From positions 256,835 through 320,834 of the forward strand of contig CAWJDC010000006.1 in assembly GCA_963841575.1 (NCBI GenBank): 64,000 nt of DNA, read 5' to 3'. Below are positions 1-64,000 of the stretch, in pieces. Under the pieces are notes generated by a model. The model was not told where the DNA came from. It saw only the letters and a program-made list of their open reading frames with translations, and did no database searches. The position numbers were made by a program, and so were the translations under genes. The DNA comes from an uncultured Alphaproteobacteria bacterium (lineage in GTDB: Bacteria > Pseudomonadota > Alphaproteobacteria > Rhizobiales > Xanthobacteraceae). Each line of letters begins with the position of its first letter. Positions within the stretch are counted from its first letter, which is position 1.

Positions 1-1103
1 GTTCGCGCCGATCGATCCGGCGGCCTTCATCGAGAAGATCGCCAGCGTCGACGCCGTGCCGCATTTCCCGGACTGGCGCACCATCAACGCCCAGGCGCTG
101 GTCACCGGCCGCGTCACGCGGCAGAGCGACGGCCGGCTCAAAGCCGAATTCCGGCTGTGGGACGTGCTGGCCGGCCAGCAGCTCGCCGGCCAGCAGTATT
201 TCACCACGCCCGACAACTGGCGCCGCATCGCCCACATCATCTCGGACGCCATCTACGAGCGGCTCACCGGCGAGAAGGGCTATTTCGACAGCCGCGTCGT
301 GTTCGTCGACGAGACCGGGCCGAAGGAGCGCCGCATCAAGCGGCTCGCCATCATGGATCAGGACGGCGCCAACGTGCGCTATCTGACGCGCGGCGACGAA
401 CTCGTGCTCACGCCGCGGTTCTCGCCCTCGACCCAGGAGATCACCTACATGGCCTACGGCCAGGGCGATCCGCGCGTCTATCCTGCTCAACATCGAGACC
501 GGCCAGCGCGAGATCGTCGGCAACTTTCCCGGCATGAGCTTCGCGCCGCGCTTCTCGCCGGACGGCCAGCGCGTCATCATGAGCCTGCAGGAGGGCGCCA
601 ACGCCAACCTCTTCGTCATGGACCTGCGCTCCAAGGCGACGACGCGGCTGACCAACACGCCAGGCGATCGACACCGCGCCGTCCTATTCGCCCGACGGCT
701 CGCAGATCTGCTTCGAATCCGACCGCGGCGGCCATCCGCAGATTTACGTCATGGCGGCGACCGGCGGCGCCGGCGCAGCGCATCAGCTTCGGCGACGGCA
801 CCTATTCGACGCCGGTATGGTCGCCGCGCGGCGACTACATCGCCTTCACCAAGCAGGCCGCGAGCAAGTTCGCCATCGGCGTGATGAAGCCGGACGGCTC
901 CGGCGAGCGCATCCTGACCGAGGGCTTCCACAACGAGGGGCCGACCTTTGCGCCGAACGGCCGGGTCATCATGTATTTCAGCGACTCGGTCGGCAGCCCC
1001 GGGCCGTCGCTGTTCACGATCGATATCAGCGGGCCGCAACCAGCAGCGGGTGCCGACGCCGAGCTTCGCGTCCGATCCGGCCTGGTCGCCGCTTTTGTCG
1101 TGA
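1..1103 (+). pseudogene. tolB: Tol-Pal system protein TolB (5' end outside window; at least 3 frameshifts as sequenced)
   Basis: Pieces in three + frames: ...[63 protein letters not shown]; [31 protein letters not shown]; [25 protein letters not shown]...[11 protein letters not shown] shifted frame gives [23 protein letters not shown] with TGA at 1101-1103. pal follows. Confidence 0.85.
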
Positions 1104-1303
1104 GCGTGGCGTGCGGCATCACACGCCTCGCCGCATTGACGCCTCATTAACCATTGCAAAAGCTTTCACGGGTGTTGCGCGGGGTCGAGGCTTCTTTGTA
1201 AGGCTGCATCAAGGTTGACGGAACCTTCGCTTAACGAAGGCGCTGCTAGACCCGGGCCAGACCAACCATGTCCGGTCGCGACGGAAGCAATGGAGGCACC
1301 GGA

Positions 1304-1800
1304 ATGAACGTGGCGAGCATCATCCGCGGCGCCAAATTCGCGGCCGTCATCGTGGCAGCGCTTGCGATCGCGGGCTGCGCCAAGCAGGCAGGCTGACCAG
1401 ACCGCGGCGCTGGGCGGGGCGGGGGCTGCGACTCCCGGCAGTCAGCAGGACTTCGTCGTCAATGTCGGCGACCGCGTGTTCTTCGAGACCGACTCGTCGG
1501 AGCTGACCGAGCAGGCCCGCGCCACGCTCGACAAGCAGGCGCAGTGGCTCAGCAACTACAACCGCTACGCCTTCACCATCGAAGGCCACGCCGACGAGCG
1601 CGGCACCCGCGAATACAACATCGCGCTCGGCGCCCGCCGCGCGCAGACGGTGCGCGAATATCTGGTCTCGCGCGGCGTCTCGGGCGCAGCGCATGCGCAC
1701 CATCTCCTACGGCAAGGAGCGGCCGGTCGCGGTGTGCGACGACATTTCCTGCTGGTCGCAGAACCGCCGCGCCGTGACGGTGCTCGATCAGAGTTCGTAA
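1304..1800 (+). pseudogene. pal: Peptidoglycan-associated lipoprotein Pal (OmpA-like; about 2 frameshifts)
   Basis: ATG at 1304 and lipobox LAIAGC. OmpA C-domain: NRYAFTIEGHADERGTREYNIALGARRAQTVREYLVSRGV. The tail ISYGKERPVAVCDDISCWSQNRRAVTVLDQSS* lies in another frame (TAA 1798-1800). Confidence 0.85.
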
Positions 1801-2006
1801 CCGCTCGATCAGCGCAGTCCCATAGTCGATCGTCACAATCGGCGCCCTCGCGGCGCCGATTGCGTTTTGGCGCGATGTTTGGCCTTGCCAAGTCCGTGCT
1901 GAAATCGGATCGTAGTCGGCCGGCTGTCGCTTCGTCGCGATTGCTTCTGTCTAAAGATTTTGACGAGGTCTTCGACCATGACCGCCGGCGGCGTTCGCTG
2001 CGCGTC

Positions 2007-3132
2007 ATGCTGATGCTCGCCGCGGCCGTTGCGGTCGCCGGCTGCGGCCAGAACAACGATACGCCGCGCCGCCGCCGCCGAAGGTCACCGTGGCCGCGCC
2101 GGTCGAGCAGGAGGTCACGCGCTATTTCGAGGCGACCGGCAACACCGCCGCGGTCAACTCGGTCGATCTGGTCGCCCGCGTGCAGGGCTTCGTCCAGGAG
2201 ATCAGTTACACCGACGGCGATTTCGTCAAGAAGGGCGCGCCGCTGTTCACCATCGAGCCGCAGCCCTATCGAGCTGAAGCTGTCAGCGCCGCGCAGGCCG
2301 CCGAGGCCGGCGCGCAGGCGACGCTCAAGCAGGCGAGGCCGACTACACAGCGCCAAGCCGATCTTGCCAGCCGGCAGGTTCTCGGCTCAGGCGACGCTCG
2401 ACCAGGCGCAGGCGACCCGCGACAGCGCGCAAGCCAATCTGCAGCAGGCGCAGGCGAACACCAAGCAGGCCGCGATCAATCTCGGCTACACCAAAGTGAC
2501 CGCGCCGTTCGACGGCGTCGTCACCGCGCGGCAGGTCTCGATCGGCGAACTGGTCGGCGCCAGCTCGCCGACGGTGCTCGCCACCATCGTGCAGCTCGAT
2601 CCGATCTATGTGAATTTCAACGCCAGCGAGCGCGATGTGCTCGAGGTGCGCGCCAATCTCGCGCAGCCGGGGCGAGACCGTCGCCGATCTCATCGGCCTG
2701 CCGGTCGAGGTCGGCGCTGCAGACCGAGACCGACTATCCGCACCAGGGCAAGCTCGATTACGTCGCGCCGACCGTCAATCCGTCGACCGGCACGCTGGCC
2801 GCGCGCGCCATGCTGGCGAACAGCCGACCGCGCGCTGCTGCCGGGCTATTTCGTGCGCGTGCGCATTCCATCGCAAACCGCAGCCGGCGCTGCTGGTGCC
2901 GGACGTCGCGCTCGGCAGCGACCAGGGCGGCCGCTACGTGCTCGTCGTCAACAAGGACAGCGTCGTCGAGCAGCGCAAGGTCGAGACCGGTCAGCTGGTC
3001 GGCGACCTGCGCGTGATCGAGAAGGGCTTGACCAAGGACGACCGCGTGGTCGTCGGCGGCATCATGCGCGCGATGCCGGGCCAGAAGGTCGATGCCGAGC
3101 TGCAGACAGCGGCGGCGATGAGCGACGGCTGA
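2007..3132 (+). pseudogene. Efflux RND transporter periplasmic adaptor (membrane fusion) subunit, frameshifted
   Basis: Lipoprotein-like N-terminus MLMLAAAVAVAGCGQ. Other pieces: VTRYFEATGNTAAVNSVDLVARVQGFVQEISYTDGDFVKKGAPLFTIEP; coiled coil QATLDQAQATRDSAQANLQQAQANTKQAAINLGYTKVTAPFDGVV; C-terminus GRYVLVVNKDSVVEQRKVETGQLVGDLRVIEKGL...AAMSDG*. Spread over 3 frames; the start is approximate. Confidence 0.8.
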
Positions 3133-3264
3133 CAAATCGAGCGCTGATGAGGCACTGCCGTCACCTGAGCTGCGGCGGAGCGAGCCTCGAAGGGCGACAG
3201 CCGGGCCGTGCATCCTTCGAGGGCCGCTCGCGCGACCGCCTCAGGATGACGGAACGGAATCGCG

Positions 3265-6200
3265 ATGATCTCGAAATTCTTCATCGAGCGGCCGGTGCTG
3301 GCGAACGTCCTCGCCATCCTGATGATTTTGATCGGCGCGGTGGCGCTCTACGGCCTGCCGATCGCGCAATATCCCGACGTCGTGCCGCCGACCGTGCAGG
3401 TGACGACCCGCTATCCGGGCGCCAGCGCGCAGACCCTGATCGACACCGTCGCGCTGCCGATCGAGCAGCAGGTCAACGGCGTCGAGAACATGCTGTACAT
3501 GCAGTCGACCAGCGCCAGCGACGGCAGCTACACGCTGACCGTGACCTTTCAGATCGGCACCAATCTCGATAACGCGCAGATCCTGGTGCAGAACCGGGTC
3601 TCGAGCGCGCTGGCGTCGCTGCCGCAGGCGGTGCAGGCGCAGGGCGTCACGGTGCAGAAGCGCTCGACCGCGATCCTGCTGTTCGTCACCTTGACCTCGC
3701 CCGACAAGCCGTTACGACAGCCTCTATCTCGCCAACTACGCCACCATCAAGCCTCAAGGACGAGCTGTCGCGGCTGCCCGGCGTCGGCAACGTCAACGTG
3801 TTCGGCGCCGGCCAATATTCGATGCGCATCTGGCTCGATCCGGACAAGCTGAAGGCGCGCAGCCTCAATGCCCAGGACGTGGTGCAGTCGCTGCAGCAGC
3901 AAAGCCAGCAGGTGACCGCCGGCCAGGTCGGCGCGCCGCCGACGCCGCCCGGCGTCGATTTCCAGTACACGCATCGAGCTCGCCGGGCAGCCTTGCCGAG
4001 GTCGGCGAGTTCGAGAACGTGATCGTCAAGACCGGCAATAACGGCGAAGTCACGCGGCTGCGCGATATCGGCCGCGTCGAGCTCGGCGCCCAGACCTACG
4101 GCCAGATTTTCACGCTCAACGGCAAGCCGGCCGCGGGCATCGGCATCTTCCAGTCGCCCGGCGCGAACGCGCTCAACGTGGAGCAGGCCGTCAAAGCCAA
4201 GATGAGCGGCGCTGGCGCGCGACTTCCCCCAGGGCCTCGTCTACGCGGTGCCGTTCGACACCACGATCTTCGTCAACGCCTCGATCCACGAGGTCTACAA
4301 GACGCTGATCGAGGCGGCCGTGCTCGTGCTGATCGTGATCTTGGTCTTCCTGCAGGACTGGCGCGCCATGCTGGTGCCGGCGACGACCGTGCCGGTGACC
4401 ATCATCGGCGCCTTCGCCGCGATGTGGGCGCTCGGCTTCACGGTGAATTTCTCGACGCTGTTCGCGATCGTGCTGTCGATCGGCATCGTGGTCGACGACG
4501 CCATCGTCGTGGTCGAGGGCGCCGCGCACAATATCGAGCGCGGCATGAACGGCCATGACGCGGCGATCCGCGCCATGAACGAGCTGTTGGGGCCGATCAT
4601 CGGCATCACGCTGGTGCTGATGTCGGTGTTCCTGCCGGCGGCATTCCTGCCCGGCCTCACCGGCCGCATGTATGCGCAGTTCGCGCTGGTGATCGCCGCG
4701 ACCGCGCTGCTCTCAGCGCCATCAACGCGGTGACGCTCAAGCCGACGCAGTCCGCGCTGTGGCTGCGCCCGCCGGTGCCGCCGGAGCGGCGCAATGCGTT
4801 CTTATCGCGGCTTCAATACCGTCTATGGCCGGCTCGAGCATCGGATACGACGCGCCTGATCGGCCGCATGGTGTCGCGTGCCGGCCTGATGACGATCGTC
4901 GCTTTCGTCATCATCGCGGTTGCCGGCTGGGGGCTCGCGCGGGTGCCGACCGGCTTTCTGCCGATCGAGGACCAGGGCTATCTGCTCGTCGCCGTGCAAT
5001 TGCCTGACGGCGCCGCGCTGGAGCGCACGCAGGCAGGCGCTCGATCAGGTCTCGGCGATCGTGCGCAAGGATCCCGGCGTCGATCAGGTGCTCACCATCG
5101 CCGGCATTTCGGCGCTCGACAACAATGCGACGCTGGCCAATGCCGGCGTCGCCTATGTGGTGCTCAAGGACTGGAGCGTGCGCGACAGATCTGCTCACGG
5201 TTTACGGCCGGCTGTCGCAGGCGCTCGCCGACGTCGACGCGCGCGTTCTGGTGCTGCCGCCGCCGCCGATCCAGGGCATCGGCAACGCCGGCGGCTTCAC
5301 CATGCAGGTCGAACTGCGCGACGGCAGCACGGATCTCGCCAAGCTGCAGAGCATCACCAACACGATCGTCGCCAATGCGCAGTCGCAGAGCGCAATGCAG
5401 CGCGTCTCGACCTCGTTCCGCGCCGTGGCGCCGCAACTGCGAATCGAGGTCGATCGCGTCAAGGCGCAGACGCTGCATGTCTCGGTCGATCAGGTGTTTG
5501 CGACGCTCGCGACCTATCTGGGCTCGACTTACGTCGGTGCAGTTCAACAAGTTCGGCCGCGTGTTCCAGGTCTATGCGCAGGCCGACGCGCCGTTCCGGC
5601 TGCGGCCGCGGGACATCGAAAACCTTTCGGTGCGCAATCAGCAAGGCGACATGATCCCGCTCGGCACGCTCGCCGCCATCTCGCCGACGGTCGGCGCGCC
5701 GCTGATCAGCCTCTACAATCTTTATCCGTCGTCGAGCATCATCGGGCTGCCGGCGCCGGGCTTCAGCTCCGGCGAGGCGATCCGTCTGATGGAGCAGGAT
5801 GCGGAGCGGACCTTGCCGCCGCGGCACCGGCACCGAATGGACCGCGATGTCCTATCAGGAGAAGGTCGTCGGCAATCAGATGTATTTCGTGTTCGCGATG
5901 GCGATGCTGCTGGTCTATCTGGTGCTGGCCGGCCAATACGAGAGCTGGTACGCGCCGCTCGCGGTGATCCTCTCGGTGCCGCTGGCGCTGGTCGGCCCGG
6001 TGCTGGTGCTGACGTTGCTGCCGCATCGACAACAATCTCTACACCCAGATCGGCCTCATCCTGCTGATCGCGCTGTCGGCCAAGAACGCGATCCTGATCG
6101 TCGAGGTCGCGCGCGAGCACCGGCGTGCGCGACGGCAAGCCGATCCTCGAAGCGGCGGTCGACGCCGCGCGCGCGCGGTTCCGGCCGATCCTGATGACGT

Positions 6201-6412
6201 CGTTTGCGTTTATCCTCGGCGTCGCGCCGCTGGTGATCGCGAGCGGCGCCGGCGCCAGCGCGCGCAAGTCGATCGGCATCACGGTGTTCAGCGGCATGAT
6301 CGCCTCGACCTGCCTCGCGGTGCTGTTCGTGCCGTCGCTGTTCGTGGTGGTGCAGCGGTTCGAGGAATGGCGCGCCGCCCGCAAACATCCGCGCATTCAG
6401 CCCGCGGAATGA
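3265..6412 (+). pseudogene. Efflux RND transporter permease (AcrB/HAE1-like), about 8 or more frameshifts
   Basis: MISKFFIERPVLANVLAILMILIGAVALYGLPIAQYPDVVPPTVQVTTRYPGASAQTLIDTVALPIEQQVNG...; SIGIVVDDAIVVVEGAAHNIERG; YESWYAPLAVILSVPLALVGPVL; C-terminus FVPSLFVVVQRFEEW...*. Fragments occur in all three + frames. Confidence 0.9.
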
Positions 6413-6513
6413 TCCCAAGCCAATGCGGGCGCATCCGAGGCGATGGGTCACAATTTGGACGCAGGCCGCGCTATGGTAGGAAACTGCGTATCAACAAACG
6501 CGAATTCACCAAA

Positions 6514-7509
6514 ATGCAGCCTGCGATGATCCGCTCCGCCTCGTCTCTCGTGGTCGCGCTCGCTTGCGCGCTCTGGGCGCCATGCAGCCCGTGCGCAGGC
6601 TTCGCCGACCGACCTGGTGACCCGCATCGACCGCATGCAAGAGACGCATCCGCGATCTGACCGGATCGGTCGAGCAGTTGCAGTATCGCAATCAGCAGCT
6701 CGAGCAGCAGGTGCAGCGCCTGCAGGCGGAGATCGAGGGCGGGGCGCGCCCGGCGTCCGTCGCCGCCGCCGCCGCGCCAGCGCAGCACCCGCCGCCAGCT
6801 TCGCCGCCGCCGCCTTCCGCCGCGCCATCCCGCCGCCGCCGGCGCCAATCGAAGTCCGCCGCCGATCGTCCGGCCGCCGCAGGCGACGCCTTCGATCCGG
6901 CGCTCAATCCGGGTGCACCGGGCGCGCCGCGTCCGCTGGGCGCGCCCGGCTGGCAGCAGCCGAGCCGCCGCCGCCGTTGGTATCGGACACGTCGCGCCAA
7001 CCCGGGGCGCCGCTGGACCTCTCCGGCTCCGAGGGCGGCACGGCGCCGGGCGGCGCTTGCCGCCGCCGCCGCCGCGCAATCCGAGCGCGACCGGCGCCAT
7101 GCAGGCGACCCTGCCGCCGAGCAATTCGCCGAAGGACGAATACGATCTCGGCTACGGCTATATCCTGCACAAGGACTATCGGCCCGGCCGCGGACACGTT
7201 CGCGCGCCTTCCTGCGCAAATATCCCAGCGACCGGCTGGCGCCGGAGGCGCAATACTGGCTCGGCGAGAGCGCTGTTCCAGACCCAGCAGTATCGCGATG
7301 CCGCCGAAGCGTTCCTCGCGGTGTCGACCAAGTACGAGACCACCGCGCGGGCGCCCGATGCGCTGCTGCGGCTCGGCCAGTCGCTTGCGGCGCTGGGCGA
7401 AAAGGAAGCGGCCTGCGCCTCGTTGGGTGAGGTGCTGCGCAAATATCCGCGCGCCTCGCTCAGCGTGAAGCAGAGCGTGGACCGGGAACAAAAGCGTGCC
7501 CACTGCTGA
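6514..7509 (+). pseudogene. cpoB: Tol-Pal associated cell-division coordinator CpoB/YbgF (frameshifted)
   Basis: Signal-like MQPAMIRSASSLVVALACALWA. Coiled coil: VEQLQYRNQQLEQQVQRLQAEIEGG. Pro/Ala-rich linker. TPR C-terminus: YDLGYGYILHKDY...FLRKYPSDRLAPEAQYWLGES...QQYRDAAEAFLAVSTKYETTARAPDALLRLGQSLAALGEKEAACASLGEVLRKYPRASLSVKQSV. Confidence 0.8.
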
Positions 7510-8523
7510 CGAAGCCGTTCGCGACGACGAAGCGAACGCGCTGTTCGGAGGTCTTGAGGAGTTGCCCGGCCTGGTGCTCGCGGTCTCCGGCGGTCCGGAT
7601 TCCACCGCGCTGCTCGTGCTTGCGGCGCGCTGGGCCAAGCGGCTGAAGCGCGCGCCGAAACTCGTCGCCGTCACCATCGATCACGGTCTGCGGCCGGAAG
7701 CCGCGCGCGAGGCCGCCGCGGTCAAGCGCCTGGCGCGCCGTCTCGGCGTGCCGCACCGCACGCTGCACTGGCGCGGCAAGAAGCCCAAATCCGGCTTGCA
7801 GGAAGCCGCGCGCATCGCGCGCTATCGCTTGCTGGCGCAGGCGGCATCGCGCGACGGCTACGCTCACATCCTCACCGCCCACACGCTCGACGATCAGGCG
7901 GAAACCGTGCTGTTTCGCCTGGCCCGCGGCAGCGGCGTGATCGGGCTTGCCGGCATGGCGCACGCGTCGCCGCTGCCGTCGAGCGGCGAAAGCGATATTT
8001 TTCTGCTGCGCCCGCTGCTGCTCTTGCCGAAGGCGCGGCTGATCGCGACCTTGCAGGCGGCCGGCATCGCTTATAGCGACGATCCGACGCAATCGCGATC
8101 CGCGGTTTGCGCGCACGCGCTTGCGCGCATTGATGCCGGCGCTCGCCCGCGAGGGGCTCGATGCGCGCGGATTGGCGCGGCTCGCGGCGCGGGTGCGGCG
8201 TGCCGAAGCCACCATCGAATTCGCGGTCGCCGCCGCGCGGGCAGCGCTGGCGCCGGGGCCCTGGCCGCAGCGTGGTCCGATCGCGGTTCGAAACGTCGCA
8301 CTTTGCCGTGCTTGCCCGCGGAGGTGGCGCTGCGGCTCCTGGGCGCGCGATTGCCCATGCCGGGGACGAGGGGCCGGTCGAACTTGCCAAGCTGGAGGCG
8401 CTTTACGAGCGCTTTGCGGCAAGCGACGGCCAGCGGCTGCGCCGGACGCTGGCCGGCGCGCTCGTTACGCTGGGAAACGGACCGGCTCATCGTCGGAGCG
8501 CGCCCCCGCGCGGCGCACATTAG
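7496..8523 (+). pseudogene. tilS: tRNA(Ile)-lysidine synthase TilS (frameshifted in the C-terminal half)
   Basis: GTG start. PP-loop motif LVLAVSGGPDSTALLVLA; also LTAHTLDDQAETVLFRLARGSG and FLLRPLLLLPKARL. The 3' end is uncertain because of frame changes. Confidence 0.8.
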
Positions 8524-8741
8524 CCATGCGCACGGGCAGCAAGAGGCGCTTTACGAAATGAGCCGTATAGTGGGGATTGCGGATTCTCGGGTTCTGTACG
8601 GATCTCTTGGGTTCCTTTGGGTTCCCTTGGCAGGGGGCGGGTCGACGCCTACATTGCCTATACGGGACGTGAAGCCGCCACGATTTGTAGGCACACACTA
8701 GGCTGCCGGGCTCCTGCATCATCGCGGGCCAAGGACATCAG

Positions 8742-10672
<1,931 letters not shown>

Positions 10673-10691
10673 GCCGGCGGGCGTGGCCTGC

Positions 10692-10985
10692 CTAGTTGTT
10701 GCCTGGCATGCCAGAAGGATCGCGCGCGGCGTGCCGGACGGCGTGGATAATGATCTCAGTCTCGGTGATTTCGTAGAAAACGAGATAGGGGTAAGGCAAT
10801 GTGGTCAGACGACGAATAGTCGGATCGTCTGTGCGGATGCCGATGTGGGGTTGCACCAGGAGCAGATCGATCGCGGACCGTATGCGGGCTTGGATGCGCT
10901 TGGCGGCCTGCGGGGAATGTGCGGCGATATAGTCGAGGATCGAACTAAGATCGTTGAGGGCAGGGACCGTAAAGCGAATCTTCAC
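10692..10985 (-). CDS. Type II toxin, RelE/ParE superfamily
   Basis: Intact 97-aa ORF: [89 protein letters not shown]. Its GTG start overlaps the upstream gene's TGA (GTGA). Confidence 0.8.
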
Positions 10986-11212
10986 AGACCATACTTCGCC
11001 CAGATGGACCGCACCTCTTCATCGGTGGCGAAATCGCCGCGAGCTGCCGCAGCCTTCGAAGCAGCAATTGACGCACTTTCATCTGCCGTCAGCGTCGCGG
11101 GCGTGGCCCTCTCCTGGCCAGCAAGTTCAAGTACGATGCGTGCGATATCATCTTGAGCGTCAGGCGGAAGGATGCGCACCGCTTCGAGCGCTTGATCTAA
11201 GAGCTTGGTCAT
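10982..11212 (-). CDS. Type II antitoxin, cognate to the ParE/RelE-like toxin
   Basis: 76-aa ORF directly upstream of the toxin with a 4-bp overlap. The small acidic protein ends ...[19 protein letters not shown]. Confidence 0.7.
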   Translation of the reverse strand: MTKLLDQALEAVRILPPDAQDDIARIVLELAGQERATPATLTADESASIAASKAAAARGDFATDEEVRSIWAKYGL

Positions 11213-11352
11213 GAATGAAATATACTCTCATTCAAGACAGCGATGAAGGGCATTGAACGAATGCCAGTGTGGCCAAGTCGTTGTGTTCATCGTTCGTCCA
11301 AATGCGGCCACACCACTAGGATATTCGTCCCAAGAGTGGGGGAGGCGGATCA

Positions 11353-12739
11353 ATGCGGACCTTGTCGATTGCCGGCGTGATGGTCGCCCTTGCGGTCAGC
11401 TCAGCCGGTTCCGCGCTGGCGCAGGTGGCCGGCCAGCCCACTCTGTTACCGCCGCGCCCGGTTCCCGCAACGCCGCATCGTCCCCCAGCTGCCCGGCCTC
11501 ACCCGGCCCGACCGGCGCAACCCGCCAGGAACACCTCGACGCCGGAATCGCGATCTGCCGCCGAACTGGCGATGTCTTCGGATCCGACCTTCGACGAGGG
11601 CACCTTCGAGCGCATCAAGGAAGCGTTGCTCAGCTATTCGGCGATCCAGGTGCGCGGCGGCTGGCCGATGCTTCCCGCCGACAGCCAAGCTCGGCCCGGG
11701 GCGAGCGGTCCCAACGTTGCGTTGCTGCGCCGGCGCCTCGCCGTCACCGAAGACCTCGCCGCCGACAAGGAAGCAGGCGACGACTACGATGCCGCCGTGG
11801 TCGAGGCGGTCAAGCACTTCCAATTGCGCCATGGACTGGATGTAACCGGCGCGGTCAACCCGCTGACGCTGCGCGCGCTCAACGTGCCGGTCGGCCAGCG
11901 CATCAAACAGCTCGAGGCCTCGCTCGATCGTCTGCTCGGCATGGATTTCACTTTTGGCGAGCGTTACGTCGTCGTCAATATTCCGGCGGCTTTCGCCGAA
12001 GCTGTCGCCAACGGCAAGGTCGAGCGGCGCTATCGCGTGATCGTCGGCAAGACCGACAAGCCGTCGCCGACGCTCAGCGTCTACATCACCGCAATCGACC
12101 TCAATCCAACCTGGACGGTGCCGCTCTCGATCACCAAGAACGAAATCTTCACCCGCATGCGCAAAGATCCGAACTATCTCAGCCGCATGCACATGCGGGT
12201 GTTCGGCGCGCACGACCAGGAGATCGACCCACACTCGATCGACTGGGCGTCCGATCGCTCACCGAATTTTTTCGTGCGGCAGGACTCCGGCCCCTGGAAC
12301 GCGCTCGGCAACCTCAAGATCGACATGCCGAATCCGTATTCGGTTTACATGCACGACACCGACACGCGACAACTGTTCAGCAAAGACTATCGCTTCGATT
12401 CCCACGGCTGCACGCGGGTCGACAATGTGCGCGACCTCGCGGCCTGGATTCTCCAGGACGTGCCGGGCTGGGATCGCGCGGCGATCGACGCCGGGATCGC
12501 CACCGGCGAGAAGAAGATCATCAATCTGCCCCACAGAATTCCGGTCGCCTGGGTTTATCTGACGGGCTGGATGACGCGCGACGGCACTGTCGAATTCCGC
12601 AACGACGTTTACGAGCACGACGAAGCGCTGGATCGCACCGCGCTTGACCGACGTGGCGGCGCGGGCCGGCGGCTTTGTGGCGGGCGAGCCGCCCGTGCCG
12701 CAGACCATCAAGCAGGTTTCCAATCTCGACAGCCGCTAA
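11353..12739 (+). pseudogene. L,D-transpeptidase (YcbB-like, with peptidoglycan-binding domain); one frameshift near the 3' end
   Basis: RBS gggggagg and signal peptide. PG-binding domain: YDAAVVEAVKHFQLRHGLDVTGAVNPLTLRALN. YkuD domain: VVVNIPAAF...YRVIVGKTDKPSPTLSVYITAIDLNPTWTVP...MPNPYSVYMHDTDTRQLFSKDYRFDSHGCTRVDN. A shifted frame gives ...PQTIKQVSNLDSR* with TAA at 12737-12739. Confidence 0.85.
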
Positions 12740-12753
12740 CACGGGCTTGCTTC

Positions 12754-13767
12754 ATGCGTCGTGCGATTCTTCTCGCTGGCATTCTGTCAGGCGCGGCGGC
12801 GCCGTTGCCGGCGCTCGCCAATGACACCACCGCGGAGCTTGCGAACGGCGGCCTGATCTTCGTCACCAACGATAACGTGGAGATGCGTTCGGAGAATTTG
12901 TTCATCTCCACCGGTCAGATCCGCGTGACCTATGACTTCTTCAACAAGTCGAACAAGGACGTCACGGTGCTGGTGGCCTTCCCGTTGCCGGAAATCCGTA
13001 TCTCCGGGGAGGACGACAATATCGCGGTGCCGACGCAGGACCCGGTCAACTTTGTCGGCTTCAAGACCACCGTCAACGGCAAGCCGGTCACGACGCAAGT
13101 CGAGCAGCGCGTGACGGCCGTGGGCATCGACCGGACGCAATACCTGCGCGCTCTCGGCATTCCGCTGGCTCCGCAACTGGCCGCGACCGATAAGGCACTC
13201 GATGCCCTGCCGAAGGACAAATGGGCCGAAGTGGTGGGGCTCGGCCTCGGCGCAATCACGGAGTACGACGCCGGTTCGGGGATGCAACAGCATCTCGAGG
13301 CGCGGTGGGGGCCTGCCACCACGTTTTATTGGCAGCAGACCTTTGCGGCCGGACAGGAGACGATCGTTCAGCACCAATACACGCCGAGCGTCGGCTCGTC
13401 CGCCCAGACCAATCTCGGCTCGCCCGATGAGACGACGCAGAGCTGGTACGGCGACTATTTGCAGAAATATTGCATCGACAAGAGCTTCCTGGCGACCATC
13501 CAAAGCTTGCGCAAAGCCAACAAAAGCGAATTCGGTCCGCCCTACACCGAACAGCGAATCGACTATATCCTCACGACCGGCGCCAACTGGTCCGGCCCGA
13601 TCCAGACTTTCAAGCTCGTCATCGACAAGGGCTCTGCCGACAATCTCATGAGCTTCTGTGGCACAGGCGTCAGCAAGACTTCCCCGACGCAGTTCCAGAT
13701 GCAGCAGAGCAATTTTACACCCGATAGCGATCTCTCTATTTTGATCCTGAGTAAGATCGGCAATTAG
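12754..13767 (+). CDS. DUF4424 domain-containing secreted protein
   Basis: Own ATG at 12754 and signal peptide MRRAILLAGILSGAAAPLPALA. Body includes NDTTAELANGGLIFVTNDNVEMRSENLFIS...VTYDFFNKSNKDVTVLVAFPLP. It is fused in the ORF track to the upstream gene only because that gene's frameshift removes its stop. Confidence 0.75.
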   Translation: MRRAILLAGILSGAAAPLPALANDTTAELANGGLIFVTNDNVEMRSENLFISTGQIRVTYDFFNKSNKDVTVLVAFPLPEIRISGEDDNIAVPTQDPVNFVGFKTTVNGKPVTTQVEQRVTAVGIDRTQYLRALGIPLAPQLAATDKALDALPKDKWAEVVGLGLGAITEYDAGSGMQQHLEARWGPATTFYWQQTFAAGQETIVQHQYTPSVGSSAQTNLGSPDETTQSWYGDYLQKYCIDKSFLATIQSLRKANKSEFGPPYTEQRIDYILTTGANWSGPIQTFKLVIDKGSADNLMSFCGTGVSKTSPTQFQMQQSNFTPDSDLSILILSKIGN

Positions 13768-13797
13768 CAGCCGGTCGTCTTACCGCTCAGGTCACGC

Positions 13798-15423
13798 ATG
13801 GCGCCAAAACAACCGAACTACGACTACGTCATCGTCGGCGCCGGTTCAGCCGGTTGCACACTGGCTTATCGCCTCACCGAAGATGCCGATGTCCGCGTCT
13901 TGCTGCTGGAGGCCGGCGGCTGGGATCGCGATCCGATGCTCCATATCCCGTTTTGCTGGCCCTACATCCTGCTTAACCGCAAGCACGACTGGATGTATTT
14001 CGCCGAGCCCGAGGCGACGATGGACGGCCGCGGCCTCGAATGCGCCCGCGGCAAGGTGATCGGCGGCTCGTCCTCGATCAACGCCATGGCCTACGTCCGC
14101 GGTCATCGCGGCGACTACGACCGCTGGGCGGTTTCGGGACTGTCGGGCTGGTCGTTCGCGGACGTCTTGCCCTATTTCAAGCGCCAGGAAAGTTGGGAGG
14201 GCGGCGCGGACGCCTACCGCGGCGGCGCGGGGCCGCTGACGACGCGGTATTCGCGGTTCGACGACCCGCTGGTCGAGGCATATTTCGCCGCCGGCGCTGC
14301 GGCCGGTTATCAACGGACCAGCGATTACAACGGCGTGCAGCAGGAAGGCTTCGCGGTTTGGCAATGTACCATTCGCGACGGCCGCCGCTGCACCGCGTCG
14401 GTCGGTTATCTGCGGCCCGCGCTGAAGCGGCCCAATCTGACCGTGCGGGTCGGCGCTCTGGCGACGCGGATTGCGTTCGAGGGTACGCGAGCGGTCGGGG
14501 TCGAGTATCTCGACGGGACGGCGGTGAAGACCGTGCGCGCCGATCGCGAGGTTTTGCTGAGCGGCGGCGTGATCAACTCGCCGCAGCTTTTGATGCTGTC
14601 CGGTATCGGCGATCCGGCCGCGCTTGCGGCGCACGGTATCGGTGTTCGCGTGCCGCTCCCGGGCGTCGGCAAGAATCTCCAGGATCATATTTCCGCAGGC
14701 GTCGGCTACAGCCGCAAGGCAACCGGACCCGTGCACCGGCGGATGCGCGTCGATCGCATCGTGCCCGACCTCGCGCGGTCGTATCTGTTCGGCGACGGCA
14801 TGGCGACCGACCTGCCGGGCGGCGTCATGGCATTCTTGAAGACGCGGCCCGACGTCGCGCTGCCCGATGTCCAGTTGTTGTTCAACGCGGCGCCGATGAC
14901 CGCCCATCCGTATCTGGCGCCGTTCCGCAAGTCCTACGCCGACGGTTTCGCCTGCCGCGCCGCGTTGTTGCGCCCGGAAAGCCGCGGCGAGGTCAAACTC
15001 GCGTCATCCGATCCGCGTGCGGCGGTGACGATCCGGCAGAATTTTCTGGCGACAGACAGGGACTGGACGGTGCTGCGCGACGGCCTCCGCATGGTTCAGG
15101 ACATCGGCCGGCAAGCGCCGCTGGCGCCGTTCGTCGACCAGGAGCTGGCGCCGGGGCGAAACGCCTCGGCTGCCGATGTCGACGCCCACATCCGCGCCAC
15201 CGGCATTACCGTCCATCACCCGATCGGCACCTGCAAGATGGGGCCCGGCAGCGATCCTGCGGCGGTGGTCGACGCCGAACTTCGCGTCCGGGGTACCGAG
15301 GGGCTGCGCGTCGTCGATGCCGCGGCGATGCCGGACCTCGTCGGCGGCAACATCAATGCCGCCGTCGTCATGATCGCCGAGAAAGCCGCCGACCTCATCC
15401 GCGGGCGTGCCAACATGTCATAA
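13798..15423 (+). CDS. GMC family oxidoreductase (choline dehydrogenase-like)
   Basis: Intact 541 aa. FAD motif [18 protein letters not shown]; GMC signatures [18 protein letters not shown] and HPIGTCKMG. Confidence 0.9.
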
Positions 15424-15465
15424 TGCATCGCCTTGCTTCTGCGTCGTTAGCAACGGACCCCGCCG

Positions 15466-16800
15466 ATGCGCCAGATGATCATGGTCGGCTTTCTGCAGGC
15501 GCAGAACTGCACGAACATTGCGAGCTCGTGGCGTCACCCGCAGTCGCGCACCGATAGCTGGTCGCCGGAGTTCTACCGCCACATCGGCCGCGTGCTGGAG
15601 GCGGGCAAGTTTCACCTCGGTTTTTTCGATGACCGCTTGTCGATGCCGGACATGTACGGCCGCGATCACGCCCACACCGTTGCGCATGGCATCCGCTGCG
15701 TGAAACTCGACGCCGTCACCGTGCTCACTGTGATGGGCATGGCGACCGAGCGGCTAGGCCTCGGCGCCACCTATTCGACCAGCTACTACGAGCCGTTCCA
15801 CGTGGCGCGCGTGTTCGCGACGCTCGATCTGATGACACACGGCCGCGCGGCCTGGAACGTCGTCACCTCGCTCAACGACGGCGAAGCGCAGAACATGGGC
15901 CGCGACGAGGTGATCGGGCACGATCTGCGCTACGACCGCGCCGACGAGTTCATGGAGATCGTGCTTGGTCATTGGGACACCTGGGAGGATGACGCCATCG
16001 TCCAGGACAAGGCGACCGGGTTGTTCGCCACGGCCGAGAAGGTTCATCGCCTCGATTACGCGGGACGCTACTTCCGCTCGCGCGGGCCGTTCACGGTGCC
16101 GCGCTCGGCACAAGGCCATCCTGTCATCATCCAGGCCGGCGCCAGCGGCCGCGGCAGGCGCTTCGGCGCGCAATGGGGCGAGGTGATGTTCGTCGTCTAT
16201 CCGAACCTCGAGACTGGCCAACGCGAATATGCGGCGTTCAAGGCGGAGGTGGCGCGGCTCGGCCGCGATCCGGAGCACGTCAAGGTGACGCACCTCATCA
16301 ACACGGTGGCGGCGGCGACCCAGGCCGAGGCCGAGGACAAGTGGGCTGAAATCGACAAGCTGCCGCTCGAGATCGACGCGCTGTCGCTGTTGTCGGAAGC
16401 GCTCAATTTCGATTTCGCCAAGAAGGCCATGGACGAGGCCTTCACCGCCGACGAGCTGGAGGCCATGTCCGGCCTGCAAGGCATCCGCGACCGCGTGCTC
16501 AGTGTGAGCGGGAAGAAAAATCCGACGGTGCGCGACTTCATCGACATCAGCGGCCGCGGGCGCGTGCACAATCCGATCGTCGGCGGCCCCAAGGCGGTGG
16601 CCGATCAGCTCGAACAATGGTTCGCCGCGCCGGCCTGCGATGGATTTGTCCTCTCTGCCACCCACGTTCCGGGCGCCTACGAGGACTTCGTGCGCTTCGT
16701 CGTGCCCGAGTTGCAACGCCGCGGCCTGTTCCGCAAAGAGTTCGCCGGCGCGACGCTGCGTGATAATCTCGGGCTGCCCGTCCCGGCGGTGGGCGCGTGA
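15466..16800 (+). CDS. LLM-class flavin-dependent monooxygenase (NtaA/SnaA/DszA family)
   Basis: Intact 444 aa: MRQMIMVGFLQAQNCTNIASSWRHPQSRTDSWSPEFY...AAWNVVTSLNDGEAQNMG.... Confidence 0.85.
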   Translation: MRQMIMVGFLQAQNCTNIASSWRHPQSRTDSWSPEFYRHIGRVLEAGKFHLGFFDDRLSMPDMYGRDHAHTVAHGIRCVKLDAVTVLTVMGMATERLGLGATYSTSYYEPFHVARVFATLDLMTHGRAAWNVVTSLNDGEAQNMGRDEVIGHDLRYDRADEFMEIVLGHWDTWEDDAIVQDKATGLFATAEKVHRLDYAGRYFRSRGPFTVPRSAQGHPVIIQAGASGRGRRFGAQWGEVMFVVYPNLETGQREYAAFKAEVARLGRDPEHVKVTHLINTVAAATQAEAEDKWAEIDKLPLEIDALSLLSEALNFDFAKKAMDEAFTADELEAMSGLQGIRDRVLSVSGKKNPTVRDFIDISGRGRVHNPIVGGPKAVADQLEQWFAAPACDGFVLSATHVPGAYEDFVRFVVPELQRRGLFRKEFAGATLRDNLGLPVPAVGA

Positions 16801-16847
16801 CGTTCCGCGCGTACGCCGGTAAGCTAAACTGAAGAGTGGAGTGCGCT

Positions 16848-17414
16848 ATGAAGACACCCGCAACGATGATCGCCGTGGTTCGGGATGCGTCAAGCGCGGC
16901 GGTCGCCGACACCTTTCGAACCCTGGTCGATCAGTGGCAAAAGACCGTTCGCCTTGCCGGTCTCATTGCGGAAGGCCACGGTCTTGCCGACCGGGCTTGC
17001 AGCGCTGGATTCCTGCGCAACATCGCGACCGCGGAACGGTTTTCGATATTCGAGGATACGGGACCCGGCTCGACCGTGTGCCACCTCGACGGCGCCGGCG
17101 CGCTCAGCGCGTCCAAGGCGGTGCAGCGCGATATTGCGGCGGGATGCGATCTCGTTTTATTGAACAAATTCGGCAAACTTGAAGCGGCCGGGGAGGGCCT
17201 CGCCGGCGCCTTCAGGGCGGCAATCGAAGCCCGCATCCCCCTGCTGACGTCGGTTTCTCCTGCGTCCGAACCGGCTTGGAAAAAACTCGCCGGACCGTCG
17301 TACGATGTCTTTCCTGCCGACCCCGTTGCAATCGACGCATGGTGGCGAGCGATCCACACGGCGTCAGCGGCTGCTGTGTCGTTCGATCACCACGGCCAGC
17401 AGCCAGGGCGATAA
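16848..17414 (+). CDS. DUF2478 domain-containing protein
   Basis: MKTPATMIAVV...GCDLVLLNKFGKLEAAGEGLAGAFRAAIEARIPLLTSVS. The ATG at 16848 is preferred over the upstream alternative start. Confidence 0.65.
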   Translation: MKTPATMIAVVRDASSAAVADTFRTLVDQWQKTVRLAGLIAEGHGLADRACSAGFLRNIATAERFSIFEDTGPGSTVCHLDGAGALSASKAVQRDIAAGCDLVLLNKFGKLEAAGEGLAGAFRAAIEARIPLLTSVSPASEPAWKKLAGPSYDVFPADPVAIDAWWRAIHTASAAAVSFDHHGQQPGR

Positions 17415-17423
17415 TCGGTCCGT

Positions 17424-18431
17424 TCAATCGATGGGAGGTTTGGTGCCCGTTTCGCGCGCGTGCATATCGAGCCACCGTCCCTCGACGTCGCGGCTCATGA
17501 TGTAAACCTTGCGGCTGGTAGCATCGCCGTACCGGAAGCAGAGCTCGTCGAGCGCAGGAATTCGCCGATAGTCGTCCTGATAGTGACGTTCGCGCGCGGC
17601 AAAAATCTCTTCGCAAGACGAATTTTCCAGGTCATCGATGTTGGTCTCGTCGACATCGAGCTTCAGCATCAACCTTCGCGGCTGGCTCGCGGTTTCCAGC
17701 ATCACGGGGATCCATTCCCGCTCCGACAGCCAGTTGTCGAATTTCCGCGGCCGAAGCTGTTTGATCCGTGGCGGCAGGCTATCGCGGATGTCTTCGGTGA
17801 TCCGTTCGCTCTCATATCGCGTGGCCAGCCCGGCATAAAAGAACGGGCTTGCGATGCGGCTGCTGACCTCTCCCGGAATATCGTCGAGGATGTCGAGCAG
17901 GCGGTCGAAAATCGGCAGTGTGTTTTGCGTGAGGAAGAGCTTTTCGCGGCGAACCATGCCGCGCTCGCCGCCCAACCGCAGGATCGCGGTCTGATAATCG
18001 AAGTCGCCGGCGCGCCCATTCCATCGATCGTGCGTTGCGCCGCAGCCCGCGAACGAGGCATGGAAGCCGGCGATGCCGGCGGCTTTTCGTTCCTCAAGCC
18101 ACGTTGTCAGCGCATCACCATGCCGAATGCGAAGGCCGCCGAGATTGAGTATCTCGAACTTGCCGCCGCGCCTGGCCCGGAGACGGGCAACGCCCTTCAG
18201 GGTCTCGAGATCGTAATCAAGCGATGGACCGACAAAAATCCCGATCTCGAGGTCATCGCGGCGGTCCGATTGCTTCCAATCGTGAAACCGATGAACAAGC
18301 CGTTCAAACCGCGAAAACGGCAACGCGCTGCGCTTTCGCGATTCCGAGATCAGGCAATAGCGGCAGATGTGCGCGCACGGCGCGTGGCGCAACGAAAACC
18401 GCAGTCCTTTACCCACAATCTCTCTTGGCAT
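17424..18431 (-). CDS. Radical SAM protein (no SPASM-type Cys cluster; C-terminal domain unrecognised)
   Basis: Intact 335 aa with the CX3CX2C motif CAHICRYC at residues 19-26. It starts 15 bp after the stop of the S8 peptidase gene on the same strand. Confidence 0.8.
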   Translation of the reverse strand: MPREIVGKGLRFSLRHAPCAHICRYCLISESRKRSALPFSRFERLVHRFHDWKQSDRRDDLEIGIFVGPSLDYDLETLKGVARLRARRGGKFEILNLGGLRIRHGDALTTWLEERKAAGIAGFHASFAGCGATHDRWNGRAGDFDYQTAILRLGGERGMVRREKLFLTQNTLPIFDRLLDILDDIPGEVSSRIASPFFYAGLATRYESERITEDIRDSLPPRIKQLRPRKFDNWLSEREWIPVMLETASQPRRLMLKLDVDETNIDDLENSSCEEIFAARERHYQDDYRRIPALDELCFRYGDATSRKVYIMSRDVEGRWLDMHARETGTKPPID

Positions 18432-18446
18432 GTCGAACTCGAGCGA

Positions 18447-20035
18447 TCACGGCTTCGCACGCGCGGCCTCGTCTTTCAAAACCGATTTGCCGTCGAGCCG
18501 CGTCACGGCACGATAGGCGTTCGCGAGACCAGCGCCAAAGGCCGAATCGTCGCCGGACGGCTTGAGCGGCTTGGCTGTCGTGGTGATGATGGTGCGGATA
18601 TCCTGTGGCTTGAGTGCCGGATAACGCTCCAGCAAGAGTGCCGCGATGCCGCTGACGTGCGCTGCGGCCACCGAGGTTCCCGTGGTGATCTGGTAGGAGT
18701 CATCGGGCGCCAGCGCGAGAATCTCGACCCCCGGGGCGGCCACCGCGATATAGCGGCCGCGATTGTCCATCTTGAACATGCCGTCGTTGCTGTCGGTCGC
18801 CGCCACCGCAATCACATCGGGATCGGCTGCCGGGTACGGCGGCTTGGAATTCGGCCCGGCATTGCCGGCTGCCGCGATCAGCACAATGTCTTTCTCGTAA
18901 GCTGCCGCCAGCATGCGATGGAGTGCTGGATCGGCGGGGCCGGTAAAGCTCATATTGACGACGCGCGCGCCATTGTCGGCGGCCCATTGCAGGCTCTTGT
19001 AGATCGCAAACGAGGTTCCGTTGGCTTCGCCGGGTGTGTCGTCGAACGCGCGCGCCGCCAGCACCTTGGCGTCCGGCGCGATACCCATGAGCTTGCCGTG
19101 TGCGGCAATCGCGCCCGCAATGGCGGTGCCATGCAGTTGCGGCTTGTCTTCGCCGCCGAGCGCATCGAAGTTTTTCACGATTGTCGCATCGAGATCGGGT
19201 TGGGTTGCATCGATGTCCGAATCGATCACCGCGACTGGAATATCCTTTCCCATCGCCAGGTGATGCGCTTCGGCGATGTGCAGTTTGCTCAGAACGTATT
19301 GGGCGGCATCGCCCGGCGTGCTCGCAGGGGTTTTGCTGAGTTGTTCCTGCAGCGCGAAAATATAATTGGGTTGCGCGCTGGCGACGATGCGTTCGTTCTC
19401 GAGCACGCCCACCACATCCGGCACCGATACGGCCGCGGCCGATGCGCCAGCGATAGAGCGTGCCGCCGAGCAACGGGAAGCTTTGGGTTTCGAGCTGCGT
19501 CAGATCGTATTGCCGCGCGATCCGATCGATCGCTTGCGGCGTGGCGTTTGCGGCGAATTCGGTGATGACCTCGTCGCGGACGTAGCGTTGCTCGCCGCGC
19601 GGCGGCACGCCGCTGCCGTTGTTGCCGCCGCTTCGGCGTCCCGCCTGGCGACGCGGTTGGCGCGACCGCCGCTTGGCAGCAGGGTATTTCGCCGACAGTA
19701 CGGTCGATCTCGCCGCGGCCGACGATCCGATGATGTCTACCGCCGCCGCCTTCGCCGGGTCCGGGCCCTCTGCCGATCCTGCCGGGGCCGCGCTCGACGA
19801 CAATGCCGACGCCGCGCCGCGGCGGCGGCGGCGGTTGTCGCCACCGCCGCACGCCCATGCCCGGTCTGCCAAAGCCGCCGCCCATCGCCGGCGGATGGAA
19901 GCCGCCCATCCGGCCGAAGCCAAACATGCCGAACGCTACCGCCGCGCGCGAACCGCCAATCGAGCCCGCGGTCACGAGCAAACCGCAGAGCAGCAACGCC
20001 AGGATCAGCCGCGAAGTCATGAAGCTCTTTCGCAT
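18447..20035 (-). pseudogene. Secreted S8 (subtilisin-like) serine peptidase with a Gly-rich N-region and I9-like propeptide; about 2 frameshifts in the N-terminal third
   Basis: RBS gggag and signal peptide MRKSFMTSRLILALLLCGLLVTAG. Gly-rich tract FGMFGFGRMGGFHPPAMGGGFGRPGMG. Propeptide YVRDEVITEFAANATPQAIDRIARQYDLTQLE. Catalytic motifs VAVIDSDID, HGTAIAGAIAA and GTSVAAAHVSG. Confidence 0.85.
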
Positions 20036-20140
20036 GGCAAACTCCCGATATGGCGGCCGCTTAGCGCAGCGGCCCATCAGCAAAACCTCCGGAGCCGAGG
20101 CGGCGTCACAGCCGCGCCGCCCTCGACGTTCGTTCGGCCG

Positions 20141-20812
20141 TTATTCAGTCATGGCGATGAAGCCGACGACCTTATCGTTCTGCAGCGTCTTTACGATGCG
20201 CATCAGGTCGGCCTTCGGCAACTTGGTTGACGCCACACGCACCCGGTATAAGCCGCCGGCCGATGGCCCGCCAACGATGCTCAGCTTGTTGGTTTCCAGG
20301 AAATTTGCGGTATCGGCGGCGGTCGCCTGGGGCTGGAAGCGCATCAGGACGTAGGCGCCTTCGCCGGAAACGTCGGCCGGCACCGAGGCTGTTTCATAAC
20401 GGCCCGAGCCGATGTCCTTGAACAGGATGCCGCCAATCAGCGCGGCCTGCAGCACGATGGCGAGCGCTGCGGCGCTGGCCGACCACGCCAATGTCTGTGG
20501 CGACAGACTTGCGAAAAACTCGCCGATGCGGGCGCCGAGGCTGATCGAACCCGCGCGCCGCCGCGCCGGTTGCGCGTCGATCTTGGCGAACAGAACGTCC
20601 ACGTCGCGTGCCGAAGGTTCGCCCATCGCCTCGCTGGCATAGGTTTCTTGTGCGAACTCCTCGCGCACCCATTCGTAGCGGCGGGCGAGCTCGGGGTCGC
20701 TGGCGAGCGCGGCTTCCACCTGCTGCGCCTCGCGATCGTCGAGCGCTCCCGCGGCATGCCACGGCAGCAACAGTTCGATTTCGCTGGGTTCGCGATTGTC
20801 TGCTGTGGTCAT
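20141..20812 (-). CDS. Anti-sigma factor (single-pass membrane protein)
   Basis: The ATG at 20812 overlaps the sigma gene stop (ATGA). N-terminal anti-sigma domain LLLPWHAAGALDDREAQQVEAALASDPELARRYEWVREE. One TM helix LAWSASAAALAIVLQAALIGGILF, followed by a periplasmic domain. Confidence 0.8.
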   Translation of the reverse strand: MTTADNREPSEIELLLPWHAAGALDDREAQQVEAALASDPELARRYEWVREEFAQETYASEAMGEPSARDVDVLFAKIDAQPARRRAGSISLGARIGEFFASLSPQTLAWSASAAALAIVLQAALIGGILFKDIGSGRYETASVPADVSGEGAYVLMRFQPQATAADTANFLETNKLSIVGGPSAGGLYRVRVASTKLPKADLMRIVKTLQNDKVVGFIAMTE

Positions 20813-21394
20813 GGCCAACCTCGATCGATGCCTTGCTCCTTGAGGAGCTCGGATAATTTCTTGCGGGCGTAGAACATCCGCGTCTTCACGGTCGCCTCCG
20901 GGATGCCGACGATGCCGGCGACGTCCTCCACCGACTTATGCTGGTAGTACACAAGGTTGACGATTTCCCGGTGCTCCGCTGACAGCTTGGTCGAGGCACT
21001 GCCGCAACGCCGCGGCCTTGTCTTTCTTGGCCAAGGTGATTTCCGGATCGTCGGCGTCATCCTCGATTGCACCGGCATTCTCCTCATCCAGTTCCTCCGT
21101 CGGCCGGCGCTGCAGGACTGTCAGTGCCTTGAAGCGGGCGATACTGAAAATCCATGTCGAGACCGCCGACCGCCCCTCGAACGTCCCGGCTTGCCGCCAG
21201 ACGTCGAGGAACACGTCGCTGTTCAAATCTTCCGCCGTGGCGTCGTTGCGCACCATACGCAGCAGGAACCGATAAACGCGGATCCGATAGCGCGCGAACA
21301 ACTCCGCCATCGCGTGCCGATCGCCCTTGGCGATCCGCACGATCAGAACCTCATCCGAAGTCGTTTGCATCGGCAGGTCCATCGGCTCGTCCAT
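20809..21394 (-). pseudogene. ECF-type RNA polymerase sigma-70 family factor (one frameshift)
   Basis: Region 2: AELFARYRIRVYRFLLRMVRNDATAEDLNSDVFLDVWRQAGTFEGRSAVSTWIFSIARFKAL. Region 4, in a second frame: LSAEHREIVNLVYYQHKSVEDVAGIVGIPEATVKTRMFYARKKL. The true start may be an internal Met (see the promoter call). Confidence 0.85.
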
Positions 21395-21395
21395 T

Positions 21396-21421
21396 AGGCA
21401 GCCGGCGGGCGCGCAGGTTCA
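21396..21421 (-). promoter_or_regulatory. Candidate ECF-type promoter upstream of the sigma gene
   Basis: The minus strand reads TGAACC-N16-GCCT. The same TGAACC-N16-G(T/C)C(C/T) layout occurs on the opposite strand in front of the Gly-repeat gene. Confidence 0.25.
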
Positions 21422-21601
21422 CATGAAATCGAAAAAAAATAACGCGGCGGGTCCGGGCACCTGGCGCTTGGCCCGATTGTCCTCTTTCAGGCGCAAATCG
21501 GCAAGGTAGCGGCGCTCGCGCCGGGTTTTCGACCGGGTTCGTCCTGAGCCAGTCCTGATTGTCCAAGGAGCCGCGCCGATTTCGGCCGATGCCTGCGCGC
21601 T

Positions 21602-21627
21602 TGAACCTTTCTCCGGGAACGCTGTCC
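21602..21627 (+). promoter_or_regulatory. Candidate ECF-type promoter upstream of the Gly-repeat/His-rich protein gene
   Basis: TGAACC (21602-21607), 16 nt, then GTCC (21624-21627), about 35 nt upstream of the ATG at 21663. This resembles the GGAAC/GAACC -35 and GTC -10 logic of ECF promoters. Confidence 0.25.
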
Positions 21628-21662
21628 CACAGGCATCGGAATTCAAACCTTGGAGAACGACC

Positions 21663-22317
21663 ATGTCACGCAAAATCATCCTTACTCTAGCGGCGGCCAC
21701 GATTGCTGTTGCGACGCTCGCTTCGCAGTCGGCAGACGCCAGGGGCTTCGGTGGGTTCGGCGGCGGCCGCTCCTTTGGCGGCGGCGGTGCTCACTTTGGT
21801 GGCGGCCGGTCCTTCGGTGGCGGCGCCCGCTTCGGCGGCGGCCGATCCTTCGGCGGCGGCGGCCCCCGCTTCGTCGGTGGCCGTTTCCCCGGACACGGCG
21901 GCGGACACACCTTGATCCCGATCTTCAACCCGGGCCACGGCGACCCCATCCATCCGATTCATCCGATCCATCCCCCGATCCACGTCGGCTGGCATTGGCA
22001 CGACCACCATCACGGCTACCGCGTGTTCCGCGACGGGCGCTGGATTGTCCTCGACGAACCGATCGGCGATACGGCCGTTGTGGAACTCGGTTGCCGTGGC
22101 GCCCGCAGCCGGCCCCGGACCGTGCACGTGCCTGACCAAGAACTACACGCCGGACGGTCTCGTGGTGTTTGCCGATATCTGCACCAAGGAAGCCGCCACC
22201 GCGCCGGTCGACGGCAGAGCCGCCGACGCTACCCCGGTGCCGACCTCTACGGATTACGCCGGCCGCACCTATCAGGACTATCTGACCGACCACCCACAGG
22301 CCGCGCAGAAGAATTGA
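21663..22317 (+). pseudogene. Secreted Gly-repeat / His-Pro-rich protein (one frameshift near 22090)
   Basis: RBS ggaga and signal peptide MSRKIILTLAAATIAVATLASQSADA. About four (GGG)RSFGGGG-x-F repeats, then HPIHPIHPIHPPIHVGWHWHDHHHGY. C-terminus in a second frame: PCTCLTKNYTPDGLVVFADICTKEAA...DHPQAAQKN*. Confidence 0.7.
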
Positions 22318-22351
22318 AGAAGCCGCCAGCGCACGTTGCGATTTGAAGACG

Positions 22352-22383
22352 AAGGCCGCTTGCGAAAATTCGCGGGCGGCCTT
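22352..22383 (+). terminator. Hairpin, candidate intrinsic terminator after the Gly-repeat gene
   Basis: aaggccgcttgcgaa-aa-ttcgcgggcggcctt followed by ttgccgtt. Confidence 0.4.
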
Positions 22384-22446
22384 TGCCGTTGGTTTGCCCA
22401 CAGGCGCGAGGCGGTTCCCTTCGCGCGGCAGGCCCGCTAAGCTCCG

Positions 22447-23431
22447 GTGATGATGCCCGCATTGACCCAAGAAACCTCGCAACAAAGCCCCCAACACACC
22501 CCGCAACACGATCGCCCGCCGCAAAGCTTTACCGGCGGCATCGCTGCGCTTGCGGACGATCGGCTTTACGCGCTGCAAAATCCCTTCGCGCTCGACGGCC
22601 GGGTCAGTCGTCTTATCCGGCCAGCGCCCGCGGCTATTCGGTGGCGAACAGCTACCTGCTGACGCGAGCCCGACGCCGCGATGCTGATCGACACCGGCTT
22701 CGGCAAGGATGAGCCGGCGATCCGCGGCGCAGATCGAGTCGCTGATCGCGCCGCGGCCTGCCGCTGTCGATGTTTCCGCTGCGGCTCAACGAATTCATGT
22801 CGATCAACAACGTCGAGAGCTTTGCCGGGCCACTTCAACGTCGAGACCTGCTACACCAGCAATATCGACGCGGCGCTGTGGTTCGATTTCGGCGCCAAGG
22901 CGGACGGCCGCGACGTCCTCAAATCGATGAAGGTCACCGCGGTGACGCGCGCCGACACCATCACACTCGGCAAGGCCGGTCGCGCCATCGACGTCATGCA
23001 GGCGCCGATCCGCCTGATCGCGACGCGCTGGCTCTACGACCGTGCCACCAAGACATTGTTCTCGTCCGACATGTTCACCCACGTCTGGCGCGAAACCGCG
23101 ACCGGGCCGTGGATCGTGACCGAGACGGATAACGATCCGAACGATGCCACGGCCGCGCGACGTGCGCTCGTTCATGCTGAACACGCGCTACTGGTGGCTG
23201 GAAGGCGCGCCGACCGACACGATCCGCCGCGGCATCGGCGAGGTGTTCGACAAGTACGACATCGAGACCATCGCGCCGGGCTACGGCTGCATCCTGCGTG
23301 GCCGCAACGTGGTGGCGCGGCATTACCAGATGCTCGACGACTTTCTCAAAGCGCTGCGACAAGAGCGTGGCGGTGTCGCGCTACGTCACCCGCGACGAGG
23401 AGCGCTGATTGTATTCTTTACCTCACCCTGA
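22447..23431 (+). pseudogene. MBL-fold-like protein, degenerate metal motif, at least 4 frameshifts
   Basis: Pieces: DDRLYALQNPFALDGRVS; MLIDTGFGKDEPAIRG; LRLNEFMSINNVESFAG; NVETCYTSNIDAALWFDFGAKADGRDVLKSMKVTAVTRADTITLGKAGRAIDVMQAPIRLIATRWLYDRATKTLFSSDMFTH; FMLNTRYWWLEGAPTDTIRRGIGEVFDKYDIETIAPGYGCILRG. Its architecture parallels the next gene. The 3' end is uncertain. Confidence 0.55.
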
Positions 23432-23550
23432 AAGGGGGATGCCGGCGGCCAACGGCCGTCGGGTGGGGGTCCGTCATGTGCTCATGTCCGCGACGCACGG
23501 ACCCCTCCCTGGCGCGCTTTGCGCGCCGGCCCTCCCCTTTCAGGGGAGGG
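23421..23550. repeat. REP/RIME-like compound palindromic intergenic element
   Basis: Hairpins ccctgaaaggg, ggggtccgt...acggacccc, ggcgcgctttgcgcgcc and cccctttcagggg. The outer arms are inverted copies of each other. Confidence 0.6.
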
Positions 23551-23578
23551 TACATCCATACAGAAAGCCAACCCCACC

Positions 23579-24390
23579 ATGACCCATAAAATGCCCCGCG
23601 AGATCGCGTCCGGCGTGTTCTGGATCGGCGACTGCCTGGCGCAGCGCCACAAGGGCAAGGTCTATCACGGCTACAACGCCGCGTTCCTGGTCGCCGGCGA
23701 TGACGCGTCGATCCTGGTCGAGACCGGTCACCCGAAGGATTTTCCGGTCATCGAGCGGCATCTGAACGAGCTGTTCGCGCGCGGCGTGGCGCCGCTCAAA
23801 TATCTGTTCGTCACCCACCAGGAAACGCCGCATTGCGGCGGCCTCGGCCGCATCCTGAAAACCTTTCCCGACGTGCTCCTGTGCGGCGACGTCAGCGACT
23901 ACCACCTGGCCTTTCCGCAATACGAACACCGCATGCGCTGGATGAAGGAGGGCGACGCGATCGATCTCGGCGGCCGCACGCTGATGGCGGTCGAGCCGGT
24001 GATCCGCGACCTGCGCACCACCTGGTGGGGTTTCGACACCAGGGAGCGCGTGCTGTTTCCGGGCGACGGCTTCGCCTACAGCCACTACCACGAGGACGGC
24101 CATTGCGGCCTGGTCGCCGAGGAAGCGGTCTCGCTCGATCTGCCGGACGTGTCGTCGACCTTCGCGGACCTGGCGCTGTTCTGGACCAAGTTCGCCGACA
24201 TGAACGTCTATTGCGACCGGCTCGACCATCTCATCGCGCGGCTCGACGTCAAGACCATCGCGCCGACCCACGGCCTGCCGATCACCGACGTCAAGACCAC
24301 GGTGCCCAAGGTGCAGGAAGGTTTGAAGGCCGCCGCGCTGATGCCGGAAGTCGGGGACCAACGAGAAGATGGCGGCGGTCGGTTTCGTAG
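23579..24390 (+). CDS. MBL-fold metallo-hydrolase family protein (3' end uncertain)
   Basis: MTHKMPREIASGVFWIGD...FLVAGDDASILVETGHPKDF...YLFVTHQETPHCGG...LFPGDGFAYSHYHEDGHCG...IAPTHGLP. The open frame runs through the following REP element into the next gene, so the true stop is unclear. Confidence 0.7.
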
Positions 24391-24393
24391 CTC

Positions 24394-24469
24394 GGATGGA
24401 GCGCAGCGCAATCCGGGAACAGCGTTTGAGCCCGACAGGCTCATCCCCGGAACGCGCCGCGCTCTATCC
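24394..24469. repeat. REP-like imperfect inverted repeat
   Basis: ggatggagcgcagcgcaatccgg (24394-24416) pairs with ccggaacgcgccgcgctctatcc (24447-24469), about 20 of 23 positions complementary. It is the family that yields ...RMERSAIRE... pseudo-peptides. Confidence 0.6.
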
Positions 24470-24499
24470 GGGCGACTTTTAGATATTGGCAGGCACACC

Positions 24500-25379
24500 A
24501 TGAAACAGCTCACCATCGGCGACGTCACCATCACCAGCATCATCGAGCGCGACGGGCCGTGGCGGCGGCCGGAGGATATGTTCCTGGCCTACGATCCCGA
24601 GGTCGGTAGGCGTCATCTTGCCGAGCTCGATCCGCGAGTGTTCGATCCGGCGTCGGGCAAGATGGTCATCACCTACCAGACCTTCGTGGTGCGCACGCCG
24701 CAAGCACACCATCCTGATCGACACCTGCACCGGCGAGGACAAGGGCTATCCGGCGCCGATGGATTTTCCGAAGCAGCCGTGGCTCGACGGTTTTCATGCC
24801 GCCGGCCTGCGCTTCGAGGACATCGATTACGTGTTCTGCACGCATCTGCACATCGACCATACCGGCTGGAACACGATGCTGCGCGATGGCCAATGGGTGC
24901 CGACCTTCCCGAACGCGAAATACATTTTTCACAAGGGCGAATACGCCGCGTGGGAGGAATCCAACAAGCGCGGCGAGAACCGCCCGGGCGGCGGCGGCAA
25001 CGTATGGGGCTATAATTGCGAGCCGGTGGTCGCGGCCGGGCAGGCGCTCCTGGTCGATGACGACTTTGCGCTCGACGATACGCTCTGGCTGACGCCGACG
25101 CCGGGCCACTCGCCGTGCCATTGCTGCGTCAATATCCGCTCGCGCGGCCAGCACGCGGTCGTCGTCGGCGATCTGATGCACCACGCCTTGCAATGCCGCG
25201 AGCCGGACTGGTCGACGGTGTTCGATTGGGACCCGGCGCAGGCGGCGCGGTCGCGGCGAAAATTTCTCGCCGAGGCGGCCGGCACCGGCACGTTCGTGCT
25301 GCCGATCCATTTCCCGCATCCGACCACCGGCCTGATCGAGGCGGACGGCGCGCGGTTTCACTATAGGTTCGTGCGGTAG
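24500..25379 (+). pseudogene. MBL-fold metallo-hydrolase (lactonase-like), one frameshift near 24700
   Basis: MKQLTIGDVTITSIIERDGPW...; TILIDTCTGEDKGYP; HxHxDH motif CTHLHIDHTGWN; TPTPGHSPCH; VVGDLMHH. Confidence 0.8.
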
Positions 25380-25391
25380 AGAGGCGCCATC

Positions 25392-26116
25392 ATGCCCGAC
25401 AAAAAGCTGACCGGCCGGATCGCGGCTGAGCGCATCCGCACGCAATCGACGCCGAAGCCGCCCGCGGGCGCGGTCGAGCGCTTCCTCGCGCTCGGCGAGT
25501 GCACCAGTTTGATCTCGGACGTGATGGATGAGCTCGGTGTGCCGGAAGGCACGATCGGCGCGACGACGCTCAAGCCGACGCTGCCCGGCAAGCTCGTCGT
25601 CGGCCCGGCGCTGACCGTGCGCAACATCACACAGCGGTCCGATGCGCTGAACGCCAAGACCCACGTCAATCGCATGGCGGAGTTCGAGGCGCACAATCTG
25701 GCGGAGGATGGCGACGTGCTGGTGATCCCGGCGTTCCCGGCATGTCTAACATGGGCGGCATCTCGGCGATGACGGGCCAGCGCGAAGGCGAACGCGGCGC
25801 CATCGTCATGGGCGGCGTTCGCGACATGCGCCATTCGCGGTCGATCGGCTATCCGATTTGGTCGAGCGAGATCACTCCGGCGACCGGCAAATGGCGTCTC
25901 GAAACCGTCGAGATCAACGGCGAGATCGAAATGTGCGGCGTGCGAGTGGACGCCGGCGATCTCGCGGTCGCTGACGACACCGGCGTCTGCTTCGTCCCGC
26001 GCGCCGAGATCATGCGGGTCTTGGAATTGTGCGAGAAGAAAAAGCATGCGGAAGATGCCCGCATCGCAGCGATCTCGGACGGCGTTCCGGTGCCGGTGTT
26101 TTACGGCAAGGGCTGA
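25392..26116 (+). pseudogene. RraA family protein (aldolase/decarboxylase-like), one frameshift near 25740
   Basis: SLISDVMDELGVPEGTIGATTLKPTLPGKLVVGPALTV...EDGDVLVI, then NMGGISAMTGQREGERGAIVMGGVRDMRHSRSIGYPIWSSEITPATG...GDLAVADDTGVCFVP. Confidence 0.75.
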
Positions 26117-26123
26117 TCAGGCG

Positions 26124-26156
26124 GGCGGGGCGGATTGCCATTTGATCCGCCCCGCC
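26124..26156. terminator. 12-bp GC hairpin between convergent genes (candidate bidirectional terminator)
   Basis: ggcggggcggat-tgccatttg-atccgccccgcc. There is no clear U-tract. Confidence 0.4.
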
Positions 26157-26173
26157 TAGCCATTACGCTTTAT

Positions 26174-27677
26174 TCACCGTGCGGTTGCGCGCGCCGCCGC
26201 TTGCTTCGGCTGGATCAGCAGGACGAGCGGGACAAAGCTCGCGAGTGTCACGGCCGCCATGATCCACCAGGCGCGGTCGAACGCGGCGAGGCGCTCGAGC
26301 GGCGAATGCGGCGCGCCGAGGAGGGCGACCAGCATCGCCACGCCCAGGGCCAGGAAGGTCTGGCGCGTCATGTTGAGAACGCCGGAGCCGGTGGCGAACG
26401 AGGACGGCGGCAGCGACGACGTGCCGGCGCCCATCAATGTCGGGTAGGCCAGTCCGACGCCAACACCGGCGAAGATCATGCCGACTAGCGCCACGCCGAC
26501 ATTGGGTTCGAGACCGGGCACGGCGGCCCACCAGATAAAGCTGGCGGCGAACACCACGATGCCGAGCGCGATCACGGTCGCGGCGCCGAAACGGGCGATC
26601 AGCCGACCGGAGACCAGCAAGGACGTCACCGGCACCAGGAACGGTCCCGGTGCGATGACGAGGCCGGTCTTGAGCGCCGACCAGCCCCAGCCGTTCTGCA
26701 TCCACAGCGCGAGCGACAACAGCATCGCGCCGAATGCCACCGAATAGGGCGCCATGATCAGCGTCGCGCCGCTGAACGGACGAATGCGAAACAGCGCCGG
26801 ATCGACGAATGGGTTTTTCGAGCGCAGGCAATCGATGACGAACAGCGCGAGCAGGACGGCGGCGAGCGCCAGGCTCGCGATGACGCCGCGCGAGGTCAAG
26901 CCCCAGGCCGCGGTCTGCATGATGCCGAACGTCAGCGCGGCGATGCCGAGCGTCACCAGGCCCGCGCCCCAGGCGTCGGGCTTTTTGACGTCATGGCCGG
27001 GCACGGCGGGCAACTTCCACCAGCCGATCGCAAGCGCGATGACGCCGATCGGAACGTTGACCAGAAAAATCCAACGCCAATTCGCCGTCACCAGCAATCC
27101 GCCAATCAGCGGGCCGAGCGCCGCGGCGAAGCCGCCGACGGCGGTCCAGGTCCGCACCGCACCGCCGCGCCGCTCCGGCGGGAAGGCGGCGAGGAGGAGG
27201 CCGAGCGAGGTCGGCGTCATCAGCGCGGCACCCGCGGCCTGGATCACGCGGAACGCCACCAGCATCTCGATGCTGGTGGCGGCGGCGCAGGCCGCCGAGG
27301 CCGCGGTGAACAGCGCGACACCGAGCAGAAAACTGGCGTTGCGGCGGTAGCGCTCGGCGAGGCGGCCGAAGAACACCAGGAGCGCTGCGTAGACGATGGC
27401 GTAACCGTTGAGGATCCACGAGAGATTTCCAAGACCCGAGCCGCGGAAAATTCTGCGCGATATTCGGCAGCGCCACATTGACGATGAAGAGGTCGAGATT
27501 GGCCAGCACGATGCCGATGCAAACGATCGCCAGAACGCGGTTCGGTTGCACCGGCGCGGTGGTGCGGCCGACGTGCTGCTGCGCAACGTCGGGCGTTGCT
27601 GTAAACGGTGGGCCTGGTGGTACCGCGGCGCTGGCGGGCGGCGCGAAGCTCATGTCCGTGGCAGTGCGATAGGCCAT
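26174..27677 (-). pseudogene. MFS transporter, DHA2 (EmrB/QacA-like, 14-TMS type), one frameshift near the 5' end
   Basis: RBS ggaga. MAYRTATD...RVLAIVCIGIVLANLDLFIVNVALPNIAQNF shifts into GNLSWILNGYAIVYAALLVFFGRLAERYRRN.... The long hydrophobic ORF runs to 26174. Confidence 0.85.
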
Positions 27678-27763
27678 TTCAAGTCTCCATATTTTAATAC
27701 AAAACAAGAGTTGTTTTATTTCTTGCATGAGTTTGGCATGACGACTGGACGTTCGCGTTTCGA

Positions 27764-28180
27764 TTACTGGATTTTTTCGACCAAAGAGGCGAGGCTGGTT
27801 CGCCGCAGCACGCCGCCGACGGCGGCGTCGGCCGCGCCGAACACCGGGTTCAGCAAGCCCGCCATGGCGGCATTGACCGGGCAGCGCGGATTACCGCGTT
27901 GGCGTAACGCGAAGACCGTGCCGTCTTCGAGAGCCTTGTAGATTTCCTCGAGCGTGATGTCGGAGGGCGAGCGCGACAGCGTGACGCCGCCGTGGCGCCC
28001 CGGGCGAATCTCCACCAGGCCGTGGCGCTCCAAACCCTTGAGAATGCGGCGGACCACGACCGGGTTGGTCTTCAGGCTTTTGGCCACGTCCTCGGAGTTG
28101 GTGGCCTTATCGCCGCGCCAGGCGAGGACACACAAGAATCTCGGACCGCTCCAGCAGAGACTATTGGCTGCCATAAACAT
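27764..28180 (-). CDS. Rrf2 family transcriptional regulator
   Basis: LAWRGDKATNSEDVAKSLKTNPVVVRRILKGLERHGLVEIRPGRHGGVTLSRSPSDITLEEIY. The first ~20 residues look atypical, possibly from compensating indels. Confidence 0.75.
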   Translation of the reverse strand: MFMAANSLCWSGPRFLCVLAWRGDKATNSEDVAKSLKTNPVVVRRILKGLERHGLVEIRPGRHGGVTLSRSPSDITLEEIYKALEDGTVFALRQRGNPRCPVNAAMAGLLNPVFGAADAAVGGVLRRTSLASLVEKIQ

Positions 28181-28556
28181 AACAATAGCAGTTATGTTTT
28201 TTCGTGGCTCGTCAATGGGGGCTGATCCGGACAGGTCCGATTGGGGATGAGAAGAATCGATTTCGTCACCGGAATAACGATAAAGTATTTGAGCAATTGT
28301 CCTCCGTTACGATGAAAGTGACAAAGTCTGCTGAGTGAGGGACGTCAACCGGTGACGGCCGTTGGATGGAGCAAGTGCGGCGCTCCGCGCGGGGCTCGTA
28401 ACCCCGCTCCCGGGCGGCCCAGAACTCCCGCCGTCCGGCACGATGACCGGTCCGCGAGGAGCTCGCTGCACTGAGGCCCGGGGAGCCCAACAAGGGCACC
28501 GATCCGGCGCACAGGAAGCGCGGTCTGGGCTGAGCCAAGGGGTAAAAGCCTTCGGC

Positions 28557-28664
28557 GGGAAGAGCCGCGGTGGAGCGCCGAGAGGCGAGCGCGCCCCGCA
28601 GGGCGCGCGCCCGCATCCGCTGATGCGGGCAACGAAGGCGCGCCTGTCGGCGCTCCGCTTTCCC
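28557..28664. other. Nested multi-hairpin GC-rich structure (candidate ncRNA or repeat unit)
   Basis: Outer stem gggaag-agc...ggagcgccga pairs with tcggcgctcc-gctttccc. It encloses the hairpins gcgcgcccc-gca-gggcgcgc and gcccgcatc-cgctg-gatgcgggc. Confidence 0.3.
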
Positions 28665-28747
28665 TCGCTTGTTGTTGAGGGATCGTTTTTCGTGAGAACG
28701 TGCAGCAAACCTCGGATGCGGATGCATCGCGAGAATACCTCTGCTCG

Positions 28748-28862
28748 TCATTGCCGGGCTTGACCCGGCAATCCATGCGGCGGACTCGCCCTGCTCTTTT
28801 TATTGCATCGTTCTTATTTGCTGGACGTCAGCATGGACCACCGGGTCAAGCCCGGCGGTGAC
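28748..28862. repeat. Two inverted copies of the Bradyrhizobiaceae-type REP hairpin
   Basis: attgccgggcttgacccggcaat (28750-28772) and caccgggtcaagcccggcggtg (28839-28860). The cores are exact reverse complements. This is the family that produces ...VKPGNDE... pseudo-ORFs. Confidence 0.65.
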
Positions 28863-28946
28863 AAAGAAGGGGGGGACCGGCGGGAAGAACCGGGCTGCTG
28901 GTGACGAAGATGTTGCACAAACGCGGCTGTGACCCTGTGATCGGCG

Positions 28947-29927
28947 CTACTGCGCCGGGATGTTGTTGGCGCGGATCACGTCGCCCCAGAGCTTGATCTC
29001 GCTCTTGAGCAGGGCGCGCGCGGCTTCGGGCGTCTCTTGGTCGGGCGGAAACTCGTCCATGCCGCCGTCGGCAAAGTCTTTTGCACCTTGGCATCGGCGA
29101 TCGCATGCGCGAAGCGCGGTGTTGAGCTTGTCGATGATCGGCCGCGGCGTGCCGGCCGGCGCCAGCAGCATGTGCCAGAAGTCGAGGTCGAGCTTCTTGT
29201 AGCCGAGCTCGCCCATGGTCGGCAGGTCCGGCAAGCCGGCAAACCGCTTTCGGCCGATGAGGCGCGTAGGCTTTGAGCTTGCCGGCATTGATCAGGGGTG
29301 CGGCGACGCACCGCCGAATCGAGCTGAGATCGACCTGGCCCGCCAACAGATCGATCAGCGCCGGGCCGGCGCCGCGATAGGGCACCTGGGTCACCGTGAT
29401 GCCGAGCTCCTGGGCGACCAGCACGCCGGCCAGATGGCCGAACGAGCCGACGCCGGGATGGCCGATCTTGACGGTCCGTCCGGGCTCTTTCATCCAGCGC
29501 AGCAACTCGTTGAAATTGTTCGGCGGCAGCGTCGGCGCGCCGCAAGGGTCGAAGCGGCGGTGTTGATCGAGGCCGATGGTGACGAAATCCTTTTCGGCAT
29601 CGAAGGTCAGATCCGGATACAGCGTCATGCCTGCCGCCAGCGCGACCTGATGGATCAGGATGGTGTAGCCGTCGGGATCGGCGCGGGCGGCTTTGGCGGC
29701 GCAAATCATGCCGCCGGCGCCGCCGATGTTTTCGATCACGATCGGCTGACCGAGCGATTCTGCATGCTGTCCTGGATGATGCGCGCGATCGCGTCGGTCG
29801 CGCCGCCGGGCGGGAACGGCACCAAGAGGGTGATGGGACGATTGGGATAAGTTTGCGCCGAAGCGGCGCCGGCCGCCAAAACACAAGCGGCGAACAGCGC
29901 AGCCGCAAGCGCGCGTGCGAAGGTCAT
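28947..29927 (-). pseudogene. Tripartite tricarboxylate transporter substrate-binding protein (Bug/TctC family), at least 3 frameshifts
   Basis: RBS gggaggg. Signal peptide MTFARALAAALFAACVLAAGAASAQ. Pieces: YPNRPITLLVPFPPGGATDAIARI; GQPIVIENIGGAGGMI; YRGAGPALIDLLAGQVDL; C-terminus DLPTMGELGYKKLDLDFWHMLLAPAGTPRPIIDKLN. Confidence 0.85.
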
Positions 29928-30076
29928 GATCCCTCCCAAAACTCGAACTCTTCTATGCCGTCTGTTCTTTTTGTTGGGCGGCGGCCATTGAAGTCCGAAC
30001 CGGGCCGGAAAGCCACCCCTTTTCCGGTCCTCCGACAAGGATGCGGCGACGCGCCGCTTCGAGCGATAGCCGCAAC

Positions 30077-31140
30077 TCAGTTCAGCCGCAGTTCGGTGAT
30101 GTGCCGCGGATCCGGCTTCAGCTCGCCCTTCTCGACGCGCTTGACGATGTCGGTCAGCACCGCATTGGCGCGGCAGGTCAGGCCAAGCTTCTCGCCCTCG
30201 CGCACGATGTGGCCGTTGATGAACTCGATCTCGGTGCGCCGGCCCTTCTGCATGTCCTGGCCCATCGAGGGGCGTTGCCCGGACGCGGTCTTCTTGCCGT
30301 CCTTGAAGCGCTGCGCGTCATAGGCGCTGGTCGCCGCCTCGTCGCCTTCGCCCGCGCGCGCGATCGTCTCCGGCGGCAGATGCAGGATGTCCTCGAGCTG
30401 ATAGCCGTGCGCCTGTCCGACCCGGATCGCCTCGCTGCCGATGCGCGCCGCGAAGCGGCGGATCGGATCGTTCTTGAGCATCTCGCCGCCGGAGAGACCG
30501 GTGCAGGCCGAGAGCCCGTTCTGCATGGCGTTGGCGACGAGCTTCGACCAGCGCTCGCCCCACAGATTGTTGGTCACCATGGCGCTGTCGGCATAAGCCG
30601 ACCAGACGGCCGATCTTCTTGGCGCGGTCGGTGATGCGGCCGTGCACTTCGCCGGCGCGAAACACGGTGTGCGCCGCGCCGCCCTTGCCGGCGCCGCGAT
30701 GGACGTGGCCGGGCTCCGGCAGGTTGACGGTGATGCTGCTCGCGATGCAGCCGAGCGTCTTGCCCCAGCCGACCACGCCGGCGATGGTCTCCTCGTTCAT
30801 GCAGTTCTGCAGCGACACGACGAAGCCGTCGGGCGCGAGATACTGCCTGATCATCATGGTCGCCCACGCGGTGTCGTAGGATTTCATGCAGACGAAGGCG
30901 ATGTCGACCGGCTTCTCCTTGGCAAGCTGCTGCGCGTCGGTGACATGCAGCGCCCGCACCGGCACGGTGAATTCCGGCTACGTCGTGGGCGTGAGTGACG
31001 CGCAGGCCGTGCTTGCGCATGTGCTCGACATGCTCGGGCCAGGGATCGATGAAGGTCACGTCCTCGCCGGCCTGCACCATATGCGCGCCGGCATAGCCGC
31101 CGACCGCGCCGGCTCCCACGATGACGATCTTGTGGCCCAT
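30077..31140 (-). pseudogene. Ketopantoate reductase (ApbA/PanE) family oxidoreductase, about 3 frameshifts
   Basis: MGHKIVIVGAGAVGGYAGAHMVQAGEDVTFID; VDIAFVCMKSYDTAWATMMIRQYLAPDGFVVSLQNCMNEE; C-terminus SMGQDMQKGRRTEIEFINGHIVREGEKLGL. Confidence 0.8.
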
Positions 31141-31167
31141 GCCGTCCTCCCAACTGCGATGACGCGA

Positions 31168-31840
31168 TTAACCGCGGAACGCCGCCTTGATGGCTTCCAC
31201 CGTGGCGCCGGGCGCGCGCGCGGCGGCGATGATGCGCGCCTCCTGCTTCATGAGGCCGTCGAGCGCGGCCGCCATCGCGTCGATCTTGTCGATCGGCACA
31301 ACGACGGCGCCGTGGCGGTCGGCATGGATGAGGTCGCCGCTTTTCACCGCCATGCCGTGGATGGTGACGGGAATGCCGAAATCGACAACATGCACATAGG
31401 CGTGCGACGGCGCGATCGAGCCGGCCAGCATCTGAAAGCCCGGGGCGACCGTGGGATGTCGCGCACCGAGCCGTTGGTGATGGTGCCGAGGCAGCCGAGC
31501 GCCTTGTGCACGTTGGTCTGCACCTCGCCCCAGAACGCGCCGTAGCCGGCGGGCTCGTCCTTGTCCTCGATTACACGATGCTCGGCCGCGGCGCCGCCGC
31601 GACGTAGTCGAGATAGTCCATCCGCTTTTGCATGTAGCTCGGCCCGCTCACAGCGTCGCGGGCGCGGATCGTCACGGTCTTGGCGAAGCCGACCATCGGC
31701 GGCAGGTCGGGAAACGGGCAATGCAGGTGGCTCGTCGTATAGCCCGCGCCGCGGCGTTCCGGCGCCACGATCTCGATCAGGTTGCACACGGTCGGCGTAT
31801 CGATCGACCGCAGAAATGTAAACTGGCTCTCCGAAAGCAT
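31168..31840 (-). pseudogene. RraA family protein (second copy), about 2 frameshifts
   Basis: MLSESQFTFLRSIDTPTVCNLIE...; GAFWGEVQTNVHKALGCLGTITNGSVRDI; HAYVHVVDFGIPVTIHGMAVKSGDLIHADRHGAVVVP. Confidence 0.75.
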
Positions 31841-31876
31841 CGCTTCCCCATTGTCTCCGCCGCCAGTGTCAGGCCG

Positions 31877-33024
31877 TCATCGGTCCCAGGCGATGGCGAC
31901 AATCACCGCCATGATCGCCAGCATGGCAACGATCATGGCGACGCAACCATTCCAGCCGGCGAAGGTCCAGGCAAGGCCGTTGAGAAAAGCGCCCGCGCTG
32001 CCGCCGATATAGAAGATCGACGCGTAAAGACCGACGGCGGACGAGCGTCCCTCCTTGGCGGTCAACGTGACATAGCCGGTCGAAACCGCCTGGCACAGCA
32101 TGCCGCAAACCGCGCACAGCGTCAGCCCGGTGAGGATGATGCTGACCGGGGACGCCAGCAGCAGCAATGCGCCAACGACCCACACCGCGATGAGGCCGAG
32201 CACGAAACGCCGGCGGCCGAAGATCGTAATCGCGCGTCCGGTCCAAGGCACCACCACGCTGCCGACCAGATAGGTGAAAAACAGCCCGCCGAGCAGCGTC
32301 GGCGAAAACAGATAGGGCGGCGCCGCGAGATGGAAGCTTATGTAGGTGAAGGTGCCGATGAAGCTGAACAGGACGCCGAAGCCGATGGCGTAAGTTGCCA
32401 GCAGGCGCGGATTGCGCAAGTGGCGGACCATTTGCACGACGGAATTCGCCAATCCGCCCGAGCGCACGAAACGCCGCTCAGGGGCCAGCGTGAACGCGAC
32501 GATGGTCGCGGCGCCAAGCGTGATCAGCGCGACGACGATGAAGGCGGCGCGCCATCCGATCATATCGGCAAAACGCCGGGGATGAACCGGCCGCAAAAGC
32601 CGCCGATGCTCGAGCCCGACACATAAAGCCCGGCGACGCGCGGAATATCAGCCGGCGGCCATTCGTCGCCGATATAGGCGACGGTGACGGTGAAGATCGG
32701 CGGCAGCAGCAAGCCCTGAATGAAGCGCCAGAACGCCAGCTGCGGGACGCTTCCCGAGAGCGTCATGATCAGGGTCGGCAACACGATAGCGAACATCGCG
32801 GCGGTGATCAGGCGCTTGCGTCCGGCGACATCGGCCAGCACGCCGGAAAATGGCGCCGTCAGCGCAATGGCCGCCGTGCCGGCGGTCATCAGCGAGCAGA
32901 TCTCGCCGGCGCTGACGCCGAATTCGTGCGCCAGTTCGGGCAGCAGGGCCTGCGGCGAATAAAGATTGACGAAGGCGCAGAAGCCCGCCGTGGCCACGGC
33001 AAGGCTGCGAGGATCGAAAGTCAT
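31877..33024 (-). pseudogene. MFS transporter (12-TMS type), one frameshift near 32580
   Basis: MTFDPRSLAVATAGFCAFVNLYSPQALLPELAHEFGVS...SGVLADVAGRKRL joins IGWRAAFIVVALITLGAAT.... Hydrophobic throughout. Confidence 0.8.
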
Positions 33025-33139
33025 GGCGCATTATGAGCGATGCGCGGCGTTAAAGCACGTCCGGCCGCTTTTGACGCCGGGTTTAGGAACAAATATCTAC
33101 CGGCTCGAAGCGAGATAAAGTCAGAAGGGAAACATTGTC

Positions 33140-33613
33140 ATGAGTGCTATCGAGGACAAGATCAAGGCGATGGGGTATTCGCTGCCCCAGCCATTCAAGT
33201 TTCCCAATCCCAACCGAACCGGCTGCGTCGTCGTCGGCGCGATCGTTTATGCGTCCGGCCACGGCCGTGACATGGCCGGTCGCGGCGTCAAAGCGAAAGG
33301 CAAAGTCGGCCGCGACCTCACTGTTGAGGAGGGCTATGCCACGGCACGCGCTGTCGCACTCTCGATGCTCGCGAGCCTCAAGCAGGAACTCGCCGATCTC
33401 GACCGCGTCAAGCGCGTGATCAGACTGTACGGCATGGTCAACGTCGCTGCGGGATTTGAGCGCATGCCTGAGGTCATCGATGGTGCCTCGGATTTTTTCT
33501 ACGAACTGTTCGGCCCGCAGGCCGGCCAGCATGCCCGCACTGCCGTCGGCATGGCTGAACTTCCCCACGGCATCCCGGTCGAGATCAATGGCGAGTTCGA
33601 ACTGAAAATATGA
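33140..33613 (+). CDS. RidA/YjgF family protein
   Basis: Intact 157 aa: ...VYASGHG...GKVGRDLTVEEGYATARAVALSMLASLK...RTAVGMAELPHGIPVEINGEFEL. Confidence 0.8.
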   Translation: MSAIEDKIKAMGYSLPQPFKFPNPNRTGCVVVGAIVYASGHGRDMAGRGVKAKGKVGRDLTVEEGYATARAVALSMLASLKQELADLDRVKRVIRLYGMVNVAAGFERMPEVIDGASDFFYELFGPQAGQHARTAVGMAELPHGIPVEINGEFELKI

Positions 33614-33637
33614 TCGTCGATGGTGCCGTAACGGCGA

Positions 33638-35419
33638 TCATTTGCCGAACGGCTTGATGCTTTCGGCGACGAAGTCGGCGATATGCTCCTTGGTGATGAC
33701 GCCGACGATCTGCGACGGGCGCCGGCGTCCTTCGGCTGTCGTCACCACCGCCATGCCGGCGTCATGGCGCGTCATGCGCTGGACCAGATCGAACACGATG
33801 TCGCTCTTCGCGCGCGAGCGTGAAATTGCGCTGTGCGACGTCGCCGAGGGTGACGCCTGTATAGGCGGCCTCAAGCCCGCGCCGCAGTCCGGTGTTGACG
33901 CGCACGCACGCCGGCGATGTGGTTGCCGCGGTCACCACGACGTGCTTCATGCCGCCGGCGGCGCCGTGTTGGCGCAGGAACGCGTCGAAATCGGCGTCCG
34001 CCGGCACCACCGCGACGTCGCGTTCCATGACTTCGCCGGCGCGGCGCACCAGGAACATGTTGGCGTGCAGCGCCTTCGGCACAATGTGGCCGCGGCCGAC
34101 CAGCTTGACGGTGTAGATATTCTCCAGCGACAGCAGCCGCCGCATGCCGATGGCAAGCGCGACGGCGACGATGATCGGCATCACCAGATCGTAGTCGCGC
34201 GTCATCTCGAAGATCATGGTCACGGCCGTCATGGCGGCGCCGGTGCCGCCGCCGACCATGGCGGCCATGCCGACCATCGCGCAGGTCGTGACGCTGACGC
34301 CCGTCGACCGGATGGATGGCGGTGACCAAAGCGCCGAAAGCGCCGCCGATGGTCGCACCCATGAACAGCGACGGCGAGAAAATGCCGCCCGAGGCGCCGG
34401 AGCCGAGGCTCACCGAGGTGGCGACAAGTCTTGGCGAAGAACAGCAACAACAAGCAGCGCCGGAACAGCAAGATCGCCCGAGAGGATCGCTTGGATGGTC
34501 GAGTAGCCGACGCCTTCGACGTAGTAATGGCCGGCCGTGCGCAACAGCACATACATCAGGACGCCGAACATCAGCATGCCGATGGCGTGGCGGAGATAGG
34601 CGGTTCTCGATGCTCTCGAAAATGTCCTCGGCGAAACTGAGCCCGCGGATGAAGGCGGTCGCGGCAAGGCCGATCAGCGCGCCGAGCAGCGCATAACAGC
34701 AGCAGCGCCGACAGCGAGGCCGGTTGCTCGACGCTGAGCAGCTCGCTCGGGATCGCGAAGGCCGGGTGGATGCCAAAGAAGATGCGGCCGATGAATGTCG
34801 CGGTGCCGGTCGCCAGCGCGACCGGCAGGAACGTGCGGGCGCTCAATTCCGGCAGCATCAGTTCGATGGCGAACATCACGCCGCCGATCGGTGTGTTGAA
34901 GGTCGCGGCGATGCCGGCGCCAGCGCCGGCCGCAACCAGCGTGATGCGTTGCCACGGCGCCATCGGGATGATCTGGCCGAGCGAGGAGCCGATCGCGGCG
35001 CCGATCTGGATGATCGGGCCTTCACGGCCGACCGCGGCGCCGGTGCCGATCGACAGGGCGGATGCGAGCGACTTGATCACCGCGACAACCGGCCGGATGA
35101 TGCCTTCCTTGTAGTAGATGGCGTCCATCACTTCCGGCACGCCGTGGCCGCGCGCTTCCGGTGCGAAATTCTGACCAGGAAGGTGACGATCATGCCCCCG
35201 ACGATGGGAACGAGGATGATAAACGACGCCCCAAGGGCTTGGCGGCGTGAACACGTTGGCATCGTAGTCGGTCGAAAACGTGCCGAGAAAGGCGACGTTG
35301 TGGATGAACCCGATCAGGGCGCGGAAGAGAACGGCGCCGATTCCGGCAACGAGGCCCACCAATACGGCAAGGAGCGATAACCGGGTCAGCCCGATCCGCT
35401 GGGTCAGCTTGAGTTTCAT
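33638..35419 (-). pseudogene. ClC-family voltage-gated chloride channel with C-terminal CBS domains, at least 5 frameshifts
   Basis: GHGVPEVMDAIY; selectivity motifs GTGAAVGREGP and GIAATFNTPIGGVMFAIE; GASGGIFSPSLFMG; CBS tail ...AGMAVVTTAEGRRRPSQIVGVITKEHIADF. Confidence 0.85.
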
Positions 35420-35441
35420 ACCTCGCTAACGCACGGGTCGT

Positions 35442-36095
35442 TCAAAGCTGCCGGATCGAATCGAAATTAAAGGCCGAATCGGTCGGATTTTCGCCGACGC
35501 GGAGCGTCGTGTCGTTGACGAAATGATACGGCGGGACCGGCAGATTGTAGGGCGCCGGAACGCCGCTGAAGACGCGCCCTGCGGGGTCGTATTTCGAGCC
35601 GTGGCAGGGGCAGAAATAACCGCCCGGCCAATCCGGCACCGGCGATGAAGCGTCCGGCGTCGGGTAAAACATCGGGATACAGCCGAGATGGGTGCAAATG
35701 CCGACCAGGATGCCGAATTCCGGCTTGACCGAGCGGTGCCAGTTTTGTGCGTAGGGCGGCTGCTGGAGTTCTTCGGAATTCGGATCGGACAGCCGCGCCG
35801 TCATTTGACTGCTCTGCAGGGATTGCAGCGTTTTCTGCGAGCGATGAAAGACGAAGATCGGCCGCTCACGCCAGCGGATCACGATCTGCGCGCCTTCCTC
35901 GATCTTGCTGACATCGAGATCGACGGGACCGCCGGCCGCGAGGGTCGAAGCATCTGGGTTCATCTGGTCGACAAGCGGCACCAGCGTCGCGGCGGCGCCG
36001 ACGGCGCCGACGACTGCCGTAGCGATGTAGAGAAAATCGCGACGCGAGGGTTCGTCGGGAGAGCCGGTTGCCGACGTCGATGCGCTGCTCGCCAT
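35442..36095 (-). CDS. Rieske [2Fe-2S] protein, ubiquinol-cytochrome c reductase iron-sulfur subunit-like (orphan)
   Basis: Intact 217 aa with Tat motif SRRDFLY and Rieske boxes CTHLGC and CPCHGS. No cytochrome b/c1 gene is adjacent. Confidence 0.85.
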   Translation of the reverse strand: MASSASTSATGSPDEPSRRDFLYIATAVVGAVGAAATLVPLVDQMNPDASTLAAGGPVDLDVSKIEEGAQIVIRWRERPIFVFHRSQKTLQSLQSSQMTARLSDPNSEELQQPPYAQNWHRSVKPEFGILVGICTHLGCIPMFYPTPDASSPVPDWPGGYFCPCHGSKYDPAGRVFSGVPAPYNLPVPPYHFVNDTTLRVGENPTDSAFNFDSIRQL

Positions 36096-36342
36096 ATTCG
36101 TACCTTTTTGGAGTAATCACGCCACTTTTGAGGGCGCCGCCCGGGGTCTTTATGTCGGCACAGGTACCGCTTCGTCAACCGTCACGGTCCCGGTCGCGAT
36201 TAAATTCTGCGGATGCGACGAAAGGTCAGTCGGAGGCGCTGAGGTCGCGACGTCGGTCACTTTGCCAACGCCGCCGCAACCGGGTTCCCGGCCTTCCCCA
36301 ACATGGGCTATTCATACCGTGAGGAAGTGCCAGGAGAACGCG

Positions 36343-38023
36343 ATGCGCGTCAAGGACAACATGCGGACCGCCGCCCAGGTCCTGGTCGATCAGCTGCAGA
36401 TTCACGGCGTGCGTCACGTGTTCTGCGTGCCGGGCGAGAGCTACCTGGCGGTGCTCGACGCTTTCCATGACAGCGATCTCGCCGTCACCGTTTGCCGGCA
36501 GGAGGGCGGCGCCTGCATGATGGCCGAGGCGATCGGCAAAGTGACAGGCCGGCCCGGCGTGTGTTTCGTCACCCGCGGCCCGGGCGCGACCAATGCGTCT
36601 CATGGCATCCACATCGCGCATCAGGATTCGACGCCGCTGGTCATGTTCGTCGGCCAGGTCGCGCGCGACATGCGCGAGCGCGAGGCGTTCCAGGAACTCG
36701 ACTACCGCGCCGTGTTCGGCTCGATGACCAAATGGGCGACGGAAATCGACGATCCGGCGCGGGTGCCGGAGATCGTTTCGCGCGCGTTCCACACCGCGGT
36801 CAACGGCCGGCCGGGACCGGTCGTGATCAGCATTCCCGAGGACATGCTGATCGAGCGTATCGCGGTGCCCGATGCACCGCCGTTCGCGTTGATCGAAACC
36901 TCGCCGGGGCCTGCCGAAATGGCGAAGTTCGCGGAGCTGCTCGGCGCCGCGCGCGCGCCCATCATGCTCGTCGGCGGCAGCCGTTGGTCGCAGGAGGCCT
37001 GCGATGCGCTGGGGCGCTTCGCGCAAAAACATTCACTGCCGGTCTGCACCACGTTCCGCCGCGGCCATTTGTTCGATGCCCTGCACCCTTGCTACGCCGG
37101 CGATGTCGGCATCGGCCCGAACCCAAAGCTCCTGGAACGGGTCAAGTCCGCCGACCTCGTCATTCTGCTTGGCGGGCGCATGGGCGAGATACCGTCGCAG
37201 AGTTACACGCTGTTCGACATTCCGGGCCCGCAGACCAAGCTGGTCCATGTGCATCCCGGCGCGGAAGAGCTCGGCCGCGTTTATAGCCCGCATCTTGCGA
37301 TCCACGCCTCGCCCACGGCCTTTGCGGCTGCGCTCGATCGCCTGGAATTGCCCAAGGCGGTGGCCGGCGATGCCCAAGCCGCTCACGCCGACTATCTGGC
37401 ATGGACCGAAAAGCCGACCGAACAGCCGGGCGACTGTCAACTTGGGCGCCGTCATGGTGTGGCTGCGCGAGAATCTTCCCGCGGATGCCATCGTGTGCAA
37501 CGGCGCGGGCAATTATGCGTCGTGGATTCATCGCTTCTTCCGCTTCCGCCGATTCGGCCAGCATGTCGCGCCGACGTCCGGCTCGATGGGTTTCGGCGTG
37601 CCAGCCGCCGTGGCGATGAAGCGGCTCCATCCCGACAAGACGATCGTGTGCGTAGCGGGCGATGGCGATTTTCTGATGAACGGCCAGGAGTTCGCGACCG
37701 CCGTTCAGTACGATTTGCCCGTTATCGTTGTCATCGCCGACAACGGTCTCTACGGCACCATCCGCATGCACCAGGAGCGCGAATATCCCGGCCGCATCTC
37801 GGCGACCGAGCTGCGCAATCCGGATTTTCCTGCTTACGCCCGCGCTTTCGGCGGCTTCGGCGCGTCTGTCGAGCGCACCGAGGATTTCCCCGCGGCGTTC
37901 AAGGCGGCGCAGGCGAGCGGCAAGCCGGCGATCATCCGCCTCGCCATTGATCCGGAGGCGATCACGCCGGTCATGACGCTTGCTAAGATTCGCGCCAAAT
38001 CCCTCGCGGAGAAAAATCGCTGA
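36343..38023 (+). pseudogene. Thiamine pyrophosphate-binding enzyme (acetolactate synthase large-subunit-like), one frameshift near 37430
   Basis: RBS aggaga. AAQVLVDQLQIHGVRHVFCVPGESYLAVLDA...FVTRGPGATNASHGIHIAHQDSTPLVMFVGQV. TPP motif GSMGFGVPAAVA...AGDGDFLMNGQEFATA. Confidence 0.85.
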
Positions 38024-38118
38024 TCGGCTGTTGCGCCACCGTTCTTGGCCGAAATGCGGCAATGGAACCAAACCCGCCGCCATGGATTGTGTGAACGACA
38101 AATGGAGATCACCCCGCT

Positions 38119-38355
38119 ATGAAAACGATTCTCGGCGTTGCGGCTTTGACGTTGGCTTTCGCGCTCACGACCATTCCGGCTGATGCCAAAGGCTGCATAA
38201 AAGGAGCCGTCGTCGGCGGCGTAGCCGGCCACGTTGCCCACCACCACGGCCTGTTGGGAGCGGCAGTGGGTTGCGCGATCGGCCATCACGAAGCGAAGAA
38301 GCACGCGAGAGAGAACGCCGAGAAGACAGACGCTCAGCCCGGCCAGTCGCAATAA
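38119..38355 (+). CDS. Small secreted glycine-zipper / His-rich protein
   Basis: RBS ggaga and signal peptide MKTILGVAALTLAFALTTIPADA. Body: KGCIKGAVVGGVAGHVAHHHGLLGAAVGCAIGHHEAKKH. A strong hairpin follows. Confidence 0.6.
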   Translation: MKTILGVAALTLAFALTTIPADAKGCIKGAVVGGVAGHVAHHHGLLGAAVGCAIGHHEAKKHARENAEKTDAQPGQSQ

Positions 38356-38362
38356 TCAAACC

Positions 38363-38398
38363 TTCCATTCCGGTCCAAACGCGTGGACCGGAATGGAA
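38363..38398. terminator. 14-bp hairpin between convergent genes (candidate bidirectional terminator)
   Basis: ttccattccggtcc-aaacgcgt-ggaccggaatggaa. Confidence 0.5.
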
Positions 38399-38401
38399 TG
38401 A

Positions 38402-39394
38402 CTATTCGGCTTTGATGCCGGCGGCCCTGATAATCGGCCACCACTTTTCAATTTCGGCCTTTTGAAAAGCGTGCAGCGCTTCGGGCGTTTGCTGATCGCG
38501 CGGGTAGATCACCTGGGCAAGATCGGTGAGCTTCTTTCGCGTGTCAGGATCGGCCAGCGCGGCGACGACGGCGGCGTTGAGCTTGGCGATGACGTCTTTC
38601 GGCGTACCCTTTGGCGCCCACATGGCGTGCCAGAACGAGAAATAGAAACCAGGCAATCCGGCTTCGTCGGTGGTCGGGATATCCGGCGCGACCGCGATGC
38701 GTTCTTTGGCGGTGACCGCATAGGCCTTGAGGTCGCCGGACTTCACGTGGGGTAGCGATACCGCCGGCGTGTCGAGTTGGAGATCAGTGAAGCCCGCAAG
38801 CAAATCCTGCGTCGCCAGGCCGGCGCTGCGGTATGACACCATCTGCCATTTCACACCGACTAGGTTTTCCATCAGCACGCCGGCGACATGGCTCGGGCTG
38901 CCGACACCGGACGTGCCCATCGTTGCCTTGTCGGCGTTGGCCTTAAGCCACGCCACCAATTCCTTGAGGTTGTTCGCCGGCATGGTTTTACGGGCATCGA
39001 TCAGGAATGGCTGCGTTACGGCCAGCGCGATTGGCTCGAAATCCTTGAGGAAATCGAAGCCGAGCGAATAGATGGCGCCATCCGCGACGTTGGTTCCCCA
39101 CATGCCCCAAAGGACCGTATAGCCGTCGGGCGCTGCGCGCTCGGCGCGGGTCACGCCGATGGTGCCGGCCGCGCCCGATGTATTCTCGACAATCACCGGC
39201 TGGCCGAGTGTTTTGCGCATGGCCTGGGCCATGATCCGTCCAAGCGTATCGGTCGATCCGCCAGGGGCGAGCGGCACGATCATGGTGATTGGATGCGACG
39301 GATAATTTTCCGCGCCGGCAGGGGCCGCGGCGCCAAATGTCAGAGCAAGGCACAGGCTCACGGCGACGGCCGCTGCGCTTGTTTTACCGATCAT
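38402..39394 (-). CDS. Tripartite tricarboxylate transporter substrate-binding protein (Bug/TctC family)
   Basis: Intact. RBS ggagg and signal peptide MIGKTSAAAVAVSLCLALTFGAAAPAGA. Body: YPSHPITMIVPLAPGGSTDTLGRIM...VIVENTSGAAGTIG. Confidence 0.9.
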   Translation of the reverse strand: MIGKTSAAAVAVSLCLALTFGAAAPAGAENYPSHPITMIVPLAPGGSTDTLGRIMAQAMRKTLGQPVIVENTSGAAGTIGVTRAERAAPDGYTVLWGMWGTNVADGAIYSLGFDFLKDFEPIALAVTQPFLIDARKTMPANNLKELVAWLKANADKATMGTSGVGSPSHVAGVLMENLVGVKWQMVSYRSAGLATQDLLAGFTDLQLDTPAVSLPHVKSGDLKAYAVTAKERIAVAPDIPTTDEAGLPGFYFSFWHAMWAPKGTPKDVIAKLNAAVVAALADPDTRKKLTDLAQVIYPRDQQTPEALHAFQKAEIEKWWPIIRAAGIKAE

Positions 39395-39558
39395 GTTTTC
39401 CTCCCCCGAGCGGATTGTTGACGCTCGATATGCCAGAGGAAGAGGCGCACCCAAAGGGCAAAACGGTCGCTGCGACCGGATAACCGACGTTGCCGCACCA
39501 GTTGAATCGTGGTTCAGCTATTCCAAGCGCCGTCGCGATTCCCTTTTATAAAGCGCCA

Positions 39559-40199
39559 ATGCCTTATCGCCGCACAGAGAATGTCGCCCGTCGGCTTGCA
39601 GCCCGGCATGCCGCGATCGTCACCGCGGCGCGCGAGGCCGCCAGCGAGGGCGGCATGGCGGCGGTCCAGATCGCGCCGGTGTGCAGACCGCGCCGGCATC
39701 GCAGCGGGCACGGTCTATCGCTATTTTCCTGGCAAGACCGATCTGGTTGCGGCGCTGCTCGAAGAGATTGCCGCGCGCGAAATCGGTGCGCTGCGCGGCG
39801 CCGCCGATGTCGCGCCCGGCCCGCTTTCGGCACTTGCTGCGGCGGTGATGACCTTTGCGGCGCGCGCGTTGCGCAATCGCCGTCTTGTCTTCGCGGCGAT
39901 CGCGGAGCCGGTCGATGCAGAACTCGATGCCGCGCGGCTAAGCTTTCGCACAGCGTTGGCGGCCGAATTTGCCTCGCGCATCGCGGCGGCTATGTCCGGA
40001 AGACATTTACCCCAACAGGATGCAGCGCTCGCCGCTGCGGCAATGGTCGGCCTTCTTGTGGAGGGGTTGATCGGTCCGCATCGCGCCCGATGCGGCAGGC
40101 CGCGAGCGCGAGGTCGTGCAGTCGCTGGCACTTGTCGCCCTGCGCGCGCTCGGTGTCGCGGATCCGCGCGCCCGCGGCTTGGTTGTGCAGACGGCGTGA
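39559..40199 (+). pseudogene. TetR/AcrR family transcriptional regulator, about 2 frameshifts
   Basis: MPYRRTENVARRLAARHAAIVTAAREAASEGGMAAVQIAPV, then HTH piece ADRAGIAAGTVYRYFPGKTDLVAALLEEIAAREI. The end ...ALGVADPRARGLVVQTA* lies in a third frame. Confidence 0.75.
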
Positions 40200-40235
40200 T
40201 CAGTGATCGAGTGAACCTCCGATCACCGATTCCTG

Positions 40236-41068
40236 TCAGTGCGACATCAACATCGGGAGCGTCATCGAGCCCAGGATGCTGTGACTCACGCCGCCGAAGA
40301 TGAACTCGCGCAGCCGGGAATGGCCGTAGCCGCCCATGACGATGAAATCGGCGCCGGAGTCGGCGGCGTGCGAGAGCAGCGCGTCGGCGACATCGATGTT
40401 GCCGCCCGTAATGCGCTCGACCGCCACATTGAGCCCGTGCCGGGCAAGGTGCTGGGCCATGTCGGCGCCGGCGATTTCTTCGTGCCTGTCGGGCTCGCTG
40501 GCGATGATGACGACTTCGACTTTTCCCGCTCGCTCCAGGAGCGGCATGGCGTCGGCGACGGCGCGCGCCGCCTGCCGGCTGCCGTCCCAGCACACCATGA
40601 CGCGATCGAGCTTCGAGCGGCGCCTTTTGGATATAAGGCACGATGATGACCGGACGACCGGACTCCAACAACGCGCTCTCGGCAATCATTTCTTCGACCG
40701 CGCTGATATGAGGCTGAGCTTGCCCGACGACGGCAAGGTCGAAGCGCCGCGCGATGCGGCCGAACTGATCGCCGGCGCCGGCGAGACTGGCGTTGAGCGT
40801 CAGCGTCTCCGCCGATAGTCCCGCGCGCGTGGCCGCGGCATTGAACCGGTCGATCGCTGCTTGCGCGGCGGTTTGACTGTCGGCCTGCTGCGTCTCGATC
40901 ACCTCGGCGGGAATGTAGCCGGTGCCCGAAACCGGGACGATCGGATCGTAGACAAACGCGATGCCGGCCACGTGCGCCTTCAGCGTGCTCGCGAGCGAGA
41001 CCGCAAAGTCCCCGGCCGGGCCGCCGCCGGTCGCCGACGCTCAGATTGACGACGATGTCCTTGATCAT
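40236..41068 (-). pseudogene. Universal stress protein, tandem UspA domains, about 2 frameshifts
   Basis: RBS aggaga. MIKDIVVNLSVG...; IAFVYDPIVPVSG...; C-terminal domain RVMVCWDGSRQAARAVADAMPLLERAGKVEVVII...ADFIVMGGYGHSRLREFIFGGVSHSIL. Confidence 0.8.
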
Positions 41069-41118
41069 TGGGCGTCTCCTCGCGCCGGGCCGACACTGCC
41101 TCCGTGCTTCGATCACGC

Positions 41119-41522
41119 CTATTTCTTGATGTTGCCGTCGGCGTCGAACTGGCTGACATAAGCCCAGAGATTGTTGATCTCGTCGTCGTTCTTGATGCCG
41201 GCAAAGATCATCTTGGTGCCGGGGATCATGGCTTTGGGGTCCTTGATGTACTCCTTGAAGTTCGCCTCGTCCCAGACGATGCCGGAATTCTTGTTGGCGT
41301 CGGAATAGCTGAAATTCGGCGGCGGTGCCGGAATGCCGGCCATCGAGGCCGTTAAGCTCGGGGCCGATCTTGTTCTGCGCGTCTTCGCCGATCGAATGGC
41401 ATGGCAGGCATTTCCTGAAACGAGGCCTCGCCCTTCGCCACGTCCCCCTTCGCCGCGTCCTGGGCCAACGCTGTGCTCCCCGATGCGGCAATCAACGCGG
41501 CCGCCATGATCACCGTCCTCAT
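41119..41522 (-). pseudogene. Class I c-type cytochrome (c2/c550-like), one frameshift
   Basis: RBS gggaga and signal peptide [20 protein letters not shown]. Heme motif [25 protein letters not shown]-terminus [35 protein letters not shown]. Confidence 0.8.
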
Positions 41523-41722
41523 CTTCTTGTCTCCCTTTCGCTTTTGGCCTAGTCGCGCCGGTTCGGCGGCAACCTCGCGCGCCGCCGTTCAAGCGGCCCC
41601 GGCGCGGTGAGTCAACGCCCAATAATGGTCGGGCGTCTTGCGATCGGCAAGCGCGCCACGAGTTCAGGCGCACGGCCCGCCTTTTCCCGCTATAATGACC
41701 GACGAGTGACGGAGACAGTCCG

Positions 41723-43217
41723 ATGCCTGTTGCGATGCCTTTATCCGACGATGCAGTGCTCGCCCGGCGGGCCGAGATCGTGGCGGCGCTCAAGCGCATC
41801 GTGCCGGGCGAGGGCGTCATCGCCTCCGAACAGGCGATGCGGCCGTTCGAAAGCGACGGGCTCACCGCCTATCGCCAGCTTCCCATGGTGGTGGTGCTGC
41901 CGGAAACCACCGAACAGGTCGCCGCCGTGCTCGGCTATTGCCACCGCGAAGGCATCAAGGTCGTGCCGCGCGGGGCCGGGACGTCGCTCTCGGGCGGCGC
42001 GCTGCCGCTCGGCGACGGCGTTCTCCTCGGCATGGCCAAGTTCAACCGCGTCCGTGAGATCGATTTCGACAATCGCGTCGCGGTGGTCGAGCCCGGCGTT
42101 ACCAATCTCGCGGTGTCGCAGGCGGTCGAGCAGGCCGGTTTCTATTACGCGCCCGATCCGTCATCGCAGATCGCCTGCACCATCGGCGGCAACGTCGCGG
42201 AGAATTCCGGCGGCGTGCATTGCCTCAAATACGGCGTCACCACCAACAACGTGCTCGGCTGCGAACTGGTGCTGATGACGGGCGAAATCTTGCGGCTCGG
42301 CGGCCGGCATCTCGATTCCGGCGGCTATGATCTGATCGGCGTCGTCACCGGCTCCGAGGGACTGCTCGGCGTCGTCACCGAAGTCACGGTGCGTATCTTG
42401 AAGAAGCCGCAGAGCGCGCGCGCCGCGCTGATCGGCTTCAACAAATCGGAGGATGGTGGCGCGTGCGTCGCGCGGATCATCGGCGACGGGCATCATTCCG
42501 GGCGGCATGGAGATGATGGACCGGCCGGCCATTCATGCCGCCGAGGAATTCGTCCATGCCGGCTATCCGCTCGATGTCGAGGCGCTGCTGATCGTCGAAC
42601 TCGACGGCCCGCGCGACGAGGTCGATCACCTGCTCGAGCGCGTCGAGACGATCGCCCGGCAATGCCGCGCGGTGACTGTCCGCGTCTCCAATTCCGAGGA
42701 GGAGCGGTTGTTGTTCTGGGCCGGCCGCAAGGCGGCGTTCCCCGCGGTCGGCCGCATCTCGCCCGACTACTACTGCATGGACGGCACCATCCCGCGCGCA
42801 AAATTGCCGCTGGTGTTGCGGCGCATGCAGGAATTTTCGGAAAAATACGGCCTGCGTGTCGCCAATGTCTTTCATGCCGGCGACGGCAATCTGCATCCGC
42901 TGATCCTTTACGACGCCAACAAGCCCGGCGAGCTCGAACGGGCCGAAGAATTCGGCGCCGATATCCTGCGGCTGTGCGTCGAGGTCGGCGGCGTGCTCAC
43001 CGGCGAGCATGGCGTCGGCGTCGAGAAGCGCGATCTGATGCCGGTGATGTTTTCCGAGACCGATCTCAACCAGCAGCAGCGCGTCAAATGCGCCTTCGAC
43101 GAAAAGGGCCTGCTCAATCCCGGCAAGGTTTTCCCGACATTGCATCGCTGCGCCGAGCTCGGCCGCATGCACGTCCATGCCGGCCGCGTGGCATTTCCGG
43201 ATTTGCCGCGGTTTTAA
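41723..43217 (+). pseudogene. glcD: Glycolate oxidase subunit GlcD (FAD-linked oxidase), one frameshift near 42480
   Basis: VVLPETTEQVAAVLGYCHREGIKVVPRGAGTSLSGGALP...IGGNVAENSGGVHCLKYGVT...GEHGVGVEKRDLM. glcE and glcF lie downstream. Confidence 0.9.
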
Positions 43218-43281
43218 GCTTGCTGGTGCAAGACAAGCAGCAAGCCCTGTCGCGGCTCCTTGAAGCGTCCAAAGAGGCATC

Positions 43282-44324
43282 ATGAAATTCGGTCTCTTCA
43301 CCTCGGCTCAGGCCAACAGCCAGGCTCTCGGCCGGAAACCGGCCAGGGTTTCCGCGATTATCTCGCCTTCAACGTCGAGGCCGAGGCGCTCGGCTTTCAA
43401 TCGAGCTTTCTGGTCGAGCATCATTTCACCGGCTGGAACCAGGTGTCCGCGACATTGATGCTGCTGATGGCATCGCCATGCGCACCACGTCGCTGCGGCT
43501 CGGCTCGGCGGTGATGGTGCTGCCTTGGCACAATCCGGTGCTGCTCGCCGAACAGGCGGCGACGCTCGATCTGATCTCCGGCGGCCGCTTCGATTTCGGC
43601 ATCGGCAAGGGCTACCGGCACAGCGAGTTCAAGGGTTTCCAGATCGCGCCGGAAGAGGCCGAGGCGCGTTTCGAGGAGGCGATCGAGGTGATGAGCGCGC
43701 CTGGTCGACACGTGAGCGCTTTTCGCACCACGGCCGCTTCTGGCATTTCGAGGATATCGTCGTCGAGCCGCCGCCGGCGCAAATGCCGCATCCGCCGTTC
43801 TGGGTGGCGGCCGGCAGCGAACAGTCGATCCGCCGCGCCGCGGCGCGGGGCTTCAATCTGATCCTCGATCAATACGCCAGCCCGCAGCAGATCGCGCAGC
43901 GCATCGACCTCTACAAGGCCGAGCGAAAACGGCACGGCCTAGGCTTTGATCCGATGCAGGTCGCGGTGGCGCGGCAGCTTTATGTCGCCAAGGACGAAGC
44001 CGACAAGCAGGCCGCGCTGGCGCGCCAGGCCGCCTACACGCAGCGCACCGTCGACGTCTCGCGCACACCCGGCGATAGCGGTGGGACACCGGCCGGTTCG
44101 CATGTTCTCGCCTATGCCGACAAGACCGGCGGCACCGAGGAGAATGCGCTGTTCGGCACGCCGGACGAAATCTGCGCCATGCTCGAAGCCTTGCGGGAGG
44201 CCGGCGCGGCTTATGTTCTTCTCACCATCGACTGGCGGCGTTCCGCAGTTGCGCCGCTTTGCCCGCGAGATCATGCCGGCGTTCACACGTTCTTCGGTCG
44301 CCGGCCGCCGATGCCGCGGAATAA
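43282..44324 (+). pseudogene. LLM-class (luciferase-like) flavin-dependent oxidoreductase, about 4 frameshifts
   Basis: RBS aaagagg. MKFGLFTSAQ...; FNVEAEALGFQSSFLVEHHFTGWNQVS; LRLGSAVMVLPWHNPVLLAEQAATLDLISGGRFDFGIGKGYR; PPFWVAAGSEQSIRRAAARGFNLILDQY; FGTPDEICAMLEALREAGAAYVLL. The 3' end is approximate. Confidence 0.75.
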
Positions 44325-44334
44325 TGGTGCCGCG

Positions 44335-45568
44335 ATGGCTGACACCCTCAACCCGCGCGATGCCGCAGGAGGTCGAGCAGGCGATCCAATGGGCGCTTGC
44401 CGACGGCAAGACACTCGAAGTGGTCGGCCACGGCACCAAGCGCGCCATCGGCCGCGCCGCGCAATGGGACGCGACGCTCGATCTCTCGGCGCTGTCCGGC
44501 GTCACGCTCTACGAGCCGGAGGAACTGGTGCTTTCGGCCAAGGCCGGCACGCCGCTCGCCGAGATCGAAGCGCTGGTGGCGGCAAGCAGACAGGAGCTCG
44601 CCTTCGAGCCGATGGATTACGGGCCGCTGCTCGGCACGGCGACCGGCGCCGGCACCATCGGCGGCGTGATGGCAGCCAACCTTTCCGGTCCGCGGCGCAT
44701 CAAGGCCGGCGCCGCGCGCGACCATTTCCTCGGCGTGTCACGCCGTGTCCGGCCGCGGCGAGACGTTCAAGTCCGGCGGCCGCGTGGTCAAGAACGTCAC
44801 CGGCTATGATCTCTGCAAGCTGATCGCCGGCTCGTGGGGCACGCTCGCGGCGATGACCGACGTGACCATCAAGACGCTGCCGCGGGCCGAAACCGAGGCG
44901 ACCGTTTTGGTCCTGAACCTCGACGACGTGACGGCGCGCAAAGTGATGGCGGCGGCAATGGGCTCGTTCGCCGACGTGTCGGCGGCGGCGCATCTGCCGG
45001 CCGCCGTCGCGTCGCGGATCGCCGAGACCGCTGCGGCGCGAGGCGCCGTCACGGCGTTCCGCCTCGAGGGCGTCGCGCCCTCGGTCGCGCAGCGCAAGAG
45101 CGTGCTGGAAAAGCTCTTGTCGCCATTCGGCACGCTTGGGCGCTTTGAGCGAACAGGCGTCGCGCACGCTTGTGGCGGGCGGTTCGCGACGTGACGCCTT
45201 TCGCGGCCAGCGGCCCCGTCGGCCGACGCGACCTGTGGCGCATTTCGACGGCGCCGACGCACGGCGCCGAAGTCGGCCGCGGCACTTGTCGCAAAGGCGG
45301 ACGCCGAAGTCCTTTACGACTGGGCCGGCGGGCTGGTCTGGGCGGCATTGCCGGCCGAGCGACGACGCCAGCGCGGCGCTGGTGCGCGCCACCGTCGCAG
45401 CGGCCGGCGGCCATGCGACGTTGATCCGCGCGCCCGCCGCCGTGCGCGCCGCGGTCGAGGTGTTCGACGCCGGAGCCGCCGGCGCTTGCGGCATTGACGC
45501 AGCGCGTGCGGAAGAGCTTCGATCCGCAAGGCGTGCTCAATGCCGGGCGCATGTGGGCGGGCGTGTAG
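44335..45568 (+). pseudogene. glcE: Glycolate oxidase FAD-binding subunit GlcE, about 4 frameshifts
   Basis: MADTLNPRDAA...EVEQAIQWALADGKTLEVVGHGTKRAIG...; ETFKSGGRVVKNVTGYDLCKLIAGSWGTLAAMTDVTIK; the end [17 protein letters not shown] with TAG at 45566-45568. Confidence 0.85.
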
Positions 45569-45570
45569 CG

Positions 45571-46904
45571 ATGCAGACCACCTTCACTCTCGCCCAGCTT
45601 GCCGATCCGGATGTGGCGGAATCGGAAAAGATCCTGCGCGCCTGCGTGCATTGCGGCTTCTGCACCGCGACCTGTCCGACCTACGTGCTGGACGGCAACG
45701 AACTCAATTCGCCGCGCGGCCGCATCTACCTGATCAAGGACATGCTGGAGAACGACCGGCCGGCGACCGCGGAGGTCGACCGAGCATATCGACCGCTGCC
45801 TGTCGTGCCTCGCCTGCATGACGACGTGCCCGTCCGGCGTGCACTACATGCATCTCGTCGACCATGCCCGGGTCCATATCGAGCAGACCTACCGCCGGCC
45901 GCTGAGCGAGCGCCTGCTGCGCGCGCATGCTGGCCAAGCTGATGCCCTATCCGCGCCGTTTCCGGCTCGCGCTCGCTGCGGCGCTGCTCGCCAAGCCGCT
46001 TGGCGCCGCTGTTCGAAGCGCTCGGGTTGAAGCGGCTGGCGGCCATGCTGCGGCTCGCGCCGTGGCACGGTCCGCAGCGTCCGCTGCCGCCGCAGACGTT
46101 TCCGGCCGCCGGCGCGCGCAAAGGCCGCGTCGCGCTGCTCGCCGGCTGCGTCAACGACGTGCTGGCGCCGCAGATCAACGCCGCCGCCATCCGCGTGCTG
46201 ACGCGGCACGGCATCGAGGTGGTGGTGGCGCAGGGCGCCGGCTGCTGCGGCTCGCTGGTCCATCACATGGGCCGCGAGGAGGAAGCGCTGGCGCAGGCGC
46301 GCGCCAATATCGACGCCTGGACCGCGATCGAGGGCCTCGACGCCATCGTGATCACCGCGTCGGGCTGCGGCACGACGGTGAAGGATTACGGCTTCATGCT
46401 GCGCACCGATTCGGCCTATGCCGAGCGCGCCGGCCCGCGTCGCCAGCCTCGCCAAGGACATCACCGAATATCTCGCCGACGCTGCCGCTGACGGCCGGTC
46501 GCAGGACGCGCCGGCCTCGTCGTCGCCTATCATGCCGCCTGCTCGCTGCAGCACGGACAGCGCATAACGCGCCAGCCGAAAGAACTGCTCGCCAAACTTG
46601 GCTTCGTCGTGAAAGACATTCCCGAAGGTCATCTGTGCTGCGGCTCGGCCGGCACCTACAATATTCTGCAGCCCGACATCGCAAGAAGGTTGCGCGAGCG
46701 CAAAGTCGGGACTATCGAGAGATTGCGACCTGATGTGATTGCAGCAGGCAATATCGGCTGCATCACGCAGATCGCGGCGGGCACGGACCTTCCGGCCGTC
46801 CACACGGTCGAGTTGATCGATTGGGCCACCGGGGGGCCCTGTCCGCACAAGCTCCGGGCGCATTCGCCGGCATGCGGCGATGGGCCCTTCCACGGCAGCG
46901 AGCT
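45571..46904 (+). pseudogene. glcF: Glycolate oxidase iron-sulfur subunit GlcF, at least 4 frameshifts; 3' end uncertain
   Basis: The ATG lies 2 nt after the glcE stop. Fe-S motifs [12 protein letters not shown] and [15 protein letters not shown]-domain pieces GCCGSLVHHMG and HLCCGSAGTYNIL. A G6 run at about 46833 is a likely indel site before the C-terminus. Confidence 0.85.
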
Positions 46905-46991
46905 GAGCGCGGGGCTTTCAAGTCGTGCGCGTACCGGTCTCCCACGGGGGCCGACGGATTTCGACTCTGGCAGCAGATCGGGAGGACGATC

Positions 46992-47306
46992 ATGGCGAAG
47001 AAGGCAAAAGCGAAGAAGAAACGGGCGACGAAGAAGAAGGCCGCTCCGGCGCGAAGAAGAAGAAGACAATGAAGGCGGTCGCGAAGAAATCGGCGCCGAA
47101 GAAAGCGGCACCGAAGAAGGCGGCAAAGAAGTCCGCGCCGAAGAAAGCAATGAAGCCGATGACCAGAAGGCGGCGCCGAAGCGCAAGGCTCCGGCACGCA
47201 AGCCGGCGCCCGCCATGATGCCTGCGGCAGAGCCGGCTCCGGCTCCGTCCTGGCCGCCGCCGATCGGGCTCAGGCATGGACAGCAGCGACGGCGAAAGCC
47301 AGCTAG
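46992..47306 (+). pseudogene. Lys/Ala-rich histone H1-like repetitive protein (about 2 frameshifts; 3' end uncertain)
   Basis: RBS ggagga. MAKKAKAKKKRATKKKAAPA / KKSAPKKAAPKKAAKKSAPKKAMKP / KAAPKRKAPARKPAPA, spread over three frames. The underlying DNA is a tandem gcgccgaagaaagc-type repeat. Confidence 0.55.
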
Positions 47307-47505
47307 GCGTTCTTCGCACAATCGGAAGCCGCGGCGCTTGGCGGTGACCCATCGCCGCGCTTCCTGCGCGTATTCGATCGACCCGTATTGCAGCGGCTCG
47401 GTCGACGCATAAATAGCATTAGTCGGCACATAGGATGGGCGGCGAGGCGATCGTCGGTCCAAGGCCGGTGATGTCCGGCCGTTTCGCTATTCGTGGAGGT
47501 GCGTT

Positions 47506-48579
47506 ATGCCGGCGACCTACAATATCCTGCTGATGGGCGCGTCCTACGGCTCGCTGCTCGCTTCCAAGCTCCTGTTCGGCGGGCCACTAGATCCATCTGG
47601 TCTGCCTGCCGGCGGAAGCCGATCTGATCAACGCCGAGGGCTTCAGCGTGCGCCTGCCGGTGCGCGGCCGCAAGGATCCGGTCGTGCTCGACTCCCGCAA
47701 GCTGCCCGGCAAGGTGACGGCCGGGCCGGCCACCGGCGTCAATCCCAAGGACTACGATCTGGTCGGCTTGTGCATGCAGGAGCCGCAATATCGCTCGCCC
47801 GGCGTGCGCGAACTGCTGGACGCGGTGGCAAAATCGCGGGTGCCGTGCATGTCGATCATGAACATGCCGCCGCTGCCCTACGTGAAGCGCATCCCGGGCT
47901 TGGATTACGAGGCGCTCAAGCCGGCCTACACCGATCCGAGCGTCTGGGACTCGTTCGATCCGGCGACCATCACGCTCAACAGCCCCGACCCGCAGGCGAT
48001 CCGGCCGCCGGACGAGAAGGCCAACGTGCTGATGGTCACGCTGCCGACCAATTTCAAATGCGCGCGGTTCGACGACGAAAAATCCACCGCCATCCTGCGC
48101 CAGCTGCAGGATGACATCGAAGCGATCCGCTTCGACACGCCCGAGGGCAAGATCGAGCTGCCGGTCAAGCTCAAGGTCTACGATTCGATCTTCGTGCCGC
48201 TCGCCAAATGGGCGATGCTGCTGGCCGGCAACTATCGCTGCGTCACCAAGGACGGCATGCGCACGCCCAGGAGGCGGTGCACAGCGACATCGAGACCTCG
48301 CGCTCGGTCTACAATTTCGTGTTCGATCTGTGCGTCAAGCTCGGCGCCAAGCCGGAGGATCTGGTGCCGTTCGAGAAATATGCCGCCGCGGCGCAGTCGC
48401 TGACCCGTCCGGCTTCGGCGGCGCGCGCGCTGCAGAACGGCGCGCCCAATATCGAGCGCGCCGACAAGCTGGTTCAGCTGATCGCCAAGCAGAAGGGCTT
48501 GAGCAATCCGGCGATCGACGCCCAGGTCGCGCTGGTCGACGCCCGGCTCGAGGCCAACCGCAAGAAGGCGGCGGCCTAG
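47506..48579 (+). pseudogene. Ketopantoate-reductase-like NAD(P)-binding protein of unknown function, 2 frameshifts
   Basis: Rossmann-like start MPATYNILLMGASYGSLLASKLLFGG. Long conserved-looking body ...VPCMSIMNMPPLPYVKRIPGLDYEALKPAYTDPSVWDSFDP.... The function call is weak. Confidence 0.5.
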
Positions 48580-48645
48580 GCTGCATAGAAGTTCCGGGTT
48601 TCCCGGGGGCGCGAATCAGGCGCTCCCAGACGCCCGTGCCGTCGA

Positions 48646-48928
48646 TCAGTTGACCTCGACGTCCTGCCAGAAGCCGAAGCGGTCCGCGACCGCTTTCATC
48701 TCCGGCCGCGGCGCTTCGTAGGACCAGGCGGCGCGCTGGTGCCGCTTGCCGGCGACGACGACGTCGTAGAACTGCACGCCATGCGGACAGGCGTGATCGC
48801 TCTCGGTCTTTTCGGCTTTTTCCAGCCAATCCATGCGCACCGCGCGAGCGCGGAAAGTACTGATAGCCTTTGCATTCGATGATATCGTTGCTCTGGGCAA
48901 CCACTTGTCCGTCGACAGTCGCCTTCAT
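48646..48928 (-). pseudogene. DUF427 domain-containing protein, one frameshift
   Basis: RBS ggaga. MKATVDGQVVAQSNDIIECKGYQYFP joins VRMDWLEKAEKTESDHACPHGVQFYDVVVAGKRHQRAAWSYEAPRPEMKAVADRFGFWQDVEVN*. Confidence 0.7.
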
Positions 48929-49228
48929 GCTCCGATCTCCATGTGGCCTCTCAACCGCGAGCCCATGATAGCGCAAATAGCCATTGCGATCAGAATGTTT
49001 GGACCTGACGAATAGTGTATCTCGCGCGCCACACTGTCGAGGAATGCGTTAGGCGCGCACAAAACCGCATAAAAAGGCAGCAATTGCTGCAGTTTTGAAC
49101 TTGGCTCCGAGACGGCGTCCAGCAAACATTTCAGCACGTGTTCTGCGTATGGCGTCGAGCGAAACGCTCAGTGCCGGTTCATTGGTGGGGGTCACCAGCC
49201 GTGTGCAGTCAGGGAAAAGGGGCAAAAA

Positions 49229-50185
49229 ATGAAAAAGCTGGCTTATTCGTTGGTTCTGTTGCGGCCGGATTGGCGTCGTCCTCCGTTTTCGCCGCCGACA
49301 TGGCGGTCAAAGACTCCGGCGGCGGCCCCGGCTCCAGCAACACCGTGTGGGACGTCGTGATCACCGCCGCGTTGATGACGGACTACAATTTCCGCGGCGT
49401 CACCCAGTCGAATCACGGCCGTCGACCCAGGCCGGCTTCGAGCCGCGCTACAACTTCAACGCGAACCTGCCAGGGCTATGGCGGCGTCTCGGGTGAGAGC
49501 ATCGACTTCCCGAATCGCGCTGCAGCCGAAGTCGATCTCTACGGCGGCATCCGTCCGACCTTCGACAAGCTCGCCCTCGATTTCGGCTTCTGGTACTACT
49601 CCTACCCAGGCGGCCAATGCTACAATTCGGCGATCGCCGGTTGTTCTGGCTAGCCTGCCGAACGGCAATGTCATCAAAAAGGATTGAGCTTCTACGAGTT
49701 TACGGCAAGGCCACCTATACGGTGAACGACAACTTCAATTTCGGCGGCAGCGAGTGGTACTCGCCCTCTGTGCTCAACACCGGCGCTGATGGACTCTACT
49801 ACGCCGGCAACGTGACCTTCACCGCTCCGACCACTTGGTTCACCAACGGCGTTGGCGCCTATGTGTCCGGTGATCTCGGCTACTGGAATCTCGGCACCAG
49901 CGACTCGTTCTACGGCCGGTTCGCAGGCTTCCCGAACGGCATTCCCTACAAGAGCTATGCCAACTGGGACGCTGGCTCGGCTTCACCTCAAGGTGTTTAC
50001 GCTTGATCTGCGCTACTACGACACCGACCTGGGCCAGGGCGATTGCAACGCCTTCACCAGCGCTCAGACCGCCAGCGGCGTGGCCAGCACGCCGATCAAC
50101 CCGGGCGGCCCCGGCATCCAACTGGTGCGGCCCGGCTTACATCGCCAAGCTGTCGATCGCGACATCGGTCAACGCGCTGAAATAA
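49229..50185 (+). pseudogene. Outer-membrane beta-barrel porin (Bradyrhizobiaceae porin family), about 4 frameshifts
   Basis: MKK..FVGSVAAGLASSSVFAADMAVK; TDYNFRGVTQSNHG; EVDLYGGIRPTFDKLALDFGFWYYSYPG; FYEFYGKATYTVNDNFNFGGSEWYSPSVLNTGADGLYYAGN; TLDLRYYDTDL; AYIAKLSIATSVNALK*. Confidence 0.75.
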
Positions 50186-50209
50186 CCGGCCGGATATGTC
50201 TTCACAATG

Positions 50210-50247
50210 GCGGGCGGTCGCGGAAACGCTGCCGCCCGCTTCATTTT
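50210..50247 (+). terminator. Intrinsic terminator after the porin gene
   Basis: gcgggcgg-tcgcggaaacgctg-ccgcccgc followed by ttcatttt. Confidence 0.55.
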
Positions 50248-50292
50248 GAGGCCGTGCAAGATCGTCAGGTACCGGCTTTCGCACCGGCCTCG

Positions 50293-52057
50293 TCACTCTG
50301 CCGCCGGAGCCAGCGGCACGTCGCGCACCTGATAGAGCGACCGATCTCGGACCATCGACGCGGCGGCGATGGAAGGCGCCGAGCGTCGAGCGATGGCCGA
50401 TCGAGATGATCGTCGTGCCCTTGAGCCGATCCTGCAGGAGCCGGTAGAGCATCGCCTCGGCCGGCTCGTCGAGCGACGCGGTCGCTTCGTCGAGGAACAG
50501 ATAATCGGGCGCTTGAAGCAGCGCGCGCGCGATCGCGAGCCGCTGCTGCTCGCCGAGCGACAGCATGCGGTTCCAGTGCGCCTCCTCGTGGAGCCGCGTC
50601 ACCATGCCAGGCAGGCCGACCGCGGTAAGCGCGTCGGCCAGACGGGCGTCGTCGAAAGTGCCGATCTTGCCCGGATAGGTGATGGCGGCGGCCAGCGTCG
50701 CCACCGGGAAATACGGCCGCTGCGGCACCAGCATGACCTTGGCGTCCGGTCGGCACGCGTCACTTCGCCGGACCCGAACGGCCAGATGCCGGTGATGGCG
50801 CGGAACAGCGTCGATTTGCCGGCTCCCGACGGGCCGGTGACCAGAACACGCTCGCCGGCGCTGAACGCCAAGTGCTCGGCATTGACCAGCGGTTCGCCGT
50901 CGGGCAGGCGGACGTGAAGATGATCGATCGCGAGTGCCGTGGCGCCGTCGCGCGGCGCGACCTCGATCGCCGGCTGGATCGAGCGCTGCGGCGCGGCCGG
51001 CCGCGATCGCCTGCTCGAAGCCGGACAAGCGCGTCACCACCGCCTGATATTGCGCGATCGACTGGTAGGCGGTGACGAAATAGGACAGCGCGGTCTGCAC
51101 GCTGTTGAAGGCGGACGCCGGTCTGCATCAGGCCGCCGAGCTGCATGGCGCCGGCGAAATAAGCCGGGCTGACCATCAGATAGGGAAAAATCACCGAGGC
51201 CTGCGAATAGCTCTGGGTGAAGAACGTCAGCTTCTTCTGCCGCTGCATGATGGCGATCCAGTTGTCGACAAGCAGGCTGAAGCGGTCGAGATGCCGCTCG
51301 CGTTCGGCGGCTTCGCCGTGCAGCGCGGCGATCTGCTCGGAATTTTCGCGCGTGCGCACGAGATTGAAGCGGAAATCGGCTTCGAAACGCTGCTGCTGGA
51401 AATTGAGCGGGATCAGCGGCCAGCCGATCAGGTGCGTGAGCGAGGTGCCGATCGCGGCATAGATCAGCGCCGCCCAGACCAGATAGCCCGGGATGTTGAA
51501 GTCCGCCGAACAGATGCAGCGGCGCGTGCTCCGACAGGCTCCAGAGGATGACGACGAACGAGCACAGCGTCACGACCGCATTGAGCAGGCCGATGCCGAT
51601 CGAGAGCGTACTCTGGACGAACATCTGCAGGTCTTCGGCGATACGCTGATCCGGGTTGTCGGCGGCGTCGCCGAGAAGCTGCATGCGGTAGTGGTTGGCG
51701 GTATTGAGCCACTGCCGCAGATAGGTCTGCGTCATCCAGCGCCGCCAGCGGATCTGCAGCCAAAGATTGAGATAGTTCTGATAGACCGCGAGCACCGTAT
51801 AGATCGCAGCGAGCACGCAGAAGAACAGGATAGCGCTGACGAAGGCCGTCCAGTTGTGGTCCTGCAGCGTATTGTAAAAGCGATTGTACCATTGGTTGAG
51901 GATCACCTGGATGCGCGACGATCGACAGCTCGATCGCGATCACGGCGGCGAGCAGGATGCGTCCTGGCCAGCGATCCTCCGAGCGATAATAGGGAATGGA
52001 CAGCCGCCAGATGGTGGCCAGCGTTGAAGCAAGGCGTTTCACGAAAGACCTCCACAA
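50293..52057 (-). pseudogene. SbmA/BacA-family ABC transporter (fused permease + ATPase; BclA/YddA-like), at least 6 frameshifts
   Basis: TM domain: LNQWYNRFYNTLQDHNWTAFVSAILFFCVLAAIYTVLAVYQNYLNLWLQIRWRRWMT...DNPDQRIAEDL. ATPase: Walker A LVTGPSGAGKSTLFRAI, signature LSLGEQQRLAIARALL, Walker B YLFLDEATASLD. The start codon is uncertain (TTG at 52057 or GTG at 52042). The stop was reconstructed at 50293-50295. Confidence 0.8.
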
Positions 52058-52464
52058 TAGGGGGCGGAAAAGGGGGAATGGACGCGTAGCAATGACCCAG
52101 GACGCAGTAAGCCGGACCGCGAAGCGTCGCGTCGTAGTGCGTCACGATCAAGTAGCGGCCATCGGATCGCTGATGATCGACCTTTGGCATATTGCGAGGT
52201 TTTCATGGTGCACCGCAGTATCACAGCGTCCTCGGTTCGGGCAGTGCCTTGTGCGACACCCTGCCACGCTCGCGCAACGGCAGCTTGTCGCGGAACTCGC
52301 TTAATTTGCCTGGGGGTGACAACGAATCTTGCTTTCTTCATGTCGGGCGAAGGAGCATTCTCGCTTGTCGCGCATTCGGCGATCGAACTGCGAGACAACA
52401 AAAATTGAGTAAGGGTCCTCACAACAAAAGTTGAATGCAGGGCCCTCGTCGGGGAGGACTATCC

Positions 52465-54102
52465 ATGTTCACGCAAATTCTCGATCCCACAGGAAACCTG
52501 TTTCTGACTTGGTTGGTTGCACTGATTCCGGTCGTGCTCCTGCTGTTTCTTGCTTGCCGGCCTGCGCATGTCGGCGTGGGCGGCGGTGCTAATCGGCTCG
52601 ATCGTCACCTTCCTGCTTGGCTTGTGGGTCTGGAAGATGCCGCTCGACGACGGGATACGTGCCTACATTTACGGCTCCGCCACGGGTGTATGGAACGTCG
52701 ACTGGATCACGTTTTGGGGAGTGATGCTCTTCAACACCCTGGTGACGACAGGCTCGTTCGACAAATTGCGCCGCTGGCTGGTGCAGCAGGGCACCCGGGA
52801 CGTGCGGGTGCAGACCATTCTGTTCGCTTGGGCCTTCGGGGCCTTGCTCGAAGGGCTGGTCGGCTTCGGCTACCCTTGGGCCTTCGTCGCGCCCATCCTG
52901 ATCGCGATCGGCATTCCCGATCTTGACGCCATTCGCGTCGCCGCCATCGCCAATAATGCGCCGGTTTCCTACGGTGCCTTGGGGCGCCGATCATCGCGCT
53001 CGCGACGGTCACCGCCGGCACGCTGGGCATGAGTTTCCAGGACCTGCTGCCGATCTATTCGGCGTCGGTCGGCAAAATCGTCGCCATCCTGGCGCTGCTG
53101 CCGCCCTGGATCCTGCTCTACCTCGTCTCGGGCCGCCAAGGCATGTGGTCGGCGTGGCCGCTCGCCATCGTCGGCTCGCTCGGCTACATCGCCGGGCAGT
53201 TGCCGACCGCGATCTATCTCGGGCCCTATCTGCCGGACGTGATCGGCTCGATCATTTGCTTTGCGGTCCTGCTGCTCCTGCTCAAGGTCTGGCGGCCGGC
53301 GCAAGTGCTGGCCTATGGCGGCGCACCGGCGACGGGCGACATGCAGGCGGAGGCGCATGGGCTCTCCGCCGGCGACATCGGCATGGCGTGGCTGCCGATT
53401 GCTGTTCTGATCGCGGTGGTCGTTGCTTGGACCGGACCGTGGTCGCACTTGCCCGGGGTCGTCGTGCTGCACTACGCCGTTGTCGCCCATTCGGCGATCA
53501 CGCCGGGTGCAACGATCTCGGCGATCTTCAACTGGACGCCGTTCGTCGGCGGCACGGCGATTCTCGCGTCCTGGATCATCGTGGTGCTGCTGCTGCGCGT
53601 CAGCATGAGCCAGATCAGCGCGATCTTCGCCAAAACCTGGTCGCAGATGTGGGGCGCCTGCCTCGTCGGCGTTTTCATCTTCGGCCTCGCCTACGTGTTC
53701 AACTACTCGGGCATGGCCGGCTCGCTCGCCAGCGCCTTTTCCAAGCTAGGGCCGGCCTTCATCATCGTGGCGCCGATCCTGGGTTTCATCGGCGTTGCTT
53801 TGTCGGGCAGCAATACTTCGACCAACGCGATGTTCGGCGCGTTCCAGGCGCTGGTCGGCAAGGTGCTCGGCTTCCCCTTGATCTTGCTGCCGGCGCTCAA
53901 CTCGGTCGGCGCCGAGATCGGCAAACCGATTGCACCGCAAACCGCAAGTGTCGGCGTGTCGACCAGCAAGTTCGTCCGCAACGAAGGCGAGGTTATCCGC
54001 CACAATTTCGGCTGGTGCCTCGTGCTGCTGGCTTACCTCGTGATCATCGGGGTGGCCTGCTATCTGTTCTTCCCGCAAATTGCGGTCCTGCCGACACACT
54101 AA
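52465..54102 (+). pseudogene. L-lactate/glycolate permease (LctP family), 2 frameshifts
   Basis: RBS ggggagga. MFTQILDPTGNLFLTWLVALIPVV...; GVWNVDWITFWGVMLFN; FGALLEGLVGFGYPWAFVAPILIAIG; ...GVALSGSNTSTNAMFGAFQ. Confidence 0.85.
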
Positions 54103-54295
54103 ACCGCACTATGCCCAAAGCGTTGCCTGGGGCCGCCATTTGGCGGCCCCATTTTTATTGGCTTGCGGAGCGGAACACTGGATACGGGAAATATACTTGA
54201 CGCGGGCCGCGTCGCTGCGGCCTAGATCGTCGCGCGCAGCGATCCGGCCGCGCATTTTTGCGCGCCGCGAATTTGCGCGCACGGAACTGGAGACG

Positions 54296-54712
54296 ATGAT
54301 GGTGTGTCTGCGCTGGTGTGCCGCGTGCTGGCTCGTTGGTTTCGTGGTGTCGCGTGCGATCCTGCCCGTTGCCGCAAGCGAGAGCACATTTCCGTTCGAC
54401 CAGGAACTGATGCTCGATGTTGCACCCATGCATGGCTCCAAGCGCATCCCGATGCTGGAGATCGACGAGAATGGCGCCGCCACGATCGATCTGTGGTGCA
54501 CGAGCGTACGTGCCGCTGCCACCGTCGGCGACGGCACCATCAGCATCGCCGCCGACTCGCCCCAGCCGGCGCAGTGCACGCCGGATCGCCAAAGCGGCGA
54601 CGACAGCTTGCTGGCGGCGCTCGCCCAGGTTACCGGCTGGCGTCGCAACGGCGACCTCGTCGAGCTCATCGGCGCCACCACGCCGCTGCGTTTCCGCCTG
54701 ATGACGAATTAA
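54296..54712 (+). CDS. Hypothetical secreted protein (138 aa)
   Basis: RBS ggaga and hydrophobic N-terminus MMVCLRWCAACWLVGFVVSRAILPVAA. Two further Cys residues (LWCTS, AQCTP). The tail LAALAQVTGWRRNGDLVELIGATTPLRFR is faintly META/HslJ-like. No firm family. Confidence 0.45.
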   Translation: MMVCLRWCAACWLVGFVVSRAILPVAASESTFPFDQELMLDVAPMHGSKRIPMLEIDENGAATIDLWCTSVRAAATVGDGTISIAADSPQPAQCTPDRQSGDDSLLAALAQVTGWRRNGDLVELIGATTPLRFRLMTN

Positions 54713-54772
54713 GTTTGTCGGCCGCGGCAGCAAGAGGCCGGGCCGCGTCTGCTGGGGAGAGCCACGGCGGTT

Positions 54773-57463
54773 CTACCGGTTAGCAAGTGCCGCCAGAACG
54801 GCCTTCGCCGCATCGGCCCGGTCGACCGTCGCAGGCGCTGCCGCCGGCATTCCTCGTGCTGACGGCGTGTTGAAGGCCTTGGCCAGCGCCTCGTCCATCA
54901 CCGCCCTGGTGAGCGTCGCGTCGGGCGCGAACGTGGTCGCGGTTGCGCCGGCCATGTAGCCCTTGGCGACGATGGCTGCGATCGCCTTTGCGCGCGGATC
55001 GGTCGCCGGCACGTCGGTGAACGCGCTGGCGCTTGCGTCCTCCGATAGCTTCGCTGCGCGTGCGAGCATGACGGCGAAGTCGGCCCGCGCGATCGGGGCC
55101 GCCGGTGAGAAGGTGCCGGCGGCTGCGCCGGGCTGCGGATCGGGAAGGATATGCGCGCGGGCAAGCACCCCGATCGCATCATGGCCCTGCAGCGTTTTCG
55201 GCACGTCGGTGAAACGATCGATGCCGTGTTCCTTTTGCTGCAACTCGGCCACGATCATCGGCCGCAAATTGACCTTGGCCGAGCCCGGACCGGGCGCTGC
55301 GCTGTCCTGATACATGAAGCCGCCAAACTTGCGGTCCAGGAATACGCTCACACTCGGCTGCTGGATCAATGGTCCGTGAAACTTGGTGTCCTTGCCGAAG
55401 CTGTTGTCGGAATCGTTGAGCATGACGGTCGCAGTGGTCGTTTTGGCGCTGGAGACCGCGGAAGAATCTCCATAGAGAAACTTCGTCGTGTTCGACCCCG
55501 TCTGCTTGGTGGAATCATCGGAGTTGAGTGCGTCGCCAAGGAACGCCGCCAGACTGCCGCCAAAACTGGTGTTTGTTTCCTCGACCGAGGTCACGGTCGC
55601 GTCGTATTCGGTTGTCGCGGCCGTGTCCTTCTCGTTGGTGGTGGTATTGGTCACACTGTCGGTCTTCTCGACCGGCGCGTTGCCGGCTCGCGCCCCGTAG
55701 GACGTGCTTTCGAGCTTGATCACGCGGGCGGAGTTGAGCTCTGCGCCTTGCCCGTGGCCGAAAAAAGGATCGAGCTTGAGCAGGTTCGCGGCCTCCTGCT
55801 TGGTCAAGACCACCTGCTTCGTGCTGCCCTTGTAGACGATCTTGTTGCCATTCTTGTCGACGAGCGTGTCGTCGGAATAGTCCAGCGCACACTGATTGAT
55901 GCCCGGGATCGCCTCGACGTCGCCGGTGCACGCCGCTAAATCCAGCACCGCGATCGTGCCTACCACCGGAACAGCGGCGGTCATCACCGTGAGCTGCTTG
56001 TCCGCAAGTTGCTCCCAGGTCGCAAACTCCGGATGAATGAGCAGGACGAACACGTCGTGCCAGAATGGCTCCGCCGCGTAGGCGTCGGAGCTTGGAATGG
56101 GCTTTGCGCAATCGGTCTCGCTCGCGCAGGTCTCGCCCGATCCGGGAACCAGCGTATCGATGGCTTCGGCGGTCCAGGTCGAAGAAAACGAGTTGAGGAC
56201 CGTGTTCGTCGTTTTGTCGGTACTGGTTGTTCCGAAACCGTATTCGGTCGAGTTGTCCCACCCCTGCGAATTCGAAAACGACAGGCCGACCGAAAGTCCG
56301 TTGCCGCTATACGCCAGGTTGGCGCTCGCCTTGATCTGGTCGTCGTCTTCGGTGGTCGATTTCTGCGAACTGTCCGACTCGGTGTTGAGTGCGTAGCTCG
56401 TCGTGTATTGCCTGGTCATCTGGACCGTGGCCGAACTCTCGTCGCCCGGCGGCTGGTACATGATGGTGTAGGGCAGCACCTTGAACTGCGCCATTGCGGC
56501 GGGCGAACGCACGACCGTCAGCTCCTGAGTCGATATGGCCTGCCGGTTGAGCGCGCCGATGTTGCCATTGCCCGCAGAGTCGCTTTGGCTTTCGTAAACG
56601 GTGAGAACGAACTGCAGTTTTCGCACCAAATGCTTCTCGTCGAAGATCTTCTCGTCCGTTGTCACCGTGAGCATGCCGTTCGTCATTTCGGTGCCGGCGG
56701 GGGCGGCGAGAATCTCGTCTTTTGTGGCGCTGACCTGCTTCCAGGCGCCAATGTTGCCGTCCCAATCCTTGCACTGCTGGTCCTTGGCGGGCGTCGTGCC
56801 TGATTGCGGATCGCACATCGACAGCGTCGCATAAAACCAGCCGCGGTCGCCGTAGACCGGAGCCGACGGGTTATTGCTGGCAAGCTGACCGCTCTGCTGG
56901 AATTGTGTGAGGATGTAGAAAGTCGGCGCATCGTCATTCGTAGTCACGATTTCAAGATTGCCGGATCCGACCGCCGGCGAGGAAATTCCCGGAGCGGAGC
57001 CGCCGGACGTTTCGGCCGGCGGCGGCAAGGTCCATCCCCGGGTCGCCCACGCCGTGTCCACCGCAAAGGTGCCGACCGGTGGATACGGCAGCGGGCCGAC
57101 CACGCCCATCAGCCCGACCGGAAAAGACACTGGTTTCGGGGCGTGCGCCGTCGTTCCGTCCTTGAAGCGCAGCAGCACCGGCAGCGACATGCAGCAGCCG
57201 GGCTTCGCGTTCGGCATATTGGCCACGACCTGGGTGCTGGAGTTCGATTGCATCGGCATCTCGATTCCGCCGACGACCACCGATTTCACGTTGTCGAGAT
57301 CGCTGCCGCTGATGACGATCGGCGTGCCCGGGACCGAAACTTCCGGCTCGACCTTGTCGATTTTAGGCGCCGCGTCGGCGCGCGATGTTAGTAACGGGGA
57401 CATCGGCAGAAGGACCGCAGGCATGAACGTAAGCTTCAGCCAAAGCAATTTGCCGAATTTCAT
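54773..57463 (-). CDS. Large secreted protein: N-terminal IPT/TIG domain, ~600-aa Ser/Thr/Asn/Asp-rich uncharacterised core, two C-terminal SLH (S-layer homology) repeats
   Basis: Intact. RBS ggagg lies 5 nt before the ATG at 57463. Signal peptide MKFGKLLWLKLTFMPAVLLPMSPLLTSRADA. IPT/TIG: PKIDKVEPEVSVPGTPIVISGSDLDNVKSVVVGGIEMP...STQVVANMP. SLH1: FTDVPKTLQGHDAIGVLARAHIL...GTFSPAAPIARADFAVMLARA. SLH2: FTDVPATDPRAKAIAAIVAKGYMAGATATTFAPDATLTRAVMDEALAKA. Confidence 0.8.
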   Translation of the reverse strand: MKFGKLLWLKLTFMPAVLLPMSPLLTSRADAAPKIDKVEPEVSVPGTPIVISGSDLDNVKSVVVGGIEMPMQSNSSTQVVANMPNAKPGCCMSLPVLLRFKDGTTAHAPKPVSFPVGLMGVVGPLPYPPVGTFAVDTAWATRGWTLPPPAETSGGSAPGISSPAVGSGNLEIVTTNDDAPTFYILTQFQQSGQLASNNPSAPVYGDRGWFYATLSMCDPQSGTTPAKDQQCKDWDGNIGAWKQVSATKDEILAAPAGTEMTNGMLTVTTDEKIFDEKHLVRKLQFVLTVYESQSDSAGNGNIGALNRQAISTQELTVVRSPAAMAQFKVLPYTIMYQPPGDESSATVQMTRQYTTSYALNTESDSSQKSTTEDDDQIKASANLAYSGNGLSVGLSFSNSQGWDNSTEYGFGTTSTDKTTNTVLNSFSSTWTAEAIDTLVPGSGETCASETDCAKPIPSSDAYAAEPFWHDVFVLLIHPEFATWEQLADKQLTVMTAAVPVVGTIAVLDLAACTGDVEAIPGINQCALDYSDDTLVDKNGNKIVYKGSTKQVVLTKQEAANLLKLDPFFGHGQGAELNSARVIKLESTSYGARAGNAPVEKTDSVTNTTTNEKDTAATTEYDATVTSVEETNTSFGGSLAAFLGDALNSDDSTKQTGSNTTKFLYGDSSAVSSAKTTTATVMLNDSDNSFGKDTKFHGPLIQQPSVSVFLDRKFGGFMYQDSAAPGPGSAKVNLRPMIVAELQQKEHGIDRFTDVPKTLQGHDAIGVLARAHILPDPQPGAAAGTFSPAAPIARADFAVMLARAAKLSEDASASAFTDVPATDPRAKAIAAIVAKGYMAGATATTFAPDATLTRAVMDEALAKAFNTPSARGMPAAAPATVDRADAAKAVLAALANR

Positions 57464-57819
57464 GATCGCCTCCATGCGTTAGGACCGATGCAAGTTCGTT
57501 TGACTCCCAAATGAAGTTCCGCTAAGCTCGGTAGCATGCCGCGGTGCCGCACCCGGCAACCAGCACCAATTCTGGTTCCCGGGATCTCACTGGACGCGAT
57601 CAATGTCGCGACCAATTGGTGTCCGATGATATTTTAATTTGTATCTTTTCTGCGTAGTCGGCGGCTGTCGGTCCTTCGTTCAAATATTTTTTTTGTCATG
57701 TGCTCTACGTCACACGGCGATGCTTGCCGCAGCGATTACGCTCATGACAATTGAAGGTTCACGCCGCAAGCAGCGTAGCGTAATGAAAATCGCTGTTGAA
57801 CCGTGACAGGGAAGTCGAG

Positions 57820-58011
57820 ATGCTTTTCTATGAGAAAATCAGGCCGCTAGAAATCTTTCCCAAGAATGGCACAGTCACCGATCCGCAGCTTCCTCCAGCT
57901 ACGTCGGAGGGCGGTGGCTGTTCGTCGGCATGCTACTGTGGGGAGCCCTGCACCAAAGTTCCGCAGCACCATGGAAATCATTATTGCCCAAAACACGGAA
58001 GTTATTCATAG
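57820..58011 (+). CDS. Small Cys/His-rich hypothetical protein (63 aa)
   Basis: ATG at 57820 with gggaag 7 nt upstream. Sequence: MLFYEKIRPLEIFPKNGTVTDPQLPPATSEGGGCSSACYCGEPCTKVPQHHGNHYCPKHGSYS. It lies in a visibly AT-richer island directly upstream of DUF1326/DUF2182. Its coding status is unproven. Confidence 0.35.
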   Translation: MLFYEKIRPLEIFPKNGTVTDPQLPPATSEGGGCSSACYCGEPCTKVPQHHGNHYCPKHGSYS

Positions 58012-58121
58012 GATGTCTTGCTTAAATTGAAATGCGGGCGTGGTAGCCCGGGACCTCGCTTGTCCGCGTCGACGTCGGCGCGTATCGTGCCCCGTGATCT
58101 GCGGCAACAGCCGCAACGCCC

Positions 58122-58802
58122 GTGCCATCGATGTCGACACCTCCTGACGTTCCCGATTGGCGCATCACCGGCGACTGGTGGGATTTGTGCAACTGCGCGG
58201 TCGGTTGCCCTTGCAATTTCGGCTCCAATCCAACGCTGGGTTATTGCGAAGGCGTGCTGACGTGGTTGATCCGCGACGGTCACTACGGCGACCTCAAGAT
58301 CAGCAAGGACCTTGCGGTTGTCCTCATCATTCATTGGGAGGGCAACGTCATGGAGAAGAACCGCGAATTCGGCTTTTTGATCGACGAGCGCGCCAATGCC
58401 GACGAACGCGTTGCGCTCGAGACGATTTTCACCGGCTATGCCGGCGGCGCTTTTGCGGCGTGGCGCGACTTGACCATCAGTCTCGACGGCGTCGCGTTCG
58501 TGCCGATGACGGTCACGCACGATGCCGAGACTTGGCGCGTCGAAGTGCCCGGCATGGTCGACGGGCTTGGCGGCCCGTTTCGCAAATACATGGTGCCGGC
58601 GGGCGACACTTGCCGCATCTATAACGCGCCGCGCCCCGAAGTGACGCCCGGCTTTCTCACGGTTGGCGAGGCCAAGCGCAATATCGTCACCGGCGCGTTC
58701 GGCCGCAATTGGGATTGGTCGCAGCGATCCTCCAAGCACATCGCGTTCGACTTGCGCGGGCCGAAGACGTTCAGCTGGCGCCAGCCTTTGCCGACCGAAT
58801 GA
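58122..58802 (+). CDS. DUF1326 domain-containing protein
   Basis: Intact. Hallmark motif WWDLCNCAVGCPCNFG. Start is GTG at 58122 or ATG at 58131. Its stop overlaps the next gene's ATG (ATGA). Confidence 0.8.
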   Translation: MPSMSTPPDVPDWRITGDWWDLCNCAVGCPCNFGSNPTLGYCEGVLTWLIRDGHYGDLKISKDLAVVLIIHWEGNVMEKNREFGFLIDERANADERVALETIFTGYAGGAFAAWRDLTISLDGVAFVPMTVTHDAETWRVEVPGMVDGLGGPFRKYMVPAGDTCRIYNAPRPEVTPGFLTVGEAKRNIVTGAFGRNWDWSQRSSKHIAFDLRGPKTFSWRQPLPTE

Positions 58803-59605
58803 CGCCTCCTCACGAAACCGCCGCGGCGCAACGCCTTGATCGCTTCATTGTGGCCGGTCTGCTGCTCTTGGTCGCCGCGCTGGCCTGGGCCTTTACCGTG
58901 CATCAGGCGATGCTGATGAACGGCATGGGCGCACTCCAGCTCGGCATGACCATGCCGATGGAGGCTGCAGCGCCGTCCTGGAGCGCAAGCGACGCGGCGC
59001 TGGTCTTCGCAATGTGGTCGGCGATGATGGCGGCTATGATGGTACCGGGCGCGAGCCCGATCGTTGCTGCCTTTGCGGCGATCAATCGCCGGCGCCGCCA
59101 GCGCGCCGCGCCGCATGTGCCGACCGCGATCTTTCTATTCGGCTATCTGATCGCCTGGGCAGGCTTTTCGTTCTTGGCCACGGCGGCGCAGTGGGGGCTG
59201 CAGGCCACCGGCCTGATCACGGCGATGATGCAGTCGGCATCGTATGGCTGGTCGGCCGCGCTGTTCATCGTCGCCGGGCTCTATCAGTTCAGCCCCTTGA
59301 AAGACAGATGTCTCGCCTATTGCCGCTCGCCCGACGGTTTCATTCTGAGCGAATGGCGCGACGGTGCGCTTGGTGCCGCGATCATGGGGTTGCGCCACGG
59401 TCTATTTTGCATCGGCTGTTGCGCGGCCCTGATGGTGCTGCTGTTCGCCGTTGCGGTCATGGATTTGCGCTGGGTCGCGGCTCTGACGGTTCTGGTGACC
59501 GCCGAGAAGATTCTTCCAGGAGCAAAATTCTGGCGGTTCGGGATCGGTGCCGGGTTGTTGGTCGCCGGCGTCGGCTTCTCGCTGGCGGCATGGAGCGCGG
59601 CGTGA
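58799..59605 (+). CDS. DUF2182 domain-containing integral membrane protein (predicted metal-binding)
   Basis: Intact multi-TM protein with Met-rich segments AMWSAMMAAMMVPGASP. Also YQFSPLKDRCLAYCRSP and LFCIGCCAALMVLLF. The ATG at 58799 overlaps the DUF1326 stop. Confidence 0.8.
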   Translation: MTPPHETAAAQRLDRFIVAGLLLLVAALAWAFTVHQAMLMNGMGALQLGMTMPMEAAAPSWSASDAALVFAMWSAMMAAMMVPGASPIVAAFAAINRRRRQRAAPHVPTAIFLFGYLIAWAGFSFLATAAQWGLQATGLITAMMQSASYGWSAALFIVAGLYQFSPLKDRCLAYCRSPDGFILSEWRDGALGAAIMGLRHGLFCIGCCAALMVLLFAVAVMDLRWVAALTVLVTAEKILPGAKFWRFGIGAGLLVAGVGFSLAAWSAA

Positions 59606-59644
59606 TGCGCTGTTCGTCCGGTGCGGAGCTAGCCTCGGCCGGCT

Positions 59645-61022
59645 TTAAGCCGCCAACGCTGTGTCGACCTGCGCCAAGGCTTGCCGCAAGGCGCTAAAGC
59701 AGCGGCGATCAATTGCGGTATCGAGCATTTCCGTCATGACGGCAAAGGCCTTGGTGACCGGCATCGCTGCCCGGTAAGGCCGCTCGGCGGTCAGCGCGTC
59801 GAAAATATCGGCGGTGGTGATGATGCGGCTTTCGAGCGTGATCTCGTCGCCCTTCAGCCCGCGCGGATAGCCCTTGCCGTCGAGCCGCTCGTGATGCGCC
59901 GCCGCGACGGCCGCCAACTCGCTGAACGCTCTGATGCGCGACAAGATCGTCTCGGTGTAGGCAGGATGAAGTTTCATCGCCACCCATTCGGCCTCATCAA
60001 GCTTGCCGGGCTTATCGAGAATTGTGTTGCTGACGCCGAGCTTGCCGATGTCGTGCAGCAACGCCGCGCGCTTAAGCCAGCGGCGCCGCTCCGCCGAAAA
60101 TTCCATCTGTTTGGCGATCAAATCCGTGAACAGCGTGACGCGGTCGCTGTGTCCGCTGGTATATGGACTCTTGGAATCGACGACTTGGGCGAAGGCGGCG
60201 GCGATGTCGTCAAGATAGTCTTCATCGACCAGCGAGCTGCTTTGCGCAGGCTCGAGCGCGAAGATCGCCTCTTGCAGATCATCCGACCGCAGCGTGTCCC
60301 AAAATCCTGGCTGTGCCGCGACGCGCGCGAACGCTGCTGCCAATTGCGGATCAAACCAAGTGCCGGTGCGGTGCTCGACCTCGCGCTTGGCGGCGTCGAC
60401 GCCGTTGGCGGTCTGAAACACGTCGGCGATCTGCGCCAACAGCGCAACGCGCGAATAGATCGGAATGGCCTCGCCGCTGAGTCCTTCCGGCATGCCGCCG
60501 CCGTCCCAGTGTTCGTCAAGGTGCCGGATGCTTTGCGCGACTGCCTCCGAGAAACGCATCTTCCGCGCGATCTCCGCGCCGCGGTCGCAGCGCGTCTCCA
60601 TCAATTCCTGGGCGATCTGGCCGCCGTTCTGGAAGATGTGCACGAGCGCGCGAAACCGCTCGGCGAAGTCCTGCCTTCATTCCGGTGTGCGACAGGACGA
60701 AGCGCAGCACCTGCGGCAGGCTGCCGTTCACCGTCATGAAGTCGTGCTTGAAGGCGATGTCGTCGGCCAAGTAGAGTTGGCAGATGCGCGCCGCATTGCT
60801 GCTGCAGCCGAGGTCTTTCAGCAGCAAGGTGTAATAGAGTTCCCACACCTGGGCGTCGTCGAGGCCGGCTTCTTTGCCGATGTGAATGCCGATCCAGCAG
60901 GCGCGAACGCAATGACCGGCCGGCTGGCCTTCCACCATATCGAGCGCATGACTGAGCGCGCCCAGTATCTCGGCCAGGCGGATTTTCGGTGCCTCGCCAG
61001 ATCGGCTCTGTGAGTTGGTCAC
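59645..61022 (-). pseudogene. HD-GYP domain phosphodiesterase with a degenerate N-terminal HD-like domain, one frameshift near 60620
   Basis: C-terminal domain: LLHDIGKLGV...HHERLDGKGYPRGL...TTADIFDALTAERPYR. The N-terminal domain has LLKDLGC in place of HD. GTG start. Confidence 0.85.
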
Positions 61023-61180
61023 GACTTCGGTCTCCGGCGGTTGGTCCGGCCGCGCGGATTGTTATTGCCCTATCAGTAAAGATAGGGTGATAAAGACCGG
61101 CAATTCCGATTGTCATAAACGGGCCTCTGGGATAGCTGTTTGGGTACAACGGCAGGCTGTAGGTTGCGGCGTCGAACAAC

Positions 61181-62161
61181 ATGAAGCCAATGCGCATCGG
61201 TACTCGAAAGAGCGCCATGGCTCTTGTTCAGACCAACGAGATCGCCCGGCGTCTGCGCGCGGCGTGTTCGGGCCTCGATGTCGAGGTCGTCAAGTTCGAT
61301 ACGCGCGGCGATGACGACCAAGTCAGCAAGCTGCACCGGCATGGTGGCAAGGGCGGCGCATTCGTCCGGGAAATCCGCGCCGCCATGCTTCGGGGCGATC
61401 TCGAAGCCGCGATGCACTCCCTCAAGGATATGCCGGGCAACGAGGAAACGCCGGGGTTGGTCATCGGCGCGTATTTGGAGCGCGAGTTGCCGGAGGATGT
61501 GCTGGTGATCCGCGACGGTCTGTCGTTTGACGACATCCGCCACGTGAAGGGAAAAGGTTTCAAGATCGGCACCAATGCGGTGCGCCGCGCCAGCTACATC
61601 CGCCGCTTGCTCCCGGATGCCGAAGTCATCCACTTTCGCGGCGCCGCCGATACGCGGATCAAAAAGCTTGACACGCGAAAGTTGCAGGCGATGCCGGATG
61701 GCAGCGAACAGGGCCCCGCCGATGCCCTGGTGATGGCGCGGGCCGGCCTCGATCGCTTGGGCTTTTCGGGCCGTATTGCTTACAGTTTCCTAACGGAGGA
61801 TATGCTGCCTGCGATCGGACAGGGCATCGTCGCCGTCGAATGTGCGGAGGTCGACTGGGGCACGCGTCGCACGCTGTCGGCCATACACGATGAGAATTCG
61901 CGGCTGTGTGCGGATGCCGAGCGGGAGGTGCTCTGGATTCTCAATGGTCACTGCAATTCACCGATTGCCGGCCACGCCACCATCGCCGGCGCCGACATGA
62001 CGCTGCGGGCTGCAGTCATGGAAGAACGCGGCGGCAAAGTCATCGAGGTTCAGCGCACCGGAAACGCGGCGCGGCCGCGCGAACTTGGCCGCGCCGTCGG
62101 TCTGGAGTTGCTGGCGCGTGGCGCAGCGCAAATCATCGAGCAAACCCGGCCCGATGTTTGA
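61181..62161 (+). CDS. hemC: Hydroxymethylbilane synthase (porphobilinogen deaminase), divergent
   Basis: Intact 326 aa: MRIGTRKSAMALVQTNEI...FDTRGD...AMHSLKDMP...FRGAADTRIKKL...ILNGHCNSPIAGHA (cofactor Cys). Confidence 0.85.
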   Translation: MKPMRIGTRKSAMALVQTNEIARRLRAACSGLDVEVVKFDTRGDDDQVSKLHRHGGKGGAFVREIRAAMLRGDLEAAMHSLKDMPGNEETPGLVIGAYLERELPEDVLVIRDGLSFDDIRHVKGKGFKIGTNAVRRASYIRRLLPDAEVIHFRGAADTRIKKLDTRKLQAMPDGSEQGPADALVMARAGLDRLGFSGRIAYSFLTEDMLPAIGQGIVAVECAEVDWGTRRTLSAIHDENSRLCADAEREVLWILNGHCNSPIAGHATIAGADMTLRAAVMEERGGKVIEVQRTGNAARPRELGRAVGLELLARGAAQIIEQTRPDV

Positions 62162-62185
62162 AGCTTGTAAAGGAAAAGTGTACTC

Positions 62186-62632
62186 ATGAACGTCGAAACA
62201 AGAAATGTCATAAGAAAAGTCGTGCTGGCAGCGGTGCTTGCGGCGGTTTCCGGCGGTTATGCCGCCGCTCAGGACGCCGCCAAGGGCGAGGTTGTCTTCA
62301 AGCAATGCACACTTTGCCACCGCATCGGCGATGGCGCCCAGAATGCGCTCGGCCCGGTGCTCACTAACGTGATCGGCCGTCAGGCCGGGACCTTTCCGGG
62401 TTTCAATTATTCGCCGCTGATGAAGAACGCCGGCGCGGCAGGCTTGGTTTGGAGCGAGGATTTGATTTTCCAATATCTTCCCAATCCCAACGCCTTCCTC
62501 AAGAAATTCTTGACCGATCACGGCAAAGCAGATCAGGCGACTGGCGCTACTCTGATGACCTTCCAACTGTCGGATGAGCAGAAGCGCAAGGACGTCATCG
62601 CCTATTTGAAAAAGGTCTCTTCTGGCAAATAG
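62186..62632 (+). CDS. Class I c-type cytochrome (c2/c550-like)
   Basis: Intact 148 aa. RBS aaaggaaaag, signal peptide, heme motif FKQCTLCHRIGDGAQNALGPVL, and distal Met in ATGATLMTF. It starts 24 nt after hemC. Confidence 0.85.
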   Translation: MNVETRNVIRKVVLAAVLAAVSGGYAAAQDAAKGEVVFKQCTLCHRIGDGAQNALGPVLTNVIGRQAGTFPGFNYSPLMKNAGAAGLVWSEDLIFQYLPNPNAFLKKFLTDHGKADQATGATLMTFQLSDEQKRKDVIAYLKKVSSGK

Positions 62633-63240
62633 CCTGGTCTGGCCGCGGCATCAGTCGCGCCACGATCTCAGGCTCCGATATGACGTTGCGGGCCGTGATC
62701 ACGGGAGGAATGCGGCGGCAAGGTGACAGAGGTTTGGCGCAGCTGGTTGGTGGCGCATCGGAACCGTGCCGACGTAATGTCTTGGCGAACAATGCTGCGA
62801 GCGCGATTTTGTGCGCGGCGCCTCGTGGCGAGGTCCTGCCGCGGTCAATCGCCGCACGCGTTGGCGAAAAAGCCGAGCACTTCGGCAATTTTACAACCAA
62901 AACACTTCAGCCAGATTGGCTACTCGACAAACCGAAATATTCAAAGCGAAATATTCTTGATGCGACGTTGTGCTTCGATCTCGGTATCGACACATAGGCG
63001 GTGCAGATCATCCACCAAAGCAGGCAGCGCAACGTGCCTGGGAACTGCCCAAAAAACGGCGACCTGCCGAATTCGCCGTTCACATCGTGGCAGCAGTGAC
63101 GCCATCGGCTGGCACCGTTCTCTTTGAAAATGGACCTTGGCTTTATCGGGTTGCCACCGGCAGCCGCAGATCGGCGAGGCGCGCGAAACGGCTTGCGTAC
63201 TTGCCGGATATTCAAACAAACAACGCAAAGGAAAGGCACG

Positions 63241-63621
63241 ATGAGTTCTCAGAACGAACACGATCAGGGCAGAAAATCTCTCGACAAGGGCGTGGCGATC
63301 GGCAACGAAACATTTGAGAGAGGCAAAGCGGCGATGGAGCAAAGCTGTTCGGCTGCGGTCGAAAATATGCGTGACTTTAACGTCAAGATGATCGGCGCGA
63401 TGCGGGCCAATGCCGACGCAGCTTTTGACTTTGCTCACCAGGTTGCCACGGCAAGAACGCCGTCCGATCTTGTCGAGTTGTGGATGACGCACGCCCAAAG
63501 ACAGTTCGCGATGCTGAGCGAACAGACCAAGGAATTGACGACGCTCGGACAGAAGATCGCCGGCGAAAGCGCCGATCCTCTCACCCGTGGCGTCAGCCAG
63601 GCCTTCAAGAAGGCCTCTTGA
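63241..63621 (+). CDS. Phasin family protein (PHA granule-associated)
   Basis: RBS aaaggaaagg. ...AVENMRDFNVKMIGAMRANADAAFDFAHQVATARTPSDLVELWMTHAQRQFAMLSEQTKELTTLGQKIA. Confidence 0.75.
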   Translation: MSSQNEHDQGRKSLDKGVAIGNETFERGKAAMEQSCSAAVENMRDFNVKMIGAMRANADAAFDFAHQVATARTPSDLVELWMTHAQRQFAMLSEQTKELTTLGQKIAGESADPLTRGVSQAFKKAS

Positions 63622-63722
63622 CGGTCCGTCGGCCGCGGGCGGGCAGTATCACTGCCTGTGCGATGACAATAAAAGCCATGGGGACGCTCCATGGTTGATC
63701 AAAAAACATATGGGAGAACGTC

Positions 63723-63920
63723 ATGGAAACAGCGCACGAACAGCAAAAGCCACCAGACACCTCGCCGGAGCAAAAAGCATCGAACGAACTCGTCAGAATG
63801 ATTCGCAAGCTGCGCTGGGTAGGGATGGAGGAGGAAGCAAAAAGGCTGCAGAGCCAACTGACCCTATACAACGTCTCAGCCGCTGACAGTGTCGTCGCGG
63901 CGTCACGCGAGACGGATTAA
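63723..63920 (+). CDS. Small hypothetical protein (65 aa)
   Basis: RBS gggaga 6 nt upstream. Helical, charged sequence: ...ELVRMIRKLRWVGMEEEAKRLQSQL.... No family assigned. Confidence 0.45.
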   Translation: METAHEQQKPPDTSPEQKASNELVRMIRKLRWVGMEEEAKRLQSQLTLYNVSAADSVVAASRETD

Positions 63921-64000
63921 TACCGCACGTTACCGCATGGACGAGGGAACCAAGACCAAGCCGGTCGATTGTTCCCGGCTTTGGCTTGGCCCCCGTCAGG

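Follow-up and report, generated by a model that had tools for sequence, protein, structure and literature searches.

Pairs of a radical SAM enzyme and a subtilase are known, QhpD/QhpE being an example, and a first-pass annotation of the stretch of DNA analysed here (64 kb, hereafter the window) had read one of its loci as such a pair beside a repeat-peptide gene, that is, as a peptide-maturation system comparable to the GRRM systems. Five genes lie where that annotation had placed them: a radical SAM (rSAM), an S8 subtilase, an anti-sigma and an ECF sigma gene run head-to-tail on the minus strand, and a Gly-repeat/His-rich gene diverges from them. Their reading frames, taken as intact, did not hold up, as three of the five are not open in the window and had been silently stitched. 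The genes and their immediate surroundings are as follows.

16836-17414, plus strand: DUF2478 gene (Pfam DUF2478, 3.6e-34), convergent with the rSAM gene and outside the ECF module
17424-18431, minus strand: radical SAM gene, 335 aa, intact, motif CAHICRYC
~18447-20035, minus strand: secreted S8 subtilase gene with two frameshifts, at ~19712-19734 and ~19430
20141-20812, minus strand: single-pass anti-sigma factor, 223 aa, intact; an N-terminal anti-sigma domain, then a TM helix
20809-21370, minus strand: ECF sigma gene, conserved start ATG 21370 (MQTTSDE...), one extra base at ~20990
21663-22317, plus strand: gene for a Sec-exported Gly-repeat/His-rich protein, frame broken at ~22082-22093
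22350-22385, plus strand: terminator-like hairpin (16-pair stem, T-rich tail), closing the Gly/His transcription unit

Sigma ends and anti-sigma begins within a shared ATGA, and the spacings, given earlier as about 100 and 15 bp, measure 105 bp from anti-sigma to S8 and 15 bp from S8 to rSAM. The assignment of the hairpin is based on its own length and position, the total of terminator-like sites in the region being no higher than in shuffled sequence. We consider it probable that positions 18447-22385 constitute a self-contained ECF signalling module, that the rSAM gene is an unrelated neighbour, and that the frameshifts are assembly errors.

The rSAM protein scored 14.8 bits against Pfam PF04055, below the cutoff of 29.5. 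Its CX3CX2C motif (C19, C23, C26) does not vary among 60 family members, the most divergent at 26% identity, and its AlphaFold model (pLDDT 94.9) finds its best PDB matches in the radical SAM cores of SkfB, EpeE, SuiB and BlsE at TM 0.38-0.47, so that the identity first assigned from the motif is confirmed by both the three cysteines and the predicted fold. No further invariant Cys was found among the 60 members, in line with the reported absence of a SPASM cluster. If the rSAM enzyme and the subtilase matured the Gly-repeat protein and/or the Gly-rich N-terminus of S8 under ECF control, in a RiPP- or GRRM-like manner, one would expect features that the locus partly offers: the rSAM gene begins 15 bp past the S8 stop with no terminator-like site found in between, SkfB, EpeE and SuiB are peptide-modifying enzymes, a Gly-rich tract is present in both candidate substrates, and the QhpD/QhpE precedent exists. 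However, the linkage itself is not conserved: the rSAM gene occurs at 0 of the 81 S8 loci surveyed, and S8, ECF or Gly-protein genes at 0 of 13 rSAM loci, including L096, where an 88%-identical orthologue follows unrelated upstream genes (L097 falls in the same 90% cluster). The structural matches cover the generic core only, and, apart from weak similarity in the core, none of the 60 family members hit a maturase model (GRRM, QhpD or other) at E<=0.01. S8 likewise stays below the QhpE cutoff (79.9 versus 165), neither protein meeting any of the RiPP family models searched (GRRM-system, QhpD/E and others). The compartments do not match either, as the rSAM protein carries no export signal and is cytoplasmic, whereas both proposed substrates are Sec-exported. 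The maturation reading is thus close to refuted. The rSAM protein belongs to a stand-alone family that is genuine but uncharacterised, its gene lies beside the module without being part of it, and the locus is therefore not a peptide-maturation system.

The only recurring neighbour of the rSAM gene is DUF2478, the two forming a convergent pair in L009, L011, L096 and L097 that moves as its own block. A lineage-specific rearrangement probably brought the rSAM gene next to S8, where read-through transcription would be possible. Recent recruitment in one lineage, with read-through from the sigma operon placing the rSAM gene under ECF control and creating a lineage-specific functional link, would fit the 15-bp gap free of any terminator-like site or promoter motif; the same S8/rSAM junction is also present in a second data set, on a short-read contig (L011, 99.94% identical over the rSAM region). 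Against it, the junction occurs in a single genome lineage, no ribosome-binding site is evident before the rSAM start, the rSAM-DUF2478 block moves independently, and co-transcription would not imply a common function, which makes such a link unlikely.

The remaining genes behave as a unit. Across the 81 metagenomic S8 loci, an anti-sigma gene is present in 45 of the 53 with at least 900 bp of upstream sequence and the sigma/anti-sigma pair in 38 of the 45 with at least 1500 bp; the 7 lacking the pair carry the most distant S8s (48-55% identity). In related loci the anti-sigma gene always lies between sigma and S8, and on a Methylocapsa plasmid, which carries a rearranged version, S8 is still linked to the pair. 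L013 and L098-L101 have a layout matching the one seen here, including the divergent gene, which is unannotated there.

The stitched sigma protein matches Pfam Sigma70_r2 (4e-14) and Sigma70_r4_2 (3e-13) and NCBIfam PRK12515 (304.8 bits, cutoff 236). The mechanical ORF extends from 20809 to 21394, its start falling within a candidate promoter, and ATG 21370 is the more likely start. Two candidate promoters were located.

21394-21421, minus strand: candidate ECF-type promoter of the sigma operon, -35 TGAACC at 21416-21421, -10-like GCTGCCTAA ending at 21394
21602-21630, plus strand: candidate ECF-type promoter of the divergent gene, -35 TGAACC at 21602-21607, -10-like GCTGTCCCAC at 21621-21630

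The pattern TGAACC-N13-GCTG (with the next base, TGAACCT-N12-GCTG) has exactly two exact matches in the 64 kb, one each at 20-40 nt 5' of the two divergent start codons, and the motif was found neither 5' of the S8 gene nor 5' of the rSAM gene. An A/T-rich tract lies immediately 5' of the sigma-operon promoter. Among related loci with enough upstream sequence, nearly all carry a homologous TGAACC-N15/16-[GA]CGAC site before the conserved sigma start, at a distance of 51-54 nt in most and of 43-47 nt in 5 of the more distant loci. A site on the opposite strand precedes a divergent secreted His/Gly-rich gene in 12 loci from two clades (L013, L015, L016, L021, L029, L054, L061-L065 and L067). The -10 element is not uniform, clades differing between GCTGCC and GCGAC. 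Conserved order and a common promoter motif thus bear out the view that the ECF pair, S8 and the divergent gene belong together.

The divergent gene, read by three-frame translation and by tblastn with the intact orthologue from L013 (191 aa), encodes the secreted product announced for it, with N-terminal GGGRSFGGG repeats, a stretch rich in His and Pro, and a conserved C-terminal motif bounded by Cys (PGPCTCLTKNYTPDGLVVFADICTKE). A tandem DNA repeat occupies 21756-21883 within it, and the protein reached the cutoff of no Pfam or NCBIfam family. His/Gly-rich versions, long or short (76-95 aa), lie upstream of sigma in only about two-thirds of the loci with enough flank. A Gly-rich tract is common to this protein and S8.

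The subtilase has the parts of a secreted zymogen.

19934-20035, minus strand: Sec-type signal peptide, then a Gly/Phe/Arg-rich linker
~19347-19600, minus strand: prodomain, Pfam Fervidolysin_NPro-like
~18450-19346, minus strand: catalytic domain, Pfam Peptidase_S8

The signal, catalytic residues and propeptide described earlier are all recovered, as is the Gly/Phe/Arg tract behind the signal peptide: the catalytic domain matches Peptidase_S8 at 159.9 bits (1e-46) with D/H/N/S present, and the prodomain matches Fervidolysin_NPro-like at 27.9 bits (cutoff 21; 3e-6). The best NCBIfam model is mycosin, at 187.9 bits and below its cutoff of 278.75. Thirty intact homologues of ~500 aa share this architecture, including the Gly-rich tract following the AxA cleavage site.

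The anti-sigma factor scored below cutoff against Pfam zf-HC2 (18.6 bits) and an NCBIfam anti-sigma model (1.5e-7), its homologues (n=4276) carrying the source names RsiW or RskA. Its C-terminal half is divided as follows.

~20420-20494, minus strand: TM helix, residues 107-131
20144-20419, minus strand: periplasmic part, C-terminal to the TM helix
20144-20398, minus strand: periplasmic domain, residues ~139-223, resembling the S8 prodomain

Profile-profile comparison (hhalign) of this domain with the S8 prodomain gave P=1e-4 over 60 columns at a probability of 53-57%, with a score of 28.1 compared to 11.6 +/- 2.5 (maximum 21.4) in column-shuffled controls, 0 of 300 of which reached it. Of 24,736 Pfam models, the best for the domain is Fervidolysin_NPro-like (2 of 29 members, E=0.004), which is also the prodomain family borne by the co-encoded S8. 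AlphaFold gives a beta-alpha-beta-beta-alpha topology (pLDDT 70-79), which is a common fold, and a whole-model Foldseek search with the anti-sigma factor returned no match at E <= 0.001.

These observations suggest how the module might work. A PRK12515-type sigma factor would be held at the inner membrane by the single-pass anti-sigma factor and, once freed, would read the two divergent promoters (TGAACC-N13-GCTG(C/T)C), one driving its own operon of sigma, anti-sigma and the Sec-exported subtilase zymogen, the other the monocistronic gene for the Sec-exported Gly/His protein. Because the periplasmic domain of the anti-sigma factor is built like the inhibitory prodomain of the subtilase, we infer that the mature enzyme may, upon a presumed signal, dock on this domain and trim it, acting as a dedicated site-1 protease, after which intramembrane cleavage would free sigma. 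The effect would be activating and, since the protease is made from the sigma operon, would close a positive-feedback loop. The Gly/His protein would be a co-regulated output, possibly binding metal in the envelope and/or acting as the protease's substrate or competitor.

The protease could be a regulon output only. If this were an ordinary ECF stress regulon, both the subtilase and the Gly/His protein would be outputs acting as envelope effectors, an unrelated signal and general proteases would control the anti-sigma factor, and the prodomain likeness would reflect a common fold without interaction. Gene order and common promoters fit an autoregulated regulon just as well, fold-level support for prodomain identity is weak, and co-regulated proteins rich in His point to an output related to metals. 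On the other hand, the likeness specifically concerns the prodomain of the protease encoded alongside, exceeds 300 of 300 composition-preserving shuffles and leads to that same family among all Pfam models, and S8 stays linked to the pair even where the order is rearranged. We regard the ordinary regulon as possible and rather less probable than not.

Four 1-base frameshifts are distributed over the sigma, S8 and Gly-repeat genes. The sigma break at ~20990 was mapped in a tblastn search using the intact orthologue of L013; compared with L102, the closest relative from short reads, the gene carries one additional base, seen as a single 1-nt gap. If the frameshifts were real mutations, this would be a decaying pseudogene cluster and the module copy in this genome would be dead. 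The breaks are part of the deposited assembly, where the S8 gene is represented in NCBI's annotation of the source contig by just a 321-aa fragment (P0121), and 0 of the 4 fall in a long homopolymer. However, breaks are as dense or denser in housekeeping-type genes throughout the window: an AcrB-type gene is spread over four reading frames, ApbA and RraA-like genes are likewise interrupted, and a heuristic count puts abutting frame switches in the 64 kb at up to 27. The one part of the window for which an independent short-read contig (L011) is available aligns without gaps, and the broken genes otherwise retain all conserved residues. Occurring throughout the window, the breaks therefore look like assembly noise; they are most likely indel errors of a noisy assembly, and decay of the locus is very improbable.

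Judged from the loci compared, the signalling module appears to be widespread in soil alphaproteobacteria, for instance in Xanthobacteraceae-like MAGs, and unstudied, its sigma factor being typed here as PRK12515 rather than by published ECF group, so that an earlier description of its group's context is possible. It differs from GRRM/RiPP-like systems in that the adjacent rSAM protein has neither a SPASM nor an auxiliary Cys cluster. The resemblance between anti-sigma factor and prodomain, a newly observed and modest one, differs from true propeptides in its C-terminus: these have a long C-terminal tail that reaches the active site, whereas the anti-sigma factor stops a few residues past its last strand.

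Gene layout was read from a mechanical listing of open reading frames (ORFs) together with a three-frame translation. The five genes described in the first-pass annotation are present with the spacings it gave: the sigma and anti-sigma genes overlap by an ATGA, and gaps of 105 bp and 15 bp follow along the minus strand.

17424-18431 (-): radical SAM-like ORF, 335 aa, with the motif CAHICRYC
about 18447-20035 (-): S8 subtilase
20141-20812 (-): anti-sigma factor, 223 aa
ends at 20809 (-): ECF sigma factor
21663-22317 (+): secreted Gly-repeat/His-rich protein (Gly/His protein)

While the genes themselves are thus confirmed, their reading frames are not continuous, as frameshifts that the annotation left unreported break three of them. 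The sigma gene changes frame at about 20990 owing to one extra base relative to the intact orthologues at L013 (an intact orthologous locus) and L102 (the closest short-read relative), the S8 gene changes frame twice (at about 19712-19734 and about 19430), and the Gly-repeat gene does so at about 22082-22093. Comparison with the same orthologues shows that the proteins stitched together across these breaks were essentially right. The NCBI annotation of the 482,842-bp source contig retains only a 321-aa fragment of the S8 protein. Exact-sequence look-ups with this fragment and with the window anti-sigma factor matched no contigs. Genes beyond the module are split as well: four frames of an AcrB-family gene match successive parts of a single Pfam model, and further split genes encode an ApbA/PanE protein (three frames), an RraA-like protein (two frames) and a protein of the metallo-beta-lactamase fold. 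The split regions outside the module are as follows.

3250-4730 (+): frameshift-split gene region (AcrB family)
30083-31607 (-): frameshift-split gene region
23558-25370 (+): frameshift-split gene region

A GC3-based heuristic counts up to 27 abutting frame switches in the 64 kb. Indel density appears to be roughly one per 2-4 kb, and ORF-based readings of the window therefore need frame correction. An independent short-read contig (L011) covers one stretch only, window positions 17012-18694, to which it is 99.94% identical without gaps. We infer that the frame breaks are assembly indel noise and not decay of the locus. Metagenome-assembled genomes with the labels Xanthobacteraceae, Stellaceae or uncultured Alphaproteobacteria are the nearest relatives.

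The radical SAM gene, the subtilase and the repeat protein had initially been read as a peptide-maturation system under ECF control. The survey of gene linkage proposed along with that reading produced the very result it had named as its refutation, an absence of conserved linkage: S8, ECF or Gly-protein genes were found within 6-10 kb at none of 13 radical SAM loci, and a radical SAM gene at none of 81 metagenomic S8 loci. The radical SAM loci comprised ten species-representative genomes, one 87%-identical relative, an 88%-identical relative (L096) and a locus from the same 90% cluster (L097). Synteny between the window and L096 ends exactly at the start of the radical SAM gene, whose only recurring neighbour is a convergent DUF2478 gene, which the window carries at 16836-17414. 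When the ORFs lying up to 6 kb on either side were clustered for 11 radical SAM loci, DUF2478 was all that these had in common; in a tblastx comparison, the 1.5 kb ahead of the gene proved conserved only pairwise, between close genomes. By these two results, there is no hidden precursor or partner gene. A RiPP-type maturation cluster was rejected, as maturase, precursor and protease genes show no conserved co-location, and the radical SAM gene is not part of the unit. The convergent radical SAM/DUF2478 pair, with gaps of 9-110 bp, is kept in the window (16836-18431), L011, L096, L097 and a further related locus, L009; the family has no other stable neighbourhood, and the pairing may give a clue to what the family does.

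The radical SAM protein belongs to a small orphan family: at E ≤ 0.001, a collection of 1.84 billion proteins yielded 352 representatives. C19, C23 and C26 of its CX3CX2C motif, the binding site of the [4Fe-4S] cluster in radical SAM enzymes, do not vary in 60 family members, the most distant at 26% identity; these members have no further invariant Cys, which leaves no SPASM/twitch motif. The Pfam model PF04055 scores the window protein at 14.8 bits, under the cutoff of 29.5, and a precomputed match to it is present in many close homologues. The AlphaFold model (pLDDT 94.9) returned 24 PDB matches at E ≤ 0.001, 23 to radical SAM enzymes and one to dihydrodipicolinate synthase, with the radical SAM matches reaching a TM score of only 0.38-0.47; as modelled, the protein has the partial TIM-barrel core fold of the radical SAM superfamily. 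By profile and fold the core is nearest to the radical SAM/SPASM maturases (SkfB, EpeE/YydG, SuiB), the family profile matching the SkfB core at 3e-5, and it is followed by a C-terminal domain, about 140 aa long, that is peculiar to the family. No curated model fits the family, matches to SPASM families being restricted to the core and far below cutoffs. The model of the GRRM systems, to which the first reading had pointed, is absent from the 19 families matched by any of the 60 members, and the Gly protein has no NCBIfam match at E ≤ 0.1 and hence none to the GRRM Gly-rich repeat model. Unlike the SPASM maturases, GRRM systems and QhpD/QhpE, the window gene has no conserved precursor or protease neighbour. 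The protein carries no export signal, whereas both proposed substrates are Sec-exported. Its closeness to the SPASM-type peptide maturases is confined to the core, and it is a member of none of these systems. This outcome eliminates a false lead to a new radical SAM peptide-maturation family and illustrates how adjacency within one noisy assembly misleads. An identity of the S8 protein with QhpE, a protease of quinohemoprotein amine dehydrogenase maturation, was also considered and rejected (equivalog model NF049966, 79.9 bits, cutoff 165).

The link between the ECF pair, the S8 gene and the Gly protein, in contrast, is supported and extended by a conserved gene order and a common promoter motif. 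Homologues of the S8 protein, about 500 aa long, have one common architecture: a signal peptide ending in AxA leads into a Gly-rich low-complexity tract (consensus FGMGGFGRMGGFGRP), after which come a prodomain of the fervidolysin type and a catalytic domain whose triad does not vary. The triad columns D, H and S and the oxyanion N are unchanged across 30 homologues, and all four residues are present in the window protein, which scores 159.9 bits against PF00082 and thus belongs to peptidase family S8. Assignment to the mycosins, the S8 proteases of type VII secretion, was rejected (TIGR03921, 187.9 bits, below the cutoff of 278.75). Of the 53 loci with 900 bp or more of flank, 45 have an anti-sigma gene upstream of S8; of the 45 with 1.5 kb or more, 38 have sigma and anti-sigma genes together, and the seven lacking the pair hold the most distant S8 proteins. 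On the 3' side, 81 loci show lineage-specific housekeeping genes (reductase, cytochrome c, Rieske protein), indicating that S8 closes the operon. One clade (L098-L100) has a same-strand 65-aa DUF5808 ORF about 110 bp after S8, which was not seen in the window.

The frame-corrected sigma factor matches both Sigma70_r2 and r4_2 and scores 304.8 bits with PRK12515 (cutoff 236) and 100 bits with TIGR02937 (cutoff 42.9), which places it among ECF (group 4) sigma factors. For the anti-sigma factor, the N-terminus scores 18.6 bits with zf-HC2 against a cutoff of 22.2, and 31.6 bits with NF052375 against 100; its position, the ATGA overlap with sigma and the single TM helix fit a class I anti-sigma factor. 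A hairpin at 20096-20125, in the gap between the anti-sigma and S8 genes, was considered as an attenuator and dropped, its fold energy being no better than that of shuffled sequences (z = -0.98). In the protein collection clustered at 90% identity, homologues of the anti-sigma factor fall into more than 4000 clusters and those of S8 into more than 4700; among the matches listed most are metagenomic, and the module examples we examined bear generic names only. A rearranged copy of the module occurs on the Methylocapsa polymorpha plasmid pRX1 (L095; NZ_CP136863.1, 191900-196240) in the order S8, small ORF, sigma and anti-sigma; the three module proteins bear generic RefSeq names. Its S8 carries about seven tandem 17-aa repeats (AEELDPISTGAVPPIKS) in place of the Gly-rich tract, its anti-sigma factor retains the prodomain-like C-terminal domain, and one TGAACC-N16-CGAC motif lies ahead of the small ORF.

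Alignment of the regions upstream of sigma revealed a conserved TTGAACC followed 13-16 nt on by a conserved GCGACC or GCTGCC. Most loci have 51-54 nt between TTGAACC and the conserved sigma start; in five of the more distant ones the distance is 43-47 nt. In the 64-kb window, the form TGAACCT-N12-GCTG occurs exactly twice.

21399-21421 (-): promoter motif before sigma, TGAACCT-N12-GCTG match
21602-21624 (+): promoter motif 39 nt 5' of the ATG of the Gly-repeat gene, TGAACCT-N12-GCTG match

A broader promoter pattern matches the same two sites only, with a chance expectation of about 0.6 from mononucleotide shuffles, and the motif is absent ahead of the S8 and radical SAM genes. Twelve related loci likewise have the opposite-strand site, each time before a gene for a Sec-exported His/Gly-rich protein. 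Judging from position and conservation, these predicted promoters probably depend on the module's own sigma factor. Together with a long hairpin with a T-rich tail at 22350-22385, 3' of the Gly/His-protein gene, the picture is one of a compact autoregulated regulon, in which sigma, anti-sigma and S8 form one operon and the gene for the Gly/His protein is monocistronic.

Several further features were observed around these promoters. The annotated and mechanical sigma start (ATG at 21394) falls within the predicted -10 element; the start kept across loci is the ATG at 21370 (MQTTSDE...), and gene callers likewise over-extend the sigma gene in related contigs. Directly 5' of the sigma -35 TGAACC lies a conserved A/T-rich block (consensus GCAAATTTTCTTCGATTTC, window 21425-21445 (-)), with an equivalent in related loci, which could be an UP-like element or the site of another regulator. 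An additional ECF-type motif is located just 3' of S8 in L034 and L036 (8165-8186 (+)), where it precedes a gene for a 167-aa predicted membrane protein, and in L092 (8800-8825 (+)); such copies may mark further lineage-specific regulon members.

The Gly/His protein exists in two forms. The long form, found in the clade of the window, has Gly repeats, a His/Pro stretch and the segment PGPCTCLTKNYTPDGLVVFADxCTKE, while the short form of a more distant clade (76-95 aa) reads HGHGGHGHFHGHWG...CYVxKxVxTPxGPRxRRxTVCD. Common to both are a signal peptide and the plan of a His/Gly/aromatic tract followed by a Cys-bounded hairpin. Neither form matches a curated family in Pfam or NCBIfam, compositional matches being sub-threshold. 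Metal binding, suggested by the His/Gly/Trp motifs, is speculation at this stage. The Gly tract of the protein is similar to the N-terminal tract of S8 itself. At four loci (L060, L072, L081 and L092) S8 has no Gly-rich tract, and the divergent His/Gly gene and the opposite-strand promoter were not found; loci with an S8 Gly tract (within L013-L077) mostly have the divergent gene, which hints at co-variation in a small sample.

The periplasmic part of the anti-sigma factor (residues about 139-223) aligns with the prodomain of the co-encoded S8. The ectodomain consensus is GAYALIRFxPQASAADITKFLETNKLSIxxGPxAGGLYRVRVA...DLxRIVKxLQxDKVVGF and that of the prodomain is EVITEFxPNATPQAIDQIARRYxLTQLESQxFPLIGSTLYRWRIGGRRSVADVVGALExERIVA. 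Profile comparison with hhalign gave P = 1e-4 and a probability of 57% over 59-60 columns. None of 300 column-shuffled prodomain profiles reached the real score (28.1, compared with 11.6 ± 2.5 and a maximum of 21.4 for the shuffles), and the reversed prodomain profile scored 16.5. The best Pfam model for the ectodomain is Fervidolysin_NPro-like (PF22148), which is also the family of the S8 prodomain; the match (E = 0.004) scores below the cutoff of the model and appears in only 2 of 29 members. In the AlphaFold model (pLDDT 70-79 for the ectodomain) the topology is beta-alpha-beta-beta-alpha, compatible with the beta-alpha-beta-beta-alpha-beta of the prodomain reference fold. A Foldseek search with the full anti-sigma model, which is poor outside its two domains (pLDDT 56.5), returned nothing at E ≤ 0.001, and a PDB sequence search with the ectodomain profile gave chance-level matches only. 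Considering these data together, the ectodomain is probably a prodomain-like domain. This similarity could be due to either a common fold only, with S8 and the Gly/His protein as mere outputs of the sigma factor, or a functional contact between protease and anti-sigma factor. The former, the main rival, is possible though doubtful; the latter is plausible, and we put it forward tentatively.

Subtilase prodomains bind tightly to their own protease and are then degraded by it, as in the I9 and propeptide families. If the contact exists, the prodomain-like domain on the anti-sigma factor would be a docking site and likely substrate for mature S8. Trimming of the ectodomain would constitute the site-1 event, licensing intramembrane cleavage and thereby freeing sigma; with S8 encoded alongside sigma in one operon, the loop would reinforce itself. 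The Gly/His protein would be a co-induced output of the regulon. It may also be a substrate, competitor or partner of S8, given the similar Gly tract and the four tract-less S8 loci where the divergent gene was not found. The furthest-reaching possibility, which we hold with low confidence, is a bacterial ECF pathway with a dedicated site-1 subtilase that would recognise the anti-sigma factor by its prodomain-mimicking ectodomain, and with a small self-contained regulon exporting a possibly metal-binding Gly/His protein.

Among the devices by which bacteria signal from envelope to genes, ECF sigma factors form the largest group; how the anti-sigma factor is inactivated has been established for a minority of ECF groups only. 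The module, abundant in soil metagenomes, offers a concrete and cheaply testable hypothesis for that step, namely a co-encoded subtilase acting with a prodomain-like sensor domain. If true, this would add site-1 proteases of a new class and a new principle of recognition, and prokaryotes would have an equivalent of the eukaryotic logic in which S1P, a subtilase, acts ahead of S2P. The module also provides a compact orthogonal set of sigma factor, anti-sigma factor, protease and promoter for synthetic circuits.

The closest comparators are ECF systems controlled by regulated proteolysis, such as sigmaE-RseA-DegS/RseP of E. coli, sigmaW-RsiW-PrsW/RasP of B. subtilis and the Prc/CtpA proteases of cell-surface signalling. 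Like these, the module has a sigma factor whose gene is apparently transcribed together with that of a single-pass anti-sigma factor, which combines a cytoplasmic anti-sigma domain with an extracytoplasmic sensor domain; it also has a probably autoregulated ECF-type promoter and, as proposed here, a site-1 cut in the ectodomain by a periplasmic serine protease. It differs in having, as candidate site-1 protease, an S8 subtilase whose gene belongs to the sigma operon, and in an ectodomain that resembles the prodomain of that protease. We know of no regulated-proteolysis ECF system with a subtilase or a prodomain mimic. Sources name homologues of the window anti-sigma factor RsiW or RskA. The SigK model of the SigK-RskA pair (ECF19) matches the window sigma factor at 3e-28, below the family cutoff, and RskA (4nqw) is a Foldseek match to the N-terminal helices of the anti-sigma factor (probability 0.51); the periplasmic domain of the window protein is unrelated to that of RskA.

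A literature search found no paper tying a subtilase to a membrane anti-sigma factor, the sole mention being the subtilase context of ECF54. In this actinobacterial group, subtilase, carboxypeptidase or CHAT proteins lie in the conserved context; on the basis of synteny only, control by proteolysis has been put forward, with the sigma factor itself as the proposed target of the protease (PMC8999054). ECF54 resembles the module in the conserved position of an ECF sigma gene beside a subtilase gene; it belongs to another phylum and lacks an anti-sigma factor, whereas in the module a class-I-like membrane anti-sigma factor is encoded between sigma and S8. The main text of the ECF classification paper mentions no subtilase context, a paper on ECF factors of B. 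japonicum gave no match to the group of this sigma factor, and ECF databases may already record its context.

In the eukaryotic SREBP pathway, Site-1 protease, an S8 enzyme of the subtilisin/kexin type, acts before Site-2 protease, a homologue of RseP. The sequence relation to the module is limited to the S8 family, and S1P recognises SREBP otherwise than through a prodomain-like module of the kind proposed here. If the inference holds, the logic would be the same, with a subtilase cut on the luminal or periplasmic side leading to intramembrane cleavage and release of a transcription factor. Set against these systems, the module remains a widespread, unnamed variant of ECF signalling with a testable new twist.

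Follow-up and report, generated by a model that had tools for sequence, protein, structure and literature searches.

How a soil alphaproteobacterium comes to encode a protein with the SLH wall anchor of Bacillota, and what such a protein carries to the wall, is the question raised by a gene in the 64,000-nucleotide stretch of DNA analyzed here (the window). The SLH/CsaB system has been reported as practically absent from Tol-Pal bacteria and is viewed as essentially confined to Terrabacteria. The window encodes TolB and a Pal-like protein with an OmpA domain, supporting an earlier remark that SLH modules are atypical of such a host; its FtsH clusters with those of Xanthobacteraceae/Hyphomicrobiales MAGs, and no match to PS_pyruv_trans (PF04230, CsaB) was found among the ~30 window ORFs scanned. 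An SLH anchor in a Tol-Pal diderm is unusual. Our proposal, to which we give about an even chance, is that the gene encodes a Sec-exported modular cell envelope protein, which presents a non-enzymatic, wall-tethered binding head from a family unnamed in any database. Its features are located in Table 1.

Table 1. Features of the gene and its upstream region, in window coordinates
Feature	Residues	Position	Strand	Basis and remarks
Complete gene	1-896	54773..57463	(-)	896 codons plus stop codon (54773-54775); ORF list
SLH anchor region, two full repeats and a truncated third	745-896	54776..55231	(-)	Pfam, Sap alignment, Foldseek
Unannotated conserved head domain	318-736	55256..56512	(-)	hmmsearch, Pfam, AlphaFold, Foldseek, conservation table
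S/T/G-rich variable segment 2	609-673	55445..55639	(-)	pLDDT 48-69; family view
S/T/G-rich segment 1, variable length	353-422	56198..56407	(-)	pLDDT 31-53; with alternating hairpin IKASANLAYS-GNG-LSVGLSFSNS
Second beta-sandwich (Ig-like) domain, C223/C240 pair	172-317	56513..56950	(-)	AlphaFold model 2
Pro-rich low-confidence linker	111-171	56951..57133	(-)	pLDDT ~30 in model 1
IPT/TIG Ig-like domain	33-110	57134..57367	(-)	Pfam PF01833, AlphaFold, Foldseek
Putative signal peptide (MKFGK...SRADA/AP)	1-31	57371..57463	(-)	by eye: basic N-region, hydrophobic core, AxA-like site
Shine-Dalgarno GGAGG		57469..57473	(-)	5 nt 5' of ATG 57463; read from sequence
Upstream intergenic/leader region, ~650 bp		57476..58121	(-)	composition and sequence; GC ~0.52-0.55

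The reading frame counted from its first ATG (54773..57475, minus strand) specifies 900 amino acids, but the ATG at 57463 is the better start, since it is preceded by a Shine-Dalgarno sequence and the database copy of the protein, P0001, has 896 residues. From this start, the window protein aligns end to end with relatives P0002 to P0004 (891 to 896 residues), and therefore the ORF is intact and free of frameshifts, as the preliminary description held. That the protein is secreted, also claimed there, agrees with a putative signal peptide judged by eye, which would direct Sec export, and the eight cysteines and S/T/N/D-rich stretches quoted from the sequence are all present.

The SLH modules reported at the C-terminal end are confirmed by both sequence and structure. 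Pfam SLH (PF00395) matches residues 815 to 854 above its threshold (43.3 bits versus a cutoff of 20.8), residues 749 to 875 align to the SLH domain of Bacillus anthracis Sap (6bt4/3pyw; E of 0.002 for 6bt4), and the family profile matches Sap across all three repeats at an E of 2.3e-10. In Foldseek, the C-terminal AlphaFold model (pLDDT 50 to 84) matches 3pyw across 178 columns with a probability of 1.00 and a target-relative TM score of 0.54. Besides the two full repeats described earlier, a truncated third (TVDRADAAKAVLAAL) is present; the first (residues ~751 to 800) carries an insertion and has no separate Pfam call, although the whole region aligns to Sap. The region is a tandem three-pronged module, as in Sap and SpaA, with its third repeat cut short. 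TRAE-like motifs, read by eye as IARAD, LTRAV, and VDRAD, have Arg in all three and Asp or Val in place of Glu; the Arg of repeat 2 is unconserved among relatives. Such a triad would hold the protein noncovalently on a cell wall glycopolymer or on peptidoglycan.

The window protein resembles the SLH wall proteins of Bacillota (Sap, EA1, and BSL of B. anthracis; SpaA of Paenibacillus alvei) in the sequence and structure of its anchor, in the Arg kept at all three TRAE-like positions, and in its modular joining of a functional domain to that anchor. In contrast to them, its SLH region is C-terminal and shortened, its host is a Tol-Pal diderm alphaproteobacterium, and the functional domain that it carries has no known relative.

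At the other end of the protein, the claimed IPT/TIG fold was found as well, with a Pfam TIG (PF01833) match at residues 33 to 97 (26.3 bits versus a gathering score of 20.9), a pLDDT of 74 to 88 in AlphaFold model 1, and Foldseek matches to the Ig-like folds of IPT-containing proteins, CGTase domain D, plexin IPT, and SGBP-B. The second Ig-like domain is predicted with a pLDDT mostly of 83 to 95 in model 2, has only weak Ig-like matches in Foldseek (CsuC chaperone and integrin legs), and is common to about half of the head-domain family. Both domains may act as spacer or presentation modules.

The region between these modules and the anchor could not be assigned in the preliminary description, and our broader searches agree. 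Pfam has no match in the head core of 62 family members (the window protein and 61 others), no NCBIfam model matches the core of the window protein, the defense-system library PADLOC gives no match, the match in the phage library PHROGs is confined to the SLH region, and searches of PDB sequences with the head returned nothing reproducible. A word-index search with a diverse core alignment retrieved 8 proteins only, all unnamed or called “hypothetical protein.” Residues ~318 to 736 are a real, unannotated domain family: an exhaustive hmmsearch of 1.84 billion representatives found 316 clusters at 50% identity (223 at E<=1e-10) in Proteobacteria, Acidobacteriota, Myxococcota, and Bacillota. Conservation extends over residues ~310 to 730 and gives way to variable flanks on both sides; the key motifs of the module are LPYTIxYxPPGxxS, WDxST, PGSGxTC, EPFWxDxFVLLxHPxFAxW, LxAC, LDPFxxxGQ, DSTAxS, LNDxDN, and YLDRxFGxFMxQD. 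An extracytoplasmic domain family of ~316 clusters, so far without a name, is thereby delineated in at least four phyla.

Structure prediction followed by Foldseek, the check recommended for this core, gave a confident model with no neighbor. Model 1, from an 8-sequence alignment, had a core pLDDT of 20 to 30, whereas model 2, from a 100-sequence alignment, reached a pTM of 0.81; this head model has no match at E<=1e-3 in PDB or BFVD. Purifying selection acts on this conserved head family, for which no relative with a known fold or function could be detected. Its confident model without a PDB or BFVD neighbor makes it a candidate new fold and an obvious choice for experimental structure work.

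Conservation within the family bears on what the head might do. The near-universal polar residues are S343, D470, D565, Q572 (146 of 151), D684, and D710, joined by R580 (129/149), while H477 is kept in only 125/150. C512 is conserved in 148 of 149 sequences and always has a Cys as partner, which is C525 or one that aligns to position 558 (52 of 52 cases in which a nearby Cys is missing); the Cys count is even in 109 of 129 cores. The invariant C512 is part of a structural disulfide. On this partner switching, a catalytic role for the invariant Cys was rejected, and a Cys-His-Asp triad is likewise rejected by the incomplete conservation of H477 and the disulfide pairing of C512. A thioester-domain (TED) adhesin, considered because C512 and Q572 are conserved, was rejected since C512 is always Cys partnered and no TED match appears in Pfam or Foldseek.

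An active site built from the several invariant Asp residues together with Gln, Arg, and Ser would be equally conceivable. The head would then be a wall-anchored enzyme, such as a hydrolase or lyase of glycans or an enzyme that modifies wall polymers, with the conserved carboxylates in catalysis and the SLH or CWB2 domains keeping it at the wall, as in B. anthracis BslO or the Cwp enzymes of Clostridioides difficile. SLH and CWB2 anchors commonly carry enzymes, one family member has a chitin-binding CBM5/12 module, and the head of the window protein directly abuts the anchor. However, no enzyme-family similarity appears in Pfam, NCBIfam, PDB sequences, or Foldseek, the conservation table holds no invariant His, Glu, or Lys and the cysteine census no free Cys, and the long Ig-like stalks of Bacillota members suggest projection off the wall. 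We consider an enzyme rather unlikely; the make-up of the near-universal polar set, the incomplete conservation of H477, and the constant pairing of C512 also argue against one.

We instead favor a binding head. On this proposal, the ~420-residue, beta-rich, disulfide-braced head with its many conserved Asp residues would be a non-enzymatic, adhesin-like module, possibly Ca2+ dependent, and its two flexible S/T/G-rich hairpin segments would be exposed loops, not hairpins for membrane insertion. Both segments show hydrophobic/polar alternation above that of shuffled controls (median z of 1.24 for segment 1 and 1.3 for segment 2, versus 0.03 for a control segment; z>2 in 25 to 31% of family members), as in FSLSLSFEAGFSVGQ and IKASANLAYSGNGLSVGLSFSNS. 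Set against amphipathic hairpins with S/T flanks and two arms of ~10 or more residues, the alternation is enriched, but the arms here reach only ~7 to 8 residues and the loop varies in length, segment 1 of family members having between 59 and 114 residues. Among close relatives, segment 1 has 0 nonsynonymous versus 11 synonymous changes and hence is not a free linker. This strong conservation does not speak against a pore-forming role.

Such a role would make the head a new beta-pore-forming or membrane-inserting module, in which one or both hairpins refold into a transmembrane beta-barrel after oligomerization. It would account for the alternating low-pLDDT segments, and one profile gave weak matches to parasporin-2 (2ztb; E of 0.42) and epsilon-toxin (3zjx; E of 10) among PDB sequences. 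These toxin matches were absent with the independent alignments A6 and A7, which returned antibody and IL-4 at similar E values instead. Moreover, neither Pfam (62 members) nor Foldseek finds an aerolysin, ETX_MTX2, MACPF, leukocidin, or PA match, the arms are short and the loop length is inconstant, and many members carry the module in covalent fusion with wall anchors. The resemblance to aerolysin/ETX-MTX2 toxins suggested in the preliminary description is accordingly not upheld: searched against PDB for an elongated fold of the aerolysin type, the pTM 0.81 model yields 0 matches at E<=1e-3 and no toxin in the top 50. The head shares with these toxins an S/T-rich composition and short amphipathic hairpin-like stretches, but unlike them it is larger (~420 residues), has helices and three predicted disulfides, is fused to wall anchors, and shows no HMM, profile, or fold similarity to them. 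We judge a pore-forming head to be distinctly unlikely.

Still less probable is an S-layer subunit with the head as its self-assembly domain, which we regard as very improbable. The SLH anchor, the S/T-rich composition, and the ~650-nt 5' leader would suit a surface lattice, and long 5' leaders are seen in some S-layer genes. On the other hand, S-layer proteins seldom have as many as eight Cys and several disulfides, the family is rare and its distribution patchy, codon usage is average and not of the kind expected at high expression, the wall of a Tol-Pal diderm lies under the outer membrane, and the many Ig-like stalk architectures are unlike those of lattice proteins. The leader matched no Rfam family, riboswitch, or known RNA and contains no sigma-70-like consensus; its last 297 nt fold with a z of -2.8.

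The binding head has parallels in modular surface proteins. Domain architectures in the family fit a modular wall-anchored layout, with a signal peptide seen by eye, Ig-like modules, a variable head, and a wall-binding triad, exchangeable within the family. Of 48 diverse members, 19 have SLH and 9 have TIG; long members, with Big_1, 3 to 8 TIG domains, and He_PIG, end in three SLH or three CWB2 domains; the long Ig-like stalks are those of Bacillota members. In P0134 and P0144, CWB2 x3 stands in place of SLH. By domain assignment, the same head thus appears on either anchor in other bacteria, recalling the CWB2-anchored Cwp family of C. difficile with its interchangeable anchors and variable heads, although the window protein uses SLH and its head matches no known Cwp functional domain. 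Acidobacteriaceae MAGs and Rhodanobacter sp. C01 carry TIG and/or SLH around the head. Similar to Ig-repeat adhesins (invasin/intimin Big_1 arrays and SiiE), long members join the head to Big_1, He_PIG, and up to 8 TIG domains, and with model 1 Foldseek reaches the Ig arrays of SiiE and plexin. However, the Ig-like part of the window protein is limited to a single TIG and one more domain, both N-terminal of the head, and no secretion or outer membrane anchoring system is linked to its gene. Against the proposed binding head stand the position of these domains, distal to a head that abuts the anchor instead of forming a stalk between the two, and the periplasmic location of a soluble SLH-tethered protein in a diderm, which does not fit well with an adhesin role.

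The preliminary description also raised horizontal acquisition, pointing to a core less GC-rich than its surroundings and an adjoining AT-rich stretch. Both are present (GC of 0.600 for the core versus 0.645 for the window; 0.52 at 57500-57999 upstream), but the low GC of the core is not supported as a sign of foreign DNA. The GC3 of the gene (0.797) is inside the range of its neighbors (0.63 to 0.87), its codon-usage distance (0.058) is among the lowest of 16 genes, and the deficit of the core resides in GC1 and GC2 and thus reflects amino acid composition; given typical GC3 and codon usage, a recent foreign origin inferred from low GC was rejected. No tRNAs, meaningful flanking repeats, or integrase or transposase among the ORFs scanned indicate a mobile-element context. 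The protein is not from a common Bradyrhizobiaceae family with known function. In a GTDB genome scan, its best match (41%) is in a gammaproteobacterium, and alphaproteobacterial copies reach 27 to 28%. At 15 loci, neither a conserved neighbor nor a conserved operon was seen, and the gene is therefore a solitary one; no synteny with the closest relatives was found. Frameshifts near the gene may mark true pseudogenes. Horizontal spread at deeper timescales is plausible, suggested solely by the patchy distribution and absent synteny.

In this diderm host, the SLH end is expected on the wall, within the periplasm. Wall binding from the periplasmic side is likewise expected of the OmpM/Slp-type SLH tethers of the outer membrane in diderm Terrabacteria (bioRxiv 10.1101/2021.05.31.446380; PMC10628300). 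Unlike those systems, the host of the window protein already has TolB and a Pal-like protein. OmpM begins with SLH, continues through a coiled coil, and ends in a beta-barrel, whereas the window protein has C-terminal SLH and is otherwise predicted to be globular with helices; with no porin match in Pfam or Foldseek, an OmpM-type SLH-porin tether was rejected.

Between two Rhodanobacter-type copies, dN/dS is 0.158 for the whole protein, 0.117 for the head, and 0.235 for the SLH region, so that the anchor of the Rhodanobacter homolog, too, is under purifying selection. This documents selectively maintained SLH-type wall anchoring in Tol-Pal users, and a working anchor in these bacteria would require the wall of some Gracilicutes to offer an SLH ligand. 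Two broader readings, which we hold to be unlikely, are that the ~420-residue head is a new fold, either a new membrane-inserting or pore-forming module or an adhesin head, and that the SLH anchor kept selectively in Tol-Pal diderms (the alphaproteobacterium, Rhodanobacter, and Acidobacteriaceae) could mean an SLH-recognized wall polymer, pyruvylated or otherwise, in some Gracilicutes. Such a polymer, if real, would contradict the confinement of SLH/CsaB to Terrabacteria. Rhodanobacter sp. C01, which carries a full-length homolog, is apparently an isolate, its GenBank record bearing no MAG flag.

The 896-aa product is best read as a modular protein of the cell envelope, tethered to the wall and bearing a head domain that has no known fold or function. 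What the preliminary description observed is confirmed, and its interpretation was half right, since its anchor and the novelty of its core hold, whereas the toxin resemblance and the compositional case for foreign DNA do not. The gene is a single ORF on the minus strand, and ATG 57463, the start first proposed, is preferable to the first ATG of the ORF because GGAGG lies 5 nt upstream and P0001, the copy in the database, has the same length of 896 aa. The protein is colinear with 891-896-aa relatives over its full length; the gene is therefore intact, as first described. By eye, a Sec signal peptide appears to occupy the N-terminus. The AT-richer region 5' of the gene matched nothing in Rfam and lacks a sigma-70-like consensus; its final 297 nt are more stable than shuffles when folded (z -2.8), and it may form a long structured leader.

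Both terminal domains proposed at the outset exceed Pfam cut-offs, with IPT/TIG at residues 33-97 (26.3 bits against 20.9) and SLH at residues 815-854 (43.3 bits against 20.8). Pfam recognizes a single SLH repeat, but the region comprises two full repeats and a truncated third, since the SLH domain of the Bacillus anthracis S-layer protein Sap aligns with residues 749-875, the family profile matches Sap across all three repeats (E 2.3e-10), and the C-terminal AlphaFold model resembles Sap structure 3pyw (probability 1.00, TM 0.54 relative to target). That the protein is itself an S-layer subunit is the least probable reading, ranked behind even a pore former.

Searching residues ~110-745 against Pfam, NCBIfam, PADLOC, and PHROGs, we found no match, in agreement with the view that the middle region is unassignable. 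Word-index searching across 5.8 billion proteins recovered only seven relatives, all metagenomic and either unnamed or labeled just "hypothetical protein" or "S-layer homology domain." Exhaustive hmmsearch of 1.84 billion cluster representatives with a core-only profile (A2) gave 316 proteins at E<=1e-3, of which 223 reach E<=1e-10 and 109 reach E<=1e-30, and match mapping delimits a conserved module of ~420 residues (~310-730), the head, amid variable N- and C-terminal flanks. Scanning 185,579 species genomes gave 13 loci, with homologs in Rhodanobacter sp. C01 (41% identity; a 913-aa product with TIG, core, and SLH parts), several Acidobacteriaceae and Polyangia/Kofleriaceae MAGs (34-35%), Caulobacteraceae and Rhizomicrobium MAGs (27-28%), and two Bacillota MAGs (24-26%).

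AlphaFold gave a core pLDDT of only 20-30 from an 8-sequence alignment and a mean pLDDT of 79.2 (pTM 0.81) over residues 172-745 from a 100-sequence alignment, A5. The model has an Ig-like beta-sandwich (172-~335) and a head that is rich in beta structure and includes five short helices; residues 353-422 and 609-673 are of low confidence. Foldseek found nothing at E<=1e-3 among 350,542 PDB chains, where the top matches were Ig-like domains (query-normalized TM <=0.14), and no match in BFVD. Head-alone profile searches of PDB sequences likewise returned nothing.

Essentially invariant over ~150 sequences are P331, G340, S343, D470, C512, D565, and D710, followed by Q572 (146/151), D684 (140/146), R580 (129/149), and H477 (only 125/150). 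C525, the presumed partner of C512, is Cys in only about half of members, which had suggested a catalytic or thioester role for C512. A Cys census refutes that role: wherever residues 513-552 contain no Cys (52 sequences), a Cys aligns to 558 instead, and most cores (109/129) have an even Cys count. C512 therefore forms a structural disulfide that is universal in the family but switches its partner. The switch between C512-C525 and C512-C558 splits the family into two subfamilies; the window protein falls on the C525 side, where a C446-C452 pair is also present. The other invariants (Pro, Gly, aromatic residues, and carboxylates) are consistent with a stable, possibly Ca2+-binding domain. The carboxylates may also be compatible with an acid-based active site, and an enzymatic head, although unlikely, ranks second after a binding role.

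The suggested likeness to aerolysin/ETX-MTX2 toxins is not borne out. In PDB sequences, profile A5 matched parasporin-2 at E 0.42 and, at E 10, epsilon-toxin, both below threshold. These matches, which we attribute to Ser/Thr-rich composition, vanished when the same region (A6) or the whole head (A7) was aligned independently; an antibody heavy chain and IL-4 then appeared at comparable E-values. The two low-confidence segments (31-37% Ser+Thr) do alternate hydrophobic and polar residues above shuffles (median z 1.24 and 1.3, versus 0.03 in a well-folded control), as a pore-forming head might; however, the alternating arms span merely ~7-8 residues, segment length varies from 59 to 114 across the family, and fusion to a wall anchor poorly suits a released pore former, leaving this reading improbable.

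The family layout is that of surface proteins held on the wall by non-covalent anchors that can be exchanged for one another. Pfam finds SLH in 19 and TIG in 9 of 48 diverse members, Kelch, CBM5/12, and Big_1 in one each, and no family in their cores. Five long members carry the head, then Big_1, 3-8 TIG domains, and sometimes He_PIG, ending in three CWB2 (P0134, P0144) or three SLH (P0141) modules. Acidobacterial copies are TIG-head-SLH or head plus three SLH, and Caulobacterales and myxobacterial copies are the head alone. In the two Bacillota MAGs the SLH region sits in the next ORF downstream; either assembly error split the gene or the anchor is made as its own protein. The split in metagenomic relative L016 is probably a frameshift in that contig. 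Besides the family gene, no neighbor is common to more than 3 of 15 loci. For the head, we favor a binding, adhesin-like role over other readings, at about an even chance.

Between two Rhodanobacter-type copies (L001 and L002, 94% protein identity), dN/dS is 0.158 overall, with values of 0.117 for the head and 0.235 for the SLH region, so selection maintains the SLH end in this gammaproteobacterial lineage; their first Ser/Thr segment has 0 nonsynonymous and 11 synonymous changes. Core GC (0.600; GC1 0.528, GC2 0.470) is low because of S/T/N/D/K-rich composition and does not mark foreign DNA as had been proposed, GC3 (0.797; neighbors 0.63-0.87) and codon-usage distance from pooled neighbors (0.058, among the lowest) being ordinary. 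No tRNAs or flanking repeats were found. Gene relationships in the species-genome scan are discordant with taxonomy, and among relatives whose contigs were retrievable, the three closest (56-70% identity) show no flanking similarity to the window; old horizontal spread followed by amelioration is the simplest reading.

The window lies on an NCBI contig of 482,842 bp, and its FtsH shares a 90% cluster with counterparts from Xanthobacteraceae and Hyphomicrobiales MAGs. Tol-Pal, an outer-membrane tether typical of Gracilicutes, is encoded in the same window as the SLH protein. This combination is unusual, since the host encodes TolB and a Pal-like protein and CsaB-like pyruvyltransferases are placed mainly in Firmicutes and Cyanobacteria (PMC6801904). 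PS_pyruv_trans had 0 matches among ~30 window ORFs scanned. The protein is of moderate interest, chiefly because it offers structural genomics a target and gives a lead on how SLH anchoring might occur in Gracilicutes.

Coordinates of features in the window and, in the last three rows, in homologous loci
Feature	Position	Strand	Remarks
TolB (TolB_N + PD40)	56-1150	+	
OmpA-domain Pal-like protein	1362-~1900	+	Follows TolB
804-aa ORF	11353-13767	+	PG_binding_1, YkuD L,D-transpeptidase domain, DUF4424
335-aa ORF	17424-18431	-	No Pfam match
Subtilase (Peptidase_S8)	18447-19424	-	Adjoins 335-aa ORF
MFS fragment	31877-32596	-	Profile positions 29-170 of 347 only
CLC channel fragment	34571-35419	-	Profile positions 10-162 of 346 only
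SbmA/BacA-like ABC transporter	50096-51906	-	Membrane and ATPase parts in separate ORFs
L-lactate permease	52435-54102	+	Three frame segments (shifts near 52545 and 52990); the pieces 52550-53032 and 53029-54102 both match Pfam Lactate_perm
Small exported protein	54080-54712	+	Convergent with target, 60 bp past its stop codon
Target ORF	54773-57475	-	
GGAGG	57469-57473		
Region 5' of target	57476-58121		~650 bp, GC ~0.52-0.55, A-rich tracts
DUF1326 and PpoB2/DUF2182 ("copper chaperone")	58122-59605	+	Overlapping genes, upstream of target
HD-GYP-type (HD_5) protein	59645-60643	-	After DUF1326/DUF2182 pair
Bacillota locus L013, with SLH ORF	7880-10213		Directly after family gene
Bacillota locus L014, with SLH ORF	13282-15348		Directly after family gene
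L016	2279-4837		70% identity; 605-aa ORF + 187-aa SLH ORF

The permease gene either represents a pseudogene or contains indel errors. The ABC transporter, MFS, and CLC genes also look truncated or split, and many ORFs in the window are just 110-200 aa by GC3-based gene calling, which suggests that frameshifts are widespread around the intact target. The 804-aa ORF encodes a large peptidoglycan-related protein. The META-domain match of the small exported protein is borderline (23.9 bits against a cut-off of 24).
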